From assembly GCA_032986305.1 (NCBI GenBank), contig GCA_032986305.1_3672.1: a stretch of DNA of 64,000 nucleotides; one strand, given 5' to 3'. The position numbers and the translations under genes were made by a program. The DNA comes from a phage. Below are positions 1-64,000 of the stretch, piece after piece (positions within the stretch are counted from its first letter, which is position 1; each line of letters begins with the position of its first letter). The notes below the pieces were generated by a model that was given only the letters and a program-made list of their open reading frames with translations, had not been told where the DNA came from and searched no databases.

Positions 1-1163
1 CTAAACTCTTCACCAAACTCTTTTACAATCTTCATCAGGTTCGGGTATGCCTTGATCAGCCGAGCAACAATCTTGTCACGCCCTTTACCGATAAGCAAGG
101 CATTTCCTAAGGCATTAGGTTTCATCATCGCCATAAAGACTGAGAATACAAAATCTCGGTTCTCGTCCTTGAAGTTTTCCCAAAGGAAATCGAGGAAGTT
201 TGCCACACAGCTAACAAGATCTTCGTCGGAGATACTTGCATTTTCCATCATATTACGAATAGCGATACAACCTTCAGATCCAAGAATCCACAAGATGTCT
301 GGCTGTTTAGGGCCTACGTATTCTTTGCAACCTCCTGCCATAATCCGACCGATTTCCGGTAAGTTGCGTTTCTTGGTGTGGTAAGTCCAGATCTCTACCG
401 CTGCAGTGTGACCAATAGCACCTTGCAGAAGAACACGGGCCATAGCGTCAGAAATAATACCGCTGTCAAAATCGTGCAAGATATCAGATGCAGCAACCCA
501 AGATCGCGGTGTGGCAAAAGATGGACAATTAATCTCAGCCATAGCCTCATAATTATCGATAGCTGATGGAACTCTTTTCAGATATCCAATTACAGAGGAG
601 TGCACCCCATTAAGGAATGCGTAGTCCTCAATAAACACCTCTGCATTACTTGTAACTTCTACAATGATAAAGCGGTTAGCCAGAGGGGCTTCAAGCGCCG
701 AAAGAACAGCACCATCTGTAGAACGGTTACCTGCAGCTACAAAAACAGAGCCCTTAGGGAATGCATAGGTGCCGCACTTGTGGTCGAGCATAATCTGCAT
801 TGCAACCTTTTGCAGATAGTTATCTGCATGAGTAAGCTCATCCAGAAAGATAATCCCGCTCCAGTCCGGATCTGCAGGCCAAAATTCTGGAATTGCAAAC
901 ACTGTACGTGTAGTTCCATCCGCTTCTACAGGGATAGGTAGCCCAGATAAGTCGGCAGGATCTTTATCCGACAGTCGCACGTCAACCAGGTTGTCATCTC
1001 GCTCACCGAACATATTATCGGCGATCTGCTTCATCACCTGGCTCTTCCCCACACCTATTGGTCCTAAAATCAGGACAGATCGGTTATGACGCTGGGCAAA
1101 CTGAATGATAGCTGGCAACTCACGGACAGTGATTTGACCACTTTCAAATACGTTTCTTGACAT
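1..1163 (-). CDS. MoxR-like AAA+ ATPase (AAA_5-type), partial: start at 1161-1163, 3' end runs off the window
   Basis: Hand translation of the minus strand from ATG 1163-1161 gives MSRNVFESGQITVRELPAIIQFAQRHNRSVLILGPIGVGKS (Walker A GPIGVGKS) and later IIFLDELTHAD (Walker B); no stop before position 1. Start overlaps the upstream stop (TAATG). Not in the ORF track because it has no in-window stop; plus ORFs 52-941 are its antisense shadows. Confidence 0.75.
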   Translation of the reverse strand, partial: MSRNVFESGQITVRELPAIIQFAQRHNRSVLILGPIGVGKSQVMKQIADNMFGERDDNLVDVRLSDKDPADLSGLPIPVEADGTTRTVFAIPEFWPADPDWSGIIFLDELTHADNYLQKVAMQIMLDHKCGTYAFPKGSVFVAAGNRSTDGAVLSALEAPLANRFIIVEVTSNAEVFIEDYAFLNGVHSSVIGYLKRVPSAIDNYEAMAEINCPSFATPRSWVAASDILHDFDSGIISDAMARVLLQGAIGHTAAVEIWTYHTKKRNLPEIGRIMAGGCKEYVGPKQPDILWILGSEGCIAIRNMMENASISDEDLVSCVANFLDFLWENFKDENRDFVFSVFMAMMKPNALGNALLIGKGRDKIVARLIKAYPNLMKIVKEFGEEF

Positions 1164-1468
1164 TAGTAAAAGTCCTCTACTTGTGTGTAAGTGTTTTCAA
1201 AGTTTTCCAAAACAGATGTCACATCGGATCTGTCAATATCGTACACAACTTCCCAGTTGTATGCAACCCTTTCTGCTGTCGCCTCTTCAGGACTTAGCCG
1301 CCTGCTGGGGTGAAAGAATGCTGGAGTGCACCTTCTTAGTTGTCTTCCGGTTTTCCCATAACAATATCTGTGGATAACTTTGTCAAAATTTAACTCTTTT
1401 TCTGCACAAAGTTCGTGTTTCTGGTATAACATGTTTATTACTCTTCTAAGCGGCATCCCTGCCCCCAT
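1163..1468 (-). CDS. hypothetical protein (101 aa)
   Basis: ORF in a compact co-oriented minus-strand array; its stop overlaps the ATPase start. Confidence 0.5.
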   Translation of the reverse strand: MGAGMPLRRVINMLYQKHELCAEKELNFDKVIHRYCYGKTGRQLRRCTPAFFHPSRRLSPEEATAERVAYNWEVVYDIDRSDVTSVLENFENTYTQVEDFY

Positions 1469-1471
1469 CTG

Positions 1472-1852
1472 CTAGAATGCAGTTCGAATCCAGACAAGGT
1501 TCTTATCTGCCCAATCATAGAGGCAAGTCATTGCGCTATTGAATTGCTCACACGGAGGATAATCTTCTTCCATCTGGCGCATAGCAGAGCCTTGCGGGTA
1601 AAGATCCCGTGCTGCAAGCCACGCATCGTAGTCATCCACGGTATCGAAGTAGTATACAACATCCTCCAGCTCAGGATCGAACTTTGAATTATCAGGATCC
1701 AGTTGTTCAGGGAACTTGGAGCGTAACTTGCCAGCCACAATGCTTGCCAACTCGCTAACATGCTTATTGTCCCACTCCACTAGTTTCCCGTCTTCAGTGA
1801 TGCGTCCTAACCACTGATCATGCAGGTCAACTGTTGTCTTCCACTGGGCCAT
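1472..1852 (-). CDS. hypothetical acidic protein (126 aa)
   Basis: ORF, D/E-rich, tightly packed with neighbours. Confidence 0.5.
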   Translation of the reverse strand: MAQWKTTVDLHDQWLGRITEDGKLVEWDNKHVSELASIVAGKLRSKFPEQLDPDNSKFDPELEDVVYYFDTVDDYDAWLAARDLYPQGSAMRQMEEDYPPCEQFNSAMTCLYDWADKNLVWIRTAF

Positions 1853-1854
1853 TA

Positions 1855-2112
1855 TCAGTTCACCTCTTCTTCTCGTTGTAGTTCAAGATACCCGTAGGTC
1901 TGGATATCTTGAAGGGTGTGGAACTCTCCATCTGCCGCTAAGGCACGAACAACTTGACACAAAACCTTATGAGGAACTTCATCCAGACCCAGATTCAGTG
2001 CAGGAAACACCTTATCTAAGTCAACAAAATAAACAAACTGTAGCTCACCAGCTTCAAAAGGTGTATCTTCAATAAACATCTTCTCGGCATTAGTCAAGAT
2101 CTGTACTTTCAT
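1855..2112 (-). CDS. hypothetical protein (85 aa)
   Basis: ORF, start abuts the stop of the upstream gene. Confidence 0.45.
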   Translation of the reverse strand: MKVQILTNAEKMFIEDTPFEAGELQFVYFVDLDKVFPALNLGLDEVPHKVLCQVVRALAADGEFHTLQDIQTYGYLELQREEEVN

Positions 2113-2468
2113 TATTCTACCTCCTCTTCTTTTTCTTCGGCATTAGTTTCAGTGCTACCCCACTCTGGAGTTTCCACCTCGATAGTAAACTCCCGCACTA
2201 CACGGTAATTACCCATGAAGCGCTCCACTTCGTCAAGGCTTACGGAGAGGCCATTGGCAACCAGGTCTGCAGCACCCTCTTCTACCAGGTAGTCCAGATT
2301 GGCTTCCAGAGCTTCAGGCTCAAACCCTGTCAATGCAATCAGATAACCTTCCCCTTCATCAGGGAGGACAATACAGCCCAACTGATTTTCTTTAAAAAGG
2401 CAGTGACCGTCATTATTGATTGGCTGTTCATTGCAGTAAATAGCTGCACGATAAGTAACTTTAGACAT
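2112..2468 (-). CDS. hypothetical highly acidic protein (118 aa)
   Basis: ORF with glutamate-rich C-terminus (EEKEEEVE). Confidence 0.5.
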   Translation of the reverse strand: MSKVTYRAAIYCNEQPINNDGHCLFKENQLGCIVLPDEGEGYLIALTGFEPEALEANLDYLVEEGAADLVANGLSVSLDEVERFMGNYRVVREFTIEVETPEWGSTETNAEEKEEEVE

Positions 2469-2480
2469 TGGTAGGCCTCC

Positions 2481-2759
2481 TTAGGCAACTGTCATTTTAC
2501 ATTCTTGAAATTTTAACACAAGACGGTGATTGTGTCTAGTGTCTAAAAAGATTTTTTCAACCATCAGGCACACGGTATAACCGTCCGTCTTGTTGACAAC
2601 AAAATCCCCAGGGTGAGGGAGAATGTCTCCGGGATTGGGGAAACATAACCCGCTCAAGAAGGCATCATAGGTGGTGGACTTAATGGATTTCCACACACTA
2701 TCTGCCTGAACACTCTCACCAACATAATATACACTACCACATGACTTCATCATAGTCAA
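2481..2759 (-). CDS. hypothetical protein (92 aa)
   Basis: ORF in the same array. Confidence 0.45.
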   Translation of the reverse strand: MTMMKSCGSVYYVGESVQADSVWKSIKSTTYDAFLSGLCFPNPGDILPHPGDFVVNKTDGYTVCLMVEKIFLDTRHNHRLVLKFQECKMTVA

Positions 2760-3655
2760 ATCTCCGCGTAAATTAAACTGGAATCAGTGTACTTCTTTAA
2801 CGGGTAAATATCCTGTCCATAGATGCCGTCATTAAACACCTCATCTACCCAAAGGCTACACTTATATCCCATCATCTCTAAAACACCCATCTCTTCTTCG
2901 GTAAACTTATCACCGCTCTTGCAAGATGTCAACACCTCATTCTGTACTCTTGATACCTCGAAGCGGTTATTGGCAATATCACTATTGGCAATCAAATACT
3001 CACCTAAAGGGTGTGCAGCATTAAAGATGCACAGTGGACGGTTGACGTAATAGTCTCCCGGTGTATAAAAATTGTTGAGATCCTTCACCAGAACATTCTT
3101 ATCAGTCACTTCATTTATAACATCATGCATATCACACATCTTTATATGTTTGAGGATTCCATCCCCCATCACAAAATAAAAACTTGCTGAGACACTCTCG
3201 GCATAGATCTTACTAGATCCGTTGTAGTTGTATTTTACGCGAATGCTTACAGGGGTTTTGCCTGTCGCGTTAGCCATCATCCAAAGGAACGGAAGTTCAA
3301 ACTTCTCCTCTGAGGAAACAAAAGGTGAAGTTGCCAGAGATCGGAAACCACCAGAGAAGTTGAAAGTTACAGAGCCGCTCCGGCGATATGATACCGCATA
3401 TTCTACTTTTATATCGACATAGCCGTTGGAGTAAGTGTGGCCTCCATTATCCAGATATGTCCACTTATCAGATCCGGATACCAGCCTACGCTCAATAACC
3501 TTCATTACTATAGGAATTAGCGGGTTGGTACAAACCGATTTTGAAGTAGCTTTATCATCCAAAGCCTCGTAAATTGCAGAAAGGATATCACCTGCTGAGA
3601 GATTGGTTGTGATATCTTGTTTCCACCGAGTGCTAAAGCTGTTAAGATTTGCCAT
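2756..3655 (-). CDS. hypothetical protein (299 aa)
   Basis: ORF track 2756..3697 trimmed to the Met (MANLNSF) that is preceded by AGGAG. Confidence 0.55.
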   Translation of the reverse strand: MANLNSFSTRWKQDITTNLSAGDILSAIYEALDDKATSKSVCTNPLIPIVMKVIERRLVSGSDKWTYLDNGGHTYSNGYVDIKVEYAVSYRRSGSVTFNFSGGFRSLATSPFVSSEEKFELPFLWMMANATGKTPVSIRVKYNYNGSSKIYAESVSASFYFVMGDGILKHIKMCDMHDVINEVTDKNVLVKDLNNFYTPGDYYVNRPLCIFNAAHPLGEYLIANSDIANNRFEVSRVQNEVLTSCKSGDKFTEEEMGVLEMMGYKCSLWVDEVFNDGIYGQDIYPLKKYTDSSLIYAEI

Positions 3656-3737
3656 GATTAAGTGCTCCTGTGTTCGTTTTCTTTCGAATGGGTGCACTAT
3701 ATCGTGGATTTATAGTAAAGTCAACACGTTTTTGAGG

Positions 3738-3766
3738 TTGACATCTGCCGAGGCACTTGATAAGAT
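3738..3766 (+). promoter_or_regulatory. sigma70-like promoter for the rightward early-like operon
   Basis: TTGACA (3738-3743), 17-nt spacer, TAAGAT (3761-3766); lies in the divergent intergenic region upstream of the 3798 start. Confidence 0.5.
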
Positions 3767-3797
3767 TTCTTCACCTACAGGGCACAAGAGACAACTT

Positions 3798-4787
3798 ATG
3801 AATCTTGAAAAATATTATACACCAGAAGAGTTAGAGCGCCTGCTCAAAAAATACAGACGCAAACAAAATAATGCACGGAAACGAGATATAGAGTTCAACC
3901 TGTCATGGGAAGAATACCTCCTATTTGGTAAAAAACTTTTAGGAGAGGGGGTATGCGACTATACCCTTATACCTTTCGACATGCACACAGATGAAAACGG
4001 GCTGGGGAATCCTTTCTACCCATCTCTGGAGCGGATAGATGATGAAGGTCCTTACGCAATTGATAACTGTTGTGTGGTAGGATTGAGGTGTAACTCTCTG
4101 AAAGACTGCCTGGTAGATAAAAAGACCGCAATCTTGATTAAAGACAAAACTGATCGAAAAATTGTCCAGCAGATGATGCTCCACCTGAGCGAAGAGCGCA
4201 TGGAGAAATTGAAAGGTGATTACACTTTTGAAGATTTCATCTTGCAATATGGGACGGAAGAGGATAAACTGGCACTCTTTGACGAAGAATGGGAGGAAGA
4301 TATGTCACCAATGCAGGATTTTAAAAACTTCATGGCTAACCGTGGAGCCAACAAGCACATTTCTGACATTGTAAACGAGCCTGCAGTAGAGGAGATTAAA
4401 GAAGTGGCGCAACAGGCTTACGAAGAGGAAAAAGAGCCTCAAGGGGACGAAGAAGAGCTCACAGAAGAGGTTCCTGCACTGCCTGACGATGTTGAGATTG
4501 CCAAAGCTTACACTTTCTATTGTCAGACGTTCTACGATGCAGGTATGAAAGTTGATCTGTCATTCAGTCAATTTAAGAGCACGTACATTCGAAAATGTTG
4601 TGCTTTAACTGGTGAGCGTCTCGGGGTCGGACTTAAACCACTATTAGTGACCGACTGGAATAAAGGTTTCACCAAGGGTAACTTTATGGTAGTATCTCCA
4701 ATTATGGAGAAAGCTATGACAGATCTTATGAAGACCACCCGCATGACAATGACCGAGTTGGCAGGTATTTTCAAGCACGTTAAATAA
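3798..4787 (+). CDS. protein with two tandem HNH_3-like modules separated by an acidic linker
   Basis: N-terminal ARKRDIEFNLSWEEY ... CDYTLIP ... PSLERIDDEGPYAIDNCCVV and C-terminal VDLSFSQF ... CALTGERL ... LVTDWNKGFTKGNFMVV repeat the same pattern. Start moved from 3603 to ATG 3798 (MNLEKYY), downstream of the promoter and clear of the leftward gene. Confidence 0.55.
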   Translation: MNLEKYYTPEELERLLKKYRRKQNNARKRDIEFNLSWEEYLLFGKKLLGEGVCDYTLIPFDMHTDENGLGNPFYPSLERIDDEGPYAIDNCCVVGLRCNSLKDCLVDKKTAILIKDKTDRKIVQQMMLHLSEERMEKLKGDYTFEDFILQYGTEEDKLALFDEEWEEDMSPMQDFKNFMANRGANKHISDIVNEPAVEEIKEVAQQAYEEEKEPQGDEEELTEEVPALPDDVEIAKAYTFYCQTFYDAGMKVDLSFSQFKSTYIRKCCALTGERLGVGLKPLLVTDWNKGFTKGNFMVVSPIMEKAMTDLMKTTRMTMTELAGIFKHVK

Positions 4788-4800
4788 TGACAGGGGGCCA

Positions 4801-6282
4801 ATGGCCCCTTCTGGAGTTTTAATGGATAGCAGAAGTTCAGAAATCATTGCCTCACAGAAAGATGATGCCCTGAGAATGTTGCAGGCTGCACGTATGTATC
4901 TCCTTGAAAAGCTGCCGTTTTATGGCACACTATTGTCAGGGTTGCAGTTCGTAGAAAACCACACATGGTGCTCCACCATGGCAACCGACCATAAACGCAT
5001 TTATTACAGTCCCGAGTTCATTATGGGGTTGGCTGATGAACGCAAGGCTATTCTTAAGGCTTCTCTAACTGACGAGCAGTTTGAGATGGCTGAGGTTTTC
5101 TATTCCCCAAAATCTGTGAAAGAGGTGGCCTTTCTTCTGTCGCATGAGGTGGGGCATATTATCTGTGATCACCTGGTCCGTGGTAAAAGCTTTGAGCCGG
5201 AACTGTTCAATATTGCTTGTGATCACGTTATCAACACAGGACTTGTGGTTGACTTTAGCAAACCTCCCTGTGTTTTCTTCCCGAAGGGGAAAAGCACTAC
5301 GTTCGTAAAAGGTAAGCCTTTTGGTTTCTTAGCCAGCTGCTACTGCGACATGAGGTTTCATGGATGGATTGCTGAGAACGTCTATGCAGTTCTTGATAAG
5401 CAAAGAGATCAGAATAACGGTAAAAATAAGAGCGGTAAAGGTGAGAACTCTCAAGGAGATAAGCGACAAACAGATGATCACATGAGTGGGAACGGTGGTA
5501 CCAGTGATGATCTTGGAAAGGCTATGGGGTATGATCAGCCACAACCTGTAATCAGCCAATCTGATAAAGATCAGGCCATGCAGGACTCTGGTGATATGCT
5601 GGAGGCAGCAATGCAAGCGTCCGGAGGCCGTTGCCCTGAGGCTGTGCGTGAGTTTGTCAAGAACAGGGGTAAGCCTGTAATCAACTATATAGACATCATT
5701 AAGCAACGCATGTTGTCTAAAAGAAAGGCCGAACTGACCTACAGAAAACCTGGTCGCCGATCTGGGTCTTTGACCAGCACAATGCGAAAAGTTGGGGCTA
5801 TAAACAAGAACCAGCACGTTATTGTTCCTGGTCGTAACCCGGAAAACACCATAGATATTGTGGTAGCTTTAGACGTTTCTGGCTCGATCTCTCAAAGAAC
5901 TTTAAAGAAAATGTTCAATGAAATCACCGGATTGTGCAATCTGTATAAAGAGTTTAAGGTTACAATGTTCTGTTGGTCAACTGAAGTCGGAGAGGTTAAA
6001 GTATATACTCGCGGCAACATAGACGAAATGATCAACTATGAGGTCCACTCAACATGGGGCACAACAGCTGCTTGCGTGTTCGAGTATCTGGATGCCAACA
6101 TACCGAATGCAAAAGATGTCATCGTCCTGACCGACCTATACTTTGAGCATAACTTTGAACAAAAGGCTGTTGACAACAAGTGGAAAAAGTACGATACTTT
6201 ATGGGTTCTCACTGAAGGGTATAATAAAAATTATATCCCGAGCTTTGGGAAAACTGTGGAATTAATCGAGTACGCTAAGTAA
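4801..6282 (+). CDS. metallopeptidase-like (HExxH) plus von Willebrand factor A domain protein, MoxR-partner type
   Basis: HEVGHIICDH motif in the N-terminal half, low-complexity linker, C-terminal IVVALDVSGSIS (DxSGS MIDAS motif). True start may be 4801 or the Met at about 4822. Confidence 0.75.
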   Translation: MAPSGVLMDSRSSEIIASQKDDALRMLQAARMYLLEKLPFYGTLLSGLQFVENHTWCSTMATDHKRIYYSPEFIMGLADERKAILKASLTDEQFEMAEVFYSPKSVKEVAFLLSHEVGHIICDHLVRGKSFEPELFNIACDHVINTGLVVDFSKPPCVFFPKGKSTTFVKGKPFGFLASCYCDMRFHGWIAENVYAVLDKQRDQNNGKNKSGKGENSQGDKRQTDDHMSGNGGTSDDLGKAMGYDQPQPVISQSDKDQAMQDSGDMLEAAMQASGGRCPEAVREFVKNRGKPVINYIDIIKQRMLSKRKAELTYRKPGRRSGSLTSTMRKVGAINKNQHVIVPGRNPENTIDIVVALDVSGSISQRTLKKMFNEITGLCNLYKEFKVTMFCWSTEVGEVKVYTRGNIDEMINYEVHSTWGTTAACVFEYLDANIPNAKDVIVLTDLYFEHNFEQKAVDNKWKKYDTLWVLTEGYNKNYIPSFGKTVELIEYAK

Positions 6283-6288
6283 GAGAGG

Positions 6289-6555
6289 ATGTTATTTATG
6301 GCAACAGAGGTAGTGATCAAAGCTGAACGCCCAGTTAAAAAAGCTATCAACACATTCCCTGTAGGAACAATTGTGAGCATGATCACAGAGTCAGGTCGTG
6401 TATCTACGCTACTGATTGTGAAATCTGCATGTTCTTCTTGTGTGTGGGCTTACGATCTGGACGAGAAAGAACTAAAAGATTTTGTTGGGGAGCTGAAAGC
6501 AACCGAGCTTGATGCTCGTATCGAAGTATTTGGTGAAACTATGGAGGAAGAGTAA
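6289..6555 (+). CDS. hypothetical protein (88 aa)
   Basis: ORF in a tightly packed plus-strand array. Confidence 0.4.
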   Translation: MLFMATEVVIKAERPVKKAINTFPVGTIVSMITESGRVSTLLIVKSACSSCVWAYDLDEKELKDFVGELKATELDARIEVFGETMEEE

Positions 6556-6818
6556 TGACCACAAAAATCACCATCGCAGAACCGAAAGCTAACACTCAAC
6601 CTATCGAAAAGTTTAAGTGCGGTGAGGTGGTAACATTCACACCAGATAATGAAGATGCTAAGATTTTCGCAATGGTCACAGCTGAGTGGATGTGTGACAA
6701 CACCACACAGGTACTACGTTTCGATACCTACCTCACAGATGAGATCCGAAACGATAAGATCGTGACAGGTGTGGACACTGAAATTATTTTCTACAAGAGC
6801 TTTTTAGAGGGTTTCTGA
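6555..6818 (+). CDS. hypothetical protein (87 aa)
   Basis: ORF, start overlaps upstream stop. Confidence 0.4.
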   Translation: MTTKITIAEPKANTQPIEKFKCGEVVTFTPDNEDAKIFAMVTAEWMCDNTTQVLRFDTYLTDEIRNDKIVTGVDTEIIFYKSFLEGF

Positions 6819-6819
6819 T

Positions 6820-7053
6820 ATGGCAAAAATTCGTAAATTATCCAGCAATCAGGTTGTGAAAGACTTTGAATCTGGAGAGATTCTGTATGTTCGTGATGCA
6901 GATGACGAAGGTGAAGATCTTGTTATGTTGGTGGGGCACGCTGAGGACGGATGCATCCAAGCTGTTTTTCTTGAAACAGCTATGGTGCACTGGATAGAGC
7001 TGGACTTGAAAGCACGAAAACCTAAAGCAGAAATCCTGATTTACGAAGATTAA
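6820..7053 (+). CDS. hypothetical protein (77 aa)
   Basis: ORF in array. Confidence 0.4.
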   Translation: MAKIRKLSSNQVVKDFESGEILYVRDADDEGEDLVMLVGHAEDGCIQAVFLETAMVHWIELDLKARKPKAEILIYED

Positions 7054-7069
7054 CAAAAAGGAGATAGCC

Positions 7070-7519
7070 GTGTTGAGCAAGCGTGAATGCGACAGCATTA
7101 GCCTGAATTCTTATAAGAAACAATGGTTTGGGGTAGAAGTTTGCCGACTGCGGCTAGGCTCCTACCTGAACTTCGTTTATTATGAGAGCGATAGTCGTAT
7201 CGTTTCTTATGAAGTGTTCTACACTAAGAACACCTTCGAACTGCGCCGTAAAGTGGATGGTGGGAGAACTACCACCCAGAATAATTGGGAAACTATCCTA
7301 CCTACAGATGTTATAGGAAGTCCCCTGAATGTATCTGAAGATGAAAATCTTATGGTTCATGCTATGATGGGACTTGACAGCTTAGAGCTGGCGATCTATG
7401 ATATGTCCATCGAAGCAGTTAAGCTGGACTACATCGAAAACACTTTAGAGGAAGGTATCAAGAAGTTTCTCAGTGAGAAATTAAAAGACCACTTTCATAA
7501 GGAGCTATATCTGTTATGA
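7070..7519 (+). CDS. hypothetical protein (149 aa, GTG start)
   Basis: AAGGAG precedes GTG at 7070. Confidence 0.45.
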   Translation: MLSKRECDSISLNSYKKQWFGVEVCRLRLGSYLNFVYYESDSRIVSYEVFYTKNTFELRRKVDGGRTTTQNNWETILPTDVIGSPLNVSEDENLMVHAMMGLDSLELAIYDMSIEAVKLDYIENTLEEGIKKFLSEKLKDHFHKELYLL

Positions 7520-7761
7520 AGACCCGTAAAGAACGTAACAAAATTTTACCTGGAGCTCTCGAACACCTGATGAAGTGCAGATCTATTTGGCACTCTGCCA
7601 AGGAAGGGCAGAAGGTGGTTGTGGTCAGTGACAATACCAACCCGTTTGGAGATTATACCACCATGATGGCCCCATATGTCTGTGATGGTGTTGTAGAAGT
7701 GGTGCCTTACAACGGTTTGCATGAACGGCACTTTGAAAGCACTTTGCTGGTGGAGCTATAG
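7516..7761 (+). CDS. hypothetical protein (81 aa)
   Basis: ORF, 4-nt overlap with upstream gene. Confidence 0.4.
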   Translation: MKTRKERNKILPGALEHLMKCRSIWHSAKEGQKVVVVSDNTNPFGDYTTMMAPYVCDGVVEVVPYNGLHERHFESTLLVEL

Positions 7762-7763
7762 TC

Positions 7764-8330
7764 ATGGCTGTCAATGTGGCTTACAACACAGGAAAGCTTG
7801 ACAGAGACATTGGGTGTCTTGTCCTTTCAGATACAGAAGAGTATTGGGGTTATGGGTTGCTGTCAGACCCACACCCGAGCAACCTTGTATCAACAGTGCT
7901 ATACCGCTACGACCCTGTGCCAACGGTACACGACAAAGACATTCACGACCTTCGGATCAAGTGTCTGGAAGATCTGCTGAACAATGGTTGCAATGATCTG
8001 CGGGTAGCCAAAGAGAAGCTTACAAACATTCACAAAGAGGAAGTGATGAGCACCCTCAGTAAGAGATCAGTGCACAAAAAGATGATGCTGAACTTTGCAA
8101 TGGGTATCTACATGGACGGGTATAAGGGAGGTGATCCGATTCTCAAGCTTCGCTGCCCAACACTGTGGGAAAGGGTGGTTGACAGTAAGGACGGCACTGC
8201 CCTGCTTGAGCTTCACACTGCAGGTTGGATATGGCGGTATGTTGATGGATACCCTCTATGGGCATGTGGGCCTGGGGAATTTGTTGACAGGCCTAGTGCG
8301 GTGGTGGACTTGCTATTGCAGTTTGAATAA
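7764..8330 (+). CDS. hypothetical protein (188 aa)
   Basis: ORF in array. Confidence 0.45.
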   Translation: MAVNVAYNTGKLDRDIGCLVLSDTEEYWGYGLLSDPHPSNLVSTVLYRYDPVPTVHDKDIHDLRIKCLEDLLNNGCNDLRVAKEKLTNIHKEEVMSTLSKRSVHKKMMLNFAMGIYMDGYKGGDPILKLRCPTLWERVVDSKDGTALLELHTAGWIWRYVDGYPLWACGPGEFVDRPSAVVDLLLQFE

Positions 8331-8385
8331 AAGTGAGATATAAGGTGTTCATGCACCTACTAACAATACAACAAGAGAGACTGAG

Positions 8386-8661
8386 ATGACGAAAGAAGAA
8401 GCTGACGTATTAGACTTTGCACTGGAGGCTACGCAAGAGGCTCTGGTGTTAGCTTGGAAAATGAACCAGCGTGCTGCAGAATGCAACCGCCGAATCAATG
8501 AGATCCTAAGTATGTCTATGTATGATTTCACCATGCATGCCGGAGAGATTCCTGAATTAACTGCTGAGATGAATGATCTTGACGATAAAATTAATATCAT
8601 TCTGAAGACAGCAGAAACAACTCACCAAACCGCCCGTAAATTTATCAACGAGAAGGTGTGA
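8386..8661 (+). CDS. hypothetical protein (91 aa)
   Basis: ORF in array. Confidence 0.4.
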   Translation: MTKEEADVLDFALEATQEALVLAWKMNQRAAECNRRINEILSMSMYDFTMHAGEIPELTAEMNDLDDKINIILKTAETTHQTARKFINEKV

Positions 8662-9128
8662 ATATGGACTACAGCTACTGCGGGGAAGAGGTCCCTTTTA
8701 ACTACAGCAATCTTACCACAAGCAATCCATATGAGACTCGCCACGGAACACACATCATTGCCATTGACTTTGATGGAACTTTTAATGCGAGCCCTTTCAT
8801 CTTCTCCCGCCTGATCAGGGATCTGAAGAAGGAGGGGTGGACAGTCTACCTTGTGACTTTCCGATTCATTACTCAAGACAATGTAGACATTGAGTATTGG
8901 CGCAAGGAGCTCGATGTTGGTGTGTTTTATACTGGTGGTGTTCAGAAGGCAGCCTATCTGGCGCAGTTTGATATATACCCAGATATCTGGATTGATGATT
9001 CTCCGGCATGTATTCCGGCTAAGAATCAGTTAGAGTTTGCAATGAAGGAGATCGAGTATAAGTCTGAGGCTAAGAGGAACGGATGGCCCTTTATTATTGA
9101 AGATTACCCAGATCCTGAACCGGAGTAA
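8658..9128 (+). CDS. HAD-superfamily hydrolase-like protein (possible nucleotidase)
   Basis: HIIAIDFDGTF matches HAD motif I (DxDGT); IWIDDSP resembles motif IV. Confidence 0.55.
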   Translation: MNMDYSYCGEEVPFNYSNLTTSNPYETRHGTHIIAIDFDGTFNASPFIFSRLIRDLKKEGWTVYLVTFRFITQDNVDIEYWRKELDVGVFYTGGVQKAAYLAQFDIYPDIWIDDSPACIPAKNQLEFAMKEIEYKSEAKRNGWPFIIEDYPDPEPE

Positions 9129-9133
9129 GAGCC

Positions 9134-9304
9134 ATGGGGCGAAGATATCATTACCTGATGTGGAAGTTATATCATGGTGCTGCTAAAGCTTACCGCACCG
9201 TGTTTAGTAATGACAATCACTGCATTATGTTACGCCTTGCCGCCATTGAACATCACAATGAGTGGATTCGTGCAATCGTAATAGGTGACAAAGATTTTAA
9301 GTAA
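9134..9304 (+). CDS. possible small protein (56 aa), below the ORF-track cutoff
   Basis: ATG 9134 preceded by GGAG; reads MGRRYHYLMWKLYHGAAKAYRTVFSNDNHCIMLRLAAIEHHNEWIRAIVIGDKDFK; fills an otherwise empty gap. Confidence 0.3.
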   Translation: MGRRYHYLMWKLYHGAAKAYRTVFSNDNHCIMLRLAAIEHHNEWIRAIVIGDKDFK

Positions 9305-9334
9305 AGTATTGCTTTCTAGATGGAGACTGATTAA

Positions 9335-9715
9335 ATGTGCAAGTGTAAATCCTATAATTGGAAAGTGAAAGGTGCCAAGCATCAAAATGTTATAGTTGAT
9401 GTGCCTAAAAAGCTCCGTGACGGCAAAAAACGTGTGTGCCTTGATAAGTGCATGGCTAAGCCTATCATGAGTCTATGGGCGGCAGGATTGAAAACTCTAA
9501 ACTGCTGCTGTGGTCATAACAAAGATGTTCCAAGTATCATTATCCCAGAAGATGCAGACCCTAAAGCTTATGCCAAAATACTGACCCGCTACCCCAGCAC
9601 CTTCCTGATCGGAAAATGGTGTCACGATGAACTTCAATGGTGGGTAGCATACGGTAGTATAGGTACTGCTTTTGGCTTTCCAGCTCTGTCAGAGCGCTAC
9701 GTCAAAGTGTCATAA
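9335..9715 (+). CDS. hypothetical cysteine-rich protein (126 aa)
   Basis: ORF with clustered Cys (CKCK, CLDKC, NCCCGH), possibly metal-binding. Confidence 0.45.
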   Translation: MCKCKSYNWKVKGAKHQNVIVDVPKKLRDGKKRVCLDKCMAKPIMSLWAAGLKTLNCCCGHNKDVPSIIIPEDADPKAYAKILTRYPSTFLIGKWCHDELQWWVAYGSIGTAFGFPALSERYVKVS

Positions 9716-9819
9716 TCGATTTTAAGGCCTCAAAAGAGGCCTGTGCCTTCATAAATTGCCCCACCATGTGCGATTACCCCCCTGAATAAAATACCCTCTC
9801 AGATCTCTTAAAATTAAGC

Positions 9820-9848
9820 TTGACACCAACACCAGATTTGTATAGGAT
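9820..9848 (+). promoter_or_regulatory. sigma70-like promoter
   Basis: TTGACA (9820-9825), 17-nt spacer, TAGGAT (9843-9848); AGGAG then ATG at 9879. Confidence 0.4.
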
Positions 9849-9878
9849 TATCTCACCAACAAAACAGAGGAGACTGCC

Positions 9879-10286
9879 ATGGAGAATCTTGCAAGTGTGA
9901 ATGTCGAAATTGTTAAACTAAAGTTCTTGGGCTTTCGAGACCCTTATTCTTTAACAGCTATACTAATGGACACTCACTTCACACCAGGTAAAGAGTACAC
10001 AGCCTTCCGTTATATTTGTGGAGATCACGAATCAGCTTATAGTGTGAATACAAACCTCGGCGAGGGATATTTCATCAGAGATATCACAGATCACTTATGG
10101 GGAATGTGGGAGTTGGTGGAAGAAGAGAATAAATCCCTTCCTAAAGAGATTTGGGTGCACACCTTCCACACAGGTAAGTTTGGAGGTACGGAACATAAGT
10201 CTATCCACTATGATGAAGAAAGTGCCATCAAACAACAAGCTGTGCTTGGTGGATCTGTAGAAAAATTTGTTAAATGCGAGGACTGA
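9879..10286 (+). CDS. hypothetical protein (135 aa)
   Basis: ORF with good RBS. Confidence 0.45.
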   Translation: MENLASVNVEIVKLKFLGFRDPYSLTAILMDTHFTPGKEYTAFRYICGDHESAYSVNTNLGEGYFIRDITDHLWGMWELVEEENKSLPKEIWVHTFHTGKFGGTEHKSIHYDEESAIKQQAVLGGSVEKFVKCED

Positions 10287-10289
10287 GAA

Positions 10290-10490
10290 ATGGCTGATTT
10301 TTGTAAAGATTGCTCTGAAGAGTTGTTTGGCTTTGACTGCAAAGATTTGGAAGGTCTGATCACTGAGGATCAGTGGAAGGAAGGCTATGCAGCACCTGTT
10401 ATTTGTGAAGGTTGTGGCTATACCTATGTTGACCATAAAGGTAAGCGCGTCAAGCCGTCTGAAGATGGGTCATGTTGGGAGTATTACTAA
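10290..10490 (+). CDS. small zinc-ribbon-like protein (66 aa)
   Basis: CKDC ... CEGC spacing typical of a zinc ribbon. Confidence 0.45.
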   Translation: MADFCKDCSEELFGFDCKDLEGLITEDQWKEGYAAPVICEGCGYTYVDHKGKRVKPSEDGSCWEYY

Positions 10491-10500
10491 CTATAAAAAG

Positions 10501-10530
10501 AAAGGGGCCAAACGGCCCCTTTTTATTTAC
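10501..10530. terminator. bidirectional rho-independent terminator at the convergent junction
   Basis: aaaggggcc-aaac-ggccccttt hairpin flanked by T-runs on both strands, between the plus array (ends 10490) and the minus giant gene (ends 10538). Confidence 0.65.
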
Positions 10531-10537
10531 CCCCTTG

Positions 10538-13500
10538 TTAACGAGAAAAGGTTGCGTAGGCTTCTAGACGATACTGCTGGTCACCAGGGAACATAACACC
10601 TATAGAGGCTGTCCCTAGAATCCTGCCTTCCTTTCCAGACTCCATTCTGAACCCTACCCATCCTGAACTCCTTGCAGCCTCGATGTTGTCGCTATACCCG
10701 AAAGTGGCAAGATCGTCAACACCAGCCCCAAACAGCAACTGAAGCTGACTTCTCGGAAGCCCTATAATTTCAGGAATATACGCACCAAAGTACACCATCT
10801 GCCCTACCTTAGGACCGCTGCCGTACTCCATCGGTTTGCTTGTAGAGAAAGTCTTCATACCAGAAGTACCTGCCGGACTAGGGTATGCCCCGTTTGTTGC
10901 TGTACCTATCCACATTCTCCACTGTGGTGCCATCTGTTTGACAGTAAAAGATGTTGAAGACGTTTTGCGCCCTGCATCATCAGTAACTACAAACTTTATG
11001 GTGACATTCCCAGTAGCTTTAAATGTTACCAGTCCTGTGGTGGCATCCACTGTTGCAATGTTGGTATTACTACTTTCCCAAGTCTTTCTAATCCCGGATA
11101 CGTTGGAAGGGGTAATAGAAGGTTCCTGCATCTGCAGTTTACCACCCACAATCCCTATGCCGTTGCCCGGATTATACAGCACACCAACCTCGTCTATAAT
11201 ATTCCCTGCTTTGAGACTATACTTCCTTGAGAAGTTGTAGGTTCCGTTATAAGTGTGTGTCCCTGAGAAGGTGACATCTGCCTTCCCGTAAGAGATGCAA
11301 ACCAAAGCATACTTCCTGTCAGGCAACGTTGCTCCAGTCTCCGGGTGAGTTTTACCCACCTGAAACACACTCGGGTCAGTGGAGTTGTGGCTATCACTAA
11401 CGGAGCTTGGACCACCCATCAGTTGTGACAAGCAATTCCTTACCCATGTCCAGTTATTATCACTGGAGAAGTCCACAGTCAAATCAAACACAACCCACTC
11501 ATTTGGCTTCCACACAGGTGTTGTAATGGACTTGCCTACACCACCCCCTTGGAGTGTTGCCGACTGTTCAGTGATCAGGGCCGCATAGGCCAGAGTTCCT
11601 AAACTCAGGGTCTGGCTTGCTGTCCTCACTACCTTAGAATCAGCATCTGTGAAGTTGTTGATAATCTGGAATGTGCCATAAGTGTTTTTACAGGTAATTC
11701 TGGCGTTCAGTGTGTCAATCTTCCTCACATCTGCCATAGCAGTGTTAGACACAGAGAAGTCAGAAGCTTTAGCTGAGTTTGCCGCAACAGCAGGATCAAC
11801 GTTAAGAGTTGCGTTGAACTGACAAGCTGGGGTAACCAGCAGCTTGTTATCACCTATTTGCTTCCATGCAACACTTTGAACAGGAAGATTCCATTTGATA
11901 CCTGAGAAAACTTTAGCAACCCTTGGCCCCAAAGCTCCAGTCCTGTTGTCTTTACAGCACATGGACATGGTGATCGTTGACGGGGTAGCCTGACCGAACA
12001 GTTGCTGTGCTTTTGCAGAGGACATGGTGTAGAAGTTGTCCTTAACAAACTCATCAGCAGCTAAAGATCCGTCAGCCCTCCACCACTGCACCTGGTACCC
12101 GGTCTTATCCCAGCCACCGACCTGCTTCAGGTCTTCCCAAGAGATTTCCAGATCCCCGGTGGTAGGATTGATTGCAGCAGTTCCTGGTGTTCCAGATGAC
12201 CATATTGGAATATCGAACCACGCTGGTTTAACAGATTGTACTGCGTTCGGTCCTATTGCAGCAGCAAGTTGCCGACCCATCAACACACGAGCATCTTTTA
12301 CCAAGCCCCATTCAATCATGGACCCGGAGTAGCCTTCTTTCTTGTAGGCTAAAGATCCGTTCAAATGGATAAGCCTACTGCAGTCGAAACCATACGCCCC
12401 GCCACCGTTAGGATCTGCAAAGTTAGTTATGATTCTATCCCTTATATTTTTCCATGCCCTGCCTCCAATCTCATAGTCATGGTCATAACATCTCTGCAGC
12501 GTTGTCCAGCAAATGATTGCCATTCTTCTGCCACCAGTAAACCCGAAAGCGCCGTCATTCAACTCTTTCCACAGATAGCAGTTAGTTGCCCACATAGCTC
12601 TGTGGATATTGAACCAGTTTATAGACTTAGCAGAATTGTCCCACTGAGTTCCAGGTAATTCAGGCCACACCGCATTCACCAGCATGTCCTCTGTGCCAGC
12701 ATCTACCAGGAAGCCCCTTACCTTCCTACCCATCCCTTCTCTGTCTTTAGCAATCCAATTGCCAAACAGCCTCAGTTTTGGACCATAAACAACATCTTCA
12801 GGGTGCTCAAAAGAGACATACTTCAAGTATACCGTAGGATCACCGTAGGTGCCATCACAAACACTTTTATGCATGTTCTCACCCAGGTCTAGACGAAGTC
12901 CTGTCACCACTTTAGATGTGTCGGTGAATTTGTCTGTTAAATCAAATTCATACCACCACCATCCGCCACCAAGCATAAATTTCTTGCACCGCGCAGTGTC
13001 TGTATCTGATATTCTCTTATCCCCTGCAAAAGGTGAGTCAGCAAACTGATAGTGCAGAGCAGTCTCAAATAGATGTGTTGAGGTTCCGTTTTCTGCAAGA
13101 ACTTGCCTACCTATTAAGTCACACTTAATGATCATCACAACACGCTTGTAGCCGTTTGTTATCGGAACCTGCATGGATATTGGTGTTCCGTCCATGTTCG
13201 ATCTTAGTGTGTTCATGATGATGTAAGGATCAACAGCATTGCCCAAAGTTTCAGGTCCTGGAATTATCTTGTACTTCTTGACCTGCCCCATGAATCTGTC
13301 ACTGGCGTAAGTTGCAGCCTCGAAGCAAGACCCACCACCAGGTAGTTCCCCTGGGCCCCAGAAAAATGCGCCATAACAGTTATAAAACCACTTGTTAGGG
13401 TCATATTTGTTCTTGAAGGTCTGAACCTCGTTAGCCTGTTTTGTCAAGAAAACCTGAGTATCTGTGAAGATTGCAGGGTTCACTCTTGCCTGTCGATCAG

Positions 13501-16174
13501 CATATCCAGGTTGGTTAAACCACTGATTGCAAGAATAGTCCCGCATATAGTCATAATCAGAGTATTTGTTGTTTGCATCCTCGTTCCAACACAAGTTCAG
13601 GTTGGTGCCTCCCATGCACACAATATACTCTTCAACATATTTATCGCTTCGGGCAGGAATTCCTATGAACCATCTGTTAACAGGCTCGTCCCAAGCGGTT
13701 CGTTCATCTTTAACGCAGATAGCAATCCAGTCATGTGTTCCTGTTTTCTTGCACACATCTCGTTTCATACCGTAGTAGAATTCTTTAGTATTTGGCTCAG
13801 GTGCGCTTATCAGGTAACTCCACGCCTGGTCTGCATAGGTTCCGTTGGTGCGAGGGTCATGATCAAAGGCATACATGATGATCCTTTCCCCACCAAGATG
13901 TTCGCCAAGAGTAACTTTGACATTCACATCGCCGTAACCGTTGCGAACAACATCCATATTGTCAATAGAGATGCCTCTAGGGGTGTAGGCAATTTTCAGC
14001 GAGCTATCCTCACTAGTGCCCCCAAGTGTGATCCCTATGTTGTTTGTTGTCCCATCGGCATACCTTACTGTAGCTTCCCAGCGTATTCCGAAATACCCTG
14101 CATCATGGCTGACAATTTTCAGTGTACGAGCACCAGAGTTAGGTTTTCCAGGATCAGGCCAAGGATCTGGATGTTCATGGACAGTCAACGATGTTCCGTT
14201 TTGCTCGTTGACCTGCAACATTTTACCGCCTCTGCCGTTAGGGTTGAACTCCCACAAGGCTTGTGTTTTCACAACATTGTCATACGTAGTACGTCTCTGA
14301 TCGTAGATCTCTTGAGTCACATCGTAGGTTACAGACCCGGCATCCATTCTATGGAGTCGTACCATATACGATGTATCGCCTTCTACAACAGGTTGAGCTG
14401 CGTTAAGCCCGAAGTATGCAGTATCGTTGACATGGAACTGTTTGTTTCTACCGACAGTATGCCACTTGCCGTTGGACGGATACGCAGGAACTATAGTGTT
14501 CCAGTTCAAAGTTCTTGTCGTATGGGTTCTGCCTGTGCCATGCTTGTCATGATAGGTTATTTTTACAGAGTACAGGCCACGTCTGTTAACATTTCTGTTA
14601 TATTGGGTAACAACAACTTCGTTGGCTCCACCGTGGTTCCAGTTGGTGGAGAATTGGTAATTTGCATCTGTAACAACCGTACCTGCAGCATTTACCAGTT
14701 CAATCTTGTCAATAATGAACGTAGCCCCCTCTGGCTGAGGCTTCAATTTCATCTTGACCGTGTCACCAATGTAAATATTGCTAACGCTGCTAACACCGTT
14801 AACGTCGAAAATATCATCAACACCCCAACTGTCTACCGGGACATTTTTATACCAATTCTCAGGAACCTCTGTGAACCCCTGACTATTAAGTCTGCCGCCA
14901 AACAGGTTATTAGATCCTGCAAAACTTCCCCTTGGGATGCCTGACCACCAAAGTTTGCCATTAACAACAGTAAAGGTTCCTAAAAAACCTTCTCTGTGAA
15001 TGCCTTGGAAATAAACACTTTCTGTCCAGCTAACTGGGAGGCGTTGCTCAACGTATTTGGCTGTGGCAAGAGCTTGATAGTGGATAAAATTGGCCCTAGG
15101 GCTATTGTTTGCAGATTGTGCGCCAATATCATTGCAAAGGTTGCGAGAGAATCCACGGTACTGCTTAGTACCATTGTTGAAGAAAATGCCACTTGTGCCG
15201 TACCCACGAGCCATTATTACCTCATGGGTGTAGGTGATATTCAAGGCACGCCATGTATCATCTCCCCAGACGTCTTGCCCGTAGAATACGTTAACAAGTT
15301 GCTGGTCATCAGGTCTGTGCATTCTTTGTGTTACAACCACTGCCCCGTTCGGACCGCACATGAACCCTTTCCACTCCTCATCTGTAGGAATGCCCCTCAA
15401 ATCGTCACGGGTAATCTGAGCAGGGGGCCAAACGAGAGTGTTTCTACTATTGTTTCTCAGAAAGTCATATCCAGCAATCCAGAAACCTCTAGGACCACCG
15501 AAAATAACAGAGTTATCATGCACCTCACAGTTAATGCTTGGGTTTTTCCAAGGACCTGTTTCAGGATTTTCCGATGTTTCACCAATCTTTACAGGGGTTG
15601 CATGCTGGTTTTTATCCACATGCAAAGATCCGTAGGTGTTGTTGCCAGATCCGTACAGGTGTAAAATGCCAGTGCCTTCTGCCTCTGCCATAACCCAGAC
15701 GGTGTTGTTAATACCGCCCATCACCTCAACAAGGCGCTCTGGGTGGGTGTCAAGGTGCAATCCTTTAACGATTTGTTCAGGAAGAGGTGTCCACTCCCTC
15801 ACACAAACATCATTACCGCCTGCAGCATCAGACCCAATAAGCCCTGCAGTACAGCCGATGTAGAAAAACTGATTATCAAAAGTTCGGATCACAAACGCAC
15901 GGTCTGCTCTCCACACATGATCAACGTTCCAGGCAGCCTCATTAGGGTAGTTTATCGTGTCAAGATCCCCAGTCCTACACTCCCCGAACCTGTTGTACCC
16001 TGTAATATTAAGCTGACCATTGTCAAAAAGTATAGCTAAGCTATTTACATAGGCTACTGTAGTGCTTGTACCGTCACTGTTGTCTATTGGGTATGACAGA
16101 ACAGCAAGTTCCTTAACTCCACCCCTCTTATCGAGGAAATGACGACCAAGTTTTAGCAAAGGGATTGGAAGCAT
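10538..16174 (-). CDS. giant tail fiber/virion protein (1878 aa) with RCC1-like repeats and a C-terminal Big_2 Ig-like domain
   Basis: N-terminal GYNRFGECRTGD and LYGSGNNTYGSLHVD resemble RCC1 propeller repeats; C-terminal NVSGIRKTWESSNTNIATVDATTGLVTFKATGNVTIKFVVTDDAGRKTSSTSFTVK is Big_2-like; RBS GGAG before ATG. Confidence 0.65.
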   Translation of the reverse strand: MLPIPLLKLGRHFLDKRGGVKELAVLSYPIDNSDGTSTTVAYVNSLAILFDNGQLNITGYNRFGECRTGDLDTINYPNEAAWNVDHVWRADRAFVIRTFDNQFFYIGCTAGLIGSDAAGGNDVCVREWTPLPEQIVKGLHLDTHPERLVEVMGGINNTVWVMAEAEGTGILHLYGSGNNTYGSLHVDKNQHATPVKIGETSENPETGPWKNPSINCEVHDNSVIFGGPRGFWIAGYDFLRNNSRNTLVWPPAQITRDDLRGIPTDEEWKGFMCGPNGAVVVTQRMHRPDDQQLVNVFYGQDVWGDDTWRALNITYTHEVIMARGYGTSGIFFNNGTKQYRGFSRNLCNDIGAQSANNSPRANFIHYQALATAKYVEQRLPVSWTESVYFQGIHREGFLGTFTVVNGKLWWSGIPRGSFAGSNNLFGGRLNSQGFTEVPENWYKNVPVDSWGVDDIFDVNGVSSVSNIYIGDTVKMKLKPQPEGATFIIDKIELVNAAGTVVTDANYQFSTNWNHGGANEVVVTQYNRNVNRRGLYSVKITYHDKHGTGRTHTTRTLNWNTIVPAYPSNGKWHTVGRNKQFHVNDTAYFGLNAAQPVVEGDTSYMVRLHRMDAGSVTYDVTQEIYDQRRTTYDNVVKTQALWEFNPNGRGGKMLQVNEQNGTSLTVHEHPDPWPDPGKPNSGARTLKIVSHDAGYFGIRWEATVRYADGTTNNIGITLGGTSEDSSLKIAYTPRGISIDNMDVVRNGYGDVNVKVTLGEHLGGERIIMYAFDHDPRTNGTYADQAWSYLISAPEPNTKEFYYGMKRDVCKKTGTHDWIAICVKDERTAWDEPVNRWFIGIPARSDKYVEEYIVCMGGTNLNLCWNEDANNKYSDYDYMRDYSCNQWFNQPGYADRQARVNPAIFTDTQVFLTKQANEVQTFKNKYDPNKWFYNCYGAFFWGPGELPGGGSCFEAATYASDRFMGQVKKYKIIPGPETLGNAVDPYIIMNTLRSNMDGTPISMQVPITNGYKRVVMIIKCDLIGRQVLAENGTSTHLFETALHYQFADSPFAGDKRISDTDTARCKKFMLGGGWWWYEFDLTDKFTDTSKVVTGLRLDLGENMHKSVCDGTYGDPTVYLKYVSFEHPEDVVYGPKLRLFGNWIAKDREGMGRKVRGFLVDAGTEDMLVNAVWPELPGTQWDNSAKSINWFNIHRAMWATNCYLWKELNDGAFGFTGGRRMAIICWTTLQRCYDHDYEIGGRAWKNIRDRIITNFADPNGGGAYGFDCSRLIHLNGSLAYKKEGYSGSMIEWGLVKDARVLMGRQLAAAIGPNAVQSVKPAWFDIPIWSSGTPGTAAINPTTGDLEISWEDLKQVGGWDKTGYQVQWWRADGSLAADEFVKDNFYTMSSAKAQQLFGQATPSTITMSMCCKDNRTGALGPRVAKVFSGIKWNLPVQSVAWKQIGDNKLLVTPACQFNATLNVDPAVAANSAKASDFSVSNTAMADVRKIDTLNARITCKNTYGTFQIINNFTDADSKVVRTASQTLSLGTLAYAALITEQSATLQGGGVGKSITTPVWKPNEWVVFDLTVDFSSDNNWTWVRNCLSQLMGGPSSVSDSHNSTDPSVFQVGKTHPETGATLPDRKYALVCISYGKADVTFSGTHTYNGTYNFSRKYSLKAGNIIDEVGVLYNPGNGIGIVGGKLQMQEPSITPSNVSGIRKTWESSNTNIATVDATTGLVTFKATGNVTIKFVVTDDAGRKTSSTSFTVKQMAPQWRMWIGTATNGAYPSPAGTSGMKTFSTSKPMEYGSGPKVGQMVYFGAYIPEIIGLPRSQLQLLFGAGVDDLATFGYSDNIEAARSSGWVGFRMESGKEGRILGTASIGVMFPGDQQYRLEAYATFSR

Positions 16175-16179
16175 TGTGT

Positions 16180-16214
16180 TCTCCAGATAAGAAAACCGCC
16201 CCGTCAGGAGCGGT
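16180..16214 (-). terminator. putative rho-independent terminator
   Basis: Minus-strand hairpin accgctcc-tgac-ggggcggt followed by TTTCTTATCTGG. Confidence 0.4.
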
Positions 16215-16222
16215 CAGATATA

Positions 16223-17968
16223 TTAACGTTGTGCAATAACCACATCCACAATATCACCAACACCACAATATGTCAATTGTAGCAAGGTAACGCTGTTGGC
16301 TTTGTTGTTAATGACAGGGGTAGCCGACAGTATGGCATATTTATCGTGCAAAGTCACGTTGTGGCCTACAGCATCTTGAATGACATAGATGATTGCAGTA
16401 AACGGGTAAGGTTTATCTTCAGCCGATGTTCCAGGCCATTGGCCTATTGTAAAATCCCCTTTCGCGTGGACAACATACATGCTGGCCTGCCCGTTAGGTG
16501 TCCATGTCCCACTAGATGCGTCAACCTCCTCTAAATCAAAATCTACCTTCCCTGCGTGGAAAGTAGGGGCAGTAATGGTTTTACCCGCCTCAATTTCTTG
16601 AGAGGTGGTTATCTTACCGCTGGAGTTAATGCCATTACAGACAAAGTTGACATTAGAGAAGTCTGGCAGCCACCCGGTCACTGTGCCGGATATTTCAAGG
16701 TTGTGAAGGTAGGTGGTGCCAGTCCCTGCTGCGTTTAAACTAACATCTCCATTTACCTGCAAGTTTCGGGTAACGTTGCAGTTTTCAGAGTTTGCAGTTG
16801 TTGCAGTTAAAGTGGTGGTGGTCAGCTCGGTAATTGTACCTTTATTGGCTGTAAGCCCTTCTCCTTCAAAAGTTGCACGCTCATTGACTCTTAGAGTATT
16901 CAGAGCTATATTTTGGATAGAGGCTGTACCTCGAATAACTACAGACCCGCCAACCTCCAAATCTCCATTTATCAATGCGTCACCCGTGCTTTCAATATAG
17001 CTAGGGTAGATCATGGTGCCATCGACAGAGTAGGTTATCCCTGTAACAGTACCTGTCACCTCAAGGTTCTTAACCCTGGTGGTCCCATCGACCTGCAATG
17101 TCGGTTCGGTTGCTGCCTTCATGGCATTACCACGAATGTACACGTAGTCAAAAAAGTTATTGCCTAAACCATCAAAATGCACATCGTTATTATTAGCCAC
17201 GGGTTTCCCAGAAGTTATAGTGTCAGCTATAATCCTGTGGGTGGACACTTCATGAGGTTGCAGCTCTGTGCTTCTCCAGTCTGCATGCTTAGGATCGCTC
17301 CACGCAAAAGTAAGTGTAGAAGTATTTGCCGTAAGGATTAGATTCCTGAAGCGTGCAGTAGAATCTGCTCCATTAACAGGTCCATGTAAGGTAAGGGTGC
17401 CCCCAACTATGGTGTTGGCGAGTTCTGTAAGACCTTTTACCACCAAAGACCCTACAGTAACTTTCATCCCCTCCATGGCTTCAAATATGCTATCAACATA
17501 GTCAACAACAAACTCTGTGTTTGCTATGGACTCTGACTTATCGTCCATTGGAGGTGTAGGTACTCGCGGGTCACCTTCGAACCTTGGGCTGTTAAGTTTT
17601 GCGTAGTATTTTGCCATTACTGCAGAGTCGGTATATAATCTCCAGTTTGGAGATTGTGAAGGATCTGCTGGCATTCTAACCGGGTTAGATTTTGATGCTG
17701 CGGGAGCGTACCACCACTGAGGGCCTGTGTCCCCTTTAAACTCATATAACTGGTTAAAAACTGTTGTGGATGCACCATACGCCCAAGGGATCGGCGGCGT
17801 TTTAAAATAAAGGGTGTCAAGCATGGCTTTTCGTACCGTAGGGATGGTGGTACCATCCTCTACGACAACTTCATCCACAGCGTTACCGTTGACAATCAGG
17901 TGCAAACGTTCAGAATCAACAATTACTTGATCTACCGCCTGCTCAAAGCTTGTCATGTCTTGCGCCAT
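16223..17968 (-). CDS. tail fiber protein (581 aa)
   Basis: Repetitive Gly/Thr/Asn-rich beta-type sequence; position within the fiber cluster. Confidence 0.55.
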   Translation of the reverse strand: MAQDMTSFEQAVDQVIVDSERLHLIVNGNAVDEVVVEDGTTIPTVRKAMLDTLYFKTPPIPWAYGASTTVFNQLYEFKGDTGPQWWYAPAASKSNPVRMPADPSQSPNWRLYTDSAVMAKYYAKLNSPRFEGDPRVPTPPMDDKSESIANTEFVVDYVDSIFEAMEGMKVTVGSLVVKGLTELANTIVGGTLTLHGPVNGADSTARFRNLILTANTSTLTFAWSDPKHADWRSTELQPHEVSTHRIIADTITSGKPVANNNDVHFDGLGNNFFDYVYIRGNAMKAATEPTLQVDGTTRVKNLEVTGTVTGITYSVDGTMIYPSYIESTGDALINGDLEVGGSVVIRGTASIQNIALNTLRVNERATFEGEGLTANKGTITELTTTTLTATTANSENCNVTRNLQVNGDVSLNAAGTGTTYLHNLEISGTVTGWLPDFSNVNFVCNGINSSGKITTSQEIEAGKTITAPTFHAGKVDFDLEEVDASSGTWTPNGQASMYVVHAKGDFTIGQWPGTSAEDKPYPFTAIIYVIQDAVGHNVTLHDKYAILSATPVINNKANSVTLLQLTYCGVGDIVDVVIAQR

Positions 17969-17977
17969 GATTTCTCC

Positions 17978-18244
17978 TTAAGCTTTTTGCTCTTCGTTTT
18001 TAACGTGGTCAGGGTGCTGGCAACCCCACCGGAGCGAGATGAATTTGCTAATAAGCTGGGGGCAGGCTACTGAAGGTGCGTATATCCACGCATACCATTC
18101 AGGAAGCGTATCATTGTACCCCATATGAATAAAAACCCCAGTCATCACTGCCATGCCTATGTTTGACCATAGCTTAGATTGGGACACTTTTGTAGGGTCA
18201 TCAGATGCTGCAACCAGTCCCCATAAAAACTGAGTTAATTTCAT
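17978..18244 (-). CDS. small predicted membrane protein (88 aa)
   Basis: Two hydrophobic segments (LWSNIGMAVMTGVFIHMGY; WYAWIYAPSVACPQLI) and a charged C-terminus. Confidence 0.4.
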   Translation of the reverse strand: MKLTQFLWGLVAASDDPTKVSQSKLWSNIGMAVMTGVFIHMGYNDTLPEWYAWIYAPSVACPQLISKFISLRWGCQHPDHVKNEEQKA

Positions 18245-18253
18245 TTACCCTCT

Positions 18254-19297
18254 TTAAGCATAAGATATGGTGATCCATTGACCGTTTACAAATTTTTGAA
18301 TAGCTCCAGTCCAATAGTCGCCCTGATACGGGTGTTTATAGGCGTAATTGCCGGAGCACATTACATGCCCAGGGTATACTCTTGATTCTCTGTAGGTGGT
18401 TCTGAAACGGTTTGCTATCCTTACATCTTCAACACCCCTACTAGGCATAGGAATAGTAAGGTTACCACTACTGTCTGCGCTACTACCATTTACCCTGCGG
18501 ACCACGTTTCTTCCACCAACTGTTGCATATTGACCTCTGGCGGTTTTATCGTTACAATCTACTCTTCCACCTATTTGAGCGCTTCCGCAGGATTGTTGTC
18601 CGTTAACAGCGGCTCTTGGTATTGTGACCGCATTGGCATTTGCAGAGGAACTTTTTGCATCGTTGCATTCAAGATTCCCTTGGATAGCCAGTCTTGCACG
18701 GTTGGCAGTTATAGCATTGAGCTTCATAGCCGAAAACACAGGCTGCCCACCAGAAGGTTGAAATCTCCAACGGAACCCGTCTATTTGGTGAGAAGGATCA
18801 TCAAGATCTGTGCCGTCAGCACCACCGATGTTGTCCATAATCCAGAAATCCATTGTCGTCTTGTCTGGAGTTATGGTGGTGTATATCGCCGCATTGTCTG
18901 TTGACGCGGATGCAAACTCGATTCTTTGAAGACCTAAAGTTTGAGTCTGGATCATTGTGTCTCCAGCCTTGTCAACATAAAGGTCATCCATTTCTTCAGG
19001 TGAGTATACATTGAGAACTTGACGTGCAGCAGCTTTGTCTGGAACGTCTGCCAGATTATTAGTGACCCTTAAGAATCTATTATCCCATCCTGGGACAACA
19101 TCTTCTGTTAAATGCTTTAACCACGCAGAAAGCATGTGAAGTTCAAAGTTAACAACTTCACATGCCACTCTTTGTGTCATATCCCAACCTTTCAATCTCT
19201 CTTCTTTTTTTGGTTGGGACTTATTCAATTCTCCCGTATTTTCAAGCACAACATCCTGATTGGCCCAAATATCAAGAGGGATAACTGGTTTAGTCAT
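18254..19297 (-). CDS. tail fiber protein, paralog A (347 aa)
   Basis: N-terminus PLDIWA and C-terminus QKFVNGQWITISYA shared with the 20312..21352 product; GDTM motif typical of fiber shafts; divergent central part. Confidence 0.6.
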   Translation of the reverse strand: MTKPVIPLDIWANQDVVLENTGELNKSQPKKEERLKGWDMTQRVACEVVNFELHMLSAWLKHLTEDVVPGWDNRFLRVTNNLADVPDKAAARQVLNVYSPEEMDDLYVDKAGDTMIQTQTLGLQRIEFASASTDNAAIYTTITPDKTTMDFWIMDNIGGADGTDLDDPSHQIDGFRWRFQPSGGQPVFSAMKLNAITANRARLAIQGNLECNDAKSSSANANAVTIPRAAVNGQQSCGSAQIGGRVDCNDKTARGQYATVGGRNVVRRVNGSSADSSGNLTIPMPSRGVEDVRIANRFRTTYRESRVYPGHVMCSGNYAYKHPYQGDYWTGAIQKFVNGQWITISYA

Positions 19298-19386
19298 CGC
19301 GTTCTCCTGAGAAAATTCCTTAGGACTATTTTAACACTTTAGAGAACAAAATGCAAGAACGGAGTCCTTTCCGTTCTGACCTTTGT

Positions 19387-19701
19387 TTACCTTTTACTAT
19401 GCTCTACAAGCATGTGCAAAATCTTTTGTACATCAGCTCGGATACCGGAGACATCTGTCCTGACATCCTGCTTAAGGTCGTTAATATCGGCCTCTAGCTT
19501 GCTTAACCGGGTCTCGATAACGGAATCAAGTTTATCTTTTGTAACCATACTGTTTTTCACTAAGATGAGGTCTTTCTCCAGTTCATCCAACCTCTTGGAA
19601 ATGCCTTTCCATTTGGTGTGCCACTGGTTGAAAGCCCATACACAGATCGGGACAACGGTACCCATGCAGATACCGTACAATGCCGCCAAATCCAACTCCA
19701 C
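19387..19701 (-). CDS. membrane-anchored coiled-coil protein (104 aa)
   Basis: N-terminal hydrophobic helix (LYGICMGTVVPICVWAF) then heptad-rich region. Confidence 0.4.
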   Translation of the reverse strand: MELDLAALYGICMGTVVPICVWAFNQWHTKWKGISKRLDELEKDLILVKNSMVTKDKLDSVIETRLSKLEADINDLKQDVRTDVSGIRADVQKILHMLVEHSKR

Positions 19702-19712
19702 AACACCTCCTC

Positions 19713-20297
19713 TTAGAGGGTAGGTCGCTCCGGGAAGAAAATGTCAGGGGCTTTAGATGTATCTATTTCAAGAAGTTTTACCCTGTACATTTTCAAATCT
19801 CTGATGTTACGTTTCTGGTCATCAGTAAGATCATATTCAAGGTCAATCATGTCTTGATAGGCACCAATTCTAGCAGTAGCCCAAGCAAGTTCTGTCTCTA
19901 TGACACCCTCTGCCTGTTGAACAAAGAATTCATTATCTGTGACAAATTCATCACCAACTAAACGCAAAGCGTCGTGGTGAAGCATAATGTTTTCTGGTAC
20001 CTCTTCTTTTTTGGCGATAACCACACGAAGACCTGGAGCAGGCCATAAGGCATCAGGTTCTTCTGTAGATGTCTTAAGAATTCCCTTCTCGTCAACAAGT
20101 AGGAAGATACAACCCGGATTTTCTTGTCGTAATGTTCGTGACTGCACATACCAATCGCCATCATCATTACGTAAAAAATACCCGGTGTATGCAGTGTAAT
20201 CCTCAACCTCTTGAGGGGTCAGCTCCTTGGTTTCCTTGTTGGCGTGGTATTCGCCAGATCCCGGTTGGTAAAGTTTAAACTCTTGAAGTATTTTCAT
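19713..20297 (-). CDS. tail fiber assembly chaperone (Tfa-like)
   Basis: C-terminal KMYRVKLLEIDTSKAPDIFFPERP resembles the Caudo_TAP signature; immediately follows a fiber gene. Confidence 0.6.
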   Translation of the reverse strand: MKILQEFKLYQPGSGEYHANKETKELTPQEVEDYTAYTGYFLRNDDGDWYVQSRTLRQENPGCIFLLVDEKGILKTSTEEPDALWPAPGLRVVIAKKEEVPENIMLHHDALRLVGDEFVTDNEFFVQQAEGVIETELAWATARIGAYQDMIDLEYDLTDDQKRNIRDLKMYRVKLLEIDTSKAPDIFFPERPTL

Positions 20298-20311
20298 GCT
20301 AGTCCTCCGAT

Positions 20312-21352
20312 CTATGCATAATTAACAGTGATCCATTGACCATTTACAAGTTTTTGTAAAGGTCCTGCCCAGTAGGTTGAACCACGCATCTCTTTTTTGT
20401 CACCGAAATGCCAGCCTGTGACAACGTAGCCGTTGCGGATGGGAGATTCAGAAACGCCGTCCACAAGTCTTGCACCGATTCTGATGTCTTGCACACCTGT
20501 CTGAGGGATAGTGATCGTTACATCACCGTTACCGTTAGCCGTCACTCCATTCACGGAGCGCACCACATTTCTGTTACCGACAACACAGTGCTGGCTTCTT
20601 ACAACCATACTGTCACAACTTGCACCACCATTAATATATACTGATCCAGCCGTCAACTGACTAGCCACATTACAGTTGGTGAATGTTGCTGTATTGCTGA
20701 TAGTAAGGTTATTGCACCTCATGTTATCGACAACTTCAACATTGCCGACCACTTTCAACAACGCACGGTTAGCCGTGATCGCGTTAAGGTACATCAAAGT
20801 GAACTCTGGATTAATATCCGGCTGAGTTGGCTGGAATCTCCAACGAAACGCATCTACTGTAGATGTACCACCATCATCAAACGACCCAATATTATCACTT
20901 AACCCGAAGTCGAGAGTTGTCTTATCTGGGCCAATAGTTGTCTCTATCCAAGCCTTATCTGTCTCGGCAGCTTTAAAGTTGATACGTTGCAAACCCAATG
21001 GGCCTGTCATTGTATCACCTGTAACTTTTACATACCTGGCGTCTGCCTCTTCCTTAGTAATAATCCCAAGGTTTCTACGGGCAACAGGAATGTTCAAAAG
21101 ATCACTCAAGTTATTATCACGTACCAGATAACGGCCTTCTTGAGCGGGGATCTGCTCGTCAGCAATGTATTTTGCCCAAGTTCCGAGCATATTGAAAATA
21201 TAGTTAAGTTCTTCACATGAGGGCTTTTGACCAAGATCCCAACCTTTTCTCCACAAATCATCAATCGGGCGTAGCCTGTTCTGTCTGTGGGTGTTAGGCA
21301 GAACCTGATCCTCCTCTGCCCAAATCTCTAATGGAAAACTAGGTTTTGACAT
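20312..21352 (-). CDS. tail fiber protein, paralog B (346 aa)
   Basis: Shares PLEIWA N-terminus, GDTMTG motif and QKLVNGQWITVNYA C-terminus with paralog A. Confidence 0.6.
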   Translation of the reverse strand: MSKPSFPLEIWAEEDQVLPNTHRQNRLRPIDDLWRKGWDLGQKPSCEELNYIFNMLGTWAKYIADEQIPAQEGRYLVRDNNLSDLLNIPVARRNLGIITKEEADARYVKVTGDTMTGPLGLQRINFKAAETDKAWIETTIGPDKTTLDFGLSDNIGSFDDGGTSTVDAFRWRFQPTQPDINPEFTLMYLNAITANRALLKVVGNVEVVDNMRCNNLTISNTATFTNCNVASQLTAGSVYINGGASCDSMVVRSQHCVVGNRNVVRSVNGVTANGNGDVTITIPQTGVQDIRIGARLVDGVSESPIRNGYVVTGWHFGDKKEMRGSTYWAGPLQKLVNGQWITVNYA

Positions 21353-21364
21353 TTTATCTCCTGA

Positions 21365-23437
21365 TTATGAGAAGTCTGGCGGGACAACATCTTCTACATA
21401 CCCTTTCAGAGCAACCTGCCCCATATGAAGCACGGTAGAATCTCTAGCGGTAACAGTGATGCTGTCAGACATTACTTGCGGGTATGCCCACACATACTGT
21501 TTTACCTCAGGGTATCTATACTCTATAGTTGCCATGTTTCCGCAAATACATCTCCATAAAAATTCTTGGTAATTCCTAGTTGGGTCGTATCCATATACCG
21601 GAGCAAGCTCTTTACTAGGAACGAACCCTGCAAGGTATTGTATTTCAGACGGTTGCCAACCTAACTTAACGATAGGTATGTTTACAGACTCTTTTGCCTT
21701 TTCAATACCTCCCTGCATCACCCAATCGTAGCACTCAGTGCAGAAGAAATCAAGAGCACCTGCTTCTTTTTTATATTGGTCAGCAAGGTTCAGCTTTTGC
21801 GTAAGCTCGGTTTCCATAATGGTTGGGAAAAACAGCAGAGCTGTCATCTGAGCTGATGCAGCGTGTGCCTTTATTGCCTTTGAAATGGCCGCAATACGAG
21901 CGCCAAGCTTACCACGACAAAATGCTACATACTTGTCGTAAACACCGCCTGTTTTAGGATCGTCAATAGTCCCAATATCTAAGGCATACTCGCCTGTCTC
22001 ATCATAAAACGCCTGTTTTGTAGGGTAATCATAAATACAAGGTCTACGAGTATCGGTATTGAACCACCACCACGGTTCACCAACCTGCATAATCACTGGC
22101 AGGTTGTTTCTCATAGCGGCTGATGCAAAATTCTTAAATACTGCAGTAAGGAAATTCATACCCTCTTCAATGGTTGGAGACAGGAGGTAGCTACAAGGTG
22201 TATATCCTGTTTTAGCGTAGTTATCATTCCAGTCTCTTTGTGTCCATTCCAACGGGCAGGCATCGCTGTAAAGCTCAAAACTTACAGACTGCATAACGTC
22301 GAAGTTATGTCGTTTGGCATTGTACATAAAATCATCATGCCATTTATAAGCTGCAGCGTTTAGCGCCCCTGTTCTGTTTATATACCATTGGGTTCCTGAC
22401 CATGTGTAGTCATAATAATGACTCATACCAACATAATGGTTTATGGTTCCAGTATAGCCCAGACGCTTGATATTGTTCAACACCCTTAAAGGAGATACGT
22501 TCCACATATCGTCATATGCGGTGCAGATCCCAACGTCGTGCTCTTTAACCTGAATATTGTTAAGTTGCATCATTTTCCAGCCCGTGTCTGGCTGAAGCAG
22601 ATCTAGGCGCAACTCACACTCTACATTTTCCGTTCTTGGGTCTGTGCTATTACTTACCCAGTCTTTAGGCATAAGCGGTATTAAAATCCTTCTCACCTGT
22701 CGAGGATCAACACCCATCATGTTGTTGTTCTGATCCATCCCGACGCAGTCCTCGAAATCAATATGAATCTCTGCAACATTCTTATCCTCTGAGATGCTGA
22801 CAGCATATTGAGCTAAAGGAACATAGATGATTGTGCCATCAACAAGGTCTACAGTCATAATCATCTTTTCAGGAGTGGAGAAGTTGCTGGCATTGGTTAT
22901 TGACATTCTGAACCAAAGCTTGGTGTTTCTCATCTCATAGTGATCATCAAACCCAATACCGAAATGGTCATACTTGTCAACTGTTTCCCAAATGCACCCA
23001 GCCATACCTCCATATGTTCTTGACACTAAACGGTTAATACAACAGTTGTCATCTGCAACAATACAGGTACTTTCAGTCTGCTGAGTGGTTGTAACCCAAT
23101 ATCTTGGGTGAAACATTCTCTCCTCAACAGTATCCCAGGATATCCTGTCAAGATTCTCATCTGAAACTATTGTACATTTCGCCCTTTGTGTCCCAATCAT
23201 TACCCCTTGAGATTTTGATGAAAACTCCATAAAGAAGCTTCTTGGCAACCTGTTGGGTAATTTGTCAACAATTTCCACTGGGATCTCAATACTGGTTGCC
23301 CCAACTGGGATAGTTACATCGCCCTCAACATGATTATAATCCCTACCAGGAACGGCAGTATCCTGAACTGTTCGGTAATGAAACTGTGCAGCCATTGTAG
23401 AGTAATCACGGTAAGGTTTAAAAACAGCTGTTGCCAT
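21365..23437 (-). CDS. large structural protein (690 aa), possible fiber or spike with enzymatic domain
   Basis: Long ORF in the fiber cluster; Trp/Tyr-rich C-terminal half; function not resolved. Confidence 0.45.
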   Translation of the reverse strand: MATAVFKPYRDYSTMAAQFHYRTVQDTAVPGRDYNHVEGDVTIPVGATSIEIPVEIVDKLPNRLPRSFFMEFSSKSQGVMIGTQRAKCTIVSDENLDRISWDTVEERMFHPRYWVTTTQQTESTCIVADDNCCINRLVSRTYGGMAGCIWETVDKYDHFGIGFDDHYEMRNTKLWFRMSITNASNFSTPEKMIMTVDLVDGTIIYVPLAQYAVSISEDKNVAEIHIDFEDCVGMDQNNNMMGVDPRQVRRILIPLMPKDWVSNSTDPRTENVECELRLDLLQPDTGWKMMQLNNIQVKEHDVGICTAYDDMWNVSPLRVLNNIKRLGYTGTINHYVGMSHYYDYTWSGTQWYINRTGALNAAAYKWHDDFMYNAKRHNFDVMQSVSFELYSDACPLEWTQRDWNDNYAKTGYTPCSYLLSPTIEEGMNFLTAVFKNFASAAMRNNLPVIMQVGEPWWWFNTDTRRPCIYDYPTKQAFYDETGEYALDIGTIDDPKTGGVYDKYVAFCRGKLGARIAAISKAIKAHAASAQMTALLFFPTIMETELTQKLNLADQYKKEAGALDFFCTECYDWVMQGGIEKAKESVNIPIVKLGWQPSEIQYLAGFVPSKELAPVYGYDPTRNYQEFLWRCICGNMATIEYRYPEVKQYVWAYPQVMSDSITVTARDSTVLHMGQVALKGYVEDVVPPDFS

Positions 23438-24123
23438 TAACCCTCCTGTCTAGTTGCGTTTACTGTAATACTTTCACAATAAATGGTTGTGGTGTCCCAA
23501 TCAGGTCTTACGTCAGGAACATATAGCAAAGTAGCCAGCCCACCAACTCCGAATTGGTTTTCTTCCCACACTGATCCGAAGCCAAGAGCTGTAGAGTCTC
23601 CTTCAAAACCAAAAGCTTGCCCTTGCGATTCTGTAAGACGCAAATGACAAGGCAATGGCAGCATATCTAAGATCTGATCGATAGACTGCAATATGTCAAA
23701 GCAAGTTTTTCTAATATTTATGTCAAACCTGAAGTTGTCTCCTTTCCACGTATCGAAATTGTCTCTTCCGAACAATTGTCGCAAGGTGGAGATGACATCT
23801 TCGCGAGTCCCGCCCCTTGATGCTGCGGCCTGCTGAATAATTAGTGTGGCACGAAAATCAGCATCTGAAAGTCCATTCCTAAGAATACCAAGTTGATTAC
23901 CAACTTCGTCAAGGTATCTTCCGCTGGCATTGTTAAGCAATCTTCCTTCAGCCAAACCTACCAGCATCTTATCAACATCCTCCAACCTTTTAAGGTATAC
24001 GGTTAAGAATGTAACTAAATTAACCTTCTCAGCCAGAAAATCTCCAGGCAGGTAGTCAAGACCTCCCTGAACAAAATCTGGCAGAGTGTGGATGTGATTA
24101 ACATCCGACTTAATCTCTGCCAT
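23437..24123 (-). CDS. hypothetical structural protein (228 aa), possibly baseplate-associated
   Basis: Start overlaps the stop of the putative baseplate J-like gene. Confidence 0.4.
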   Translation of the reverse strand: MAEIKSDVNHIHTLPDFVQGGLDYLPGDFLAEKVNLVTFLTVYLKRLEDVDKMLVGLAEGRLLNNASGRYLDEVGNQLGILRNGLSDADFRATLIIQQAAASRGGTREDVISTLRQLFGRDNFDTWKGDNFRFDINIRKTCFDILQSIDQILDMLPLPCHLRLTESQGQAFGFEGDSTALGFGSVWEENQFGVGGLATLLYVPDVRPDWDTTTIYCESITVNATRQEG

Positions 24124-24134
24124 ATCTCGCCGCC

Positions 24135-25625
24135 TTAAATAGTTTGTTGGAAAGTTATATTACTTTCGTCGAGGTCAAACACCTCGGTCATGTTCGCAAC
24201 GATATCGTTTGTCGTGTAAGCTTCATCAGAAGCTCCTACTGGTTTAACTTGAATTACCAGTCTATTAAATCTACCTATCGACACAGCAGCGGATGCAGCA
24301 CCGACCAATTGGATATTGTACAACGTATCTGCAACATCAAGTCCGTTAACAACCTGCAAAAGAGCCTCTACAATGGCATCTTTTTCGGTTGTGGAAAGCG
24401 CAGCGCCGGAATAGGTAATTCTTACATCTAGGCGGTAGGTATTTGCCCTGGAGTAATAAATTCTTTCAGTTTGACCGTCAGATGTAGTGATATCGTAGAA
24501 AATATTACCATAAGTCCTGTTCGTACAGGCTATAGTTTGGTAAAGTGCTTGGCAAATGTCCTCCGTTGCACCACCAAACACAACCACTTGGAACTTGTAA
24601 GGAGGTATACCTTTAGCATCAGTTTTATCGGTGTTGTTGGAGAACACTCTCACTTTCTCAACACCTTTTACCTCGCTTACAGCGCTAAGGATTGCAGGAC
24701 GGGTAGCCTTCGATGTTAACTGTTTTGTGCTGGAAGCTCTTAAGCGATACTCTGAGTCTTTTTCAACATCCCTTCCCTCATTGAATCTTTCTCGGTTGGT
24801 AAGCTTGATAAATCCACTGGGAGTAGGTGACATTGTTGTCACGGTTTCTGCCTCTCTTGACAGCTCACCAGCCTCGTTGGCGATAACATCTAGGGTGATA
24901 GTTCTTTCCCCTACAATCGGGGATACTCTGAAATCTACCCTACTATTAAGTCCAACTTGATCAAGATTCGAATTGTACCCTATCCACAACGTTCCTGTCA
25001 ACATATCGATCTGAATCAAATCGTCGTTCAACAGGGTTGTATTATCGACAATGAATTGCTTAATCTCTCCGTAAAAGCTTGGCAGATCAGAAGAGTCCAG
25101 AGCCTTATCTGTTAAAACCAGACTTTTTGTTTTGATACTTCCATCTGTCTGGTTGGTAATTTGAAAGTTGTATTTCCCAATTCTTAGATCTGGAGCGTTT
25201 ATCCTGTGAGCAATAAGATTCCCTGCTACCTGCACGTCATTGCTAAGAACAAAGTTCCCACTGTCTAATGTGTAAGTTTTGGAATCGTAAATCATGTTGT
25301 ACGGCACAGTTGTGTTGATCGTCAACTGGCAGGTACCTGATGATTTAGAACGGCCTCTTCGGTAAATACCCTGTCTTCCAAGAAGTTCATCTAGGTAAAT
25401 ACCTTCTGCCCCATACAGCGTCTGCGATGCGTATACAGATGCTGCCATAAGAATAAGTTGATACTCTCGCTCGTTGAAGATAGTGGTTAGCTTATCTGCA
25501 ACGGAGTTACTCTGTACGTTGAAGTTTTCGCCAAAAGCACGGATCAGGCTTTGCTTAGTTTCAACGATTAGGTCATTTAGGGTTGGTATAACGAAACCAG
25601 CCTCTGTCAATCCATACTTAGCCAC
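24135..25625 (-). CDS. baseplate J-like protein (putative)
   Basis: N-terminus MAKYGLTEAGFVIPTLNDLIVETKQSLIRAFGEN resembles the conserved start of gpJ/gp6/XkdT baseplate proteins. Confidence 0.5.
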   Translation of the reverse strand: MAKYGLTEAGFVIPTLNDLIVETKQSLIRAFGENFNVQSNSVADKLTTIFNEREYQLILMAASVYASQTLYGAEGIYLDELLGRQGIYRRGRSKSSGTCQLTINTTVPYNMIYDSKTYTLDSGNFVLSNDVQVAGNLIAHRINAPDLRIGKYNFQITNQTDGSIKTKSLVLTDKALDSSDLPSFYGEIKQFIVDNTTLLNDDLIQIDMLTGTLWIGYNSNLDQVGLNSRVDFRVSPIVGERTITLDVIANEAGELSREAETVTTMSPTPSGFIKLTNRERFNEGRDVEKDSEYRLRASSTKQLTSKATRPAILSAVSEVKGVEKVRVFSNNTDKTDAKGIPPYKFQVVVFGGATEDICQALYQTIACTNRTYGNIFYDITTSDGQTERIYYSRANTYRLDVRITYSGAALSTTEKDAIVEALLQVVNGLDVADTLYNIQLVGAASAAVSIGRFNRLVIQVKPVGASDEAYTTNDIVANMTEVFDLDESNITFQQTI

Positions 25626-25693
25626 GTCACTCCTCCGGTATGAAAATCTCTACAAGGTATTTTACCAAATTTTGTAACAATAGTCAATCTGAG

Positions 25694-25722
25694 CATAAAA
25701 ATAAACCCCGCCGAAGCGGGGC
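25694..25722 (-). terminator. rho-independent terminator
   Basis: Minus-strand hairpin gccccgc-ttcg-gcgggg followed by TTTATTTTTAT, directly after the 1279-aa gene. Confidence 0.65.
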
Positions 25723-25730
25723 TTTAAAGG

Positions 25731-28700
25731 TTAGTCGTGAGACTCGTTCCAAGGTCCTTGGAAGCTTGAGTTAGAACGGCTTACCACAACAGTAGGGCAG
25801 GATATTGCGACCCCTGTTACAGAAGACGTTGACCATGGTGTGTAGATTTCAACAACAATATCTATGGTTTGTTCACCAAGACCTGTTATCCCTACCGCAC
25901 ACATGCCGTTGTTGTCGTTTCCGTACTTCTTACCTGCAAGGATTTGATGTCCGGCTATCCAAACGTTGAGCTGGGAGCTGGCAAGAGTACCATTCAGTTT
26001 AAAGAAGAATGTTACGTTCTTACCCTGACCTGAAACGTTATCTACGTATCTCCACCTCCAACGGCAAACCCTTTGCTGGGAGTTATATACTGGAGCACAA
26101 TCCCCGTAAGTCCTGTGTGCAACAATTGCACCTTCGAACTGGTTAGCACGGATAACAGAAGCTTCTACACGACCACGGAAGGTACCTCCGGTTGCATCTA
26201 TGGTGCCCCTAAAGCTACCATTATTGGCATAAACATCCCCACGGAAGGTACCACTAGTGGCGTTAACTGCCCCTGTGAAGTTACCAGAACTAGCGTTGAT
26301 GTTGCCTTTCACCCACACATCCATAAATTGGGCGTGCCCGTTCTTGTTAATATACCAACCGTATTTATGGTACCCGTTGCCATCGTAGTTGTTTGACGAG
26401 ATTTCTTGTGCGATCTTGGCAGAGGAGATCGTGCCATTCTCTATAAAAGCGTCTTTCAAGAACGCTTGGTTGTTCTTGATTGCGAAAGCAAGGGTTGCTG
26501 TTCCATTTCCTGGGTTGTATACCGCAAAATTGTTTGCACTAACCATGAAGTAGGATTGAACTTGGCCTCCAGACCCTTCCATCCCCAACTGAATACCTGC
26601 AACATATTTATTCCCTGCGGAGTCTACCTGTATTTTTGTGCCCCATTGAGCATTTACTTTACCCTCTAAGTCGGTTACAGCCTTAGATGTTGTAGCTACT
26701 GCAGCCCTGATCTCAGACACATCCCCAACATCATCCATGATCTCCTGCTTAGCAACAGCAAGTTCTTGACGAATAGCTGACGCTGTGCCGTTGATAAGGT
26801 CCACAGTGGCTTTGTTGGTATCGGAAATTGTAGCATCCAGCGCTGTTTTTGTGGAGGTCAGTTTTCCATCCAAAGCATCAATCGCTTGCTTGTTGGTAGA
26901 AATCTCCCCACGTGCAGAAGTTATCTGCTCTGACAGTGCAGATGTTTTCTGATTCAGCAGGTCAGTGGTGGCCTTGTTGGTATTGGCAATCAAGGTGTTG
27001 AGGTCAGTTTTTGCGGTAGTTATCTTTCCGTCAAGGGTGGTATAGTTTTTAGATACCGTCGCGTTTGTCTGACTAATCTTTTGATCCAGAGTTTCAGATG
27101 TCCTGTTCAGAAGATCTACAGTGGCTTGGTTAGTGCTCAAGATGCTTGCGTCAAGTTCTGTTCTCTGAGTATTGATCTTACCATCCAGAGTTTTATCTCC
27201 GGCTAAATACCCGCTCTCAACTCCATCTATCTGCTCTACCAGCTCACCTTTGGCGGCAACCAATTTCTCATCTAAAGCCTCTGTCTTTTTGTTCAGAAGA
27301 TCAGTAGTTGCTTTATTGGTTGTCTCAATCAGAGATGCCAATCTTCCACTTTCAGTGTTCAGATCGTTGGTGAACTTGTTCTGTGCAGCAACAAGTTTCC
27401 TATCCAGCGCTGTGATATTGCCATTGACATCCTCAAACTTCTGAGTTGTCTCTGTAACTACCGCACCTATTCTGTCTCCAAGTTGCTGGAATGCCTCATC
27501 TACCCTACCATCCATGTATTTATTAAGCTCTGTGACACGATTTTCAACCCCTTCAATAGAGGAATCCAAAGTGCTCATCAACTCTTTATAAGTTTCTGTC
27601 TTTTTGAATTCAGCATCTATCTGAGGCATCAAATCCTCGATAGAGGTGTAGCAGCGTGCAGCGCATTCTACAAACTGAGAGCTACCAAAAGCGTTTGTGG
27701 TTCGAATATACCAATAATAAACCTTATCGTTCTGCAGGCCTTCAGATGTCCAAGTTGAACCAACACCCATACGGGTGGCGTTTGAAGTAATGGTTGCATC
27801 ACTGGTATCTGGCAATCTTGTCATCCCAGATGTCCAAAAGTCATACTGGGTGCTTACACTAGCCAAGTCTCTGCTGTGCGGGATCAAGGTGATAGCAAAG
27901 TATCCCTGCTTAACCTCTACAGAAACCGGAGCTTCAGGTGCCTGAATGTTAAACTCGCAGTACGCTTCTGGAGATACACCGCCTTTATAAGATGTTGCAA
28001 CCACGGTTGCTGTGTATGACCCTTTGGTCAATCCTTCTACGCGGACAAACTGCTCGACTGTTTGTGCTGTCCAAATAATCTCTCCGTTCTTTCTTACCTG
28101 CACAATGTTTTGAGCATAAGTCCCAACGTTGTCCCAAGCCAAAACACCGTGCGTCACTTCCCCAGCTTGAAGAACAGAGTATCTGAAGTTTTGCGGTTGA
28201 GCTACACCAGATGGAGATATCGGAATATTTACATCTCCAGAGTCTGGAAGTTGCCCTGTGGCATCATTCCACTCTTTAGCATCTTGACGGAGTTTTACCT
28301 TGACACCGCCCTTTTTGGTGAACTCCCATTCAAGAACCCTCATTTCTTGGCCTACTATACCAATACTTGGAAGGTCCATCGTAACGTAACGCCCAGGTTT
28401 AAATTTAAAACCTCGCATATTGCAGGTTACTTCAATAATCCTGCCAGCTCTGGCACGTCTTAAGAATATTGCAGAAACACGTTGAGCCTGATAAGGACTG
28501 GTAACAAAACGATAATCTATATCAATTATCTTTCTTTCTCCGTCCTTCTCCACCCACTCAGGAACGAACACTGATGGGAAGTCTGTTTCAGAATACCCTT
28601 TGGTTGGACTGGTGAATCTGCCAGTTATTGTGTTGGATCTTTTGTCAAATGAGGCTTCCGGATAGATCTTAACCTCACCACAGACACAGTCCTCACTAAG

Positions 28701-29570
28701 TGTCATTGTTGCCGGACCATAGTATGCACCAACTAGTAAACCATACTTACCAGCAACATAACTAAGATCTGCACCGCAAGCTTTCAGCATTTCTGCCATA
28801 ATACTTGCTGGGGCCTCATCCATGTCAAACTCACCATTAATGGTGTAACGACGCTCACTGGTTCCGTCTGCGTTTCTTACAGCCTCGTCACATATGTTGG
28901 CAGCTTCCTTGAAGGACTCCCAGTTGATAGTTTCGTCGGGACATTTGAGGTACGTTCTTAGATAGTCCAGAATCACCAAGGCAGCGTTATTGGTATACAC
29001 CTCCTTACTGATACGAGGATCATAACATTTTTTACCAACCTTGACGAGTGTAACGTTTGGCAACCCAAAAGGAAACTTGTTAGGGTCAAACTTGAAGCTG
29101 GCACGTAGCCAACTGATCCCTCTGCCTATCATGTCTGGTGACCATGAAGGGCAGTGTGTGCCCATGAAAGGATCAGAGGTTTTCCTGTCGTTATGTAACT
29201 CCCACGATACCAAATCGCCATACGAAGAAATAGGATTACCGTCGATAAGTATATCTTCTATGCCTTCCAAGGGATGATTAGCAAGAACAATAGCACAATG
29301 AAGGGTTCTGTCCCTGTCCTGCTCCAAAAACGCAAGCAATCCAGATGTGCGTGTCTTTCCATATACTACAGAGCAAGGTGCAGCAGAAGATCTGAGAAGC
29401 TTTTGTCTATCTTGCTGACTTCTGTAAGATTTGTTGCCCTCGAAAATCTTATCCAGAGTTCTGGTGGTAACAGTGTTCAGGCTGTCAGCCAGAGCTGCCT
29501 TGGATGCGTTCCAGTCATAACTTGAAGATCTTGCAGAAGCAACGATGTTATCAATCATTGCAATTGGCAT
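25731..29570 (-). CDS. lambda gpJ-like central tail fiber / tip attachment protein (1279 aa)
   Basis: Segments recalled as gpJ-like: YRFVTSPYQAQRVSAIFLRRARAGRIIEV, FN3-like YDFWTSG ... VYYWYIRTTNAFGSSQFVECAA, and KYVAGIQLGMEGSGGQVQSYFMVSANNFAVYNPGNGTATLAFAIKNNQAFLKDAFIENGTISSAKI; long coiled-coil in the middle. Confidence 0.65.
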   Translation of the reverse strand: MPIAMIDNIVASARSSSYDWNASKAALADSLNTVTTRTLDKIFEGNKSYRSQQDRQKLLRSSAAPCSVVYGKTRTSGLLAFLEQDRDRTLHCAIVLANHPLEGIEDILIDGNPISSYGDLVSWELHNDRKTSDPFMGTHCPSWSPDMIGRGISWLRASFKFDPNKFPFGLPNVTLVKVGKKCYDPRISKEVYTNNAALVILDYLRTYLKCPDETINWESFKEAANICDEAVRNADGTSERRYTINGEFDMDEAPASIMAEMLKACGADLSYVAGKYGLLVGAYYGPATMTLSEDCVCGEVKIYPEASFDKRSNTITGRFTSPTKGYSETDFPSVFVPEWVEKDGERKIIDIDYRFVTSPYQAQRVSAIFLRRARAGRIIEVTCNMRGFKFKPGRYVTMDLPSIGIVGQEMRVLEWEFTKKGGVKVKLRQDAKEWNDATGQLPDSGDVNIPISPSGVAQPQNFRYSVLQAGEVTHGVLAWDNVGTYAQNIVQVRKNGEIIWTAQTVEQFVRVEGLTKGSYTATVVATSYKGGVSPEAYCEFNIQAPEAPVSVEVKQGYFAITLIPHSRDLASVSTQYDFWTSGMTRLPDTSDATITSNATRMGVGSTWTSEGLQNDKVYYWYIRTTNAFGSSQFVECAARCYTSIEDLMPQIDAEFKKTETYKELMSTLDSSIEGVENRVTELNKYMDGRVDEAFQQLGDRIGAVVTETTQKFEDVNGNITALDRKLVAAQNKFTNDLNTESGRLASLIETTNKATTDLLNKKTEALDEKLVAAKGELVEQIDGVESGYLAGDKTLDGKINTQRTELDASILSTNQATVDLLNRTSETLDQKISQTNATVSKNYTTLDGKITTAKTDLNTLIANTNKATTDLLNQKTSALSEQITSARGEISTNKQAIDALDGKLTSTKTALDATISDTNKATVDLINGTASAIRQELAVAKQEIMDDVGDVSEIRAAVATTSKAVTDLEGKVNAQWGTKIQVDSAGNKYVAGIQLGMEGSGGQVQSYFMVSANNFAVYNPGNGTATLAFAIKNNQAFLKDAFIENGTISSAKIAQEISSNNYDGNGYHKYGWYINKNGHAQFMDVWVKGNINASSGNFTGAVNATSGTFRGDVYANNGSFRGTIDATGGTFRGRVEASVIRANQFEGAIVAHRTYGDCAPVYNSQQRVCRWRWRYVDNVSGQGKNVTFFFKLNGTLASSQLNVWIAGHQILAGKKYGNDNNGMCAVGITGLGEQTIDIVVEIYTPWSTSSVTGVAISCPTVVVSRSNSSFQGPWNESHD

Positions 29571-30007
29571 TAATACCTCCAGACATCAACAACGATAGAA
29601 TCTTTCATATCGAACGTAAAGATCCCTTTATCACCTTTCGCCCAAATCTGGTTGTTCCAAAACACACCAGCGGTGAGGCCGTTCAGACCTTCGAAAATAA
29701 CAATATCACCACGCTGGACCTGTTTAGGAGTATCCAGTCGAGTCAAAAAGAGATCAAAAACAGTAGGTAGGTGTGTGGTTTTGAAACGAAGCATGCACCA
29801 TCTCTTGCTTTCCAACTCTGTTTTATACGTTCCTTCAAAGTTAGAAAGAAAATCTGTTCCGTATTGGGCATCAACACACTTAGCAGCAAAAGTGCAACAA
29901 TCGTGGAATCCCCATTCAAACGGGACGGTGGCTTCTTCGTCAAATACTTTCCACAACCTTTCTTGCCAGTCTACTAAACGAGGATGTGTGCTCATTAAAC
30001 CTCCCAA
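29570..30007 (-). CDS. hypothetical protein (145 aa), possible peptidase-like tail-tip protein
   Basis: WGFHDCCTFAA and RGDIVIF are weakly NlpC/P60-like; no clear catalytic His. Confidence 0.35.
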   Translation of the reverse strand: MGGLMSTHPRLVDWQERLWKVFDEEATVPFEWGFHDCCTFAAKCVDAQYGTDFLSNFEGTYKTELESKRWCMLRFKTTHLPTVFDLFLTRLDTPKQVQRGDIVIFEGLNGLTAGVFWNNQIWAKGDKGIFTFDMKDSIVVDVWRY

Positions 30008-30561
30008 ATGATCGGGCGGCTCGCCACCTGATCTACATATTTAAAAAATCTGTCATTATCGTTTCTTGAACTATGGCTTTCCTCTGTGTATCGATAAGGA
30101 AAACCTCTTAACCAACTGTTGAAGATGGAAGAGATGGATATGGACAGAGCACTATTCTCCCCTGTCTGAATAGCCATGTCTGTTATAAGGCCGTCAAACA
30201 AGCCATTAGTTGTGACAGGTAAACCATTCTCCATAGCGGTGATATATAACGTGGCACGGCAACCAGAGTACTCCGTCTTCAGTAGATCGCCAACATATTT
30301 AGGATCAAACCCGTTCAATGTTGCTACCACAGATCCGAAGTTGGTGGCATCTTTCTCAGACACAGCAGTCAATGTTGCTGATCCACCTATCCCTATAAAA
30401 TGTTGCCCCTCAATAACCACAACACCAGTTCCTGAGCACACCCTGACAGTCCCTGTTGGCAGCTCTAGCTTTGCAGCAATTAAGATCTCAACACCATCAA
30501 GCTCTAGCTTTTCAAGAAATAAATTATCTAATGGCGCTCTTATCATCTTAGAAATCCTCAA
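29995..30561 (-). CDS. hypothetical protein (188 aa)
   Basis: ORF overlapping neighbours in the same orientation. Confidence 0.4.
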   Translation of the reverse strand: MRISKMIRAPLDNLFLEKLELDGVEILIAAKLELPTGTVRVCSGTGVVVIEGQHFIGIGGSATLTAVSEKDATNFGSVVATLNGFDPKYVGDLLKTEYSGCRATLYITAMENGLPVTTNGLFDGLITDMAIQTGENSALSISISSIFNSWLRGFPYRYTEESHSSRNDNDRFFKYVDQVASRPIIWEV

Positions 30562-31138
30562 AGAAGTTGATAACTATATTATCACCTTTCTGCATAGCAT
30601 CAACCTTTTGCTTAATTTTATAAAGATCTCGGATATGAAATCTACCCTTCGGAGATTGAGTTATTATTTTCATGGTATCCCCTGCGGCAATAGGTTTCCT
30701 AAGTCTTGGGGATATGTTTATAACAGCGGCCCCAACACCATCACTTCGTACTGAGGCTGTCACCACTTTCAACTCATCATTGACAGATATTTTATCCCCA
30801 GCTCTGGCTATATCCCTGTTAGGCTCCCAACCAACCGTCTTCAAAAAATCGTCGTTACCAGTTGGTCCAAGAGCGATTGGCTCGTTGGAGGTCACTGAAT
30901 GCCCATAAGCCTTGATAAGAAAAATATTTCCATCTTTGTAAACCTGATCAACAAAACTTTTAAGCTCCAACAACTGAGACTCGCTGATATTGGAAACCGT
31001 CAAAGTGCCTTTCCAGTTAGGCGTGGCATAGGTGACTTTTTGCGTCTTACCTGTAAACGGGCTTTTAAATGTAACGATGTCTGCCAGTAGCTCCAGTCTA
31101 ATATCTGGAAGGTATCTAGGCCTTTCCCATAAAAACAT
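30548..31138 (-). CDS. hypothetical protein (196 aa), possible minor tail protein
   Basis: ORF; weak resemblance to lambda gpM-like minor tail proteins, from memory only. Confidence 0.35.
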   Translation of the reverse strand: MFLWERPRYLPDIRLELLADIVTFKSPFTGKTQKVTYATPNWKGTLTVSNISESQLLELKSFVDQVYKDGNIFLIKAYGHSVTSNEPIALGPTGNDDFLKTVGWEPNRDIARAGDKISVNDELKVVTASVRSDGVGAAVINISPRLRKPIAAGDTMKIITQSPKGRFHIRDLYKIKQKVDAMQKGDNIVINFFEDF

Positions 31139-31200
31139 TGTGCCTCCCGGTTAACAATTATGATAGTTATTTTACCAGATTTTAAGTTAATACGCAATAC

Positions 31201-31226
31201 AAACAAAAAGCCCCCGCCGAAGCGAG
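31201..31226 (-). terminator. rho-independent terminator
   Basis: Minus-strand hairpin gccctcgc-ttcg-gcggggg followed by CTTTTTGTTT; loop and stem closely resemble the 25694-25722 terminator. Confidence 0.6.
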
Positions 31227-31235
31227 GGCAATACT

Positions 31236-31568
31236 TTAAAGTGCTTCCAAGGTAGATACTGATTGGTCGAACATGTTCAACCTTATCGGATCTACAACTT
31301 TTCCGCTTTTCGAGACGATGTTTTCTGCATCCTCGTCTAGAGCCAGAACGTTGACATAAAACAATTTACTTTTCTCGCAAACTGGGTAGACAACCATGTT
31401 GCCAAACTCGTCCTCGGCCTCATAAGTGTCTTCAGTTTCTGTGTAAATGAGCCCGACAACCTCTACAAGAAGGGTGTTTTGCAACACCTCATTCTCGTAA
31501 AAGCCGATTTCGTCCATGAAACCATTAAAATCCTCCCTGTCAGTAAACCCAAGGGTAAAAGTATTCAT
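31236..31568 (-). CDS. hypothetical acidic protein (110 aa)
   Basis: ORF, start overlaps the stop of the 1479-aa fiber gene. Confidence 0.4.
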   Translation of the reverse strand: MNTFTLGFTDREDFNGFMDEIGFYENEVLQNTLLVEVVGLIYTETEDTYEAEDEFGNMVVYPVCEKSKLFYVNVLALDEDAENIVSKSGKVVDPIRLNMFDQSVSTLEAL

Positions 31569-34500
31569 TATTCAACACTCTCCATCATAAGCTGGGTGTC
31601 TGTCAATGCAGAGTTCCAAACTCTTACATCTTTAATATGACCAAACAAATGTCTTTCTCCTGTCGCTGTTTGACCGCCGAGACGGATGAGAGCGCCTCCT
31701 GCCAGGAATTCCCAAGAAGATTGTGTTTCCGTGCTCACCAGACCGTTGGCAAAAGAGCAGGTTTTACCATCTTCTTTTATCCTGAACCCCATCTTCAACT
31801 TACGTGCTTTAGCCATCTCATAAACACGTCTGTTTGAACCACCAATATCGCAATATGGATAACCATCTTCTGCAATATTCGCTGCAGAGCCAAACCCCAT
31901 GATAAATGCAGCGCCGGATTGATGACCCTCTGTATCAATAACCCTAGGAGCTGCGTTAGGAGCTTTTCCCCAACCTCTCCAGTTGGCATCCACAGTAGCG
32001 GCGATGGTGAACGGTCTAGGTGCTAAATTATCAGTCATTGGGAATTTACAAAGGTCTGCTGCCCTAGTCACTGGTGAAGACCCTGTAGGGATAAACGAGG
32101 ACTCACAAGATCCTAACTCAAACTGAGGTATTGCGACGTCAATCCAATCCCCTGCGGCGTGTTGAGAACCCTCCGGCGGGGCAATCTGGAACTGGCACCC
32201 AATATTCATGTCAGAGGCCACTGCCTCAAACGTAGCAACAACCCTTATCCAAGCAGGTCCGGCTGTTTGCCATCTCTCAGCTTTTACTTTAATTCTCCCG
32301 GCTGCACCACCTGTTGTTTTAACTTCAAGTGTTGACAGGTTAACATAGGCATCACCCTGGAATACTGTGGTGGATCCGTTATACATGTCGAATCTTACAC
32401 GCAGTCTCTGGTGAGCTTTACCACCTCTTGCAATAATAGATCCAGTACAAAATTTCTCAGCACCTGTTACATCTGCACCTCGGGTGGCTGGAACTGTAGC
32501 CAGGTTTAACGCCGTTGTTTCTACACCGGATACGTTGCTTACTGTAAATCTTGCACCTTTTGTGCCGTTGGTGTTTGTTACAGTGTTGCCGACCGTAATC
32601 TGTGACTGGGCTCCCCATTTGCTCGGGTCTTCACTGTTAAGCATCAGATTTGTCCTTTGACCTTCAATGAGCAGACCATCTCTTTCGAAACGTGGTTGGT
32701 TTGCCTGTGCAACAGCCATGACACCGCGCTTAGTGAAATATGTTGCTGTAGAAGGTCTGGAGAACACCATCTCACCTTCACCTAGTACAGGTTTTAGATT
32801 AGAGGTTAAAGGCAACCACAGGTCAGGCATGACTGGGGCAGTTGTACTTTCTGGGAAGCTCGTTCTCTTCCAAGGGCTCCAGTTCATTCCGCTGCCAGTG
32901 TTATTATAGTACCTTTCCCACGTTCCCCCAAGATACATTTTATATATCTGGACACAACCTGTACCTTCGTTGGCAGAGTTTCTAAGCACGATCAGCGTAC
33001 CAGCCATCTGCTGCCCTGGTGGGTAGTGTCTTTCCGCTGTGGCGTTGGCATTTGCCTCTTGATGGTAAATACCTTCGCGATCCGCTTTGTAATCGTTAAG
33101 GTCACTAGTCCCCAACCCTTGACCACGGTGCTGAATAACTTTGTTCCACGCTCTGTGGTTACCCTGCTCTATGGAACGGGTGTACAGCTGATCTAAACGA
33201 CCTGCCATCTGGAAAGCATAGTTTCCAGAAAACGCCACAGACAGACCGCCAACAACCATCGAACCTTCTGGCCCGTTGACGTTGCCAGCCATTATTTTGG
33301 ACGGATTATTATTTCCGAACTGGTTGTTCCAGTCTGCACCTGTGTGGCATACAAAACCACCAGGGGCCGAGAAAGTACCGTCTTTGTTGAAATTGTAGAA
33401 TCTGTGAGCGGAACCTACAACATCACGAACAATAACTTGACCAGCTTCTGGAGTAGACCTGAACTCTGCTTGGCCTTGGAGGCCAGCACCATTGCCGCAT
33501 TTAGAGGTAAACGTACCGTTAGTCAGGTCATCTGTCCCATCCGATGCGCACTGGAATCCTGCATTAGAGAATAACGCCTTTCTAGGACTGCCGTAGCACA
33601 AATAATCAATACCGTCTGCCCATAGCTCGACTTTTGGCATGTTCATTTTGCTCATCACCGCATAGCGTTCAGCAGTGCCTATATAGTGCCACTGTGTGCC
33701 GCCACCAGTGTAGAACCCAGAGGTACCTTTGAAGTCAACAATAGGTCTGGTGTTGGTATTGTTATCTCCAAGAACAGCCAGATTTAAATCTGCTGACTGG
33801 AGAGGTGCAACGAACTTAACACCGTCCTGATTGTTTGTTACAGAGCCAACTTGATAATCTTGCTCTCTGGTAAACACTTCGACAACATTTCTACTTGCGT
33901 ATATGCTGACAGGGAAAGCACGAGCCTCTGCATAGAAAGCAACATACTCTTGTTTACCCCTTGTCGGAGCAACCATCCCAAGAAGTGCTTTTTCATTTTG
34001 ATAGAAATTCACTACCCCGTAGAAAGAGTCCCCTCTATCTGTCCAACCGCCAGTTCTATAGTGGCACTGTAAGGTGGCGCAGTTCATAGGGTCACCGCCA
34101 GATGACGATCTGGTGACTAAGGTAATATCAGTGCCAGTTGCTGGAGCATAATACGGATCTGTTCTAACGATGATTGGGTAATATTTCCCATCTTCCATCC
34201 CTGCAGTTCTTGGCAGTGTTAAGAAATCTTTGACACCCGCAGCTATAGGAACTTTGAACAGATTCTGAGCATCTGCCAGGGTTGTAGCCCCTGTACCACC
34301 TGCAGCTTGAGGTAAAGGCTCCCACTTGGCCTTCCGGTTGTTATAAACACCCCACTCAAGCGTTCCTTCACCTTGCTCGTCCATACCGCCATCCCAGATG
34401 ACCATCTTGGCGGCTTTCTTAGATCCCCAGAAACCTCTTTCTGCTCCTGAACTGCGGATCCATTCTCCAAGTCCCCAGTTTGCCATCTGACCGTTCAGAT

Positions 34501-36007
34501 CACCAACCTGCATATATTTAGGACAATCTAAGACCCCATCCTCACGGAAACCTAAATATCTATGAGTTTCAGATCCTTTTGCACCTTTGTGCAGGTGGAT
34601 TGTTAACCACGCCCTATTGTCGTTTCTTACCTCGGAGTAGATCCTATAACCATGTTCAAGAACACCATCGGTGTTATATTTATCCCCATGGAGAATACCT
34701 GAAGCAGATTTAACATCTCCTGAGTATTGAGCTAAGTAAAGGTGCCCGAAAGCAGGGGAGTTGTTTTTACCAAGGCCGATATGAGATCTGAAGGTGTCAT
34801 CATTCCGAGGTCTGACCATCGGCTGCCATGCAGTCCACTGGTTTGTGTTGGCCTGATAGGTTCTCAAATACCAAACATCCACGTTAGAGAATGGATAGTA
34901 TTCCTGACGACAGCCTGTGCCACCGTTAGCATTGTTCTGCCAAACAATCAGGTGACCAGCACCAGAACCTGCAGGATAACCATTTGCCTCAGTTGCATTA
35001 GCAGTCATCGGCTGGTAGTATATGCCGTCCTGATTACCAGTCAAGTTATTGATATTGAAATTTTCCTCAAGGGCTGCACGTTGCTTATAGAAAGCACCGA
35101 TATTGATACGGACTCCAGCAGCATCTCTGGCTCCTGTACCGCCTTGCTCTATAGCAAGAGGTTGCCACGAGGCTGTTTGTTGGTTCCACATACCCCAACG
35201 ACCTGCTGCATCAAGCTGCAAGTACCCTGCCGTGTTTAAATCATCTCCGGCACGGATAACTGTTCTTGTTGGGTTGTTTGCCTCCAGGCGTTTAAATTCA
35301 TCACGAAGTGCTATTCTTTTTGTTGTTGCTACACCGTTGGTTACTGCAATGGTATACATGGCTCCAGAGGTAGCGCCACGGAAAACACCATCAACAGTCG
35401 TAGTATCACGACGAGATACCACACCGTTCAGAAATTTTTCACCAGCTGCTTCAGAAGGGTAGTTAGTAGTTCTTCCCTCTTCAATAACTGCAGGACCAAC
35501 AAAGTTGACAAGGTGAATAACATCACCTACAGTATGCACTGTACCAAAATCTACCCGCTGTGCAAGCGCTTTAGCATCGTTGGCTGTCTGAACCGTAACA
35601 TCCATTACATCCTGTACAGACTGCCCCTCGGCTGTCATGATCATAGATGCGCCAATGGTAGACTCCAGCTCCTCCCTTAAGGACGGGTCTGTATACACCA
35701 TCCATGCAGCGTCGGTGATCCCACCGTCAGAGTATGGTGAAGACAGTGCAGGAACAGTATGTGGAAATTCGCCTTTCCAACGCAGGTAGAGGTCTTCCTC
35801 TTCGAAGTAGGCAAAATCCATTGGGCCGTTTAACTTACCACCTTCCTTAAAGGAGATTACATGAGAAACAGTCCCATCCACATGGACAACATCGCCAATT
35901 TTTACACGACGGGTCAGGTCTGGTTGTTGAACAACCAGGTAATCATCCTCTGTCACTGCGGTAGTGGCAGGAAGAGATTCAATTCTGACAACTTTAATAT
36001 CAGCCAT
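31568..36007 (-). CDS. long tail fiber protein (1479 aa) with shared N-terminal attachment domain
   Basis: N-terminal about 100 aa homologous to the 38642..39310 product (DDYLVVQQPD..TRRVKIGDVV / FKEGGKL..DFAY); internal GGTGATTLADAQNLFKV and QGGTGARDAAGVRINIG fiber-type repeats; AGGAG before ATG. Confidence 0.65.
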   Translation of the reverse strand: MADIKVVRIESLPATTAVTEDDYLVVQQPDLTRRVKIGDVVHVDGTVSHVISFKEGGKLNGPMDFAYFEEEDLYLRWKGEFPHTVPALSSPYSDGGITDAAWMVYTDPSLREELESTIGASMIMTAEGQSVQDVMDVTVQTANDAKALAQRVDFGTVHTVGDVIHLVNFVGPAVIEEGRTTNYPSEAAGEKFLNGVVSRRDTTTVDGVFRGATSGAMYTIAVTNGVATTKRIALRDEFKRLEANNPTRTVIRAGDDLNTAGYLQLDAAGRWGMWNQQTASWQPLAIEQGGTGARDAAGVRINIGAFYKQRAALEENFNINNLTGNQDGIYYQPMTANATEANGYPAGSGAGHLIVWQNNANGGTGCRQEYYPFSNVDVWYLRTYQANTNQWTAWQPMVRPRNDDTFRSHIGLGKNNSPAFGHLYLAQYSGDVKSASGILHGDKYNTDGVLEHGYRIYSEVRNDNRAWLTIHLHKGAKGSETHRYLGFREDGVLDCPKYMQVGDLNGQMANWGLGEWIRSSGAERGFWGSKKAAKMVIWDGGMDEQGEGTLEWGVYNNRKAKWEPLPQAAGGTGATTLADAQNLFKVPIAAGVKDFLTLPRTAGMEDGKYYPIIVRTDPYYAPATGTDITLVTRSSSGGDPMNCATLQCHYRTGGWTDRGDSFYGVVNFYQNEKALLGMVAPTRGKQEYVAFYAEARAFPVSIYASRNVVEVFTREQDYQVGSVTNNQDGVKFVAPLQSADLNLAVLGDNNTNTRPIVDFKGTSGFYTGGGTQWHYIGTAERYAVMSKMNMPKVELWADGIDYLCYGSPRKALFSNAGFQCASDGTDDLTNGTFTSKCGNGAGLQGQAEFRSTPEAGQVIVRDVVGSAHRFYNFNKDGTFSAPGGFVCHTGADWNNQFGNNNPSKIMAGNVNGPEGSMVVGGLSVAFSGNYAFQMAGRLDQLYTRSIEQGNHRAWNKVIQHRGQGLGTSDLNDYKADREGIYHQEANANATAERHYPPGQQMAGTLIVLRNSANEGTGCVQIYKMYLGGTWERYYNNTGSGMNWSPWKRTSFPESTTAPVMPDLWLPLTSNLKPVLGEGEMVFSRPSTATYFTKRGVMAVAQANQPRFERDGLLIEGQRTNLMLNSEDPSKWGAQSQITVGNTVTNTNGTKGARFTVSNVSGVETTALNLATVPATRGADVTGAEKFCTGSIIARGGKAHQRLRVRFDMYNGSTTVFQGDAYVNLSTLEVKTTGGAAGRIKVKAERWQTAGPAWIRVVATFEAVASDMNIGCQFQIAPPEGSQHAAGDWIDVAIPQFELGSCESSFIPTGSSPVTRAADLCKFPMTDNLAPRPFTIAATVDANWRGWGKAPNAAPRVIDTEGHQSGAAFIMGFGSAANIAEDGYPYCDIGGSNRRVYEMAKARKLKMGFRIKEDGKTCSFANGLVSTETQSSWEFLAGGALIRLGGQTATGERHLFGHIKDVRVWNSALTDTQLMMESVE

Positions 36008-36042
36008 TCTTTCTCCTGAAAGGGGGCAAACAGCCCCCTATG

Positions 36043-38640
36043 TTAAAGGTACAATCCACGGTATTGAGCATAAAGTCCCAGACCGCGAAGGATTTCGCCA
36101 GAGTGATAGCCTACCGGATCAGAAACTGCCCAGCAGCCGTTTAAAACATTATCCCCGTTAATGAAGTGGTGCTTTTGCAGTAACTTCACACAGGCTTCTA
36201 CAACAATATCTATTTGAGGTATTGTCTCTGAATACCCGCACAGACCTAGCCAGCAGCAACCTGCAAGCCATTCACCTACCACCCACATCCTGTCCCCTCT
36301 GTCTTGATAAGAATATCCACCAGAGGTGTTAAAGTCTGTAGGTAGATTTCCTGAGTGAGAGGACTGGAATCTGTTGAGGAACCATGCCCATTTCTGGCAG
36401 AACAGGAACAGTCTTTCATCAACAGGTTCTTTATGTTTCTTAAGCTCATATAGTGTGCGACACGCAGCAACAAAGGCTCTTGATTGGAGTTTAGAGTTAT
36501 CTACCATCTCCCACCAACCAGTCAACCCCTCATTACCTCTCTGCCATACGTAGCGGGATGCAACTGGTCCTTCTGTTTTAAATGTGTTATTATACCAAAC
36601 TTGGGAGTCGTACATAAATCCAATCGTATTTGCCAATCTTTGACGATCTATGTTTTCCGCACCCATACAGTAGACTACCGGATATTGCATTCCGGGGTAG
36701 GGCCAATTTGGCCTTTCCTCTAGAAGATAATTTTCCTTATCTATCACCTTTCCGGCAGGGAACACACCTGGAGTGTGTCTGTATGCGCCTTGCTTGTAGT
36801 TTCTGACATAGCAATCACCAACCTTGGCTGTTGATTCTGTCTTGCTTGCCATCCATACACTAAACCAGATCAGATAAGCATCCCTATCTGCAACATAAAA
36901 TTGTGGCAGCGTGTTGACGCAATACAGATCGAACAAGCCATTGCCTATCTGCCTGTCGCTCAGATTGAAATCTACAGAGGTAATTCCTTTAGGGTTAGCA
37001 AAGAAAGGTTTAATCTCATCTTCTGTGTGATGAGGTTGTGTTGGGTCTAGTTTAAAATCACCTAGGGTAAGAGTTTCTGTTATCCATTGTCCATTAGTGG
37101 CATATAGATCAGCATACCATAACCAACGGTCTTTGTCAAGAAATTTGACCCTTATCATCTCATCATCTGATCGATAAGTTACTGAGTTTAAAGAAATCTC
37201 TCTTCCAAAATTGAAAGTTACCTTGCCTCTTGCTATGTTGCAACGGGTGAAGTTGTCGGAGTGGTTATAAATGTCGGTATCATACTGCATACTAACACTA
37301 GCGCCACCGCTTACGACAATGTTTTCCTCTTTTGGTAAGAGATACGGGTTACCATCTTTACCAACCACCTCTACGAAATCAGTAACCTTGGCAACTGTCT
37401 CTGTTACCTCTGCCCCTCCAAAAGGGACACCTATCCTATACTGTTTTTTGTTATTGTTGCCATCGTTAAGGATGAAGTGTGGCTGGAACAGAACCCCTTC
37501 TCCTCCGAAATTCATAACAATTTCAGCATCTCTGCCTATCTTGTATGTAGTCCCTTTTTGAATTATTTCGCAAGGCTGACGTGCGTTCATTCTAAAATTG
37601 ATATACCCGTCGCTGTCCCTGCTCATGACAGGAACTGTTCCTGCGACTAGACAAGTACCATCTGTGAACGGTGCCTTAATTAACGTGGTCTTTCTAAACA
37701 GTTTGTCGTAGGCATTTATATCGCTGAAATTAAGCAGCTTATTATAAGACTGCTTAAACGCGGTGTAATACTTTTCCTCACCTGTCAAGGTGTAGAGTTG
37801 ATAACAAGCGTCACACCACATTTCTTCCCCGTCCAACTCTGGGGCTTGATTGTCTGCAACCACGTTTATAGGATTTACAATTACAGGGGATCCAGCAGGT
37901 ATCACTGATCCACCCTGCTCTTGTGGCAATCTCACACAGTAGGTTACCTTGTGGCTGCCTGTAACACCCTTATCCTGCAGTTGGATTGTGCCGAACTCTA
38001 CAGACGTATGACCGCTGTCGGCTATGCTACCGTTAGCCCAATAGCGATTACCATCCCATGCTATATACCACTCAACCCACCAACTTAACCCAGATGTTGT
38101 CCAATTTGGGTTAGCATCTGTGCCGCCGTAAACATCAGAGTCTACAGTGTTTCTTCCTAGCACACCGTTATACGCTTGGAATGCCTTATCTAGGTATTCA
38201 CCCCATGTCGGAGATCCGGCTGGGATTTTTCCTCTACCATTGGTAAAAGACACCACTACATCTTTAAACCCGCCATGTGATGGAACCCCATCTGTGGATA
38301 ATGGGTAGTGGGACAATCTTTGCATTTTACTTTCTACTGCATAGGCACCCAGAAGATGACTGTTGTAGGCTTCCCAAGCTTCTTTGGCCCTATCTAGGTA
38401 AAAATCGCTTTTTGATGCCCTGTATGCCTCAATGTACCCCAGAATCAACACAGCCTGAGCTTCATGCATTGCCCAATCATTATTTATCTTACTTCCTGAC
38501 CAACCTGACGCTATAAGTCCATCCTGGTTTACCAGTTTGTTCTGCGTGGGGAGATTGGTAATGCCTGTGTTGTTATCGAGGCACTTCCTGTGCCCCTCAA
38601 TCATCTGAAATACGTTATCAATGTTGTGTTGAATACGCAT
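36043..38640 (-). CDS. tailspike-like protein (865 aa), possible glycan depolymerase module
   Basis: No N-terminal attachment domain; Trp/Tyr-rich, possible glycoside-hydrolase-like regions (speculative); start overlaps the stop of the attachment-domain gene. Confidence 0.45.
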   Translation of the reverse strand: MRIQHNIDNVFQMIEGHRKCLDNNTGITNLPTQNKLVNQDGLIASGWSGSKINNDWAMHEAQAVLILGYIEAYRASKSDFYLDRAKEAWEAYNSHLLGAYAVESKMQRLSHYPLSTDGVPSHGGFKDVVVSFTNGRGKIPAGSPTWGEYLDKAFQAYNGVLGRNTVDSDVYGGTDANPNWTTSGLSWWVEWYIAWDGNRYWANGSIADSGHTSVEFGTIQLQDKGVTGSHKVTYCVRLPQEQGGSVIPAGSPVIVNPINVVADNQAPELDGEEMWCDACYQLYTLTGEEKYYTAFKQSYNKLLNFSDINAYDKLFRKTTLIKAPFTDGTCLVAGTVPVMSRDSDGYINFRMNARQPCEIIQKGTTYKIGRDAEIVMNFGGEGVLFQPHFILNDGNNNKKQYRIGVPFGGAEVTETVAKVTDFVEVVGKDGNPYLLPKEENIVVSGGASVSMQYDTDIYNHSDNFTRCNIARGKVTFNFGREISLNSVTYRSDDEMIRVKFLDKDRWLWYADLYATNGQWITETLTLGDFKLDPTQPHHTEDEIKPFFANPKGITSVDFNLSDRQIGNGLFDLYCVNTLPQFYVADRDAYLIWFSVWMASKTESTAKVGDCYVRNYKQGAYRHTPGVFPAGKVIDKENYLLEERPNWPYPGMQYPVVYCMGAENIDRQRLANTIGFMYDSQVWYNNTFKTEGPVASRYVWQRGNEGLTGWWEMVDNSKLQSRAFVAACRTLYELKKHKEPVDERLFLFCQKWAWFLNRFQSSHSGNLPTDFNTSGGYSYQDRGDRMWVVGEWLAGCCWLGLCGYSETIPQIDIVVEACVKLLQKHHFINGDNVLNGCWAVSDPVGYHSGEILRGLGLYAQYRGLYL

Positions 38641-38641
38641 C

Positions 38642-39310
38642 TTAGATAGCTCCTGCTATAATCAGTGCCCCGTACCAAGTTAGCCCGTTGTCGTAGGTTT
38701 CTAACTTGAAAATATCTGTTGCACCAGCTGTAAATGTTAGGATAGGATCTCTTCCGTATGCCCATTTAACATTATCAGGCCAATAGACTTTGTTGCCTCC
38801 AGAGGTCTGAGTAATGCATACGGTTATAGTTCTCGCCACCCCTTCAAGGCCTTCTGTTTGATTTTCAAAAGAGATTGTGGTATTTGAAGTTAGTCGAACT
38901 TTAAAAGTGTCCGCAACTTCAAGATCCATATCAAGCTGACCACCAATAGATCCGTAATCAACTATTCTGCCAGAAGAAGTTGCAGCAAGCTCCCCAAAAA
39001 CAGACCAGGCTTTTGCAGACACACCCCCAGCACCCTCTACAGTAGAGTCTGGAAGGATTATTTTAGGATAATCCCCGTTCCACGTGTAGTAGCGCTTGGT
39101 CTCTGGGTCATAAGCAAAGTCCTTCTTGCTCTTAAGATAACCACCCTCTGTGAAATAGACTATTTTGGTAATGCTGAGATCGTTGACAACATCGTCAATC
39201 TTAGCCTTTCTTGTCCCATCAGTCTGATTGACAACCAAGAAGTCATCACTCAGGACTGTTTCTGCATCTTCAAGATCTGGAATTGGTATTGTAGGATAAG
39301 CTACAGCCAT
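38642..39310 (-). CDS. fiber attachment-domain protein (222 aa)
   Basis: Homologous to the N-terminus of the 1479-aa fiber; directly upstream of the 865-aa gene. Confidence 0.5.
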   Translation of the reverse strand: MAVAYPTIPIPDLEDAETVLSDDFLVVNQTDGTRKAKIDDVVNDLSITKIVYFTEGGYLKSKKDFAYDPETKRYYTWNGDYPKIILPDSTVEGAGGVSAKAWSVFGELAATSSGRIVDYGSIGGQLDMDLEVADTFKVRLTSNTTISFENQTEGLEGVARTITVCITQTSGGNKVYWPDNVKWAYGRDPILTFTAGATDIFKLETYDNGLTWYGALIIAGAI

Positions 39311-39319
39311 GATTTCTCC

Positions 39320-40036
39320 TTAGTTAACATCAATAGCACGACCAGACTGGTTGGCAATAGCCTCATCATTAGAGGTAGCAATAACACCAGAGTATTCGCG
39401 CTCATCTGGAGCAAGCGTCCAGGTATTGCGGTTAATGGTTTGTTCTGCCTCGGTCATCAGCAGATCTTTATCCTGAGTCAACAGAGAGCCGACAGGGATC
39501 GGGTTTTCCATCTCAGGACCAGCATACTGGTTCCACCATGTGGCATCTCCGGTTCTAGGCAACCTGAAGTTGATCAGGTAATACAGTTTATTAGCCCACT
39601 TAATCCAACCTTCATCATCACATAGAGAGGTTGTCCCAGAATCAGGTTGTGGATAGGTAAACTGATCAAGACCTACGAAAGCAAGTCTTACAATCTCGTT
39701 CTCCTTGGTAACAACCTCAAAGAACGCTTGATATGTTCTCGATCTTCGATCCATGGTAGATTGGAAGTTTATGATGTTTAGCACATCCGGCTCTTGTCTT
39801 GCCACTTCCATAATCTTGTTATCAAGAACAGTCTTCATGACTTTCTTGCTAAGAAAGTCCATATAAGGGAAGCCAAACAATTCGTCAAAGTACCAGCTCC
39901 CTTTCCAGGTATTAAACCTCATCCACAGGCGCTGGCGCAGACTTACTTGGTTCGAGTCTATCAACTTAAGACCTTTGTCTATCGCCAAATCGCCTGTCTG
40001 TGGGTCCATCAATATATCACTATAAAGCGTAGCCAT
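39320..40036 (-). CDS. gp25/gpW-like baseplate wedge protein with C-terminal extension
   Basis: MATLYSDI ... SLRQRLWMRFNTWKGSWYFDELFGFPY ... ARQEPDV fits the gp25 family pattern (T4 gp25 also begins LYSDI; EPRI-like motif). Confidence 0.55.
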   Translation of the reverse strand: MATLYSDILMDPQTGDLAIDKGLKLIDSNQVSLRQRLWMRFNTWKGSWYFDELFGFPYMDFLSKKVMKTVLDNKIMEVARQEPDVLNIINFQSTMDRRSRTYQAFFEVVTKENEIVRLAFVGLDQFTYPQPDSGTTSLCDDEGWIKWANKLYYLINFRLPRTGDATWWNQYAGPEMENPIPVGSLLTQDKDLLMTEAEQTINRNTWTLAPDEREYSGVIATSNDEAIANQSGRAIDVN

Positions 40037-40048
40037 GCAAGCCCTCTA

Positions 40049-40726
40049 TTAGTGCGGTCCACTTGTCTCACCATCAGGGCAAGAGTGGGTATGACCTTTA
40101 TATTCTGCATAGAATGAGTCCAAATCCACACCAGCAGCAGTTATGATTCTGCCCGATGGGTCTATTGTGGCACCATTCATTCTAATATTTCCGTCCACAG
40201 CAGCTCGTAAATTGGCAGCTCCGTTGGTGAAAGAAAACTCCCCGCTGCTGTCGCACCGTAATGTCCCACCGGGTGTTTGAAGCTCAAAATCACCAGAAGG
40301 TGTAAGCTTAAAATAAACCCTATCATTCCATAACTCTACATTATCAGGATCGATCTGCAGAGCGTTAGAGTCTGAATGAACAGAGGTTATTGCCCACCCT
40401 GGAAACAGGCCGTGAGTTTGTTGATCATCATTATTGTTTTCATTTCTCTCTGAAAACTGCAATCCTACAACATCTCCAGCCTTAATAGGAAGTGTTAACC
40501 TTGCCTTCCCACTGTTTGCAGACATCACCTGGATTGGCACATCATAGATAAGAGGGTATCTCTCAACATCTCCGTCATCAAACGTGGTTTCAGCTATTGG
40601 CTGCACTGCTGCGGAGGGGATACTGTAATCTACACTGACAACTCTGGCCCTGATACTGGTGTGGTAGTCCCTCATTATTTTTTCTATAAAGGATCTTACA
40701 GCAGCATCTTTCCTATTTATTGCCAT
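40049..40726 (-). CDS. baseplate central spike protein (P2 gpV-like)
   Basis: C-terminal YKGHTHSCPDGETSGPH matches the gpV apex HxH motif (P2 gpV ends HTHKHPGDSGGTTGSP); N-terminal OB-fold-like region. Confidence 0.65.
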   Translation of the reverse strand: MAINRKDAAVRSFIEKIMRDYHTSIRARVVSVDYSIPSAAVQPIAETTFDDGDVERYPLIYDVPIQVMSANSGKARLTLPIKAGDVVGLQFSERNENNNDDQQTHGLFPGWAITSVHSDSNALQIDPDNVELWNDRVYFKLTPSGDFELQTPGGTLRCDSSGEFSFTNGAANLRAAVDGNIRMNGATIDPSGRIITAAGVDLDSFYAEYKGHTHSCPDGETSGPH

Positions 40727-41724
40727 TATACCTCCTCAGTTTTGTCAACAACTCCACCCACTGTTTCCCCAAGGCCAAGCTCTGTAGTGTAATCACCACC
40801 TTCTATGGTGCCCTTATGATGCACTGTGATCACCTTATAGAAGCCTGTGTACTGCCTGCTTTTAAGATAAATGGTGGACTCTGGGAGGATAGCTCCGTTG
40901 AGACATGTGGTTACAGTAAGACCAACATCCTCTCTCGGGTTTTTCTTTTTCTTACTTGTGCCACCTTTCGCAGCAGCTTTAGCTTTTCGTTTTTTAGCAG
41001 GTTCTGGGTTTTTAGGAGTAGGTGATCCGTGCATCCCAGATTCTGCACTTATTTCAAACACAGAATCCTTGAACCTTTTTCCAACCTTGGTCCAATACAA
41101 AGCCCCATCCTGAACGCTAAACGTCGAGTTGGTCAGCCTTGCAAACCTGCGGAGGTTCTCTGCAGTGTTTCCAGAGAAAGCCATAGAGTATTGCAAAGTC
41201 TGGTTTCCAAAACCAACAACCCTACCTTTTGGCAAGTTCATATCCTTCAGTAGGTCATTAAGCACAGAGTTCAGAGGTGTACCTTTCTGATAAGATCTTG
41301 TGCTTTGGCACTTAATGATGTTCTCAGTGCCATCCCCAAAGATGAACTTAGTTTTTCTGGTCGGGCCTTCCCATCTGTCCTCAACAAACTCTACAGTTCC
41401 AGAGAATATCAACTGGTTCTCATTATCATAGCCAGCCTCAAACATAACTGCAAGAGCATCAGCTTGATGCATATCTAGATAGTTAACTGTATCGTCAGAC
41501 AGGTTGTAAACTGTCACATAGCCTTTGTTTGGCTCTTTGGTATTGTCCTTTTGTATGTCAAACTCTATATTGGCAGCACCAGTGTCCGAACTAATCTCAT
41601 AAACTCCGGAATCACTCTCTCCTTTCTTTTCAACAGATTTTGGGATATTGGTTTTTGATTTACCGCCATGTTCTACAGGACGACCAAACAATAATCGCCA
41701 TGTTCTACGTCTGTACTCTGCCAT
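40726..41724 (-). CDS. putative baseplate hub protein (332 aa)
   Basis: Position between tape measure and spike; lysine-rich internal tract; assignment by gene order only. Confidence 0.4.
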   Translation of the reverse strand: MAEYRRRTWRLLFGRPVEHGGKSKTNIPKSVEKKGESDSGVYEISSDTGAANIEFDIQKDNTKEPNKGYVTVYNLSDDTVNYLDMHQADALAVMFEAGYDNENQLIFSGTVEFVEDRWEGPTRKTKFIFGDGTENIIKCQSTRSYQKGTPLNSVLNDLLKDMNLPKGRVVGFGNQTLQYSMAFSGNTAENLRRFARLTNSTFSVQDGALYWTKVGKRFKDSVFEISAESGMHGSPTPKNPEPAKKRKAKAAAKGGTSKKKKNPREDVGLTVTTCLNGAILPESTIYLKSRQYTGFYKVITVHHKGTIEGGDYTTELGLGETVGGVVDKTEEV

Positions 41725-42104
41725 TATTCTAACCCTTGCTGTTCCTTGTAAAGATCAACTGGGGTACCGTATACAAGTTGCAGCTCAGACCTTGCTCCAA
41801 GGTTGTATCTTCCAACCCTTCCCCAATATTGATCGTCTTTAAACGACAGCACCATCAATCTACCTTTCGGTAAATCGTCTCTGTAATGCAGTCCGTCTAG
41901 AATATCTTGACAAGCTGTTACTTTTCTAGTTACTAAAGGGCTGTCACCTACCGGACCAAGAGATAACCACCAGGACTCATCCCTCTCATTCCATTGCATA
42001 CGCATTTCATACGTCTCATTGTCTAAAACAACACGCATGGTTTGATCAGGAAAGCCGTCAATGTCCCACACAAAGGTGATTATGCACCAATCTTTAAGTT
42101 CCAT
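41724..42104 (-). CDS. hypothetical tail protein (126 aa)
   Basis: ORF with start/stop overlap to neighbours. Confidence 0.4.
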   Translation of the reverse strand: MELKDWCIITFVWDIDGFPDQTMRVVLDNETYEMRMQWNERDESWWLSLGPVGDSPLVTRKVTACQDILDGLHYRDDLPKGRLMVLSFKDDQYWGRVGRYNLGARSELQLVYGTPVDLYKEQQGLE

Positions 42105-42117
42105 TACACGCTCCCCC

Positions 42118-43029
42118 TTATTTTCCGTTAACTTTGTTGTAGTTTCCCTGCTCAGATGGGACTATGGTAGAAGGTCTTCCATATTCCTGATAATACCAAT
42201 CAGCAGCAGATTGGGTAACACCGTTTTCATCCGTCCACATCATAGATTTGTATGGCTGCCACTCTTCTGCGGCATTTGTGGATGCAGTGTCTGCAAATGC
42301 CCCTGTGTCCCTCTTGTTACCTACGTTACTGCCATTCTTACAGTCGTTGACAGCACCTTTTTGCTGGGTCTTGCCTACTTTCTTAGGGTTGCTGTATACA
42401 GTTGCATTAACAACCTTGTTCAAGTAGAATGTGCGGAACTCTGTAAGTTCTACATCAAACACCATCGCAGCACCTTCACCAACAGACTTGTTGGCAGAAA
42501 GGCTGGTTATGATGTAGTTCTCAAGGAGTCTTTCCTCGGTAACCAAAGAAACCAACTGGCGCTTATTAATGATCTCAGTCAAAGCCTCCAGTGCAGCGCC
42601 CGGTCGCATAGATGCTGCAGGGTTTTTAGAGTCAGTATTCCTGTCAATGTAGTTTTGCTCATAGATTATATGTGGTGATGTATTTACCCTGCCAGTAAAA
42701 GAAAATACACCATCTTTAATTACAGCGTGGTCTGACAGGGTAGATTTATCTTCCACCGCAAAATCAGTCTTATCAACAGTATGTTTGAAAGAGTAGTTCT
42801 CAATCTGATCGAAGATGATGGCAAGATCGTTAGTAAAGTTTTTACCCTTCATCTCCGTATTGCGACCACCATAGTTAAGACCGCTGACAAACATAGTGTA
42901 CTTTACATCGCTTTCAGTTTGCTGTTCTGCCTTTTCAGCCTTTGGAGATTTAACCTCTTGAGGCTTGTACAGGTCTTTTTCATCAACTATATTGCTTGGC
43001 ATAACCTCTCCAGGACACTCCGATACCAT
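42118..43029 (-). CDS. hypothetical tail protein (303 aa)
   Basis: First ORF downstream of the tape measure gene; start may be the internal Met (MPSNIV). Confidence 0.4.
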   Translation of the reverse strand: MVSECPGEVMPSNIVDEKDLYKPQEVKSPKAEKAEQQTESDVKYTMFVSGLNYGGRNTEMKGKNFTNDLAIIFDQIENYSFKHTVDKTDFAVEDKSTLSDHAVIKDGVFSFTGRVNTSPHIIYEQNYIDRNTDSKNPAASMRPGAALEALTEIINKRQLVSLVTEERLLENYIITSLSANKSVGEGAAMVFDVELTEFRTFYLNKVVNATVYSNPKKVGKTQQKGAVNDCKNGSNVGNKRDTGAFADTASTNAAEEWQPYKSMMWTDENGVTQSAADWYYQEYGRPSTIVPSEQGNYNKVNGK

Positions 43030-43035
43030 CTAAAT

Positions 43036-43064
43036 ATTGTATCATAAAATAGCCGTTTTTACAA
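43036..43064 (-). promoter_or_regulatory. sigma70-like promoter (minus strand)
   Basis: Minus strand TTGTAA, 17-nt spacer, TACAAT; lies between the tape-measure terminator and the next gene. Confidence 0.4.
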
Positions 43065-43067
43065 CAC

Positions 43068-43097
43068 CGATAAAATAAAGGGGGCCGGAGCCCCCCT
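43068..43097 (-). terminator. rho-independent terminator after tape measure gene
   Basis: Minus-strand GC hairpin (ggggggc-tcc-ggccccc) followed by TTTATTTTAT. Confidence 0.55.
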
Positions 43098-43109
43098 GTG
43101 TGCTGTTTA

Positions 43110-45452
43110 TTACCAAAGATCTGTTGACATAAAGTTAATATCTTTGTTATTCTCCCACTCAAGTTTTGCATCAAGTATTTTGCTAAACTCCCCCTCATCT
43201 ATTGAAATCGTGATTTTGCCATCACTGATCTCTAAAGGTAGCATTTCCATAGTTCTTAATTGAGAAGCAAAACCAGGACCACCCGGCAACGGAAGAGTCC
43301 CTCCCGGTAAGGTGTCCAAAGGATCAACAAACCCGTTACCTCCCGATATGATATCTTTGCGAATCATATCGCTGATAGTATCCAGTTGCTGATTTCTCTC
43401 ACTCAGCGGGTTGAAACGGTCATTAAATAACTCCCCGGCACTTAATATTGTACCGATAATACCAAGCTTCCCAAGCAGGCCAACTTTACCGCCAGGTGTC
43501 TTGAGGCCACCTCCCCCTTTTCCTGCCGCACCACCACCACCAGATCCTTCTGTGGTAGCTGCACCTGCACCTGCTGCTCCAGCTGCGCCTCTTATAGAAC
43601 TAAGGAATTTGAAGGTTTTTACAAGCATAGATGCCATGACAAAACCTTTTGTCAGGGCGTTCACTACCAGCATGATGGCAGCAGCAAACCCTGCCCATTT
43701 AGCATAGCTAAAGGTGTCATTAAGCTCTTCAGAATATTCCTTCGTCTTAGCTGTTATGAATCCCCATTTAATCCCCCATTCAAGGAAAAACATGCGGATC
43801 TTGACTATGGTATTGTTTAGTTCACCAACTACCCAGTTGAGGCCTCTCATAAACCCGCTAACAAAATCACCAGAGGCATCCCACACAAATTGCAAAGTCT
43901 CACCTGTGCGAATCAGTGTATAATAGAACTCTGTTAATTCATCAGCCCAACGGGTGAACAGCTTCTGACGAGATAGTTCGATGAAGGTTTTCAGCCTGTT
44001 TTCTGCCAGTACGTTAGACTTCTGCATTCTTTCATAACCAGCTGCAGATGCCTCGTTCATGTACTTAGCCACATACTTCATGATCTTGGCTGTTTTAACC
44101 TCACCTTTCTTCATCATGTCCATGAACTGATCCATGGATAGTTCAGAAAGACCAAAAGCCTCTTTGGTGGCTTTGATAAAAGGTTCGTATGCACCAGGCA
44201 ATGCTTCAGCAAGTTGTTGCTTCAGTTCTTCGGACATTACCTGTCCTTTACCGAGCATTTGCTGGATTGCCATGATGCCACGCTGGTATTTTACCTCATC
44301 GGCACCGTAAGCAGCAGCATACTGTGAGTATGCAGAGAATAGCTCATGCACCTCTTGATTTGTCATCTGGTTTTTGGCGTTTACCGCCATCTGGGCGTAA
44401 CCTTGAAGACCAGATTTGAGATCAAAACCAAGACGCATAGCCTCTTGCTGGACAAACGCAACCTCACTGTTGGCTTTGTTTGGATCTCCAGTAACAGCAG
44501 TAAGAGCAGCACTTGCCCCCTCCATCATGTGACCAGATCTGTTCACAGCAGTAAATCCAGAGAAAGCCGTATACGCAGCTGTTGCATTAATAACAGATCT
44601 ACGTAAGTCTCTCATGGCATCGCCTAGTGTAAGCGTTTGGCTGGTGGCGCTTTTAAATCCAGACTGCAGCGCTGACAGGTGGGCGTTAAAGGTTGACTTT
44701 TTCATCTCCCCGCGAGCAAACCTGGACTCTAACTCTGAGTATCCTGGCAAGCTTCCACGGAATCCGGCTCCATACTTGGCAGAAAGTCTTATCGCAGAGT
44801 TGTAGAGGTGGGTTCTCCTTGCCTCACGATCCGACATAAGCCTATTATCCATACCAGCTTTACTGTCTCTTCTTAGCTGTCTATGATAACGATTCATAGC
44901 GGCTGTTTGAGCTTTCACAAGGTTAGGGTCGGAAGCCACACCACCCATATTAGGGTTACCTGGGATATACTTGAAAGATTTGGCATTAGCCAGAACTCTT
45001 GCCTTGGGTGCCTTATAACCGCCGTAAGACACTGGTGTAGATTTGGCAGCCTTTTTGGCCTCTTTAGCTTGCTGCTGGTAGAACTTACGCATCCTAGCCA
45101 TTTCTGGATTTTTAGCGGTAAGATTACCCACAGCTTGTTTGCGTCTCGCGTTCTCCCTACGTTCTATTGCAGCCCTTACTGCAGCCTCTTTCTTGGCTTG
45201 TGCTACGCTCTCCCTGTGCAGTTTAGCATTTGCCTGAGATTGCTGTCTGGCAACCCGTTGCATTGTTTGCTGGGTTTTAACAGCCACTGCCTGCCATCTA
45301 CTCATTGGGTTGGCTGAGTTAAAATCCTCGCCAAGTTTCCTGAACTCCCTCCCAATACTGCGAATTTTCTCTACAGCTTTTTTGTAGGAGGAGTTCTCTA
45401 TCTCAAAGCCAATCTTGTTGACTGTTGTGGCAACTATTTTGTTTGTAGCCAT
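43110..45452 (-). CDS. tail tape measure protein (780 aa)
   Basis: Alpha-helical/coiled-coil N-terminal two thirds, Gly-rich hydrophobic segments near the C-terminus (GGGGAAGKGGGGLKTPGGKVGLLGKLGIIGTILSAG); follows the chaperone genes. Confidence 0.7.
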   Translation of the reverse strand: MATNKIVATTVNKIGFEIENSSYKKAVEKIRSIGREFRKLGEDFNSANPMSRWQAVAVKTQQTMQRVARQQSQANAKLHRESVAQAKKEAAVRAAIERRENARRKQAVGNLTAKNPEMARMRKFYQQQAKEAKKAAKSTPVSYGGYKAPKARVLANAKSFKYIPGNPNMGGVASDPNLVKAQTAAMNRYHRQLRRDSKAGMDNRLMSDREARRTHLYNSAIRLSAKYGAGFRGSLPGYSELESRFARGEMKKSTFNAHLSALQSGFKSATSQTLTLGDAMRDLRRSVINATAAYTAFSGFTAVNRSGHMMEGASAALTAVTGDPNKANSEVAFVQQEAMRLGFDLKSGLQGYAQMAVNAKNQMTNQEVHELFSAYSQYAAAYGADEVKYQRGIMAIQQMLGKGQVMSEELKQQLAEALPGAYEPFIKATKEAFGLSELSMDQFMDMMKKGEVKTAKIMKYVAKYMNEASAAGYERMQKSNVLAENRLKTFIELSRQKLFTRWADELTEFYYTLIRTGETLQFVWDASGDFVSGFMRGLNWVVGELNNTIVKIRMFFLEWGIKWGFITAKTKEYSEELNDTFSYAKWAGFAAAIMLVVNALTKGFVMASMLVKTFKFLSSIRGAAGAAGAGAATTEGSGGGGAAGKGGGGLKTPGGKVGLLGKLGIIGTILSAGELFNDRFNPLSERNQQLDTISDMIRKDIISGGNGFVDPLDTLPGGTLPLPGGPGFASQLRTMEMLPLEISDGKITISIDEGEFSKILDAKLEWENNKDINFMSTDLW

Positions 45453-45506
45453 GCTTTCCTCATAATAAAAAGGGCCAGATCCCAGAAAAGGAATCCGGCC
45501 CTTAGA

Positions 45507-45755
45507 TTATCCTCTCCTGCGTTTAGCTTTCGCAGCAGCTGCGGCAGCCTTCTGCTCCCGCTCCATTTCCCTGTTTTGGACGGTATCTAGGAATTCTTCG
45601 ATATCAAGATACTCACAGAGCTTCAGGAAATACGCCATATCTGCAAGATTTAGCGATTCAAAATTTTCCCCTTTGAAATTCTTGAGCACCCTGCACCAAA
45701 GAAAGTCGAACCAGTTAAGTGAACTGTTCTTGGCTGCCCACTCACTGGCCCTCAC
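45507..45755 (-). CDS. hypothetical protein (82 aa), possible chaperone extension
   Basis: ORF in the -1 frame relative to the upstream chaperone ORF and open across its stop; no convincing slippery heptamer found. Confidence 0.35.
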   Translation of the reverse strand: MRASEWAAKNSSLNWFDFLWCRVLKNFKGENFESLNLADMAYFLKLCEYLDIEEFLDTVQNREMEREQKAAAAAAKAKRRRG

Positions 45756-45766
45756 AACAACCTTGC

Positions 45767-46240
45767 TTATTCCTGCTCTTCCGGAGTCTGATCCAGATTG
45801 TTCACCTGCTGGATCATACCCATCTGCTGTAACATCTCCAGAAGGCTTCCTAAACCGTCTTGTGTGAAAAAACAGCCGTAGTTAACCTCCAGAACCTTAC
45901 CTGCCAGCTTAATCATCTCTAGCAGATGCCCTGCAAACACAACATCAGGGTTAAGCTTATCCACACCATCCACGGTAATATCTTCGAACAAGATTTTAAA
46001 TAACTCTTCAATAGAGTTGTCATCAAGTTCTTGGAACAGGTAAGCCAGGGCTGTAGGAAGGACCTCTGCCATATTCTGACCGCCTGAGAGAATAGATCCA
46101 CCGATAGCACCTAGCGGGACAGCCACAATCTTACCGATTTTAGGCATGTTTTTCATTGCTTTCATCGGTCCCCAGTGGGTGATCACAAAGTTGTGCCCTG
46201 CTAAATCAATCTCTGTTGTAGGTCTAAAATTTATAGCCAT
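45767..46240 (-). CDS. tail assembly chaperone (putative)
   Basis: 157-aa protein with acidic C-terminus, between tube and tape measure genes. Confidence 0.5.
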   Translation of the reverse strand: MAINFRPTTEIDLAGHNFVITHWGPMKAMKNMPKIGKIVAVPLGAIGGSILSGGQNMAEVLPTALAYLFQELDDNSIEELFKILFEDITVDGVDKLNPDVVFAGHLLEMIKLAGKVLEVNYGCFFTQDGLGSLLEMLQQMGMIQQVNNLDQTPEEQE

Positions 46241-46283
46241 TTTATAGCATCCTTATTAGTCATGTTGTGCACCATATTTGTGT

Positions 46284-46312
46284 ATTTTACCATGATTATG
46301 GTGCATTGTCAA
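46284..46312 (-). promoter_or_regulatory. sigma70-like promoter overlapped by an inverted repeat
   Basis: Minus strand TTGACA, 17-nt spacer, TAAAAT; the spacer and -10 are embedded in the inverted repeat tgcaccata (46268-46276) / tatggtgca (46297-46305). Confidence 0.5.
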
Positions 46313-46351
46313 TTTAACCTTTCAAGCAATTCAAGAACGTGTGTCAAAACC

Positions 46352-46384
46352 ATAAAAGCAAAAAGCCCCACCCGAAGGTGAGGC
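46352..46384 (-). terminator. rho-independent terminator after tube gene
   Basis: Minus-strand hairpin gcctcacc-ttcg-ggtggggc followed by TTTTTGCTTTT. Confidence 0.6.
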
Positions 46385-46402
46385 TTATGCTAAAGTGTGC
46401 CC

Positions 46403-46876
46403 TTAGATAATACCTGCAAGACCTGCGAGGCCAGTAAGAGCACCAGTGATGTTATCACGGTTGAGCCATGCATCCAGAATACCGATATCCCAGTCCAATT
46501 GACCTACTTCGGTTCCGTAAGTCAGGTCAGGCTGTTTCTGGATCCAACCAATTGTGGAAATACCAGGACCCTGGCTACCTTCCAGCAGAACCGGGAAGAA
46601 TACCAGGCCAGTAATCGATGCCTGTTTCTGCCAGTCAGAAAGGTAAGCGTTCCATACAGAAGTGTTCTGCAAAGATACAGTCATAACACCAGATTGGTTA
46701 CGAGACAGGGCCGCAGACATTTCGCCATCCACACCAACGTGAGGGTAGATGTTATCTTCATTTCTTGAAACAACGATCTTGGTGTCAGCAGCGAAGCCAG
46801 TGACACGCTGCTGCATCAGGTACAGTTTGACCTTTTTAGGGTCATAAGCATAAGGAGTTAAAATTTGAGTTTCCAT
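46403..46876 (-). CDS. tail tube protein (putative)
   Basis: 157-aa protein immediately after the putative sheath gene and before a strong terminator; assignment by synteny. Confidence 0.5.
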   Translation of the reverse strand: METQILTPYAYDPKKVKLYLMQQRVTGFAADTKIVVSRNEDNIYPHVGVDGEMSAALSRNQSGVMTVSLQNTSVWNAYLSDWQKQASITGLVFFPVLLEGSQGPGISTIGWIQKQPDLTYGTEVGQLDWDIGILDAWLNRDNITGALTGLAGLAGII

Positions 46877-46886
46877 CTAGTCTTCC

Positions 46887-48263
46887 TTATTCAGTCATTG
46901 CAACAGCATTGGTGGATTTAGAACCAACTTTGTCCAGAAGGACGTTGATCCGGATACGAACGAAGTGCAGGGCGTTGTTATACACCAGTTCTACTTTCAC
47001 ACCTTCCAGAACACGAGCAGCCAACTGATTGGTTGGGATCTCTGCACGTTTAGGAACTGTGATGATCGGGTCGTAGAACACATTGTTGTCTTCGTCAAAA
47101 CCTGTCAGGATCGCGCCATTCTTAATGCCAGTATTGATCGGGTTGTTCATCAGAACAGACTTGATAACCGGAAGATCATCATCAGACATCTTCATGCTTA
47201 AACCCATATTAGAGCGACGATGCATGTACCCAAACATAGATTCTTCAGATCTGAACTTGATCCAGTGTGCAAAACGAATAGCGTCTGCATACTGACCTGA
47301 AGCACACTTGCCTTCCCAGAAAGCGCCAACACCGTTAATCATTCTGTAGAAGTTAACGTGGTTTTCCCAAATCGCCATACGCTGAGTTAAAGTCAGAGAT
47401 GGTGCAATCACACCAGGCATCTGTTTTAAATGCAAGCTGTCGCCATAGGACGGATCGTTAGATGCCATAGCGCCTATGATACCACCCTCTGGAAAATCTT
47501 TATCAGCACGAGGATCGTACATGCCAACACTGTCATATTGTGCAGCCATCAGTTTGGTGGCGATGTTATTATCTTTACCCGTCACATCTTCTGCAGTAGA
47601 GTAGACATGCAGCTTGTAGTTAGCCTGAGCCCACTTAGCACATGCTTCAATGTCGGTGTGGTCTTCATGGCACAGGAAGTACCAATTGTCACGCTCAGCA
47701 TTGATCTTATCAACTACTGTAGAAGGTTTTTCAGCATTGGCGATATTTTTGATTGTATAGTTACCAGTATGGTAACCAACAGTACAGTCACCAGTGATGG
47801 TGATAACACCATCGGCAGCCTCTACAGTGATATCGTCCAAGTTATCATCTGCTTCGATCTTAGTCTTCATTGACTCTGCAATCTGAGTTGCACCTGTTCC
47901 ACCAGAGATAGGTACTATCAAAGAAGTATTGTAGCTACCTTTTGCAATAGTCATTACGACATCGGTATCAGCTGCGGCAGCAATACCTTTAAAATCTACA
48001 GTGGTCTTTTCTTTGGCCTGTCTGCCGATCATAACGTATTGTGGAGGGAATACACCACCAAAAGCTTTTGCTGCAAACTCATACGCTGCAGAGCCTTGTG
48101 CGAAACCATCTTCCACCATCTGATCCAGCTCTGCATATACGCGAGCTCGCTCAGTAAAGTTGTTGTGGATAGCGATGAACAGGGGAGTTTCGAAACCTAC
48201 AGTGTCAATAGGCTGGGTTCCGAGGTTAACTGTAACATCTACCACTTTATCTAAATATGGCAT
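46887..48263 (-). CDS. tail sheath protein (putative)
   Basis: 458-aa protein with strongly biased codon usage, located between neck genes and tube gene; contractile tail supported by gpV-like spike and gp25-like protein; no direct motif confirmation. Confidence 0.5.
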   Translation of the reverse strand: MPYLDKVVDVTVNLGTQPIDTVGFETPLFIAIHNNFTERARVYAELDQMVEDGFAQGSAAYEFAAKAFGGVFPPQYVMIGRQAKEKTTVDFKGIAAAADTDVVMTIAKGSYNTSLIVPISGGTGATQIAESMKTKIEADDNLDDITVEAADGVITITGDCTVGYHTGNYTIKNIANAEKPSTVVDKINAERDNWYFLCHEDHTDIEACAKWAQANYKLHVYSTAEDVTGKDNNIATKLMAAQYDSVGMYDPRADKDFPEGGIIGAMASNDPSYGDSLHLKQMPGVIAPSLTLTQRMAIWENHVNFYRMINGVGAFWEGKCASGQYADAIRFAHWIKFRSEESMFGYMHRRSNMGLSMKMSDDDLPVIKSVLMNNPINTGIKNGAILTGFDEDNNVFYDPIITVPKRAEIPTNQLAARVLEGVKVELVYNNALHFVRIRINVLLDKVGSKSTNAVAMTE

Positions 48264-48335
48264 TTGTTTCCTCTTAATATCTGTGCACGGATATCAAACA
48301 CGCAGTGTAATCATTACACTACACAATTATAACGA

Positions 48336-48887
48336 TTACTGACCACTGTCTGTAACCGCTTTACCAGAATTGGGTGAAGGGAAGTGTGTGGTTATTTCAG
48401 CCTTAATTCCCTGAAGATCCTCAAAAGCCCCAATGTCTGTTTCAACAAACCTTACGTTAAATGTCAGCATCACAGTGGCTCTATTTTCATACGTCTGCTT
48501 ATTCAACGGCACTCTTTGAGGTGAGATTGTTGAATTGTTAGAGTAGGCAAAGCACGATCCCAGAGGGAAATACTTGTCATAAAACATTGGAAGGTTTATT
48601 GCTTGCAATACTCTGCTAAGTGCAGCATATGCCCTGCCACGATAAGCTGTTAGCAGATAGGTAACAGTGTAGCTGTGGGTGACATAAGCATTACCCTCTG
48701 CATCTTGAAACTCATTATCTTCCCAAGTGGTAGGATTGATCGCCAAGGTTTGTAAAAGTACAAACTCACCTTCCGGCTTCGGTATGGTAGAGCTTTCTGC
48801 CAGAACTACAGTTCTTCCTGTGGCAACCTTGACAAGCTTAGCAATGGTTGTTTCAAGATCAGAAAAAACTTTTTCGAAAGCTTCCAT
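48336..48887 (-). CDS. hypothetical neck / head-tail joining protein (183 aa)
   Basis: ORF between head and tail modules. Confidence 0.4.
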   Translation of the reverse strand: MEAFEKVFSDLETTIAKLVKVATGRTVVLAESSTIPKPEGEFVLLQTLAINPTTWEDNEFQDAEGNAYVTHSYTVTYLLTAYRGRAYAALSRVLQAINLPMFYDKYFPLGSCFAYSNNSTISPQRVPLNKQTYENRATVMLTFNVRFVETDIGAFEDLQGIKAEITTHFPSPNSGKAVTDSGQ

Positions 48888-49312
48888 CAGTTTTCTCCTT
48901 CAGGCTCTTCTACCACAAAAAATCTATATCTCCCACCACCAGAGGTAACATATGCATCGCATTTTAAAACGGTAAACCATTTCAAGTCACCACGGATGTC
49001 AGGAAGTTGAATTTGATCAGCCATTGCATATGTTCCTTCATCTGGACTATACAACTTGGTTGAGGAGTAAACTGTAAAAGCCTCGTACTGTCTGTCACCT
49101 TCAGGGTTTATTTGAGAGGAGTAATCTTTGGCTGCCCTTCCTGTCAACGGCTGCACAACACACTCTAAGACATCAAACTCTTCATACTCAAGTTCTAACC
49201 CCTCGTTGGCAAAAGGGCCACCAACTGTTTTGTTATACACTCTGTGGCGACCTTTGAATGTTTTACGAGGTATTAGTCTGTTCTTTCCTATCAGCTTATA
49301 ACCTGCTGCCAC
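48887..49312 (-). CDS. hypothetical neck protein (141 aa)
   Basis: ORF, overlapping start/stop with neighbour. Confidence 0.4.
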   Translation of the reverse strand: MAAGYKLIGKNRLIPRKTFKGRHRVYNKTVGGPFANEGLELEYEEFDVLECVVQPLTGRAAKDYSSQINPEGDRQYEAFTVYSSTKLYSPDEGTYAMADQIQLPDIRGDLKWFTVLKCDAYVTSGGGRYRFFVVEEPEGEN

Positions 49313-49328
49313 TCAACCCCCTTATTTT

Positions 49329-49799
49329 TTACTGTCCGATTTTAAAGGTTGCAGATTCAAGCAGCACATCGTAATGCCGCATAGCCTCGTTGAAGCCTTT
49401 CTCTTGTGCCCACTGCTCGCTAACAGTAGGATTACTAAACTGCCCAGCCTCAATAACAAACTGGATAGCTTTGGCCCCTGTGTCCCCCATCTGCTTAAGA
49501 ATAGCCTCTGCACTTGATCCTCTAGCCATAGCTCTCAACAATTTTTCTGTCAAGGTCTGTAGTTGAGTGCTGTGAAATGCAAAGGCTGTCTCCATGAAAT
49601 TGCGAACAGGCAGCCCGTTCCAACCGAAGTTGTGAATGGCTGCCAATGTTGCCATATTTAAGCCTGACGGGTGAGGTTCGTCATAAAAGCCGTAGGTTAT
49701 TGTTTTACTTTCAAGTCTCACAAGTTCTTTGTAGAAGCGATCTAAACGCTTTAGGTTGAACCTTGTTTGACATCTAACCTTTAGCATTATATCCCTCAC
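49329..49799 (-). CDS. hypothetical neck protein (156 aa)
   Basis: ORF between head and tail modules. Confidence 0.4.
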   Translation of the reverse strand: MRDIMLKVRCQTRFNLKRLDRFYKELVRLESKTITYGFYDEPHPSGLNMATLAAIHNFGWNGLPVRNFMETAFAFHSTQLQTLTEKLLRAMARGSSAEAILKQMGDTGAKAIQFVIEAGQFSNPTVSEQWAQEKGFNEAMRHYDVLLESATFKIGQ

Positions 49800-49840
49800 T
49801 AATGTATTTTACCACAAAGATACATCAAAAGCAACAATTT

Positions 49841-50461
49841 TTAAAAACTGCGTTTGCGTCTTGGGTGGCGAGGAGGTTGGTTATTTAGACCACTGATAGG
49901 TGTAATACCCTGGACATCGAACGGCCCGTTGCTGTTTTCATTAAATTTAACCCGAATTCCTTCATCTACACGAACACCACCAATGATAATCATTCTGCTG
50001 TAAGCATCTAGCTCAGAATCTACATAGTCTGGGTGTGCCAGCAGCCAATCAAGGAAATCTTTCCATTGAGCGTAGGAAGATCCGCCACGAATCTCTATGG
50101 TCTCATCACCTATTTTTTCCAGACGGGAAGTTATACTTGCATTACCGCTGGACACTTCCTGCATCATCAGCCACCGCACAAGTTGCACAAGCACATTGTA
50201 CTTAAGCAGAGGTAGCTTATCAGGATCTGCCGGATAATTTAGTTTCAACTTCTCCATGTCAAGGAATGTTTTAATTACCTCATCAGGGAGAGTTTCCTCA
50301 TCAACATTGCCGAGCAACAACCTCATAATATTAATAAGAGGTTGGTCTGGATCAGGTTCCGGAAGTACAGGATCTTCTTTTGGTGGTTCTTCTGGGGTAT
50401 CGACTACACCATTATGGTTAGGCGGGGACGGGATAATCTCTTCATCTTCATACCATGCCAT
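49841..50461 (-). CDS. hypothetical head completion protein (206 aa)
   Basis: ORF track 49841..50518 trimmed to Met (MAWYEDEE) preceded by GAGG and located after the upstream terminator. Confidence 0.45.
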   Translation of the reverse strand: MAWYEDEEIIPSPPNHNGVVDTPEEPPKEDPVLPEPDPDQPLINIMRLLLGNVDEETLPDEVIKTFLDMEKLKLNYPADPDKLPLLKYNVLVQLVRWLMMQEVSSGNASITSRLEKIGDETIEIRGGSSYAQWKDFLDWLLAHPDYVDSELDAYSRMIIIGGVRVDEGIRVKFNENSNGPFDVQGITPISGLNNQPPRHPRRKRSF

Positions 50462-50474
50462 TTGAAAATACCTC

Positions 50475-50510
50475 GTAAAAATAAAGCCCCATTCCTGATT
50501 TGGAAGGGGC
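50475..50510 (-). terminator. putative rho-independent terminator
   Basis: Minus-strand imperfect hairpin gccccttcc..ggaatgggg followed by CTTTATTTTTAC. Confidence 0.45.
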
Positions 50511-50520
50511 CTTAACAAAA

Positions 50521-51360
50521 TTATGCCAGTGCAGCCTCAAAATCTTTCATCATATTTTGGAAAGTTTTTGCCTTACTTAAGGTAACACCGTGCTCTTTGG
50601 CGAAGGTTTGGAGTGCATCTTTTGAACCACTTTTGTCATCTTCGTTGTTAAGAGCTGCAGCCTGCTGCAGTATGGCATCAATATCATTGTGAGAAGATCT
50701 TGATTCTTGTGCCTGTTCAGGCTCCTGCTCAGCACCTCCTGGTGCAGCCGGATCTGGAGATTCCTCACCACCAGGTTCAGTAGGACCTACAGGCGGCTCC
50801 GGCTCTGGTTCAGGCGGTGGAGCTATCGTAGAGACAAGTCCAAGATTTACAACCTGAGAACGTTTCTTAGGCCACTCAATGGTGAAAGTTTGGGTATCTT
50901 CTTCATAAACAACGTTGCATTGCTCATCGTTTATGGTCACTTTTTTGGGCATCCCTTCAGGGTCCCACAGATGACCTTCTGCTACGGAAACCTTGAAAGC
51001 AGCATCTACCTCTTTAAACACCGAAGGAGTGAGTGTAATATTGACATCACCGCTTTGAAGTGTTAAAGTGCTTTCATCAAGATTTTCTGTGAAGAACAGA
51101 AGAATAACACCCATACGGATGGTTGAAATGCCTGTATCAATTGGCAGGCCTGTGTGTTTTGCAATCTTCTCGAAGAAGTCTACAATCGTTCTGCATGGAT
51201 AGTGAACACTTCCAATAACGAACTCTGTTGGTGGAAGCAGGGCTGATAAACCAACATTGATTTCTGGATTGTATTGTGCTAAAAATTGATAAAAACTTAA
51301 CTGATTGTTGAAAACTCTTAATAGAGGATCATACTCGACTGGATATACGGCTCTCTTCAC
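50521..51360 (-). CDS. hypothetical head-associated protein (279 aa, GTG start) with Pro/Glu-rich linker
   Basis: ORF following the capsid terminator; AGGAG before GTG; PPPEPEPEPP linker. Confidence 0.45.
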   Translation of the reverse strand: MKRAVYPVEYDPLLRVFNNQLSFYQFLAQYNPEINVGLSALLPPTEFVIGSVHYPCRTIVDFFEKIAKHTGLPIDTGISTIRMGVILLFFTENLDESTLTLQSGDVNITLTPSVFKEVDAAFKVSVAEGHLWDPEGMPKKVTINDEQCNVVYEEDTQTFTIEWPKKRSQVVNLGLVSTIAPPPEPEPEPPVGPTEPGGEESPDPAAPGGAEQEPEQAQESRSSHNDIDAILQQAAALNNEDDKSGSKDALQTFAKEHGVTLSKAKTFQNMMKDFEAALA

Positions 51361-51381
51361 GGGACACTCCTGTTAAACCCT

Positions 51382-51417
51382 AATAAATAAAAAAGGGGAG
51401 GGGAGAACCCCCTCCCC
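51382..51417 (-). terminator. strong rho-independent terminator after major capsid gene
   Basis: Minus-strand hairpin ggggaggggg-ttct-cccctcccc followed by TTTTTTATTTATT. Confidence 0.7.
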
Positions 51418-51441
51418 ATATGGGATGAATCACATTAGTGA

Positions 51442-52452
51442 TTATTCACTTTTCAGAGTTACTTTAACAACCAGCTCTGGGCGGGTGTTAACTGCCAGCA
51501 TGGAAGTTTCAGATTCGATTTTCTGTTCTCTCAGGTAGGCAGAGTGTTTATACCACATATACAGCTCTTGAGCTGGGGTATTTGCATCTTCCAGAGTGTC
51601 AGCCGGAGCAAAGTGCAGCTGGAACATCTGATCGATACCCATAGGCATCAGACGAGCCTCACCGTCCGGAATGTTGCCAGAGATGTCTTCGATGAAGGTC
51701 ATACCCTTGTGTTCAAACACACGGTAAATGCTCTGTTCACCACCTGCACCCAGACGACGACGCAGCGGTTCCTGAGAAGAGCTGTAGTAGGTGTAAGCCA
51801 GCTCTACCAGCGGGTGATGAACCAGTGCTGAGAAGAATTTCGGAGAGCACAGCGCGATGATGTTATAAGCACCAGCGTTGTCACCAGCCTGCAGAGCAAT
51901 GTGCAGACGTGCATCTTCGATTACTTCCATCGGGTCCTGTGCTGCATTTTTAGGATCGATTTCGATAGATTTCTGGGAAACGCCCCACAGTTTGTAATAG
52001 TCATACTGACAGGTGGTGTCGCCAGGGGCATATGATTTACCCAGAACTGCAGCAAACAGCGCTTTTTCACGCAGAGTTTCGTGGGTCAGACGGATACGAC
52101 GAACCACACGGGTAACTACGTCCTGAACAGTTTTCGGTGCATCAGGGGTGAAGTAGCGACGGAAGTTCTGAACATCTGCAGCGGTGATGCCTTTATCCAG
52201 CGGGAAGAACGGGATGTTCAGGTTTTTGATCTGAGCACGTTCGCTACCAACGTAGTTACGTTCACCACCACGGCGACGTGCAGCAATATCACCAACCACT
52301 TCATCTGCACGTTCAATCTGTGCGATTGTTGAGGTGCCTAGATGAGTTTCAAACAGATCCATACCAGTGATCAGTCGGAATTGGCGCGGAACCAGTTCAA
52401 GAGTAGCACCTAAATCAACAATACCAAAATCATCTTTACGGGTGTTAGCCAT
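51442..52452 (-). CDS. major capsid protein, lambda gpE-like
   Basis: Segments ARRRGGERNYVGS and TRVVRRIRLTHETLREKALFAAVLGKSY align by eye with lambda gpE (RSRGGSTSEF; RRRRIIMQNMRDEELAIAQVEEMQAVSAVLKGKY); highly biased codon usage; start trimmed to MANTRK with GGAGA RBS. Confidence 0.8.
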   Translation of the reverse strand: MANTRKDDFGIVDLGATLELVPRQFRLITGMDLFETHLGTSTIAQIERADEVVGDIAARRRGGERNYVGSERAQIKNLNIPFFPLDKGITAADVQNFRRYFTPDAPKTVQDVVTRVVRRIRLTHETLREKALFAAVLGKSYAPGDTTCQYDYYKLWGVSQKSIEIDPKNAAQDPMEVIEDARLHIALQAGDNAGAYNIIALCSPKFFSALVHHPLVELAYTYYSSSQEPLRRRLGAGGEQSIYRVFEHKGMTFIEDISGNIPDGEARLMPMGIDQMFQLHFAPADTLEDANTPAQELYMWYKHSAYLREQKIESETSMLAVNTRPELVVKVTLKSE

Positions 52453-52498
52453 TATTTTCTCCAAATAACTTTAAAATTTATTTCCCAAAGATCTAGGA

Positions 52499-52873
52499 TT
52501 ATTCCTGAACTTTGTTGCCTTTGGCTTCAAGCGCTGCCAGAACTGCTTCAGCTGCCGCTGTGCCGCCAGCAACTTTCAAATGAGCTTTAGCGAAGGTTAC
52601 ACCGCGAACAGCAACAACCAGCTTGTACTTCTCGCCAACTTTCAGCGGTTCTGCAAGATTTACACGACCAGCAGAGTCGGGCAGAAGCGCACGGTCAACC
52701 AGCACACCAAAGGTGTCTGAACCATCTTGATTAGCCAGAGTACCGGTTTTGGTAACTACTGCGCCAGCAACGTGATCAGCAGTGAGAGTGATTTCAATTT
52801 CTTTAAAGTTGAAACCTGCATCGCTAGAATCAACTTTGCCGAGCACGATATCAGAATATTGAGTGGTGATCAT
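52499..52873 (-). CDS. head decoration protein (putative, gpD position)
   Basis: 124-aa protein between scaffold and major capsid genes; assignment by synteny only. Confidence 0.45.
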   Translation of the reverse strand: MITTQYSDIVLGKVDSSDAGFNFKEIEITLTADHVAGAVVTKTGTLANQDGSDTFGVLVDRALLPDSAGRVNLAEPLKVGEKYKLVVAVRGVTFAKAHLKVAGGTAAAEAVLAALEAKGNKVQE

Positions 52874-52894
52874 TATTTTCCCCTATTAAACAAA

Positions 52895-53875
52895 TTATTT
52901 ATTGGATTCTTTACGTGCGCGAGCCAGAGCTTTAGCGACGTTTTCAGCAATAATGTCTTCAGCAGATTTAGCAATGTCGTCCACCACGACATCACCATCT
53001 TTACCTTGCTCTGTGGTTGCGAACTCTTCTTTAGCTTTTTCAACTTTAGCTTCCAGTTCAGCAATACGAGCTTGAGCTTTTTCCAGCAATTCAACAACAG
53101 GGGCGTTAGCTTTATCCAGCATGAATTCGACCAGAGGTGCGTGGTCTTCTTCAGTGGTGAAGCTTAACGCCTGAGCTTTTTCCAGCATTTTAGCTTTTTC
53201 AACTTCTACCTGAGCCTTGATGATTTCTTCAGCTTTTTCATTGGTAGCTTTCAGTTCTTCGAACTGTTTCAGCAGGTCCAGGTACTCTTGAGACTTGGTT
53301 ACGTCTTCCACCGGATTCTCCTCGGTATTTGCGGATTTATCAACATTGTCCACAGCGTCTGTAACAACTTCTTCTGTGGTTTCCTGTGCCGCTTTAATAA
53401 GTTTCCCTTCTTCATCGAAGAGATCAGCGGTCATCTGCTCAAAAACTTGTTGGGTTTTCAACAGAGTGTATTGGTCAACAATACTTAAATCTTTACCTTC
53501 TTTAGCAGCTTTGTGAATGGTTACGTTATCACAACGTTCTTCTAACCACTGCACACAAGCCTCTGCATCAGCCTGTGCCCACTCCCAATCTGGGTGTTCT
53601 TTTGCCCAAGCTTCTTCCTCAATCTCGAACCCAAGCAGGTGAGCCAGTGCCTTAGCATCGTCATACCACATATCGAAAAAACGACGCAGGTATTCTTCAA
53701 AGCTAAGTTCAACAGTAACTTGGCGAAGAGCCTTAACGATATCCTCTGTTAACTGCTCGGGCTTAAGATCGCTCTTCATTAAAAGAGATACAGGCCTATT
53801 GTTAGCGCTATAGCCTTGCGCCTTGTGGCACAGGGCAATCCCTTTCTCTTTAATAGTGATTGTTTTTTCAGACAT
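52895..53875 (-). CDS. scaffolding protein (putative)
   Basis: Acidic, highly alpha-helical/coiled-coil (EEL, KEL, AEL repeats); located between XkdF-like and capsid genes. Confidence 0.5.
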   Translation of the reverse strand: MSEKTITIKEKGIALCHKAQGYSANNRPVSLLMKSDLKPEQLTEDIVKALRQVTVELSFEEYLRRFFDMWYDDAKALAHLLGFEIEEEAWAKEHPDWEWAQADAEACVQWLEERCDNVTIHKAAKEGKDLSIVDQYTLLKTQQVFEQMTADLFDEEGKLIKAAQETTEEVVTDAVDNVDKSANTEENPVEDVTKSQEYLDLLKQFEELKATNEKAEEIIKAQVEVEKAKMLEKAQALSFTTEEDHAPLVEFMLDKANAPVVELLEKAQARIAELEAKVEKAKEEFATTEQGKDGDVVVDDIAKSAEDIIAENVAKALARARKESNK

Positions 53876-54294
53876 TACTCATTGCCCTCTTCTACAACAC
53901 TGATCCCGAAGTTTACGTTGGTGATCTCGCCAGTTTCTTCATCAACATTGCCAGTTGCCTGAATGCTTAGTCCACCAACAATGCCAGCCTTCTTAGCTTC
54001 CCATAATTCAGGATTGTTGTATTTAACTTTAGCAACCCAAGAGCCAGCCTTGATGACCTGCTCAGTACCAATTACCACAACATCAAACTCTTCTTGAATC
54101 CACGTCTTTTCAATAGTGAATGCATCTGTGGAGGTCAAGTGGAAAAGGTTTTCAGAAACTAGGCCTGCGGCGTATGCTGCGTCCCAATTATCTTTAGCCT
54201 TTTTGATGGTGTCTTTACTCATCCACTCACCGTGAGCGTCTTTAGTGTCCGGTTCGTAGATGATTTCGTAGGAAATCATTTCTTCCTGTGGCAT
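53875..54294 (-). CDS. XkdF-like putative prohead serine protease domain protein
   Basis: EIIYEPDTKDAHGEWMSKDTIKKAKDNW and KAGSWVAKVKYNNPELWEAKKAGIVGGLSIQATG match the XkdF family pattern as recalled; ORF track start 54447 trimmed to Met 54294 (alternative 54306) to avoid overlap with portal. Confidence 0.55.
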   Translation of the reverse strand: MPQEEMISYEIIYEPDTKDAHGEWMSKDTIKKAKDNWDAAYAAGLVSENLFHLTSTDAFTIEKTWIQEEFDVVVIGTEQVIKAGSWVAKVKYNNPELWEAKKAGIVGGLSIQATGNVDEETGEITNVNFGISVVEEGNE

Positions 54295-54361
54295 CTTATT
54301 CCCCATGTGGATTATTTTATCACGCCAAAGGAGGTTTTGCAACCCCCTGTGTTGATAATTT

Positions 54362-55918
54362 TTAATTTTCCATGTTGGATATGGAATTATCTCTGGTTGA
54401 TGACATCTTAGAAGTGCCGTTGCCAGTGGATCCTGCAGCCATTCCATCGCCAGCCCTACTGATGTCCTGGCCCAAGAGCTTCATTAGCTCTTCCTGATCC
54501 ATGTCCTCGTCAAATCTTTCATCAAACCCACCTACTTCAAGAATCTTATTAATTACTGCAGGAGTTTTTGGCAAGTAACCTACAGCACCGATCCTCTGGA
54601 CAAACTTGGAGAAGCTCTCCATGTCCACCTCTTCAATCAGGCCAGGTTTCAGTTTAGGCATATCATCATCTTCAAGGATGATACCATTCAATGCCAGAAG
54701 CTGTGGAATAAGATCTTTATTGAAGGCCTCAGTGATAATATCTATATCACGCTGAACAAAATGACCATGGATAGACTGTTTTGACTCAGACAGAGAGAAG
54801 GATCCGACGTTATCGTTACCGAGGTTAATAAAGCCAGCACCGAAACGGTCAAGAATCGCCTTCTTACGGGCATCAATCAAATCTTTAGTTGAATACTGCT
54901 TGCCCATACCGTCAACCCCCTTCAGGGTCATGGAGTAAAGCTCTTTACCAGACTTATCTCTATCAGACGGAAGTATAAAGAAACTTTGCTCCCCACTATG
55001 GGCGTTTGCTGCGTCAAGCATAAGATCTGCAACCATTCTCCCTTCCATTGAATTCGGGTCAATACTGGCCTTGTTCAAAATATTGGAAGGAATTTTCAGC
55101 TCAAGCACACCACCAAGGTCTTTGGAACAGCCAACAACCTCAAGGTTTTCAATCAAAACTTTCTCACGGAAAGATCTGTAGCAACCTATCATCGGTGACA
55201 CACCTGCAGGGTTAGATTCTGTTCCTGACAGAGTCATGAGCATAAGCTTTTTAGCAGGGATGAAAATTTCAGGCTCATTAAAGCCTTTTGAAGGCATTGC
55301 AGCAAGAGGTCCAGCCCAGCGTGCATTCTGAGTGTTTAGAAATGCATTAGGTGACTGATAAATACCTGTCAGTGTTCTACTATTCTTGTCAAAGACAAAC
55401 GGCTCTGATCTGGACAGACTGGCCTGAGGTCGGAATGCAATTTTATCAATAAGGAGCATCCCGGCATATTTACCTTCTTTCTCTCTGCGGTATACTTTCT
55501 CAAACAGTGAAAAACCATACTCGTTAAAGGTAGCTGCGCTTCTTGCAATATCCCGAAGGGTTTGTTGGTTTGCTAAATTACGCAAAGAATACTCTATAAG
55601 CTCGGCAGCTTTCTTAGAGTCTTCACTTTTAACATTATAAAGGATCTTAAAATCATTGAATGCTTTCGTGATGAAAACATATTTTGTATCTAAGGCAGTA
55701 GCAACTGTGGAATCACATTTCATAGTCTCCACTGTGGCAATCAGCTGAGGCCAACGCAATTCCTCAACCATCATAGATTGCGATTCTGCCATGATTTGGG
55801 AAAGTGCGCCAGAACCGATCTCACTCATACGAACATTATGAGTTGGTGCGCCTGCGTTCCCAGATTTATTCACAGTTTTGGCTGTGGCGTTGTGTTTCCT
55901 GCGGTTCTTTTTGGACAC
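54362..55918 (-). CDS. portal protein
   Basis: 518-aa protein immediately downstream of terminase, with acidic C-terminus; size, position and composition typical of portal. Confidence 0.7.
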   Translation of the reverse strand: MSKKNRRKHNATAKTVNKSGNAGAPTHNVRMSEIGSGALSQIMAESQSMMVEELRWPQLIATVETMKCDSTVATALDTKYVFITKAFNDFKILYNVKSEDSKKAAELIEYSLRNLANQQTLRDIARSAATFNEYGFSLFEKVYRREKEGKYAGMLLIDKIAFRPQASLSRSEPFVFDKNSRTLTGIYQSPNAFLNTQNARWAGPLAAMPSKGFNEPEIFIPAKKLMLMTLSGTESNPAGVSPMIGCYRSFREKVLIENLEVVGCSKDLGGVLELKIPSNILNKASIDPNSMEGRMVADLMLDAANAHSGEQSFFILPSDRDKSGKELYSMTLKGVDGMGKQYSTKDLIDARKKAILDRFGAGFINLGNDNVGSFSLSESKQSIHGHFVQRDIDIITEAFNKDLIPQLLALNGIILEDDDMPKLKPGLIEEVDMESFSKFVQRIGAVGYLPKTPAVINKILEVGGFDERFDEDMDQEELMKLLGQDISRAGDGMAAGSTGNGTSKMSSTRDNSISNMEN

Positions 55919-55939
55919 AAGCTTTACCCCTCAAAACAG

Positions 55940-55971
55940 TATAACAAAATAGCCCTCGTGTTAGAGGGCTA
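55940..55971 (-). terminator. putative terminator/attenuator between terminase and portal
   Basis: Minus-strand hairpin agccctc-taacac-gagggct followed by ATTTTGTTAT. Confidence 0.4.
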
Positions 55972-56020
55972 GTATCTCCGATTACTCTATTCTACCACAT
56001 CTAATTAAGATTGGCAACAC

Positions 56021-56801
56021 TTAGATAAAACGCTTGAACATAGAAGGTGATGAGATTGATGGAATCACACAAGGAAGTGCTACCTCCTCTTTCTCCAGGA
56101 AATTAATTGCAGAAGCTACACAGTCAGCCCAGTCGTCTTTTCTGTTAAATGTTGATCTTTCCCCGTTGAATTTTTCAAGTTCAGTCAGAAATGCTTCCAG
56201 AGTATCAGGATGGAAACTGGATTTTACAATCCTAACCATTCCTTGTTGGGCAAGATTGGCAAAAGGTGAGAACCTTGTCAGTTTAGATTTGTTGGAAGGC
56301 ATTGGGTCTTCTTCAACCCTAAACCCTTCGGCGAGCAAGGATCTGGAGGATGTTAAGAACTCACTCTTACCTGCCTGACCGGGGTCCACAGAGAATACGA
56401 TTATACAATCATCACCATCAAACTGCGCCTGTTTCCTGATGATCACATCTCGTTCACCAGCCTTTTTACAGAACTTGCCTTCCAGACCTGTGGAATACCT
56501 CCCGTCATCCACGTTTTCAGGACAATAATCCCCTGACAGGTAATAAAAGCCGTCGCTATCTTTACTTACCTTAACACTGGCGGTAAAGTCAGGAAATTTA
56601 TTACCGGAAGTTCTGTCGGTTCCTGCCTTATCCCATGCCCTGCAAGATACTGATCCAAGGGGTACTCTATCGGCATCACGAAGGAAAGATCTTTGAAAAT
56701 AGTTTGCACCCTCAGGCTTTGCAAACCAGTTGCCATGAAGAAGCTGGGCTTTTTCAAGCTCGGGCAGACCTTCAAGAAAAGCAAGGTATTCTGGGTTGTC
56801 T
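56021..56801 (-). CDS. terL: terminase large subunit, exon 2 (nuclease domain)
   Basis: Begins with the conserved DNPEYLAFLEG ... LLHGNW region that in contiguous TerL proteins follows the ATPase domain; reading frame is open upstream into the intron with no ATG (ORF-track start 56806 is TTG). Splice junction predicted, uncertain by 1-3 nt. Confidence 0.7.
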
Positions 56802-57804
56802 CTCAAGCAGACAGGATTATCGAATCCTTATATTCAAAGGTGGTCGCAACACCACCTTCCGCACCTTTACGTGCTGCTGCATGTTACCATGCAGAGTAGA
56901 CTATATCACCACCCATTTCAGGGTGCTTCGCTTTTCGAGCGCCATAAGCTTGCGCCCTACTCCCTCTCGGGATAGTCGTTGAACTACATTACCAATCGTA
57001 ATTGTTTGAAATATAGGTGTAAGTCTTACGGTCTTTTATTCCTTTAACAACACTAAAACTTACTCCCCACTTCTTAGCTATTTTATTTACACACAAGACC
57101 TTATCACTAAGATCCTCGCAGATACCTATTATCTTGTGCTCACTTATCCGATTAGAGGTTGGCACTTTTCTAAAGTTAAACTCTTTAGAAATATCTGGGT
57201 ATACTGAGCCATTCTTTATACCACTTACAAGTGGTTGATTGACACCAAACATTTCACAAATGTCTTTTACCCTTGCGCCTTGCTCTAACAGCCTACATAT
57301 TTCAAGAGCAGTGGCATCATCCAGGGACCTGTATTTATTGACATAGTCCTTTTTAAGTCCCATTTCATGAGCGTGATGTGTGTTTTCCTCAGGCGTTGTC
57401 CACTCAAGGTTCCATGCGGCGTTATTCAACTTATTACCATCTAGGTGGTTTACTTGAGTTTTCACGCTGGGATTGTCATTATCAACAAAAGTCATAGCAA
57501 TCACTCTGTGAACGAGCACTTGGAACTTTTTACCGTCCTCGCACAAAGTTACCATAGCATAGCCAGTCTTTTTCTGCACATTAGGATGGAGGAATTTATT
57601 AGAATACAGACTGTAAATTCTGCCATCGTATGTAGCACAATAATGATTGTAGCCTAAAAAGCCTAAATTTTTCATTTCAAACATCTCCCTACTACAGGTT
57701 CGGAAGGGTAATTATAGCTGCTGATTGTCCGTTTAGCAATCGGATTTCCCAGCAATTAACGAAGTTATTCGACGTGCATTTCTGCACGAAGCCACTATCA
57801 TTTA
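56802..57804 (-). mobile_element. group I intron (about 1.0 kb) with HNH homing endonuclease ORF in a peripheral loop
   Basis: Minus-strand core elements: P-like AATTGCTGGGAAA (plus 57745-57757), Q-like AATCAGCAGC (57717-57726), R-like GTTCAACGACTATC (56974-56987), S-like GATATAGTC (about 56893-56905); P/Q and R/S are mutually complementary. Predicted P1: exon CCAU pairs with intron GUGG; intron ends in G. Confidence 0.7.
56989..57684 (-). CDS. HNH homing endonuclease (intron-encoded)
   Basis: QVNHLDGNKLNNAAWNLEWTTPEENTHH is an HNH motif; own RBS (GGGAG) and stop; lies between intron Q and R elements. Confidence 0.8.
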   Translation of the reverse strand: MFEMKNLGFLGYNHYCATYDGRIYSLYSNKFLHPNVQKKTGYAMVTLCEDGKKFQVLVHRVIAMTFVDNDNPSVKTQVNHLDGNKLNNAAWNLEWTTPEENTHHAHEMGLKKDYVNKYRSLDDATALEICRLLEQGARVKDICEMFGVNQPLVSGIKNGSVYPDISKEFNFRKVPTSNRISEHKIIGICEDLSDKVLCVNKIAKKWGVSFSVVKGIKDRKTYTYISNNYDW

Positions 57805-58547
57805 ATGGTTGCGCCTATAAACGAGAATGACAACGGTCTTGGCTTGATCTCCACACCCAGTCCGTTAACCGTGGTGTATTTCTCTATCAACTCTTCTTTA
57901 GAGTCTCCCCAAATAAATTCACCGTCGCGTCGGATAAAATATCTTTTCTTACCGCATTTCTCCGGATCTGGATACCCTTCATCGTCCAACCACCATCTAA
58001 CCAGTTTGGCAAGCATGTGTTCTGAATCGGGGTTACAGCTGATAACCATTCTTGATGGATACTTTGACTGAGATCGCAGACGAGACATCAGATAGTCTAT
58101 CTGCTCCCATTCGAACTGCGTTCCCTCATCGAAGCAAACCATGGTGTACTCAAGCCCTTGATGGTTAAGCTTATCTTGTACATACTCCATGTGGCAGTAT
58201 TTTACAACAGCTCCCTTTTTGCTCCTATCCCACTTGCCAGTGTTCGGATCAAACCGTGGAAAAATGAACTTATGATCCTTCTCTCTGAACTTTGGCTTAA
58301 TGTTTTCAGGCAGATCACTATAAATAGCTACTGCTTTAGGCCATAGTCCACCCTCACCTTCCAACTGTGGGGTTGTTCTTCGGAACATAACCACAGAGCT
58401 GTGGGGGTCATCAATAATTTTAAGCGGCATCAACTGCAAGAGGAACGACTTGCCAGACCCTGCGGCACCGCCGATTACCAAAATATCTGCATCATTTTCG
58501 AGGATCATCTTCTGCTTTTCAGAACACGGTCCGTAAATCTTAGACAT
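57805..58547 (-). CDS. terL: terminase large subunit, exon 1 (ATPase domain)
   Basis: Walker A VIGGAAGSGKS, Walker B MVCFDEGTQFEW; AAGGAGAG RBS; in-frame TGA at 57798-57800 lies in the intron. Joined exons give a 507-aa product. Confidence 0.8.
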
Positions 58548-58834
58548 TAACCTCTCTCCTTTGGAAAAAGTGTTCTAATATAGTCTTGCAAAATGATCAA
58601 TTTAGCTCTATCATTGCTACAAGACAGATTATTATCCCTCATAATGCCAGAGTTCACTGCATCTGGCGCACCTTTCTTCAAAGGCATAGCTTTAGCAGGT
58701 GGTTTCATGGCACCTTCCGGGGGCTTAACAATCAACCTTCCTACATCTGGAGGGTCAATCTTGTATTCTTTCTCAACACTGGTTGCACACCCACATAATA
58801 ACAAGCACGCAATAAACAGTGTAGCAACTCTCAT
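58547..58834 (-). CDS. o-spanin (Rz1-like outer membrane lipoprotein)
   Basis: Signal peptide with lipobox-like LLCGC, proline-rich mature region; start overlaps i-spanin stop. Confidence 0.6.
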   Translation of the reverse strand: MRVATLFIACLLLCGCATSVEKEYKIDPPDVGRLIVKPPEGAMKPPAKAMPLKKGAPDAVNSGIMRDNNLSCSNDRAKLIILQDYIRTLFPKERG

Positions 58835-59229
58835 CGATCCTCCTGATTGATACTCTCATTATAAATATCTATAAGCTGATCAGGAAGTGTTGACTTCTTA
58901 CCTTCAGGTGATTGGAGGTAGATAATCTGCTTTTCTCTACCTTCCCTCTCAGCCATATTTAATTTATCCTGCAGATCAGAAAGAGATTTTTCAAGGTTTT
59001 TAACCTCCTCTGCGTGGCCCATTTTAATTTTGTCGGCCTGCTTTTGTTGCTGATCAAGGATCCGTTCCCACTTTAACTCTGTTGCTGACACACCCTCTTG
59101 GTAGGCATCATTAAGCTTAGAGTTAAACCAATACACGGCCCCAAGATAAGCTGCACCTATAGCCGCTGCAAAAACTAAACCTTTTATGATCCCTCTATAC
59201 CTACTCAGCCATGTTAAACCTGAAATCAT
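58831..59229 (-). CDS. i-spanin (Rz-like inner membrane protein)
   Basis: N-terminal transmembrane helix (IKGLVFAAAIGAAYLGAVYWF) followed by coiled-coil periplasmic domain; gene overlaps o-spanin. Confidence 0.6.
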   Translation of the reverse strand: MISGLTWLSRYRGIIKGLVFAAAIGAAYLGAVYWFNSKLNDAYQEGVSATELKWERILDQQQKQADKIKMGHAEEVKNLEKSLSDLQDKLNMAEREGREKQIIYLQSPEGKKSTLPDQLIDIYNESINQEDR

Positions 59230-59242
59230 TTTAAGGCTCCAG

Positions 59243-59282
59243 AAACGAAAAAACCCCGCAGCTATACAGCTAACGGGGCGGG
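59243..59282 (-). terminator. putative terminator
   Basis: Minus-strand hairpin ccccg..cgggg followed by TTTTTTCGTTT. Confidence 0.4.
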
Positions 59283-59334
59283 TTAAAATTGAGTAACCTA
59301 AATAGATCGAAACTAACTAAAAGGAGACTAATAC

Positions 59335-59604
59335 TTATCGAGGCACTCGGTGGATGATTCTAACAGTAACTGCATTTTCATTCATCAAGTATGCATCTAC
59401 ATCTCTGTAAATATAAAACTTCTGCTCACTATCAACAACACAAGCTACCGCCCCTTCAGAGTTGTCTTCAAAAAAGACCACCACTGCATCGCAGCTGAGT
59501 TCATGATATGACTCTCGAAGATTTACAGCCAGAGGATTGAAATCGTCACGAAAATCTACAGTATTTGTTGGATTTACACGCTCTACAATTTTAAGTGTAT
59601 ACAT
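59335..59604 (-). CDS. hypothetical protein (89 aa)
   Basis: ORF track 59335..59694 trimmed to Met (MYTLKIV) because the upstream part overlaps tRNA-Pro. Confidence 0.35.
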   Translation of the reverse strand: MYTLKIVERVNPTNTVDFRDDFNPLAVNLRESYHELSCDAVVVFFEDNSEGAVACVVDSEQKFYIYRDVDAYLMNENAVTVRIIHRVPR

Positions 59605-59650
59605 TTTAAAGGTTCCTTTTGTGTGTATATGTTTAAAGTATAACTGAAAG

Positions 59651-59727
59651 TGGTCTCCACGGAGTGATTCGAACACTCGACCTCCTGATCCCAAATCAGG
59701 CGCTCTACCAAGCTGAGCTACGCGGAG
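59651..59727 (-). tRNA. tRNA-Pro (anticodon TGG)
   Basis: Manual fold: acceptor CTCCGCG/CGTGGAG, D-arm TAGCTCAGCTTGGTAGAGC, anticodon loop TTTGGGA, T-arm GAGTGTTCGAATCACTC, encoded CCA. Confidence 0.75.
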
Positions 59728-59738
59728 TATTTACTATT

Positions 59739-59813
59739 TGGTGGCCCTGGGTGGAATTGAACCACCGTCTGGCGATTATGAGTCGCTTGCTTGAACCTTC
59801 CAGCTACAGGGCC
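59739..59813 (-). tRNA. tRNA-Met (anticodon CAT; Ile-lysidine type not excluded)
   Basis: Manual fold: acceptor GGCCCTG/CAGGGCC, anticodon loop CTCATAA, T-loop GGTTCAATTCC, encoded CCA. Confidence 0.7.
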
Positions 59814-59814
59814 T

Positions 59815-59890
59815 TGGTGCTGATGGCAGGACTTGAACCTGCAACCTATTGATTACAAATCAATTGCACTACCAATTGTGCTACATCAGC
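59815..59890 (-). tRNA. tRNA-Thr (anticodon TGT)
   Basis: Manual fold: acceptor GCTGATG/CATCAGC, D-arm GCACAATTGGTAGTGC, anticodon arm ATTGA-TTTGTAA-TCAAT, T-arm GCAGGTTCAAGTCCTGC, CCA. Confidence 0.8.
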
Positions 59891-59895
59891 AAAAA

Positions 59896-59994
59896 GGTGC
59901 TAGGCGGTGGAATCGAACCACCTATGTATTCAACGACTACCTCGTCTATTTTCAGGATTAAAAATCCTCGCCCTTGCCAAAGGGCTTACCTAGC
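59896..59994 (-). tRNA. atypical tRNA-like gene (about 99 nt; canonical reading of the loop would give anticodon TTT)
   Basis: Good acceptor (GCTAGGT/GCCTAGC), D-arm (GCCC-TTTGGCAA-GGGC) and T-arm (GGTGG-TTCGATT-CCACC), but about 30 nt separate the anticodon stem from the T-arm; CCA not encoded. Confidence 0.45.
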
Positions 59995-60092
59995 TCAGTA
60001 TGTTGACCATGTTGCTAGTCGGCGATGACGACTGTAACATTTGATAATCCGGTTCTGCTTCCGGCTTTCGCTTAATTACAAGGTCAACAATG

Positions 60093-60183
60093 TGGCGGAG
60101 AGTAATGGAATCGAACCATCATCGAGTCATCCTCAATGGGACGGTTTTCAAGACCGCTTGAGCACCATTGCTCCCTACCCTCC
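60093..60183 (-). tRNA. tRNA-Ser (anticodon TGA), long variable arm
   Basis: Manual fold: acceptor GGAGGGT/ACTCTCC, anticodon arm GCGGT-CTTGAAA-ACCGT, long variable arm, T-loop TTCGATT, CCA. Confidence 0.65.
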
Positions 60184-60297
60184 TTTATAAATTATACTGA
60201 TAATGACACTGATTTTCGAGCAGTTAGTGACTAGTATAAACGACGATAAATATCAATGCCATTATCTGTATTATTTACGCATCTAAAAATATAAATT

Positions 60298-60384
60298 TGG
60301 TGGGGAGTGGTGGAGTCGAACCACCCGAGTCGCAATGACAATAGATTTACAGTCTACACCGCTACCTCTACGGGATAACTCCCC
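60298..60384 (-). tRNA. tRNA-Tyr (anticodon GTA), long variable arm
   Basis: Manual fold: acceptor GGGGAGT/ACTCCCC, anticodon arm GTAGA-CTGTAAA-TCTAT, variable arm, T-arm GGTGGTTCGACTCCACC, CCA. Confidence 0.7.
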
Positions 60385-60388
60385 AATT

Positions 60389-60463
60389 TGGCACCCCGTA
60401 CTGGACTCGAACCAGTGTCAACGGCTTAGAAGGCCGCTGCTTTATCCACTAAGCTAACAGGGC
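60389..60463 (-). tRNA. tRNA-Arg (anticodon TCT)
   Basis: Manual fold: acceptor GCCCTGT/ACGGGGT, D-arm GCTT-AGTGGATA-AAGC, anticodon arm GCGGC-CTTCTAA-GCCGT, T-arm ACTGGTTCGAGTCCAGT, CCA. Confidence 0.75.
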
Positions 60464-60559
60464 ACTGGGTGGCTTTCTTTTACACCTTAGCCGCCAGAAA
60501 AGGTGGGAGACCATGTTTACAATATTACACTGTTAAGCAAAGTTTGTCAAGAAAATATT

Positions 60560-60898
60560 TTAGCTATTGCTAACAGGCTGTATTTCTGTAGTAAATGGCA
60601 TAAAAGGTGCTGGTTTTTCAGCCTCTTCCACTACCATCTCTTCCTCTTCACCAAACATCTCATCATATTCTTCCTGCATTCGGTCTGCCTTATCAAGAAC
60701 ATACTCTGCAATGCTTTGACGAATATTTTGTTTGGTTTTCGGGTCCAACATCAGCTCTCTTAAAACTTTGTGAGCTTCTGGAACCATCGCTATAAAAGAT
60801 TCCTTCATATCAAGGATGTTCTTCTCTAGCTGAATGGCGTTGGACTCCTCTTTCAGAGGTCTGCCTCTACGGCGACGCTTTTTAGTTGTATCCGCCAT
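60560..60898 (-). CDS. hypothetical basic/acidic protein (112 aa)
   Basis: ORF track 60560..61018 trimmed to Met (MADTTKKRRRRGRP) preceded by GGAGG and the promoter at 60927-60955. Confidence 0.45.
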   Translation of the reverse strand: MADTTKKRRRRGRPLKEESNAIQLEKNILDMKESFIAMVPEAHKVLRELMLDPKTKQNIRQSIAEYVLDKADRMQEEYDEMFGEEEEMVVEEAEKPAPFMPFTTEIQPVSNS

Positions 60899-60926
60899 GT
60901 TTCCTCCATTATCACGTGATAGGTGG

Positions 60927-60955
60927 ATTTTATCATAGCAAATACTGATTGTCAA
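60927..60955 (-). promoter_or_regulatory. sigma70-like promoter
   Basis: Minus strand TTGACA (60950-60955), 17-nt spacer, TAAAAT (60927-60932). Confidence 0.55.
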
Positions 60956-60960
60956 GTTCG

Positions 60961-61200
60961 CCGCAGGGTGGTATTCCCTGCGACTTGTCCAGCGTCCTGG
61001 ACCAGCAAGACCCAACAAGTGGGTTACCAGAGGCCTATTACCCGCGCTTCGGCTCGACCTTGTTACAGGTTGGCTGGGGTCACATCGTCATGTGCTGGCT
61101 GCCCCTACCATTTTAAGTGTGGTGCACTATCAAGCCCTCTAAGGGGAACTCAGCCTTCTCCGAACCCTGTTTCAAAGCATCCAGAGATAAAGCCATCAAA
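60961..61200. other. GC-rich structured island A (candidate structured RNA or foreign insert)
   Basis: About 240 bp of high GC in an AT-rich context with consecutive hairpins (cgcaggg-tggtatt-ccctgcg; gtccag-cgtc-ctggac; gcgc-ttcg-gc); no convincing coding potential. Confidence 0.3.
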
Positions 61201-61244
61201 TTCATCTTTAAATTGGATATTCATCATGATACACGAAAACAACC

Positions 61245-61487
61245 TCATTGTAAAGCACAAATAAATAAAACATACTTAATTTGTTTGTTATCAGGCTCAG
61301 GGTAGAAGTAGAAGATCTTGCTATCACCGATCTGAACACCACCATCCCAACAACATAGCCCATAACCTGTATTCATACAAGCTAAGTCGTTGGCAAAATC
61401 TATTGCATCATCCAGTGCACGAAATTCACCTTCATCTTCTAAATAATCCTCATTCATGGAACGAAAAACGAGCTTAACCTTAAACAT
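61245..61487 (-). CDS. hypothetical protein (80 aa)
   Basis: ORF in minus-strand array. Confidence 0.4.
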   Translation of the reverse strand: MFKVKLVFRSMNEDYLEDEGEFRALDDAIDFANDLACMNTGYGLCCWDGGVQIGDSKIFYFYPEPDNKQIKYVLFICALQ

Positions 61488-61563
61488 AGCATTACCTGTA
61501 GACCTCGTAAGTTAAAATTGCATCACATCATATTGCAGATCTTATCAGGTAACACTATTTTTG

Positions 61564-61773
61564 TCAACAGATTCCGGCCTTATCCTTCCTGTCTGCGTAT
61601 TCTTTAATCGCAACCTCATCTGCATTAGTGACCAGGTCTTCAAAGTAACTCTCAAGCTCCTCGTCAATGTCAGGAGACCAGCCCTTTTTCCTGTCAGTGT
61701 GAATCGCAGACTTGTTAAACTTAGTACAGTTCTTTGCTACCGGATTGTTCATTAAGCACCCCTCAGCGTTCAT
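61564..61773 (-). CDS. hypothetical protein (69 aa)
   Basis: ORF overlapping upstream gene stop. Confidence 0.35.
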   Translation of the reverse strand: MNAEGCLMNNPVAKNCTKFNKSAIHTDRKKGWSPDIDEELESYFEDLVTNADEVAIKEYADRKDKAGIC

Positions 61774-62341
61774 AGTAAATCTTATTTAACATTACCTCAT
61801 CCTTTGCAGAAAGGATATCTAGATATGCATCACCGAATCTACCTGCAACAACCTCTGCATGATACATCACTTCGTTAATATCGTCAAGAGGGATAACTGG
61901 ATGACCGTATCTCTCTGAGTATTGTCTCAGAGTGCGATGTAGGGAGTCATCATCATAGGCAGACTTTTTAATATCGCAAACACGACGAATAGCCTTGATG
62001 TCGAAAAACCCTGTACGATACCAACCAAGAAAAAGGTTTCGTGCAGTGTCAACATCTACATCAATACCATTAAGAACCTTATCTACAAGATAGCTGTCAT
62101 CCTTTGGACCAGCTTCCTTAGTGCGAATGTAGTTGCCATCTTTTCCAGGTGACATCTCCTTCTCATCACCAACCTGCATGCCATCATTTGGCGGTGTTAG
62201 CCACTTATCCGGATGCTTACGATCACGAGCGTTAGAATGATTACGCTGGAAACCAGGCTTCCACTTGAAAGTTTTCTCCATCTGTTCTTCATTCTGATAA
62301 CGTTTTGCAATCTTTTCACGGTCATCTTTGCGTGAACCCAT
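61763..62341 (-). CDS. hypothetical protein (192 aa)
   Basis: ORF with AGGAGG RBS. Confidence 0.45.
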   Translation of the reverse strand: MGSRKDDREKIAKRYQNEEQMEKTFKWKPGFQRNHSNARDRKHPDKWLTPPNDGMQVGDEKEMSPGKDGNYIRTKEAGPKDDSYLVDKVLNGIDVDVDTARNLFLGWYRTGFFDIKAIRRVCDIKKSAYDDDSLHRTLRQYSERYGHPVIPLDDINEVMYHAEVVAGRFGDAYLDILSAKDEVMLNKIYYER

Positions 62342-62460
62342 AGCTGCCTCCTCTTCAAGTTATAGAAAAACTCACTGTATCACTTTGTAACGAGCTTTTC
62401 TATCAAACTGGTGCGATTGCATTACCTGGTATAGTTTATATAGCTGTGGAGCGATTTAGG

Positions 62461-62700
62461 GGCCTTCTTGTCAGTTTCCACACATAAACTTCATCCAAGC
62501 TCGCGCGGGAGGCTCTCAACCGACTCCTTACGGCGCTGGCAAGCTTTCGTCGGTGGTCCACATCAGTGCTCGGCCTTTGGCCTGCGCTATCGCTTCGCTC
62601 CCACACATGTTAACAGACCTGCATGTATGCACTTCTGTTATTGTGTGCACCAAGGAGGCCCGGCATCTCGCCCCTCGTAGGCGAGTGCCAATGAAGGGCC
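62461..62700. other. GC-rich structured island B (candidate structured RNA or foreign insert)
   Basis: About 240 bp of high GC directly upstream (minus sense) of the 61763..62341 gene; multiple potential stems; only an implausible 70-aa plus ORF. Confidence 0.3.
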
Positions 62701-62844
62701 GACACTACCTATAGTAAGTAATAATTTTAAAACATGGTACTTAGGATCTAGTATATTCTACATAAGTTAAGTATATGTACTTAGTACCATAAGTACTAGA
62801 TCTTTTATTTTTTATTATTTAGTTATTTTAGTTATATTCTTTAT
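62701..62844. other. AT-rich tract with short inverted repeats (candidate DNA-unwinding or regulatory region)
   Basis: Very AT-rich 140 bp containing gtacttag / tactag-type inverted repeats, adjacent to the palindrome array. Confidence 0.35.
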
Positions 62845-62928
62845 GTGTCCGTATCACGGACAGTTAGTGTCCGTATTACGGACAGATGTGTCCGCGTGAC
62901 GGACAGTAGTGTCCGTATCACGGACAGT
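62845..62928. repeat. array of four 18-bp palindromic sites (TGTCCG-N6-CGGACA) at 21-22 bp spacing
   Basis: tgtccgtatcacggacag (x2), tgtccgtattacggacag, tgtccgcgtgacggacag; perfect half-site symmetry; spacing of about two helical turns. Confidence 0.8.
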
Positions 62929-63001
62929 TACTGACCTCTGTTCCAGAGCGAACATAAAACATACGAATCCTTATAGTACAGATATTTAAGTTTTTACTGG
63001 T

Positions 63002-63352
63002 CTAACCAGTTGTTGACATTCGAATAACCTCTTCTGGTGGCAAAACTTTGGAAAATGTACATCTTTTACCTCTCCCTTGTGTGGATATTTCAACCACTCC
63101 TGCACATTCTAAAGTTTTAACACACGCTGCTGCTTTTGTTTTCTTTATCCCAACATCTGCTGCAATTTTCCTTGTGCTGGGTGTGAAGCGTGAATTTCCT
63201 CCAAGCTTATACCAGTTGTGCAGGTAGCAGTATACGATCTTGTCATATAAGTCAAGAACAACAACCTCCCCAGTTGTGTCATTCAAAACTTTTGACATAG
63301 ACAGTATTTCAAGGGGGACTTTAAGATATAGCAGCTTATCCCCATCTTTCAT
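63002..63352 (-). CDS. putative winged-helix DNA-binding protein (116 aa)
   Basis: Segment TRKIAADVGIKKTKAAACVKTLECAGVVEI has HTH-like character; gene lies directly beside the palindrome array. Confidence 0.4.
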   Translation of the reverse strand: MKDGDKLLYLKVPLEILSMSKVLNDTTGEVVVLDLYDKIVYCYLHNWYKLGGNSRFTPSTRKIAADVGIKKTKAAACVKTLECAGVVEISTQGRGKRCTFSKVLPPEEVIRMSTTG

Positions 63353-63399
63353 ATCTCCTGATTCTCCTTGTGTGGCAATTTTCTTTAAAATAGCAGGGA

Positions 63400-63954
63400 T
63401 TACTCCCCGCTGTCAATAGCAAGACTCATTGCAATACGGTATGCCTCTTCTAATGGTAAGAGTCTCCCCCACACATCCCAACCGACATCAAACTGCCTGC
63501 CAAACAACTGCTGTGTGGTTCCGTGAGCATGACCGAACAGTTGGACTGATCCGTGAGGCTTTCTGTTCCACTTTGCAAACTGGTAATGGCTCATACAGAT
63601 CAAATTCTTGTTGTGGCGAAGCTCGTAATAATCTACAACCTCATGACCGAACTCTTTCATAATTCTGACAGTCGTCCTTGTGTCATGGTTACCACGAACA
63701 AGAATAATATGTCCGTTCAACATATTTAGAACATCTGGGAGCAATTTGTTGATATTCTTATCATTAGTGCACGCAATATCTCCCAAGTGAAACACAGTGT
63801 CTGCAGGTGACACAACAGAGTTCCACTTGGTGATGATTCCCGCATTCATACTGTCAAGATTGTGATCATACTGAGATCTGTGTTTTTGACATGAATCGAA
63901 CTCCATGACCCGCTGGTGGAGAAAGTGTGTGTCGCTTGTTACAAAGTATTTCAT
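63400..63954 (-). CDS. calcineurin-like metallophosphoesterase (Ser/Thr phosphatase-like)
   Basis: Motifs SDTHF (DxH), GDIACTND (GDxxD), VRGNHD (GNHD/E), GHAHG. Confidence 0.7.
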   Translation of the reverse strand: MKYFVTSDTHFLHQRVMEFDSCQKHRSQYDHNLDSMNAGIITKWNSVVSPADTVFHLGDIACTNDKNINKLLPDVLNMLNGHIILVRGNHDTRTTVRIMKEFGHEVVDYYELRHNKNLICMSHYQFAKWNRKPHGSVQLFGHAHGTTQQLFGRQFDVGWDVWGRLLPLEEAYRIAMSLAIDSGE

Positions 63955-64000
63955 ACATTCCTCATTTAAGTTTAATGCAGTTTTTAAGCTGGCGTTCCAT

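Follow-up and report, generated by a model that had tools for sequence, protein, structure and literature searches.

The short-tail-fiber locus and its two paralogous fibers

The window, meaning the whole 64,000-nucleotide stretch of phage DNA analyzed here, shares 97 to 98% nucleotide identity with rV5-like Vequintavirus phages, with equal gene order and gene sizes. The region from 17978 to 21352 is the short-tail-fiber locus of an rV5-like myovirus. Its five ORFs lie on the minus strand exactly where the sequence-only reading had placed them and are orthologues of rV5 gp33, gp32, gp31, gp30, and gp29, named here STF1, Tfa, p104, STF2, and p88, respectively. The fiber pair is the already known short-tail-fiber duplication of rV5-like coliphages: rV5 gp30 and gp33 are 42.3% identical paralogues detected in the virion (Kropinski 2013, PMC3606486), and the same type of locus is found in the BASEL phages Bas49 and others (Maffei 2021, PMC8594841). 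Structurally, the window locus does not differ from that of rV5, whose gp29 and gp31 are labeled “membrane protein” or “hypothetical” in published work.

STF1 (20312..21352, minus strand) and STF2 (18254..19297, minus strand) both match phrog_4465 (E = 1.3e-171 and E = 2e-163, respectively) as well as the N terminus of phrog_12846. They align with each other over their full length (BLASTP, 43% identity, 59% positives, E = 5e-96), which bears out the proposed paralogy, and each carries the P[LE][DE]IWA N terminus, the GDTM motif, and the QK[FL]VNGQWIT..YA C terminus previously noted. The accompanying claim that the two fibers differ in their central region did not hold, as alignment columns 101 to 150 and 176 to 200 are the most conserved (60 to 64% identity) and the divergent stretches fall in columns 26 to 100, 201 to 250, and 301 to 325. 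Residues 1 to 108 of STF1 match residues 1 to 111 of the phiTE short tail fiber (PDB 9cuy; E = 1.5e-19), of which residues 3 to 92 have been modeled on the wedge (PMC11972413), and residues 286 to 343 match the Mu fiber gpS (5yvq; E = 1.9e-6). The orthologue in phi92 is gp147 (fiber III), present as six copies docked on the wedge gp145 (PMC13450770). Both fibers are read as Mu gpS-type proteins that have retained a common N-terminal wedge-docking domain and a common extreme C terminus, the part on which Tfa-type chaperones act.

By sequence comparison, STF1 is taken to be the ancestral copy, as orthologues in other genera resemble it more than they resemble STF2. The single STF of Seunavirus is nearer to STF1 than to STF2 (274 versus 226 bits), the last 57 amino acids of STF1 are 61% identical to those of the STF of phi92-like phage BME3, and the C-terminal head of STF1 is nearer to the phi92-type tip than that of STF2. 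STF1 also occupies the ancestral position, adjoining the Tfa gene. STF2 is the more diverged duplicate and lies where relatives carry the gene for a polytopic membrane protein, which the duplicate may have replaced. The diverged head loops of STF2 probably confer a second LPS-core specificity. The idea of two receptor specificities is plausible in view of the diverging C-terminal head; it had already been proposed by Kropinski 2013 (PMC3606486). Phage LL12 and BASEL phages need the LPS outer-core glucose (PMC7229145, PMC8594841), and Maffei 2021 describes the LPS-core requirement as common and the locus as lacking allelic variation (PMC8594841).

The Tfa gene (19713..20297, minus strand) encodes a tail fiber assembly protein recognized by PF02413 (Caudo_TAP; residues 121 to 192, E = 8.4e-12, 45.8 bits against a cutoff of 22.1) and phrog_136 (E = 2.1e-36), and 31% identical to the Tfa of BME3; its rV5 orthologue, gp32, is listed in the main text among proteins detected in virions (PMC3606486). 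A tblastn search of the window with Tfa recovered no second Tfa. The observation that only the first fiber has a recognizable Tfa behind it is therefore upheld, with Caudo_TAP following STF1 and p88 following STF2. The conserved C termini of the two fibers suggest that one Tfa probably folds both. A Caudo_TAP chaperone directly 3′ of the fiber is also the arrangement of Mu gpS/gpU, P2 gpH/gpG, phiTE (PDB 9cuy), and phi92 (gp147), whereas in the window the fiber gene is doubled and the chaperone gene is single, in contrast to these systems. Mu further possesses an invertible segment that the window locus lacks, and, as read from the genes alone, both fiber copies would be expressed together.

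Directly after the p104 stop codon lies a terminator-like hairpin (19356..19377, minus strand) with a stem of 8 to 9 bp followed by a T-rich tail. The RNA fold of 19340 to 19390 reaches −17.8 kcal/mol (z = −4.0), and none of 200 shuffled sequences was equally stable. The hairpin is followed by a promoter-like site of the STF2-p88 unit (19328..19356, minus strand) consisting of TTGCAT, a 17-nt spacer, and TG-n-TAAAAT. The putative site TGTTAAAATA (19336 to 19327) differs at a single position from the late-gene motif of rV5, TggTAaAAtA (PMC3606486), and precedes the ATG of STF2 by 30 nt. A perfect copy of this motif is found 33 nt upstream of the ATG of the wedge gene, and 16 occurrences of the motif were counted where 5.4 would be expected. 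The p88 gene belongs to the block of late structural genes and lies downstream of this match to the late-gene motif.

Two small membrane proteins of the fiber module

The p104 gene (19387..19701, minus strand) encodes a 104-amino-acid protein matching phrog_5345 (E = 1.1e-48). Residues 5 to 23 are hydrophobic (Kyte-Doolittle mean, 1.9), and the AlphaFold2 (AF2) model comprises two helices (residues 5 to 49 and 55 to 103; pLDDT 88.6), in agreement with the membrane-anchored protein previously described from the sequence. The N terminus is acidic, and a basic cluster (H28, K30, K32, K36, and R37) follows the transmembrane (TM) helix; from this charge distribution an N-out/C-in topology is predicted, with the helical hairpin facing the cytoplasm.

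The second small protein, p88 (17978..18244, minus strand; phrog_1322, E = 2.7e-32), had been described as an 88-amino-acid two-helix membrane protein. Hydropathy alone supports this weakly (19-residue window maximum, 1.05), and the stronger support comes from an AF2 model built with 71 homologues, which shows a hairpin of helices 22 to 43 and 49 to 72 (block-mean pLDDT 71 to 85 over residues 21 to 70), and from a charge pattern of the N-in/C-in type. Residues 72 to 88 form a charged tail, and homologues have longer tails rich in D, E, R, Y, and S that end in RR. Small size, at least one TM helix (AF2), and a hydrophilic, charged C terminus are holin-type features, and p88 is a candidate class II-type holin. 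The 81-amino-acid homologue in BME3 is likewise a topology-II holin candidate by DeepTMHMM (PMC12210895).

The presence of membrane proteins in a fiber cluster had been called unexpected, yet they are retained in this module across Vequintavirinae, Stephanstirmvirinae, and Aeromonas Plateaulakevirus. The gene order wedge, bp2, STF, Tfa, p104, polytopic protein, p88 recurs among 38 viral contigs, where the polytopic protein has approximately 150 amino acids and is encoded between p104 and p88; no homologue of it was found in the window. Variants of the module are p104-STF2-p88 in Vequintavirus, adjacent p104 and p88 genes in one contig (L036), and a p88 gene ahead of the wedge gene in Stephanstirmvirinae. 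In total, p104 and p88 reside within the baseplate/fiber module in at least six genera, with the p104 gene directly after Tfa in all lineages examined, and the small proteins are conserved at 23 to 55% identity among phages of Escherichia, Salmonella, Klebsiella, Cronobacter, Pectobacterium, Erwinia, Acinetobacter, and Aeromonas. Since p88 also occurs in genera with only one fiber, we reject it as a substitute chaperone for STF2.

Relatives in lysis cassettes

Relatives of p88 are numerous, the family comprising 604 representatives at 50% identity. The membership of p88 in the wider family is based on phrog_1322 (E = 2.7e-32) together with two family profiles (A5 and A6). Besides the window p88, phrog_1322 is matched by seven proteins from L047 to L052 (two of them in L049), with E values of 1e-10 to 3e-32, and by tblastn the Mu-like relative in L047 is linked to rV5 gp29 (E = 4e-3) and to other rV5-like records (E = 1e-3). 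A motif S-x-x-K-x-W-S-N-x-G is common to p88 and its relatives. The window p88 reaches no Pfam model, and neither p88 nor its 12 close homologues match PF10841 (DUF2644) even at E ≤ 10. Distant relatives show sub-threshold to significant PF10841 matches, many carry PF10841, and a match is on record for one tail-module relative (P0044). On these profile links, we classify p88 as a divergent DUF2644/phrog_1322 protein. Three relatives are named “Holin” by UniRef or NCBI, and a full-text literature search for “DUF2644” returned no paper.

Outside the tail module, the p88-family gene abuts a verified endolysin and/or spanin gene in nine of 10 context classes, the exception (L048 and L071) being a class in which it has no lysis neighbors. 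The endolysins concerned are of diverse types, matching Phage_lysozyme (E = 2.8e-39), Peptidase_M15_3 (E = 1.1e-14), phrog_315, phrog_2649, and VanY/M15_4.

For p104, the connection to lysis genes runs through a chain of matches: the Phapecoctavirus counterpart of p104 matches phrog_462 (E = 5.7e-7), and members of phrog_462 stand at the head of lysis cassettes. In phage TehO, the phrog_462 gene and the holin gene share a 4-nt overlap, and in another case (L050) a phrog_462 gene adjoins the endolysin gene. A comparison with DUF2730 (PF10805; Chamblee 2022, PMC9239132), a family reported from transposable phages alone, gave no match of the window protein to the Pfam model. The p104 homologue of ABPH49 aligns with it over the full length at E = 0.0078 and 16.7 bits, below the cutoff of 24.9, and hhalign gives a probability of 25% (P = 7.8e-4). 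When the DUF2730 profile was run over 3,078 ORFs, the top 13 non-self matches were all p104 proteins, at only 9 to 13 bits. This sub-threshold similarity could reflect coiled-coil composition only. From sequence and gene context, we consider p104 a candidate for a releasin-like lysis protein associated with a holin.

Within the window, the neighbors of p88 and p104 are fiber genes, and endolysin and spanin genes adjoin neither. An i-spanin gene (58831-59229, minus strand) and an o-spanin gene with the lipobox LLLCGC (58547-58834, minus strand) form a pair adjoining the large terminase gene, in agreement with the rV5 spanins located beside TerL (PMC7344957). The lysis genes are thus dispersed, and p104 is not needed as an i-spanin. 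The endolysin gene lies beyond the window limits; in rV5 the endolysin gp89 is soluble, without a SAR domain. The rV5 holin is not established, gp129, encoded among early or middle genes, having been proposed as a guess (PMC3606486).

A proposed dispersed lysis module and its alternatives

Most likely, p88 and p104 are lysis-timing proteins, one of holin type and the other a membrane-tethered partner, rather than parts of the fibers. For the locus as a whole, sequence and context incline us somewhat toward a reading in which one Tfa serves two paralogous fibers and p88 and p104 form a dispersed holin-type lysis module. Late in infection, p88 would build up in the inner membrane as an N-in/C-in helical hairpin and then open the membrane for the soluble phage endolysin. 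With its N-out TM anchor, p104 would direct its helical hairpin toward the cytoplasm, where both p88 tails would lie, and most likely modulates the triggering of the holin or the release of the endolysin, in the way of an antiholin or of a releasin of the Mu gp25 type. The two proteins would then represent the membrane half of a lysis cassette left behind the fiber genes, with the endolysin and spanins now elsewhere. Of the three roles first suggested for the small proteins, namely chaperones, holin-like proteins, or superinfection-exclusion factors, the holin-like one is favored here, p88 as chaperone of the second fiber is discarded, and exclusion finds weak support.

The linkage of p88 and p104 to STF and Tfa genes across genera speaks against the lysis module, as a fiber-related role would account for it too. 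Also counting against it are the weakly hydrophobic helices of p88, the lack of a Pfam match for this protein, the distance of both genes from any endolysin or spanin gene, and the one context class of p88 relatives with no lysis neighbors. The small proteins might be membrane-bound assembly factors, forming a scaffold at the inner membrane for Tfa-fiber complexes or wedges. Their strict synteny with wedge, STF, Tfa, and lateral-fiber genes in at least six genera, including those of Aeromonas phages, fits such a role, as do the predicted cytoplasmic coiled coil of p104, which faces the compartment of fiber folding, and the constant position of p104 behind Tfa, with a 4-nt overlap with the next gene in Seunavirus. 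We nevertheless consider this reading unlikely, since p88 relatives in Mu-like phages and other contigs adjoin endolysin and spanin genes instead of fiber genes, p104 relatives (phrog_462) are coupled to holin genes, and sequence searches revealed no similarity to known fiber chaperones. In addition, the T4 order 37-38-t indicates that a holin gene may adjoin fiber-chaperone genes simply as both are late. Superinfection exclusion or immunity, in the manner of Cor, Llp, or T4 Imm, appears improbable to us. In its favor, p88 and p104 are small, predicted inner-membrane proteins encoded next to receptor-binding genes, a position also taken by cor and llp, and the PHROGs category of phrog_1322 is “moron, auxiliary metabolic gene and host takeover.” However, instead of the patchy, host- or receptor-specific distribution of the Cor/Llp type, the genes belong to the core tail module across genera and are conserved across phages of many hosts with different receptors. 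Flagella, for example, serve as the receptor of Certrevirus phages phiTE and CR3, and LPS is the presumed receptor of other Vequintavirinae (PMC7344957). The genes are also located in late structural operons rather than early ones, neither p88 nor p104 contains a lipoprotein signal or lipobox, and their relatives belong to the core of lysis cassettes.

Slighter still is the chance that the small proteins are minor virion components, e.g., membrane-active tail-tip or ejection factors missed by proteomics. Mass spectrometry readily overlooks proteins that are small and hydrophobic, and some GenBank homologues are labeled “structural protein” or “virion structural protein,” but the records give no evidence for these labels. 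In CB7 virions, mass spectrometry found none of CB7_33 to CB7_35 (PMC7344957), which by gene order correspond to the three small membrane proteins; the counterparts are also absent from the components listed for the phi92 cryo-electron microscopy structure (PMC13450770), and the small proteins are absent from the proteins listed for rV5 virions (PMC3606486). An i-spanin-like (Rz-type) function of p104 in outer membrane disruption is the most improbable of these options. It is suggested by the N-terminal TM helix and coiled coil and by a weak match of the Phapecoctavirus counterpart to phrog_739 “Rz-like spanin” (E = 1.2e-3), yet the charges of p104 predict a topology opposite to that of Rz, no lipoprotein partner is adjacent or embedded, with no lipobox ORF near p104, and the window already has its complete spanin pair beside TerL (PMC7344957).

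The proposed lysis module can be compared with three known systems. In T4, the holin gene t is immediately downstream of the fiber genes 37 and 38 and the endolysin gene is far off. The likeness consists in a late lysis-timing membrane protein at the end of a tail-fiber/chaperone cluster with a distant endolysin, without sequence or topology similarity, the T4 T protein having a single TM helix plus a large domain in the periplasm. In Mu-like prophages, DUF2644 (PF10841)/phrog_1322 genes stand at the holin position, the order being Mor, endolysin, family gene, spanin. Their products share with p88 the sequence S-H-T-K-x-W-S-N-x-G, a length of 70 to 90 amino acids, a two-helix hairpin, and a hydrophilic C-terminal tail, whereas p88 is not matched by the Pfam model and is encoded in a tail-fiber module far from endolysin and spanins. 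Finally, the Mu gp25 releasin has the same size as p104 and the same plan of an N-out TM helix plus a cytoplasmic helical domain (PMC9239132), with 99 amino acids and a TM helix at residues 4 to 22 compared with residues 5 to 23 in p104. The releasin mechanism requires a SAR endolysin (types I and II), unlike the soluble rV5 gp89, and releasin genes lie at most five genes downstream of the endolysin gene, which in rV5 coordinates is approximately 50 kb away from p104. Common to p104, Mu gp25 (DUF2730), and the phrog_462 proteins of phage 73-like siphoviruses are a length of about 85 to 104 amino acids, an N-terminal TM helix of predicted N-out/C-in topology, basic residues at the membrane-cytoplasm junction, and a helical domain in the cytoplasm, and all three are products of late genes with an association to a holin or endolysin gene.

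The duplicated short tail fiber and its single Tfa

The region from 17900 to 21400 shares 97-98% DNA identity with rV5, JES2013, BP9, and over 100 further Vequintavirus genomes, and its five minus-strand open reading frames (ORFs) were assigned from the annotation of rV5 and BASEL phage EmilHeitz: a first fiber (STF1, rV5 gp33; 20312-21352), a Tfa (gp32; 19713-20297), a 104-amino-acid protein (p104, gp31; 19387-19701), a second fiber (STF2, gp30; 18254-19297), and an 88-amino-acid protein (p88, gp29; 17978-18244). Upstream lie gp34, two wedge proteins, and a J-like protein, and downstream the lateral fibers gp28 and gp27. GenBank also holds, under MG0656xx, 16 to 21 “Campylobacter phage” records (host, C. 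jejuni) that are ~97% identical to the window phage, and further such records match phages of the phi92 type; the hosts look mislabeled, or else these entries are contaminants.

The two fibers are paralogous, aligning over their full length with 43% identity (E = 5e-96), and both carry the common N terminus, the GDTM motif, and the C-terminal QK.VNGQWIT..YA described in the sequence-only reading. The central divergence claimed there is not what we observe: rather than clustering at the ends, identity peaks (60-64%) in columns 101-150 and 176-200 of the alignment, and conservation is lowest in columns 26-100, 201-250, and 301-325. The Tfa assignment is sound (PF02413, 45.8 bits versus a cutoff of 22.1), and a search of the window for a third fiber copy found none. 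At its N terminus, STF1 (residues 1-108) matches residues 1-111 of the phiTE short tail fiber (PDB 9cuy; E = 1.5e-19); residues 3-92 of that phiTE fiber have been modeled, with a joint on the wedge monomers (PMC11972413). Farther along STF1, residues 286-343 match the Mu gpS tip (5yvq; E = 1.9e-6). The phi92 orthologue gp147, “fiber III,” is present in six copies attached beneath wedge protein gp145 (PMC13450770).

We read STF1 as the ancestral copy and STF2 as a diverged duplicate, because STF1 is closer to the single fiber of other genera: it scores 274 bits against a Seunavirus fiber, where STF2 scores 226, and its last 57 residues are 61% identical to the fiber of a phi92-like phage. STF1 and STF2 share 70% identity over their last 20 residues, and one Tfa could plausibly act on both. 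A single Tfa would then fold both short fibers, with the STF2 duplicate adding a second LPS-core specificity. This fiber half of the finding is already known biology, since it has been published by two groups. Kropinski et al. 2013 (PMC3606486) reported that gp30 and gp33 are 42.3% identical and resemble T4 gp12 by HHpred, listed gp30, gp32, and gp33 among the rV5 virion proteins, and suggested recognition of two LPS chemotypes; Maffei et al. (PMC8594841) found no allelic variation and a common requirement for LPS outer-core glucose. The wedge-docking N-terminal domain is kept in both STF1 and STF2, and the short fibers of phi92 (six per virion) and phiTE dock on the baseplate wedge. Where phi92 and phiTE have a single wedge site per sector, the two paralogues could be mounted by mixed occupancy, as heterotrimers, or at a second site.

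Between the p104 stop and the STF2 start we observe a terminator-like hairpin (-17.8 kcal/mol; z = -4.0), and 3′ of it TTGCAT-17-TGnTAAAAT, one mismatch from the published rV5 late-gene motif and with the same spacing as a perfect motif copy before the wedge gene. Given this hairpin and promoter-like site, STF2 and p88 probably form a separate late transcription unit. At up to one mismatch, the motif TGGTAAAATA has 16 sites in the window versus 5.4 expected, 14 of them on the minus strand (for example, 25658-25667, 31168-31177, 46283-46292, and 49805-49814, all minus). When aligned, these sites also have in common a TTG.. element ~17 nt upstream, and they resemble extended -10 promoters of the sigma-70 type.

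Small proteins of a conserved tail module

The membrane anchor ascribed to p104 holds up, with a clear N-terminal hydrophobic helix (KD, 1.9 over residues 5-23). AlphaFold predicts two long helices (5-49 and 55-103; pLDDT, 88.6), and the break between them coincides with the conserved family motif MVTKD. The description of p88 as a two-helix membrane protein fares less evenly: AlphaFold (71 homologues) predicts a hairpin of helices 22-43 and 49-72, but hydrophobicity is weak, with a maximum of 1.05. An N-in/C-in topology fits p88, because helix 1 is preceded by lysines and helix 2 is followed by an arginine, with an acidic loop between the two. Pfam, NCBIfam, and PDB sequence searches with p88 and p104 returned nothing usable, Foldseek with the p88 model gave no PDB match at E ≤ 0.001, and an initial homologue search with p88 alone recovered close relatives only.

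By tblastn, p88 is found in 369 phage records and p104 in 224, with hosts including Escherichia, Salmonella, Klebsiella, Cronobacter, Pectobacterium, Erwinia, and Enterobacter; p88 is also present in Aeromonas phages, and relatives of p88 match an Acinetobacter phage. Certrevirus CR3, Seunavirus GEC_vB_MG, and Aeromonas phage phiA009 have the same module order: wedge, second wedge protein, fiber, Tfa, p104 homologue, a polytopic membrane protein of ~150 amino acids (phrog_7451), p88 homologue, and large fiber. A family-alignment scan of viral contigs yielded 44 loci, 38 of which contain the module. The exception is Vequintavirus, in which STF2 occupies the position of the polytopic gene of other genera; that gene occurs in 107 records, none of them rV5-like, and no remnant of it was found in the window. 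In phi92-like and phAPEC8-like phages, p88 lies just 5′ of the wedge gene, and the counterpart of p104 keeps its place after Tfa. The membrane proteins, earlier called unexpected in a fiber cluster, are conserved module genes across genera and not odd insertions. A role for p88 as an STF2 chaperone was rejected because p88 occurs in genera with a single fiber.

The polytopic protein has five to six hydrophobic segments (L003, 6774-7232; L004, 6312-6785; L007, 5439-5879). In Certrevirus, Seunavirus, Mydovirus, and Aeromonas phages, its gene has the p104 homologue on one side and the p88 homologue on the other, with a 4-nt overlap with p104 in Seunavirus; Vequintavirus and the phi92 and phAPEC8 groups lack it. 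On a 136-kb viral contig (L036, 5690-6243), p104 and p88 are adjacent, 14 nt apart, with one fiber and no polytopic gene; this arrangement may be an intermediate between the ancestral and the Vequintavirus order. In Phapecoctavirus and phi92-like phages, a 102-amino-acid ORF just before the p88 homologue (L005, 5696-6004; L008, 4696-5004) has matches in many tail-spike families, but only to their N-terminal 90 residues (e.g., phrog_18484; E = 1.1e-45); it is either a gene fragment or a spike-anchor domain standing alone.

Lysis genes and the relatives of p88 and p104

The window encodes a spanin pair next to the large terminase, with an i-spanin (58831-59229, minus) overlapped by 4 nt by an o-spanin with lipobox LLLCGC (58547-58834, minus); spanins beside the large terminase have been reported for rV5, PVP-SE1, and CB7 (PMC7344957). 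The pair is directly upstream of a large-terminase exon (57798-58547, minus), which is followed by an HNH-like ORF (56989-57684, minus); this agrees with published descriptions of rV5 TerL as split or intron-containing. On topology, and given the real spanin pair at 58547-59229, p104 was rejected as an i-spanin. Eight endolysin queries found no endolysin in the window; the position of the rV5 endolysin lies beyond it. That endolysin, gp89, is soluble, lambda-R-like, and without a SAR domain, and a canonical holin is therefore needed. To our knowledge, the holin of rV5-like phages has never been identified. The sole published candidate, rV5 gp129, was chosen by TM count alone (PMC3606486); we rejected it, since despite two strong TM helices it sits in a group of early or middle small genes with no lysis neighbor. 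In BME3, an 81-amino-acid p88 homologue was named a “topology II” holin candidate by DeepTMHMM (PMC12210895).

The most distant loci of our scan are not tail modules. In L049, the gene order after a p88 relative is Phage_lysozyme protein (E = 2.8e-39), second paralogue, i-spanin, and lipobox o-spanin; in L050 and L052, a Peptidase_M15_3 endolysin flanks the relative on one side and a spanin pair on the other; in L051, it lies 5′ of a phrog_315 endolysin; and in the Mu-like element L047, its neighbors are an M15 endolysin and, on the other side, an i-spanin with an o-spanin embedded in it. All of these relatives belong to phrog_1322, as does p88 of the window (E = 2.7e-32), and in tblastn against 2.3 Gb the L047 protein matches rV5 gp29 directly (E = 4e-3) as well as further rV5-like records (E = 1e-3). 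Ralstonia phage RS138 and Pseudomonas phage Bise encode, in this order, Mor, endolysin, p88 relative, and spanin. A profile search of a large protein collection recovered 153 p88 relatives, many with PF10841 (DUF2644) and three named “Holin” by their sources. Of 10 encoding contigs checked, 8 have either a spanin directly downstream of the p88 relative or a Mu-like order (GemA, Mor, endolysin or a 145-amino-acid gene in the endolysin position, p88 relative, spanin-sized gene, small terminase); one (P0044) is a tail module whose member has a PF10841 match on record, and one has no informative neighbors. An exhaustive profile search gave 604 p88-family representatives at 50% identity, and our literature search found no experimental paper on DUF2644.

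For p104, which belongs to phrog_5345, the ties run through the Phapecoctavirus counterpart. The window protein weakly matches phrog_15210, the family of that counterpart (E = 1.8e-3), which itself matches phrog_5345 (E = 1.1e-4) and phrog_462 (E = 5.7e-7). In L050, a phrog_462 protein directly precedes the endolysin and p88 relative, and in Pseudomonas phage TehO there is a 4-nt overlap between a phrog_462 gene and the holin gene (phrog_1356), with a lysozyme and an Rz-like spanin after them. Every lysis cassette seen with a p88 relative also encodes a non-spanin protein with a single TM segment and a coiled coil.

The TM segment of these proteins is N-terminal in L047, L050, Bise, and L058 and C-terminal (XhlA-like) in RS138, L061, L062, L049, L051, and L052. 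Pairing of a p88-like gene with a TM and coiled-coil gene recurs in L047, L049-L054, L058, L061, and L062; in TehO (L070), the phrog_462 protein of this build stands beside a different holin, with no p88-like gene.

A candidate lysis-control pair and its comparison with Mu

What the analysis shows is homology, gene order, and predicted folds; the family ties of p88 and p104 point to lysis control, a proposal that is new only as a computational inference. In the most likely mechanism, p88 would accumulate in the inner membrane late in infection as an N-in/C-in hairpin and at a set time form lesions through which the soluble endolysin reaches the cell wall, with the spanins completing lysis. Tethered by its N-out helix, p104 would present a helical hairpin in the cytoplasm, where both p88 tails are predicted to lie, and may tune the lesion event as an antiholin or releasin-type factor. 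The main rival holds that the small proteins have a membrane-bound role in fiber or baseplate assembly, which accounts for their tight synteny with the fiber genes but leaves the relatives in lysis cassettes unaccounted for. Virion proteomics of CB7 detected the flanking fiber and wedge proteins and not CB7_32-35, the Tfa and three small proteins (PMC7344957), and the phi92 model has no counterpart of the small proteins among its components (PMC13450770).

Lysis control by p88 and p104 can be extended to a fuller proposal that we consider very improbable: that the tail-fiber module holds the missing rV5-like holin system, consisting of gp29 as a DUF2644-type two-helix holin and gp31 as a releasin-like protein with a membrane tether and a cytoplasmic hairpin, joined in most genera by the polytopic protein as third subunit, and that its fixed linkage to STF and Tfa reflects a functional link between tail or fiber completion and lysis timing. 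For example, the cytoplasmic coiled coil of gp31 might sense free Tfa or fiber and hold the holin in check.

Phage cocktails make use of rV5-like phages, which rank among the broad-host-range coliphages isolated most often. Through families found in lysis cassettes elsewhere, gp29 and gp31 provide two concrete candidates for their lysis-timing genes. This family assignment would also give DUF2644/phrog_1322, a family of ~600 clusters at 50% identity that is common in Mu-like prophages, its first functional handle, and it hints that releasin-like proteins may exist beyond transposable phages.

The best-studied protein of the same build as p104 is the Mu gp25 “releasin,” a 99-amino-acid protein whose TM helix is N-out and whose helical domain is cytoplasmic; release of the SAR endolysin requires it (PMC9239132). 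Three comparisons with its family, DUF2730, all fell below threshold: one p104 homologue matched over its full length at E = 0.0078, hhalign gave a probability of 25%, and with the DUF2730 profile against 3,078 ORFs the best 13 non-self matches were all p104 proteins, at only 9-13 bits. We therefore do not file p104 under DUF2730; what we claim for p104 and Mu gp25 is a common architecture and genomic neighbors of the same kind.

Follow-up and report, generated by a model that had tools for sequence, protein, structure and literature searches.

Results

Genes of the locus and its baseplate flanks

The window analyzed here is a stretch of 64,000 nucleotides of phage DNA, in which positions 25731-39310 (13,580 nt) contain a block of eight genes, B1 to B8, all on the minus strand (Table 1). 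An earlier note, made from the sequence alone, had described this eight-gene block between baseplate genes; the observation was confirmed, with the open reading frames present where that note had put them. A check of start codons and Shine-Dalgarno sequences made the ATG starts of B6 and B7 used in Table 1 likelier than starts giving 188 and 145 aa. HMM searches (phrog_120, PF18352, phrog_196, Baseplate_J and phrog_6) upheld the baseplate identity proposed for the flanking genes. Homologs of the sheath initiator gene were found by tblastn in phi92 (gp139), KE22, CR3 and Hena1, and the Baseplate_J wedge protein was 32%–60% identical to its relatives. Cryo-EM of phi92 identified gp139 as the sheath initiator and gave gp146 its wedge role (PMC13450770).

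The counterpart of the locus in rV5, gp36-gp44, is collinear (92%–96%), and the block order is identical in more than 100 genomes of the genus (92%–96%). The 13.6-kb block is known from earlier work on rV5-like E. coli phages as their multi-fibre locus for host attachment. The earlier note had held that the same contiguous order in related phages would speak against its interpretation; as the block is fixed in one order within the genus, that order is indeed found at genus level, and beyond the genus the content of the junction varies. GC content, skew and tetranucleotide composition of the block showed no anomaly and no compositional mark of foreign origin, so that the suggested GC-skew analysis revealed nothing unusual.

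Table 1. Features of the adsorption locus and its flanks, with positions in the window.
Feature	Position	Strand	Assignment	Basis
Second wedge gene	23437-24123	-	Wedge protein, 228 aa, phi92 gp146 homolog	phrog_4056 (E 2.5e-103); tblastn to gp146 and relatives
Wedge J gene	24135-25625	-	Downstream flank; Baseplate_J wedge protein, 496 aa, rV5 gp36, phi92 gp145 homolog	Pfam PF04865 (E 4.8e-9); phrog_6 (E 4.8e-45)
P036	25658-25687	-	Promoter, TTGACT-17-TAAAAT plus TGGTAAAATA late motif	Motif; rV5 Table S4
T2	25693-25724	-	Terminator, AAGCCCCGC-TTCG-GCGGGGTTT then T-run	Scan; Gotham annotation
B8	25731-29570	-	1279 aa, rV5 gp37; J-like, with hub domains, Ig domains, long coiled coil, Phage_Tail_Tip, distal head	Pfam; profiles
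B7	29570-29995	-	141 aa, DUF6950 protein in lambda gpK / RcGTA g14 position	Pfam PF22262 (E 2.7e-34)
B6	29995-30546	-	183 aa, hub domain I / lambda gpL-type hub attachment protein	Profile and model
B5	30548-31138	-	196 aa, annotated as Dit-like distal tail protein	phrog_1302 'distal tail protein' (E 3.7e-49)
P040	31157-31185	-	Late-promoter-like, TGGTAAAATA motif at 31168-31177, upstream of B5-B8	Motif; rV5 Table S4
T1	31200-31229	-	Terminator (rV5 t041), GCCCTCGC-TTCG-GCGGGGGC then T-run	Scan; Gotham annotation; rV5 Table S4
B4	31236-31568	-	110 aa, small protein, travels with B3 distal allele	phrog_1361
B3	31568-36007	-	1479-aa fibre, N-terminal Tail_spike_N anchor and exchangeable distal receptor-binding part	Pfam PF18668 (E 3.1e-10)
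B2-B3 hairpin	36008-36042	-	Short G+C hairpin, no clear T-run	RNA fold, -15.1 kcal/mol
B2	36043-38640	-	865 aa, conserved fibre/scaffold protein, rV5 gp42, phi92 gp141 homolog	phrog_2871
B1	38642-39310	-	222 aa, fibre adaptor with Tail_spike_N anchor, rV5 gp43	Pfam PF18668 (E 3e-10); phrog_7760
Sheath initiator gene	39320-40036	-	Upstream flank; gp25-like, 238 aa, phi92 gp139 homolog	phrog_120 baseplate wedge/gp25-like (E 2.5e-21); phrog_4233 (E 9e-98); tblastn
Central spike gene	40049-40726		Central-spike N-terminal domain	Pfam PF18352 (E 1.4e-9)
Baseplate hub gene	40726-41724		Baseplate hub	phrog_196 (E 2.6e-83)

Fibre genes B1 to B4

A spacer of 9 nt separates the sheath initiator stop from the B1 start. 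No promoter or terminator belonging to B1-B2 was found, nor any at the 39310/39320 boundary, and by position the two genes are predicted to be co-transcribed with the hub, spike and sheath initiator genes. B1 was 41% identical to its Seunavirus homolog and its C-terminal half 41% identical to phi92 gp140, while B2, which had no Pfam match and no PDB sequence match, was 35% identical over its full length to phi92 gp141 and to a 929-aa Seunavirus protein. As Vequintavirus, Seunavirus and phi92-like phages are diverged from one another and all have homologs of B1 and B2, at least this pair must be old.

The hairpin between B2 and B3 is possibly an attenuator or an RNA-stability element. The N-terminus of B3 matched tailspike anchor domains in the PDB, where aa 1080-1322 matched the RcGTA head spike fibre, and aa 1060-1478 shared 44% identity with the C-terminal end of the lateral tail fibre of VogelGryff. 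B4 was 30% identical to bas25_0023, encoded directly 3' of that VogelGryff fibre gene, and may be a fibre assembly or tip factor. In FV3 the distal tip of B3 is replaced and B4 is missing too, a case which indicates that the tip and B4 are exchanged as a unit between members of the genus.

Genes B5 to B8

B5, B6, B7 and B8 were 32, 38, 46 and 54% identical to proteins of the siphovirus VogelGryff (bas25_0017 for B5, bas25_0019 for B7). B5, whose homologs directly follow the tape measure gene in five loci of Queuovirinae-like siphoviruses, is Dit-like by annotation, on the basis of its PHROG label and synteny; profile searches and single-sequence AF2 gave no support for a Dit fold. The B6 profile matched T5 pb3 aa 17-178, members of the B6 family matched PF09931, and the predicted model (pLDDT 92) matched lambda gpL, T5 pb3, an RcGTA virion chain and the hub proteins of T1, Chi and JBD30, which demonstrates the gpL/HD-I fold at the level of the model. 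Invariant FxWGxxDCC and RGDxV motifs suggest that B7 might be NlpC/P60-like; hhalign against lambda K was not significant (E 0.12) and no His is conserved.

The Pfam domains of B8 were Ig_J, Ig_J_second and Phage_Tail_Tip, and a PDB search matched lambda J. Its N-terminal profile matched T5 pb3 aa 425-766 (E 4.8e-14) as well as lambda J aa 266-481. Identity to the VogelGryff J-like tail tip protein was 54% over aa 48-721 and 47% over aa 895-1095. The N-terminus of B8 is polar, having lost the hydrophobic Gly/Ala-rich segment of all five siphovirus homologs, and its distal 140 aa occur in Vequintavirus only; this loss and the gain of a genus-specific distal domain are a signature of co-option. 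In nomo the coiled coil of B8 is altered.

Tail-tip sets of this kind are normally confined to phages with non-contractile tails. By tblastn, B5-B8 were found in approximately 117-119 Vequintavirus records at at least 80% identity, followed by a gap, with the next matches at 58% or less in siphoviruses of 40-84 kb. Such sets occur in siphoviruses of Escherichia, Klebsiella, Serratia, Providencia, Pseudomonas, Vibrio, Acinetobacter and Rhizobium. The order tape measure, ~195 aa, ~195 aa, ~140 aa and J is common to VogelGryff, Opt-155, K21lambda1, MR15 and Vibrio 1.004.O, the position directly 3' of the tape measure gene being the functional context of the four genes. The only myoviruses in which the four genes were seen belong to a single genus, which has a hub, spike and tube initiator of its own besides. 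From gene content and order, B5-B8 are predicted to be a complete, still-conserved siphovirus tail-tip (hub) gene set inside a contractile-tail phage, and the sequence comparisons clearly point to a foreign (siphovirus) ancestry of at least this half of the block. From distribution rather than from a rooted tree, we infer that transfer would have run from a Queuovirinae-like siphovirus to Vequintavirus.

The dN/dS of B5-B8 was 0-0.07, in the same range as core baseplate genes, over dS of 0.1-0.66, so that these genes are not a relic. Low-sensitivity proteomics of rV5 virions (19 proteins) detected gp37 (the B8 ortholog), gp41, gp42 (B2) and gp43 (B1), with four peptides from gp37, one of them from the hub region, while B5, B6 and B7 were not among the proteins found (PMC3606486). 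Thin 70-nm fibres are seen in rV5 micrographs, and of the nine fibres annotated only three could be placed by cryo-EM of two Vequintavirus phages.

Terminators and promoters

The two best-scoring terminator-like hairpins in 23000-42500 were at 31229-31210 (T1; 8 bp, 7 GC) and 25724-25703 (T2; 9 bp, 6 GC), each with a TTCG loop and T-run; the total of such sites in this region, 18 against 15.4 expected, was not above chance. The block has no large intergenic gaps other than those occupied by T1 and T2, and both hairpins are annotated in Gotham (ARNold predictions). rV5 Table S4 gives t041 at -19.8 kcal/mol, lists P040 in part C and enters P036 under sigma-70-like promoters as well as under late promoters (PMC3606486). 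The late-promoter-like P040 would drive B5-B8, and P036 the wedge J gene and those downstream. The near-identical loop and stem of the two terminators described earlier were borne out, as CGCTTCGGCG is common to both and occurs exactly twice in the window.

T2 has a counterpart hairpin 5' of J in Hena1, KE22 and CR3. Since relatives lacking the block have a terminator and a TATGATAAAATA motif 5' of J, the terminator-promoter unit upstream of J is ancestral. About eleven hairpin or late-promoter-like junctions are spread over the whole late region. The units around B5-B8 were the most similar pair among ten junctions compared (score 91, z 8.8), a similarity which could stem from the functional demands placed on both (hairpin, promoter, RBS) and not from duplication. 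The earlier note had given the block its own terminators at 31201-31226 and 25694-25722; the hairpins are real and lie within a few bases of these positions, but they are two of the approximately eleven junctions and flank B5-B8 alone, and do not bound the block.

The junction in related phages

Annotation and tblastn mapping placed no genes between the gp25-like and J genes in CR3, Hena1 and VnaP, one in phiA019, three in Seunavirus, five in phi92 and eight in this phage, so that the comparison proposed by the earlier note revealed an occupancy of 0 to 8 genes among relatives. Barba4A has one extra gene and an extended gp25-like protein. The relatives that lack the block have spacers of 89-96 nt with no remnants of B1-B8. 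These comparisons mark the junction as a hot spot at which adsorption genes are inserted throughout Vequintavirinae and their kin. The corresponding two genes are likewise neighbours in P2 (W-J) and Mu (gp46-gp47).

Modular acquisition inside a conserved baseplate operon, as had been suggested, is thus in part sustained by the hot spot and the foreign B5-B8, but the insertions are at the operon boundary and not within the operon. Nor is the block a single island: it consists of three modules of different age (B1-B2, B3-B4 and B5-B8), the first of which is shared with Seunavirus and phi92.

Discussion

We consider it probable (about three in four) that the lateral-fibre (adsorption) locus of Vequintavirus was assembled step by step at a single ancestral junction, namely the spacer with terminator and late promoter that separates the gp25-like sheath initiator gene from the Baseplate_J wedge gene. 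Different lineages have filled this junction with different fibre genes, and in this phage it contains three modules. B1-B2 would be a conserved proximal fibre scaffold on the wedge, into which the Tail_spike_N anchor of B3 probably plugs, with the distal tip and B4 being swapped. The stem lineage of Vequintavirus would have received B5-B8 from a Queuovirinae-like siphovirus, by entry at the terminator-promoter unit or with duplication of the unit. Their products may form a tube-less hub (J-like trimer, gpL-like trimer and Dit-like ring) on the baseplate periphery, carrying the ~70-nm coiled-coil fibre and thereby making one lateral fibre, with the genus-specific distal head of B8 binding a conserved surface receptor. 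A terminator followed by a late promoter would give each module a separate expression level.

The presence of B1/B2 homologs in three diverged groups, and the mechanistic ease of deletion between repeated terminator-promoter units, would also fit a fibre block ancestral to the baseplate operon, with adjacency in CR3, Hena1 and VnaP arising by deletion and no acquisition at all. We find this quite unlikely, as the adjacency occurs in three separate lineages with 28%–56% J identity whose short spacers retain no remnant of the block, the inserts differ (an 825-aa protein in phiA019 with no detectable homology to any block protein, a pectate lyase in Barba4A, an endosialidase among others in phi92), and B5-B8 are confined to one genus with siphoviral nearest relatives. 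Very unlikely, too, is the reading of the terminators as marks of an autonomous, recently mobile island, with the near-identical hairpins as insertion scars. Both hairpins do contain CGCTTCGGCGGGG and their full units are the most similar pair tested, yet they bracket B5-B8 and not the 13.6-kb block, whose 39310/39320 end has no terminator or promoter. The cUUCGg hairpin design is moreover repeated in rV5 (t003 with identical CCCCGCTTCGGCGGGG; t052, t109 and t122 with a CTTCGG loop) and found 5' of J in Hena1, KE22 and phi92, all of which lack the cassette, and the block is fixed across a genus with synonymous divergence up to 0.66 and is unremarkable in composition.

That B5-B8 passed from the myovirus to siphoviruses, or were inherited by both from a common tail ancestor, is hardly credible: the siphovirus copies stand in functional context after the tape measure gene in phages of eight host genera, a single myovirus genus, already equipped with a hub, spike and tube initiator of its own, was seen to have the set, and 54% identity to Seuratvirus J far exceeds the fold-level similarity between morphotypes. 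There is a small chance that B5-B8 are expressed late and yet are not a lateral fibre, being a separate particle-like or decoy structure, assembly factors only or a tolerated relic. The failure to detect B5, B6 and B7 in rV5 virions, cryo-EM density assigned to none of the four products and a hub of a kind that normally caps a tail tube, here tube-less and with no obvious surface for docking on a wedge, would agree with this. The gp37 peptides from purified virions argue against it, as do the late promoter, shared in kind with other structural genes, and the retention of B5-B8 in every Vequintavirus record sampled (~117-119); the dN/dS values exclude a relic.

The closest known system is the rV5/phi92 'Swiss-army-knife' multi-fibre locus, which is the same locus, shares the late promoter motif as well as the terminators and has fibre proteins that were detected in virions (Kropinski 2013, PMC3606486; Maffei 2021, PMC8594841; PMC13450770). 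That literature lists the genes as 'lateral tail fibre' proteins, with gene-to-fibre assignment unclear, and in what we read of it gp37-gp40 were not recognized as a full siphovirus hub set, nor was the graded occupancy of the junction described. The comparison systems for B5-B8 are the siphovirus tail tips (lambda gpM-gpL-gpK-gpI-gpJ, T5 pb9-pb3, RcGTA g12-g15 and Queuovirinae VogelGryff bas25_0017-0020). No gpI homolog was identified with B5-B8. The four-gene Queuovirinae tail tip has the same genes in the same order with equally tight coupling, and the modelled gpL/HD-I fold of B6 and the hub, J Ig and tail-tip domains of B8 are alike. Unlike these systems, B5-B8 are not beside a tape measure or tube gene and belong to a contractile-tailed phage that has a hub, spike and tube initiator of its own, and B8 differs from siphovirus J in having lost the hydrophobic N-terminal segment, in the greater length of its coiled coil and in its new distal head.

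The intergenic hairpin-promoter repeats bracketing an inserted module resemble the PeSLs of T4-like phages, promoter-terminator motifs for modular shuffling (PMC2839356, PMC4122927), although the units here have the rV5 late-promoter motif and not an early promoter, and recombination is suggested by similarity and position. The Tail_spike_N anchor (PF18668) of branched tailspikes (CBA120 TSP1-4, G7C gp63.1/gp66) is also present in B1 and at the N-terminus of B3, which, in contrast to those compact enzymatic spikes, is a long fibre.

Identity of the fibre locus

Vequintavirus genomes in GenBank (rV5-like E. coli myoviruses, more than 100 genomes, at least 110 records) were 92-96% identical at the nucleotide level to window positions 24000-42000 and collinear with them over 18 kb, and the locus could be matched gene by gene to those of EmilHeitz, Gotham, FV3 and nomo. 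The genes are collinear orthologs of rV5 and FV3 genes 36-44, lying between the tape-measure/hub and short tail fibre genes, and by this orthology the block is the lateral-fibre locus of the Vequintavirus (rV5) type. Eighteen unannotated records (MG0656xx) named 'Campylobacter phage', with C. jejuni as host, were also ~93% identical to this region and are probably mislabelled or contaminating coliphages.

The open reading frames listed in the earlier note were present at its coordinates, all on the minus strand, and HMM searches backed each of its baseplate assignments for the flanks. The gp25-like gene is a homolog of phi92 gp139, which was identified as the sheath initiator by cryo-EM. Eight genes (B1 to B8) occupy the 13,580 nt between the flanks; inspection of starts and ribosome-binding sites made 183 and 141 aa the more likely lengths of B6 and B7.

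Features of the locus and of related late-region sites in the window
Feature	Position	Strand	Evidence or remark
Baseplate hub gene	40726-41724	minus	phrog_196
Central-spike N-terminal domain gene	40049-40726	minus	PF18352, the phi92 gp138 family
gp25-like gene	39320-40036	minus	phrog_120 (E 2.5e-21); homolog of phi92 gp139
Block B1-B8	25731-39310	minus	eight genes
Baseplate_J gene	24135-25625	minus	PF04865 and phrog_6; homolog of phi92 wedge protein gp145
Tape measure gene	43110-45452		followed by myovirus tube initiator, plug, hub and spike
Hairpin in B2/B3 gap	36008-36042	minus	GGGGGCTGTTTGCCCCC
Part of B3 matching RcGTA fibre	31568-32770	minus	B3 aa 1080-1322
Segment replaced in FV3	~31236-32650		comparison L016 7047-11537
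Terminator T1	31200-31229		after B4
Coiled-coil region compared with nomo	26800-27600		comparison L017 2232-5832
Terminator T2	25693-25724		before J
690-aa fibre protein gene	21365-23437	minus	Pfam NCTSP_N, TIM-barrel_NCTSP
Short tail fibre genes (paralogous)	18254-19297 and 20312-21352	minus
Assembly chaperone gene	19713-20297		lambda gpK/Tfa type
Gaps free of ORFs in the minus-strand late-gene list	17969-18253 and 58548-58830		285 nt and 283 nt

The block consists of three modules, B1-B2, B3 (with B4) and B5-B8. B1 and B2 show 35-41% identity to Seunavirus and phi92 proteins and are, judged by these homologies, the old part of the block. B3 has only its Tail_spike_N anchor in common with relatives. 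Over its last ~420 residues it shares 44% identity with the lateral tail fibre tip of siphovirus VogelGryff, B4 matches the small gene right after the VogelGryff lateral fibre gene, and a distal stretch of B3 also hits the RcGTA head spike fibre Rcc01080 (PDB 6TB9, E 5e-8). FV3 carries another allele, of rV5 gp41 type, in place of just this portion, namely B4 and ~360 C-terminal residues of B3; B4 is absent from FV3 and the endpoint of the exchange lies near T1.

Occupancy of the gp25-like/J junction in relatives

A graded series of relatives was obtained by tblastn with the J protein, their neighbourhoods were fetched and all window proteins were mapped onto each.

Content of the gp25-like/J junction in the window and in relatives
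Phage	Identity of J protein	Junction	Spacer
Window (Vequintavirus)	reference	eight genes, B1-B8
Seunavirus KE22	60%	three genes: B1 homolog, B2 homolog, Tail_spike_N protein annotated colanic acid degradation
Erwinia Hena1 (Henunavirus)	56%	empty	96 nt
Cronobacter CR3 (Certrevirus)	51%	empty	89 nt
Aeromonas phiA019	42%	one gene, no detectable homology to the block
phi92	32%	five genes: gp140 (B1 C-terminus), gp141 (B2), gp142, endosialidase gp143, gp144
Vibrio VnaP	28%	empty	72 nt
Rheinheimera Barba4A	26%	extended gp25-like protein and pectate-lyase gene

The spacer upstream of J in CR3, Hena1 and KE22 was found to be a hairpin terminator followed by TATGATAAAATA, and the Hena1 hairpin, CCCGCTTCGGCGGG, is nearly that of T2. 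Since both elements already stand before J in these phages, the ancestral order is read as gp25-like gene, terminator, late promoter and J gene. The comparison indicates that the two baseplate genes were originally adjacent, that their junction is an insertion hot spot, and that this operon boundary has received fibre genes repeatedly and independently. The modular acquisition proposed in the earlier note is therefore supported in its core at subfamily level, where the junction is filled differently across relatives, but not within the genus, in which the block is fixed; alignment with genus members ruled out a recent indel. Nor were the fibre genes inserted inside an operon, as had been suggested, since they sit at the boundary formed by the terminator and late promoter before J.

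The 690-aa fibre protein encoded downstream of the wedge genes has N4 gp65-like domains. In phi92 the homolog, gp142 (42% identity), is encoded within the gp25-like/J junction, so that one module occupies different sides of the wedge genes in the two lineages. The two short tail fibre genes with their chaperone gene are also found downstream of the wedge genes, an arrangement already described in the BASEL paper. The sheath initiator contains 238 aa in the window, 205 aa in Seunavirus, 211 aa in phi92 and 177 aa in CR3 and Hena1, which are free of the block; its C-terminal extension goes with the presence of B1/B2 and might be a docking site for them.

B5-B8 as a siphovirus tail-tip gene set

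Beyond Vequintavirus, siphoviruses of 40-84 kb gave the top matches for B5, B7 and the hub region of B8, led by E. coli Queuovirinae (Seuratvirus, Nonagvirus) and followed by phages of Klebsiella, Serratia, Providencia, Pseudomonas, Vibrio and Acinetobacter. Identity falls from at least 80% in ~117-119 Vequintavirus records to 58% or less in the next matches. Five siphoviruses have, after the tape measure gene, genes for ~195, ~195 and ~140 aa and then a J-like gene, in the order and sizes of B5-B8. Identity to VogelGryff was 32% for B5, 38% for B6, 46% for B7 and 54% for B8 (residues 48-721, which include the N-terminal hub region). Homology and gene order together indicate that B5-B8 is a complete siphovirus tail-tip gene set.

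B8 has the architecture of a J-like protein, in which hub domains come first and Ig and tail-tip fibre domains after them (Ig_J_second, E 1e-30; Phage_Tail_Tip, E 1.2e-38), and is 54% identical to a Seuratvirus J-like protein; an NCBIfam search of the cassette returned lambda_TipJ for B8 and nothing further. The N-terminal profile of B8 matches residues 425-766 of T5 pb3 (E 4.8e-14) and residues 266-481 of lambda J (E 0.012), and B6 and B8 are thus collinear with a single-chain siphovirus hub. B6 is a separate gpL-type protein with hub domain I, and we count its modelled gpL-type fold among the results. B5 matches phrog_1302 'distal tail protein' (E 3.7e-49) and is homologous to the first gene after the tape measure in the five siphoviruses; it is called Dit-like here by PHROG label and synteny alone. 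B7 is a DUF6950 protein (E 2.7e-34) whose invariant FxWGxxDCC and RGDxV motifs align with those of lambda K (hhalign weak, E 0.12; no invariant His), which makes it a candidate gpK/g14-type protein with NlpC/P60-like motifs.

Six-sequence profiles of B5, B6 and B7 gave no match in the PDB, a single-sequence AlphaFold (AF2) model of B5 was unusable (pLDDT 33), and hhalign comparison of B5-B7 with lambda M, L and K gave nothing significant. Word-indexed searches with B5 and B6 returned near-identical sequences only. A B5-like N-terminal domain, sought in longer B6 homologs as a functional link between B5 and B6, was not detected.

The coiled coil of B8 is longer than in siphovirus J homologs and is length-polymorphic within the genus. 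A hypervariable distal head was considered and rejected: the distal domain of ~140 residues, found in Vequintavirus only, is 83-100% conserved there, and variation lies in the coiled coil of B8 and the tip of B3. In nomo the annotation splits the B8 ortholog into two ORFs (1022 and 183 aa), and ~0.8 kb of the coiled coil is missing, either a length polymorphism or a frameshift.

Terminators, late promoters and transcription units

When all intergenic gaps of the late cluster were folded, ~11 junctions, one per 3-6 kb, showed a G+C-rich hairpin, a T-run or a late-promoter-like motif, and several of the hairpins were followed by the motif TGGTAAAATA. With at most one mismatch this motif had 16 matches against 5.4 expected (0 of 100 shuffles reached 16), and each of its four exact copies lies in an intergenic spacer, on the coding strand. 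The two hairpins noticed earlier, T1 and T2, are real: they are the two top terminator-like sites of the region, have the G+C-rich hairpin and U-tract at a gene end of Rho-independent terminators, and have in common CGCTTCGGCG, a sequence with exactly two occurrences in the window. Their likeness was rejected as an island-specific mark, because the hairpin design recurs at other rV5 sites and, in relatives that have no block, ahead of J. For rV5, Kropinski et al. (PMC3606486) proposed a late-promoter motif (TggTAaAAtA) and listed 20 terminators; among their elements are t041, P040 and P036, which correspond to elements of this locus, as well as t003 with an identical CCCCGCTTCGGCGGGG stem-loop and several further terminators with a CTTCGG loop.

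No terminator or promoter was found at the upstream edge of the block, where B1 starts 9 nt past the sheath-initiator stop codon, and the predicted transcription units are therefore, by position, tube initiator to B4 (ending at T1), B5-B8 from P040 to T2, and wedge J onward from P036. The proposal that the whole block carries its own terminators was thus not borne out, B5-B8 being the only self-contained promoter-to-terminator unit predicted. The hairpin between B2 and B3, which is G+C-rich and has only a short T-run, may be an attenuator or RNA-stability element inside the first unit. Two gaps in the late-gene list are unusually long, with stable folds, and may contain RNA elements or small ORFs absent from that list.

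Selection and virion evidence

The dN/dS values of B5, B6, B7 and both ends of B8, calculated against three genus members (dS 0.09-0.66), were 0-0.07, the same range as for core baseplate genes, and B6 had no amino-acid change against these three. These values indicate a set that is functional, and the architecture one that has been remodelled. Published mass spectrometry of rV5 virions detected gp36, gp37 and the orthologs of B3, B2 and B1 (gp41, gp42 and gp43), while gp38-40 (B7-B5) were not among the 19 proteins found; gp37, the B8 ortholog, was represented by four peptides from purified virions, one of them in the hub region. Thin 70-nm fibres were noted on rV5. Of nine annotated fibres, only three were placed by cryo-EM of two Vequintavirus phages, and a structural atlas paper described the N-terminal region of one Vequintavirinae fibre as 'common in central tail fibers'.

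Proposed origin and role of the cassette

The boldest reading, to which we give a probability of only about 0.4, is that a whole sub-assembly passed from one tail morphotype to another and that Vequintavirus virions carry tube-less siphovirus tail tips at the periphery of a contractile baseplate, each with a Dit-like ring, gpL-like and J-like trimers and a central fibre, retooled for receptor binding after loss of an ejection-related segment. In the mechanism we consider most likely, B5, B6 and B8 would form the ring and the two trimers of a siphovirus tail tip with no tube attached, and would be mounted at the baseplate periphery. The coiled-coil fibre of this assembly may correspond to the thin rV5 fibres, the new distal head binding a conserved receptor. 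The first 48 aa of B8 have a hydropathy of -0.16 against +0.50 to +1.81 in five siphovirus J homologs, all of which open with a hydrophobic, Gly/Ala-rich segment of ~45 residues where B8 has a polar start; loss of this segment may reflect a lost ejection-related role. A non-structural role of the cassette would agree with the missing gp38-40 in virions, and is disfavoured beside the gp37 peptides.

On entry, the simplest reading is that the cassette was inserted at a terminator-promoter unit and that its arrival duplicated or recombined this unit. A hairpin with TGGTAAAATA is present on both sides of B5-B8, and the downstream unit has a counterpart before J in relatives free of the block. Of ten junction sequences compared, the two flanking units resemble each other most (score 91, z 8.8), z being 5.9 or less for either of them against any other unit in the window; convergence through shared function may also account for their likeness. 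We disfavour an ancestral block with later losses, as we do transfer in the reverse direction: mapping onto seven more distantly related myoviruses found no counterpart of B5-B8, and the matching gene sets are spread over siphoviruses of many hosts. An autonomous recent island is likewise disfavoured by fixation of the block in the genus. GC, GC3 and tetranucleotide distance of B5-B8 were within the range of random late-region segments, with no foreign signal; this is compatible with an old event, with a compositionally similar donor or with the two together, and speaks neither for nor against an old transfer.

The locus, its terminators and the late-promoter motif have already been published, and the multi-fibre 'Swiss army knife' concept is established. 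Our limited literature search did not find rV5 gp37-gp40 described as a complete collinear siphovirus hub module, nor the Queuovirinae affinity, the occupancy gradient of the gp25-like/J junction or the repeated flanking units. The rV5-like phages are popular candidates for therapy and biocontrol because of their broad host range, and the literature describes the assignment of genes to fibres as unclear. For gp37-gp40 there is now a concrete, testable assignment, that of one siphovirus-type hub-plus-fibre assembly. The junction would be where this lineage adds adsorption modules again and again, flanked by reusable terminator-promoter units, and therefore a natural site for host-range engineering. 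The cassette would also exemplify a multi-protein structural sub-assembly, beyond the receptor-binding tip, exchanged between non-contractile and contractile tails, which bears on the evolution of complex baseplates.

Comparison with known systems

Simple baseplates of the P2/Mu type have the order spike, gp25-like, J and I-like. The window has the gp25-like and Baseplate_J genes of this order (phrog_120, PF04865, phrog_6, phrog_4056), but 13.6 kb part the two, whereas their adjacency is kept in CR3, Hena1 and VnaP. The tail-tip module of lambda, T5 and RcGTA resembles B5-B8 in the order Dit-like, gpL-like, gpK-like and J and in its tight coupling, the window genes having 1-nt gaps or overlaps; it differs in that the siphovirus set directly follows the tape measure gene and caps its own tube, whereas B5 lies ~12 kb further downstream with a promoter of its own. 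The division between B6 and B8 resembles the lambda-type split in which gpL provides HD I and gpJ HD II-IV (PMC13243795). PeSL promoter-terminator units have been proposed to mediate modular shuffling in T4-like phages (PMC2839356, PMC4122927); like them, the units here combine a hairpin and a promoter motif, are repeated in spacers and bracket a variable or inserted module (B5-B8), but the PeSL promoter is of early type and the window motif is the late motif of rV5. PeSL copies recombine to give indels; among the Vequintavirus records examined, none without the cassette was seen.

Follow-up and report, generated by a model that had tools for sequence, protein, structure and literature searches.

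A four-gene siphovirus tail-tip module within the contractile-tail baseplate operon of a Vequintavirus

A complete four-gene siphovirus tail-tip module occupies the minus strand from position 31138 to position 25731 of the 64,000-nucleotide stretch of phage DNA analysed here (contig GCA_032986305.1_3672.1 of assembly GCA_032986305.1; "the window" below). Named after their counterparts in phage rV5, its genes are gp40 (a Dit ring protein), gp39 (hub HD I), gp38 (NlpC/P60 fold) and gp37 (a J-type hub joined to a central fibre). The best reading of the observations below, to which we give a probability of about 0.6, is that a siphovirus tip complex was acquired and is reused off-axis as an accessory adhesin; a DNA-delivery tip seems to have been converted into an additional host-binding appendage. 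None of the literature that we found on these phages treats this set of genes as a siphovirus tip.

The phage from which the window derives is a Vequintavirus, an rV5-like, contractile-tailed coliphage; rV5-like myoviruses are 94–96% identical to the window. The contractile-tail genes, identified by Pfam among other evidence, include those for the sheath, the tube, TMP_3, a Dit_like tube initiator and a Pam3-type plug, and also a spike N-domain, a Sheath_initiator (gp25-like) protein and a Baseplate_J wedge protein. The myovirus hallmarks named in the original prediction, a P2 gpV-like spike and a gp25-like protein in the same window, are thus real. The cassette lies in the baseplate operon, with the sheath-initiator gene on one side and wedge genes on the other, and the predicted mosaic is confirmed: a siphovirus-type cassette is present in a phage whose contractile-tail baseplate is complete.

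The gp37 open reading frame (25731–29570, minus strand; 1279 aa), by its sequence, encodes a true gpJ-type protein. Its matches are far above chance: in Pfam, Phage_Tail_Tip at E=1.2e-38 and Ig_J_second at 1e-30; among the PHROGs, number 31 ("central tail fiber J") at E=7e-163; and among PDB chains, lambda gpJ at E=2.6e-28. No Pfam match to PF13550 (Phage-tail_3) itself arose at E≤0.1. The strings on which the likeness had been recognized (RVSAIFLRRARAGRIIEV, KYVAGIQLGMEGSGG...YFMVSANNFAVYNPGNGTATLAFA and, for a partner gene, FHDCC) are every one present. All of the following parts are on the minus strand. Residues 1–47 (29430–29570) form a polar N-terminal segment discussed below. Residues 48–492 (28095–29429) comprise hub domains of the HD II–IV type that are 46–74% identical to those of CAjan J, and the hub profile matches T5 pb3 residues 261–749 (E=6e-22), the T1 tip protein (6e-8), lambda J residues 266–483 (8e-4) and the RcGTA megatron (0.014). 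The FN3 region that had been noticed corresponds to two gpJ-type Ig/FN3 domains at residues 493–652 (27615–28094; Ig_J, E=4e-5, and Ig_J_second), which align with lambda J residues 666–848. They are followed by a coiled-coil stalk (residues 653–956; 26703–27614) of four ~50-aa repeats with weak coiled-coil Pfam matches and the motif TN[KQ]AT[TV]DL[LI]N at residues 751, 813, 864 and 918; this stalk is longer than that of siphovirus J proteins. CAjan and 9g show alignment gaps across it, and a 1199-aa allele has a shorter version. The Phage_Tail_Tip domain (PF09327; residues 957–1097, 26280–26702), the central-fibre stem of lambda J, aligns to lambda J 844–991 and is ~76% identical to CAjan J. 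Residues 1098–1279 (25731–26279), Gly-rich repeats and a lineage-specific C-terminal domain, are 11–16% identical to CAjan J; this domain, presumed to be the receptor-binding end, has no homologue outside Vequintavirus but for one 30% match.

Four small genes had been taken as partners of gp37, with sizes echoing lambda M-L-K-I. All five minus-strand open reading frames (1279, 145, 188, 196 and 110 aa) are found where they had been placed, and the gpJ-type protein does travel with tail-tip partners, but the partner set is three genes and not four, as the 110-aa gene is not in the conserved set. On the minus strand, gp40 (30548–31138; 196 aa) is a homologue of Dit or of the lambda gpM fold (Dit in the fold and profile comparisons), gp39 (29995–30561; 188/183 aa) is a split-hub N-terminal protein (HD I or attachment domain), and gp38 (29570–30007; 145/141 aa) is a DUF6950 protein of NlpC/P60 fold carrying the HDCC motif. 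The evidence for gp39 comprises PHROG 2048 "tail protein" (E=9e-68), a family-profile match to T5 pb3 residues 24–176 (E=1e-4) and a weak match of two family members to PF09931 (hub N-terminal attachment domain); since the gp37 N-terminus matches pb3 261–749, the two proteins together make a split pb3-type hub. The resemblance of gp39 to gpL or T5 pb3 is confined to their N-terminal part, HD I, and gp39 lacks a gpL-type Fe-S cluster because only two cysteines are present. The search for gpM, gpL and gpK families thus yielded a Dit/gpM fold, a gpL N-domain and NlpC/P60 but no MPN domain, and a gpI counterpart is likewise absent from the cassette; the M-L-K-I mapping is wrong. The sizes of 188 and 145 aa are those of the longest TTG-start frames, which exist, but gp39 and gp38 likely start at the ATGs at 30546 and 29995 (183 and 141 aa), each of which has a Shine-Dalgarno sequence; GenBank likewise has 183 and 141 aa.

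The 110-aa gene (31236–31568, minus strand) lies outside the cassette and is an accessory of an upstream 1479-aa lateral fibre allele. It is found in only ~35 Vequintavirus records, has no match in CAjan, and is missing in rV5 and at the loci L013 and L015, whose upstream fibre ends in Peptidase_S74; its remote homologues adjoin side-fibre genes of siphoviruses. We rejected it as gpM, since it is missing from rV5 and the sister lineage and is tied to one upstream-fibre allele. The 1479-aa fibre shares segments that are 35–40% identical with the CAjan lateral fibre gp20.

The cassette is a late transcription unit of its own, with translationally coupled genes and strong terminators at both ends. 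Its 5′ limit is a rho-independent terminator (31210–31229, minus strand; GCCCTCGCTTCGGCGGGGGC then a T-run) that ends the upstream fibre unit of 1479-aa and 110-aa genes and is identical to rV5 t041 (dG −19.8 kcal/mol; PMC3606486, Table S4). Just upstream of the Dit-like gene is the late-promoter core TGGTAAAATA (31168–31177, minus strand; rV5 P040), with the ribosome-binding site GGGAGG downstream of it; the 64 kb hold only four exact copies of this core, each of them between genes and in minus-strand orientation. The 3′ limit is a second rho-independent terminator directly after gp37 (25703–25724, minus strand; AAGCCCCGCTTCGGCGGGGTTT then a T-run), and between it and the wedge gene is another copy of the promoter core (25658–25667, minus strand; rV5 P036).

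Terminators on both sides, as in an inserted unit, and the fact that sister genera live without the cassette might suggest a non-structural passenger, either a decaying recombination remnant or a moron whose role has nothing to do with the virion. The cassette is indeed absent from phi92, and none of its PHROG families is in the virion-protein table of Septuagintavirus W70. Nonetheless, dN/dS is 0–0.054 in all four genes, similar to the wedge genes, over dS values of up to 0.66, and the four reading frames are intact in >100 genomes and in one diverged sister lineage (wedge protein 92% identical), where the cassette is at the same position. Together with a late promoter common to structural genes and the gp37 peptides reported from rV5 virions, this largely refutes the passenger explanation, which we find hardly credible.

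The cassette is collinear with gp15–gp18 of CAjan, the TMP-proximal tail-tip block of the Queuovirinae, at identities of 32, 40, 45 and 54% in order (gp39 and CAjan gp16 being the 40% pair). The gene order TMP-Dit-tail protein-DUF6950-J recurs in seven more siphoviruses beyond CAjan, and an eighth, IME_AB3, has the same order except that a further gene, of 903 aa, separates Dit from the tail protein. Homologues outside Vequintavirus are all <60% identical and all in siphovirus-sized genomes. The true template of the module is the Dit-hub-peptidase-J arrangement of four genes found in Queuovirinae and in RcGTA-type siphoviruses, and not the five genes of lambda.

The N-terminus of gp37 departs from this template. 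Residues 1–47 reach a maximum Kyte-Doolittle value of 0.31 (19-residue window), with seven charged residues in positions 1–40, and match by position (register from profile alignment) the RcGTA megatron's iris/penetration domain, a proposed outer-membrane pore (PMC7296036). Eight named siphovirus J orthologues have a hydrophobic iris/penetration segment here instead (Kyte-Doolittle 1.7–2.5; 0–5 charged residues), as do 72 of 72 IMG/VR loci, a count of the siphovirus-type loci whose J N-terminus was recoverable; all myovirus copies are polar, and in the sister myovirus lineage the polar segment shows 88% conservation. Such a replacement would mean that the hub is no longer a membrane-penetrating DNA conduit. 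This bears on whether the phage could be a hybrid with a siphovirus-type central tip, its lambda-type M-L-K-I-J central-fibre cassette standing at the tail axis, as the presence of gpJ-type domains, a Dit fold, a gpL-like HD I and an NlpC/P60 protein might suggest. However, the phage already has a complete set of its own for the axis (tube initiator, hub, HxH spike and TMP), and homologues of its central hub proteins fill the tail axis in the cryo-EM structure of phi92 (PMC13450770), itself without the cassette. No TMP gene is upstream of the cassette in the window, and the missing parts (gpM in the 110-aa gene, gpI, MPN, the gpL Fe-S cysteines) and the lost penetration segment further contradict an axial tip, which we regard as very unlikely.

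In the published rV5 virion mass spectrometry, gp37 is among the proteins (4 peptides, 4.2% coverage, just one strong fully tryptic match; thin support), so the gpJ-type product, whose absence from particles the original prediction had considered, is listed there. gp38–40 are named neither among the paper's detected tail proteins nor in its Table S5 (parts 1 and 4), which would fit gp37 being alone in the virion as a lateral fibre on some other adaptor, with gp38–40 as assembly-only factors, as reported for lambda gpK. A morphogenetic role would also agree with the faster divergence of gp38 between lineages (58–61% identity; neighbours 84–92%) and with the arrest of tail assembly by deletion of RcGTA g14 (PMC7296036). 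This alternative is unlikely: in the solved tips of lambda (8iyk), T5 (7zhj) and RcGTA (6tba), the J hub domains have Dit and HD I proteins as their structural partners, gp37 retains a whole hub region that would be of no use without them, and the HD I gene gp39 has dN=0 against dS of 0.12–0.29. Moreover, the mass spectrometry found 19 proteins only, so small low-copy proteins are easily missed.

Cryo-EM of the close relatives Bas49 and Bas54 did not identify a gp37 fibre, a point against the off-axis adhesin reading; the density without assignment that it displays, joined to a baseplate fibre (PMC12143355), counts in favour of a place in the virion. The complex might be a virion appendage away from the baseplate rim, on the neck/collar, the capsid or the far end of another long fibre: it does not appear in the proximal part of the baseplate in Bas49 and Bas54, fibre class TC8 bears density without assignment at its distal head (PMC12143355), 70 nm thin fibres are only "occasionally seen" on rV5, and neck or head positions are predicted for other fibres in this group of phages. 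Given that the cassette genes are within the baseplate/fibre operon, from sheath initiator to wedge, we consider such a site rather improbable.

In the off-axis adhesin reading that we prefer, a Vequintavirus ancestor would have acquired the module from a Queuovirinae-like coliphage lineage, with insertion between the sheath-initiator and wedge genes. Assembly would proceed as in lambda, T5 and RcGTA, with a J trimer and a hub trimer under the Dit ring, in this case without tape measure or tube. We know of no precedent for a Dit hexamer without a docking partner. Because the tail axis is occupied by the myovirus's tube initiator, hub and spike, the complex should be off-axis, most likely as one of the baseplate's peripheral fibre sets, where the longer stalk and lineage-specific C-terminal domain would serve as an added host-binding fibre. 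A point against this reading is that the known requirements of these phages on E. coli K-12, ECA/NGR and the LPS core (PMC8594841), leave no need for a further adhesin.

Among known systems, the Queuovirinae block (Seuratvirus CAjan gp15–gp18; Nonagvirus 9g gp65–gp68) has the same four genes in order and size, but it stands after the tape-measure gene and makes up the actual tail tip, whereas the cassette has no TMP; the window J differs in its polar N-terminus, longer stalk and unrelated C-terminal domain. The RcGTA baseplate (PMC7296036; PDB 6tba/6teh) has the corresponding distal tail protein g12, hub g13, peptidase g14 and megatron g15, but the myovirus J lacks iris/penetration character and is distant in sequence, and DUF6950 lacks a conserved catalytic His. 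Relative to lambda gpM-gpL-gpK-gpI-gpJ (PDB 8iyk), the cassette is without gpI, the MPN half of gpK, the Fe-S C-domain of gpL and a LamB-binding domain, its gpM equivalent is twice as long, and the 110-aa gene is unrelated to gpM. In the T5 tail tip (Dit pb9, hub pb3; PDB 4jmq, 7zhj) pb3 is one chain, with separate proteins, pb4 and pb5, as central fibre and receptor binder, whereas the cassette's hub is split and fused to the fibre. Finally, phi92 and the rV5-like myoviruses, with their multivalent "Swiss army knife" apparatus of fibres (PMC13450770, PMC8594841, PMC12143355), share the baseplate core of the window phage and hold interchangeable fibre genes in the same sheath initiator-wedge slot, and the annotation given to gp37 there is lateral tail fibre; phi92 lacks the J cassette, and their described fibres are simple trimers on N-terminal adaptors, whereas the cassette is predicted to form a hub-plus-Dit complex.

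The DNA between positions 25731 and 31568 is 94–96% identical to that of more than 100 rV5-like phages, among them Gotham, V5/rV5 and the BASEL phage EmilHeitz (Bas49), and these relatives are myoviruses of the genus Vequintavirus with genomes of ~137 kb. In the direction of transcription the minus-strand genes encode sheath, tube, chaperones and a 780-aa tape measure protein, then tube initiator, plug, hub, spike and sheath initiator, then a 222-aa protein, an 865-aa fibre, a 1479-aa fibre and a 110-aa ORF, then a cassette of 196-, 188-, 145- and 1279-aa proteins (the last is rV5 gp37), and finally two wedge proteins and more fibres. Pfam matches identify the sheath (DUF3383), tube (KPP10_Orf10), tape measure (TMP_3), tube initiator (Dit_like) and plug (Pam3_gp18), as well as a phi92-type spike N-domain and the Baseplate_J wedge, which is also covered by PHROG 6/4056; the Sheath_initiator match was made on a homologue of the window's 238-aa protein. 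The contractile-tail baseplate of the rV5/phi92 type is thus complete (sheath, tube, tape measure, initiator, plug, hub, HxH spike, sheath initiator and wedge), annotated relatives concur, and these parts are the phage's own. The spike, sheath initiator and wedge matches bear out the claim in the original prediction that myovirus-type baseplate proteins are encoded in the same window.

Elsewhere in the window two paralogous Mu-type short tail fibre genes at 18254–19297 (−) and 20312–21352 (−) encode 347- and 346-aa proteins that are ~44% identical, and a Caudo_TAP chaperone gene lies between them, as in the BASEL description of the Vequintavirinae. Eighteen "Campylobacter phage" records (MG0656xx; host given as Campylobacter jejuni) are 93–100% identical here to E. 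coli rV5-like phages and are probably mislabelled or contaminant genomes.

The 1279-aa gp37, encoded by the last gene of the cassette (31138 to 25731 on the minus strand), had been proposed to be a gpJ-like tip protein, and this proved correct. It matches Pfam Phage_Tail_Tip (PF09327, E = 1.2e-38), Ig_J_second (PF24489, E = 1e-30) and Ig_J (PF24421, E = 4e-5), PHROG 31 "central tail fiber J" (E = 7e-163) and the lambda gpJ chains in the PDB (E = 2.6e-28); PF13550 (Phage-tail_3) itself gave no match at E ≤ 0.1 in the Pfam search. The Ig/FN3 domains followed by a Phage_Tail_Tip stem that are typical of gpJ are both present, aligning to lambda J residues 666–848 and 844–991, respectively. A profile of the first 520 residues of gp37 matches T5 pb3, the baseplate hub protein, over residues 261–749 (E = 6e-22), the T1 tip protein (E = 6e-8), lambda J residues 266–483 (E = 8e-4) and, weakly, the RcGTA megatron (E = 0.014), so the N-terminal hub domains (HD II–IV) homologous to those of lambda J and T5 pb3 are present as well. 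The lambda-type C-terminal LamB-binding domain is absent, the lambda J alignment stopping at residue 991 of 1132, and the C-terminal 160–180 residues of gp37 have no relative outside Vequintavirus apart from one 30% match. The coiled-coil stalk is expanded into four repeats of ~50 aa each. The ORFs, peptides and HDCC motif on which the original prediction was built are all present in the window.

The smaller cassette genes had been likened to the lambda M-L-K-I set, and this likeness holds in part. The likely ATG starts of the two middle genes, which have GGAGG-type ribosome sites ahead of them and a TAATG stop/start overlap, give proteins of 183 and 141 aa. The 196-aa protein is a small Dit protein with a tail-tube fold, the gpM-type feature, although this link was seen by fold search only; the Dit family profile did not match any PDB sequence, and Pfam gave no match for the 196-, 188- or 110-aa proteins. 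The 188-aa sequence as sole query found only three close protein relatives, and families were rebuilt from phage loci; the resulting profile of the 183/188-aa protein matches T5 pb3 residues 24–176 (E = 1e-4), hub domain HD I. When every member of that family was scanned, PF09931 (the hub N-terminal attachment domain) matched weakly in just two. Since the HD I protein corresponds to pb3 residues 24–176 and gp37 to residues 261–749, the two together represent a pb3-type hub split into two chains; the split hub of lambda is gpL plus gpJ (domain scheme summarised in PMC13243795). The 183/188-aa protein does not match PF05100, and it has two cysteines and therefore no gpL-type 4-Cys Fe-S domain. 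The 141–145-aa protein has a papain-like NlpC/P60 fold, its Pfam match being DUF6950 alone, and lacks the MPN/JAB half of gpK. In an alignment of 50 DUF6950 sequences Asp36-Cys37 is invariant at a helix N-terminus, the nucleophile position of the NlpC/P60 fold; there is no conserved His column, and by motif position Thr111 sits at the expected His site. We found no paper on DUF6950. The 141-aa gene and gp37 overlap at their stop and start codons (TAATG), so that no gpI gene could fit between them, and the cassette contains no gpI counterpart.

The fourth small gene of the proposed partner set, the 110-aa ORF at 31236–31568 (−), falls outside it. It is present in only ~35 of ~118 Vequintavirus records, where it goes with the lectin-head allele of the 1479-aa fibre (31568–36007 (−)), and is missing in rV5 and in a diverged rV5-like lineage, where the end of the upstream fibre is Peptidase_S74 and not a lectin-like head. 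Its remote homologues (31–43% identity) are small ORFs adjoining side or lateral fibre genes of lambdoid, T1-like and T5-like phages, and its product probably acts as a chaperone of the fibre or as an adhesin accessory. We considered whether it might be a gpM or a remnant of a tape measure C-terminus and rejected this, given its lack of likeness to the CAjan tape measure protein, its absence from rV5 and the position of its homologues beside side-fibre genes. The 1479-aa ORF was likewise rejected as a tape measure protein, as its Tail_spike_N and lectin-like domains mark it as a fibre. No tape measure gene precedes the cassette: the upstream genes are fibres, and the tape measure gene lies 13 kb away beside the myovirus hub genes.

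Several segments of the 1479-aa lateral fibre are 35–40% identical to the lateral fibre gp20 of CAjan (14292–15380 in the CAjan locus, L003); this is a second adhesion-gene link between Vequintavirus and Queuovirinae besides the J cassette. The 222-aa protein (38642–39310 (−)) and the 1479-aa fibre both open with a Tail_spike_N domain of the TSP1/gp66 type, and the 38% identity of these domains suggests that the two proteins share one type of docking site or compete for it.

Where does such a cassette come from? With the 188-aa protein and the gp37 N-terminus as tblastn queries, Vequintavirus copies were at least 95% identical, and matches outside the genus were less than 60% identical and lay in genomes of 29–83 kb or in T5-like Vibrio siphoviruses. 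The closest relatives are the Queuovirinae of E. coli, and gp15–18 of CAjan are collinear with the four cassette proteins and 32, 40, 45 and 54% identical to them. The order tape measure, Dit, tail protein, DUF6950, J is found in 9g, Tlacuache, two Vibrio phages, Pseudomonas PSA-2T and Roseobacter CRP-823, and the order is unchanged in Acinetobacter IME_AB3 except for an additional 903-aa gene separating Dit from the tail protein; in all, the four-gene order is common to nine siphoviruses, one with an inserted gene. A scan of IMG/VR with a 5-sequence alignment as query added 77 siphovirus-type loci on contigs of 5–81 kb and three rV5-like loci; gene matches in the 77 are consistent with the four-gene order, and the upstream ORF is mostly 800–1165 aa, the size of a tape measure protein.

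The cassette is absent from phi92, and the virion-protein table of Septuagintavirus W70 contains none of the cassette PHROG families. It lies at the same position in the diverged rV5-like lineage, which is represented by L013 (ENA ERZ16268152 scaffold_272), L014 and L015 (GCA_002973135.1 JZQG01000004.1) and is found only in metagenome, Logan and E. coli assembly contigs; the phage collection holds no record at 60–95% identity for the cassette-region genes of this lineage. Its Dit, HD I, DUF6950 and J proteins are 84, 86, 58–61 and 73% identical to those of the window, its J allele is 1199 aa long, and its wedge protein and spike are 92 and 83% identical. The DUF6950 protein has diverged much faster (58–61% identity between the two lineages versus 84–92% for flanking genes). 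A recent cassette swap as the source of the divergent L013/L015 alleles was rejected, the flanking genes having diverged to a similar degree. Since the diverged lineage has the cassette in the same place and phi92 is without it, acquisition was old within the clade and the cassette has been stably inherited.

Several lines of evidence speak for a functional cassette. A strong terminator at 31229–31210 (−) ends the preceding unit (rV5 t041), and a late-promoter core TGGTAAAATA at 31177–31168 (−) lies ahead of the Dit gene with its ribosome-binding site (rV5 P040); a second strong terminator (25724–25703 (−)) directly follows gp37, and a further copy of the promoter core at 25658 (−) lies ahead of the wedge gene (rV5 P036; rV5 signals from PMC3606486 Table S4). 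The exact core occurs four times in the 64 kb (25658, 31168, 46283 and 49805), always on the minus strand, in intergenic DNA upstream of structural genes, and the observed count of one-mismatch matches was reached in 0 of 100 shuffles. Judged from these signals, the cassette is a self-contained late transcription unit. Compared with EmilHeitz, HMD-6 and rV5, dN/dS is 0–0.023 for the Dit gene, 0 for HD I, ~0.05 for DUF6950 and ~0.03 for gp37, and the wedge genes are in the same range. The Dit-like gene (30548–31138 (−)) has a dS of 0.63–0.66 against EmilHeitz and rV5, compared with 0.14–0.30 for its neighbours, with dN near zero; this may reflect a local recombination patch or an older allele.

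The N-terminus of gp37 differs from that of the siphovirus J proteins. All eight named siphovirus J orthologues start with an uncharged Ala/Gly/Ile-rich stretch of ~40 residues with a maximum Kyte-Doolittle score of 1.7–2.5; charged residues in positions 1–40 number none in six, one in IME_AB3 and two in PSA-2T, and CRP-823 J, which carries an N-terminal extension, has five. Both myovirus J alleles share the same MPxA opening residues, followed by a polar segment that scores 0.3–0.4 (maximum for gp37, 0.31), has seven charged residues in the first 40 and is 88% conserved between the two myovirus lineages. The J N-terminus is hydrophobic in 72 of the 72 IMG/VR siphovirus-type loci where it was recovered and polar in all rV5-like loci. 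By the register of the profile match, the polar segment is the positional counterpart of the RcGTA megatron iris/penetration domain (residues 1–46), which blocks the tail channel and is proposed to form an outer-membrane pore by insertion (PMC7296036). A hydrophobic iris/penetration segment of the J/megatron type is absent from gp37, and its polar replacement would fit a signature of changed function.

The original prediction supposed a siphovirus-type central fibre cassette together with a myovirus baseplate. Both gene sets are indeed present, but the phage has an initiator, hub and spike of its own for the axis. Cryo-EM of phi92 shows the tube initiator, hub, spike and tape measure C-terminus filling the axis of the tail (PMC13450770); since the window encodes homologues of all four, the J complex, by analogy with phi92, would be unable to act as the central tip. 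A J3-hub3-Dit6-type complex like those of lambda, T5 and RcGTA would nevertheless still assemble, we infer, because the hub domains are retained and purifying selection on them and on their two partners is no looser than on the wedge. The lost penetration segment, the longer stalk and the private C-terminal domain all fit a role as an off-axis adhesin and not as a DNA conduit, with the baseplate rim, the distal end of another fibre, or somewhere else as candidate mounting sites. We put the probability that a siphovirus tip complex has been reused as an off-axis adhesin at roughly 60%. More tentative is the specific version in which the full complex of Dit ring, split hub and J trimer, its penetration segment disabled, has been exapted off-axis on the contractile baseplate, possibly in six copies and maybe docked through Dit on a trimeric fibre head that replaces tube and tape measure.

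In the portion of the rV5 virion mass-spectrometry data covered here gp37 is included, weakly (4 peptides, 4.2% coverage), and gp38–40 were not found; rV5 micrographs occasionally display thin 70-nm fibres. Only three of the nine annotated fibres could be placed by cryo-EM of Bas49 and Bas54; a density joined to the head of one fibre class was left unassigned, and a Vequintavirinae fibre was noted to have an N-terminus "common in central tail fibers" (PMC12143355). Because these close relatives have cryo-EM datasets, EMD-51868 and EMD-51869, the placement of the cassette products is directly testable.

The cassette parts are known families, already labelled "central tail fiber J", "distal tail protein" and "tail protein" in databases; the original rV5 record noted likeness to tail proteins of siphovirus PY54, and COG4733 comes up in the rV5 paper. 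What is new is how these parts are deployed. We found only passing remarks in the literature, no paper in which the four genes are recognised as an entire siphovirus tip carried by a myovirus, and none noting the lost penetration segment or locating gp37–40 in the virion.

Single fibre genes are commonly exchanged between phage morphotypes. It is not common for a whole tail-tip initiator complex to be transferred and long retained, and the myovirus in question already has a Dit-like initiator, hub and spike. If the exaptation reading is true, this would be the first tail-initiator/hub complex to function solely as an anchor for a side fibre, and a clear case of a whole multiprotein machine crossing tail morphotypes. 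Mounting of the complex on the rV5 baseplate would mean that hub/Dit assemblies are reusable as modular adhesin platforms; the lost penetration segment would then provide a natural experiment separating hub features for DNA delivery from those for structure, and one unassigned fibre set would be accounted for in the rV5-like phages, which are in wide use for O157 typing and biocontrol and in therapy collections. The mounted complex would also be a candidate host-range determinant that present Vequintavirus receptor models ignore.

The cassette shares with the Queuovirinae/RcGTA-type tip its gene order and the pairwise homology of all four proteins. The siphovirus tip block, however, directly follows the tape measure gene, whereas the cassette in the window instead follows a lateral fibre gene, a terminator and a late promoter.
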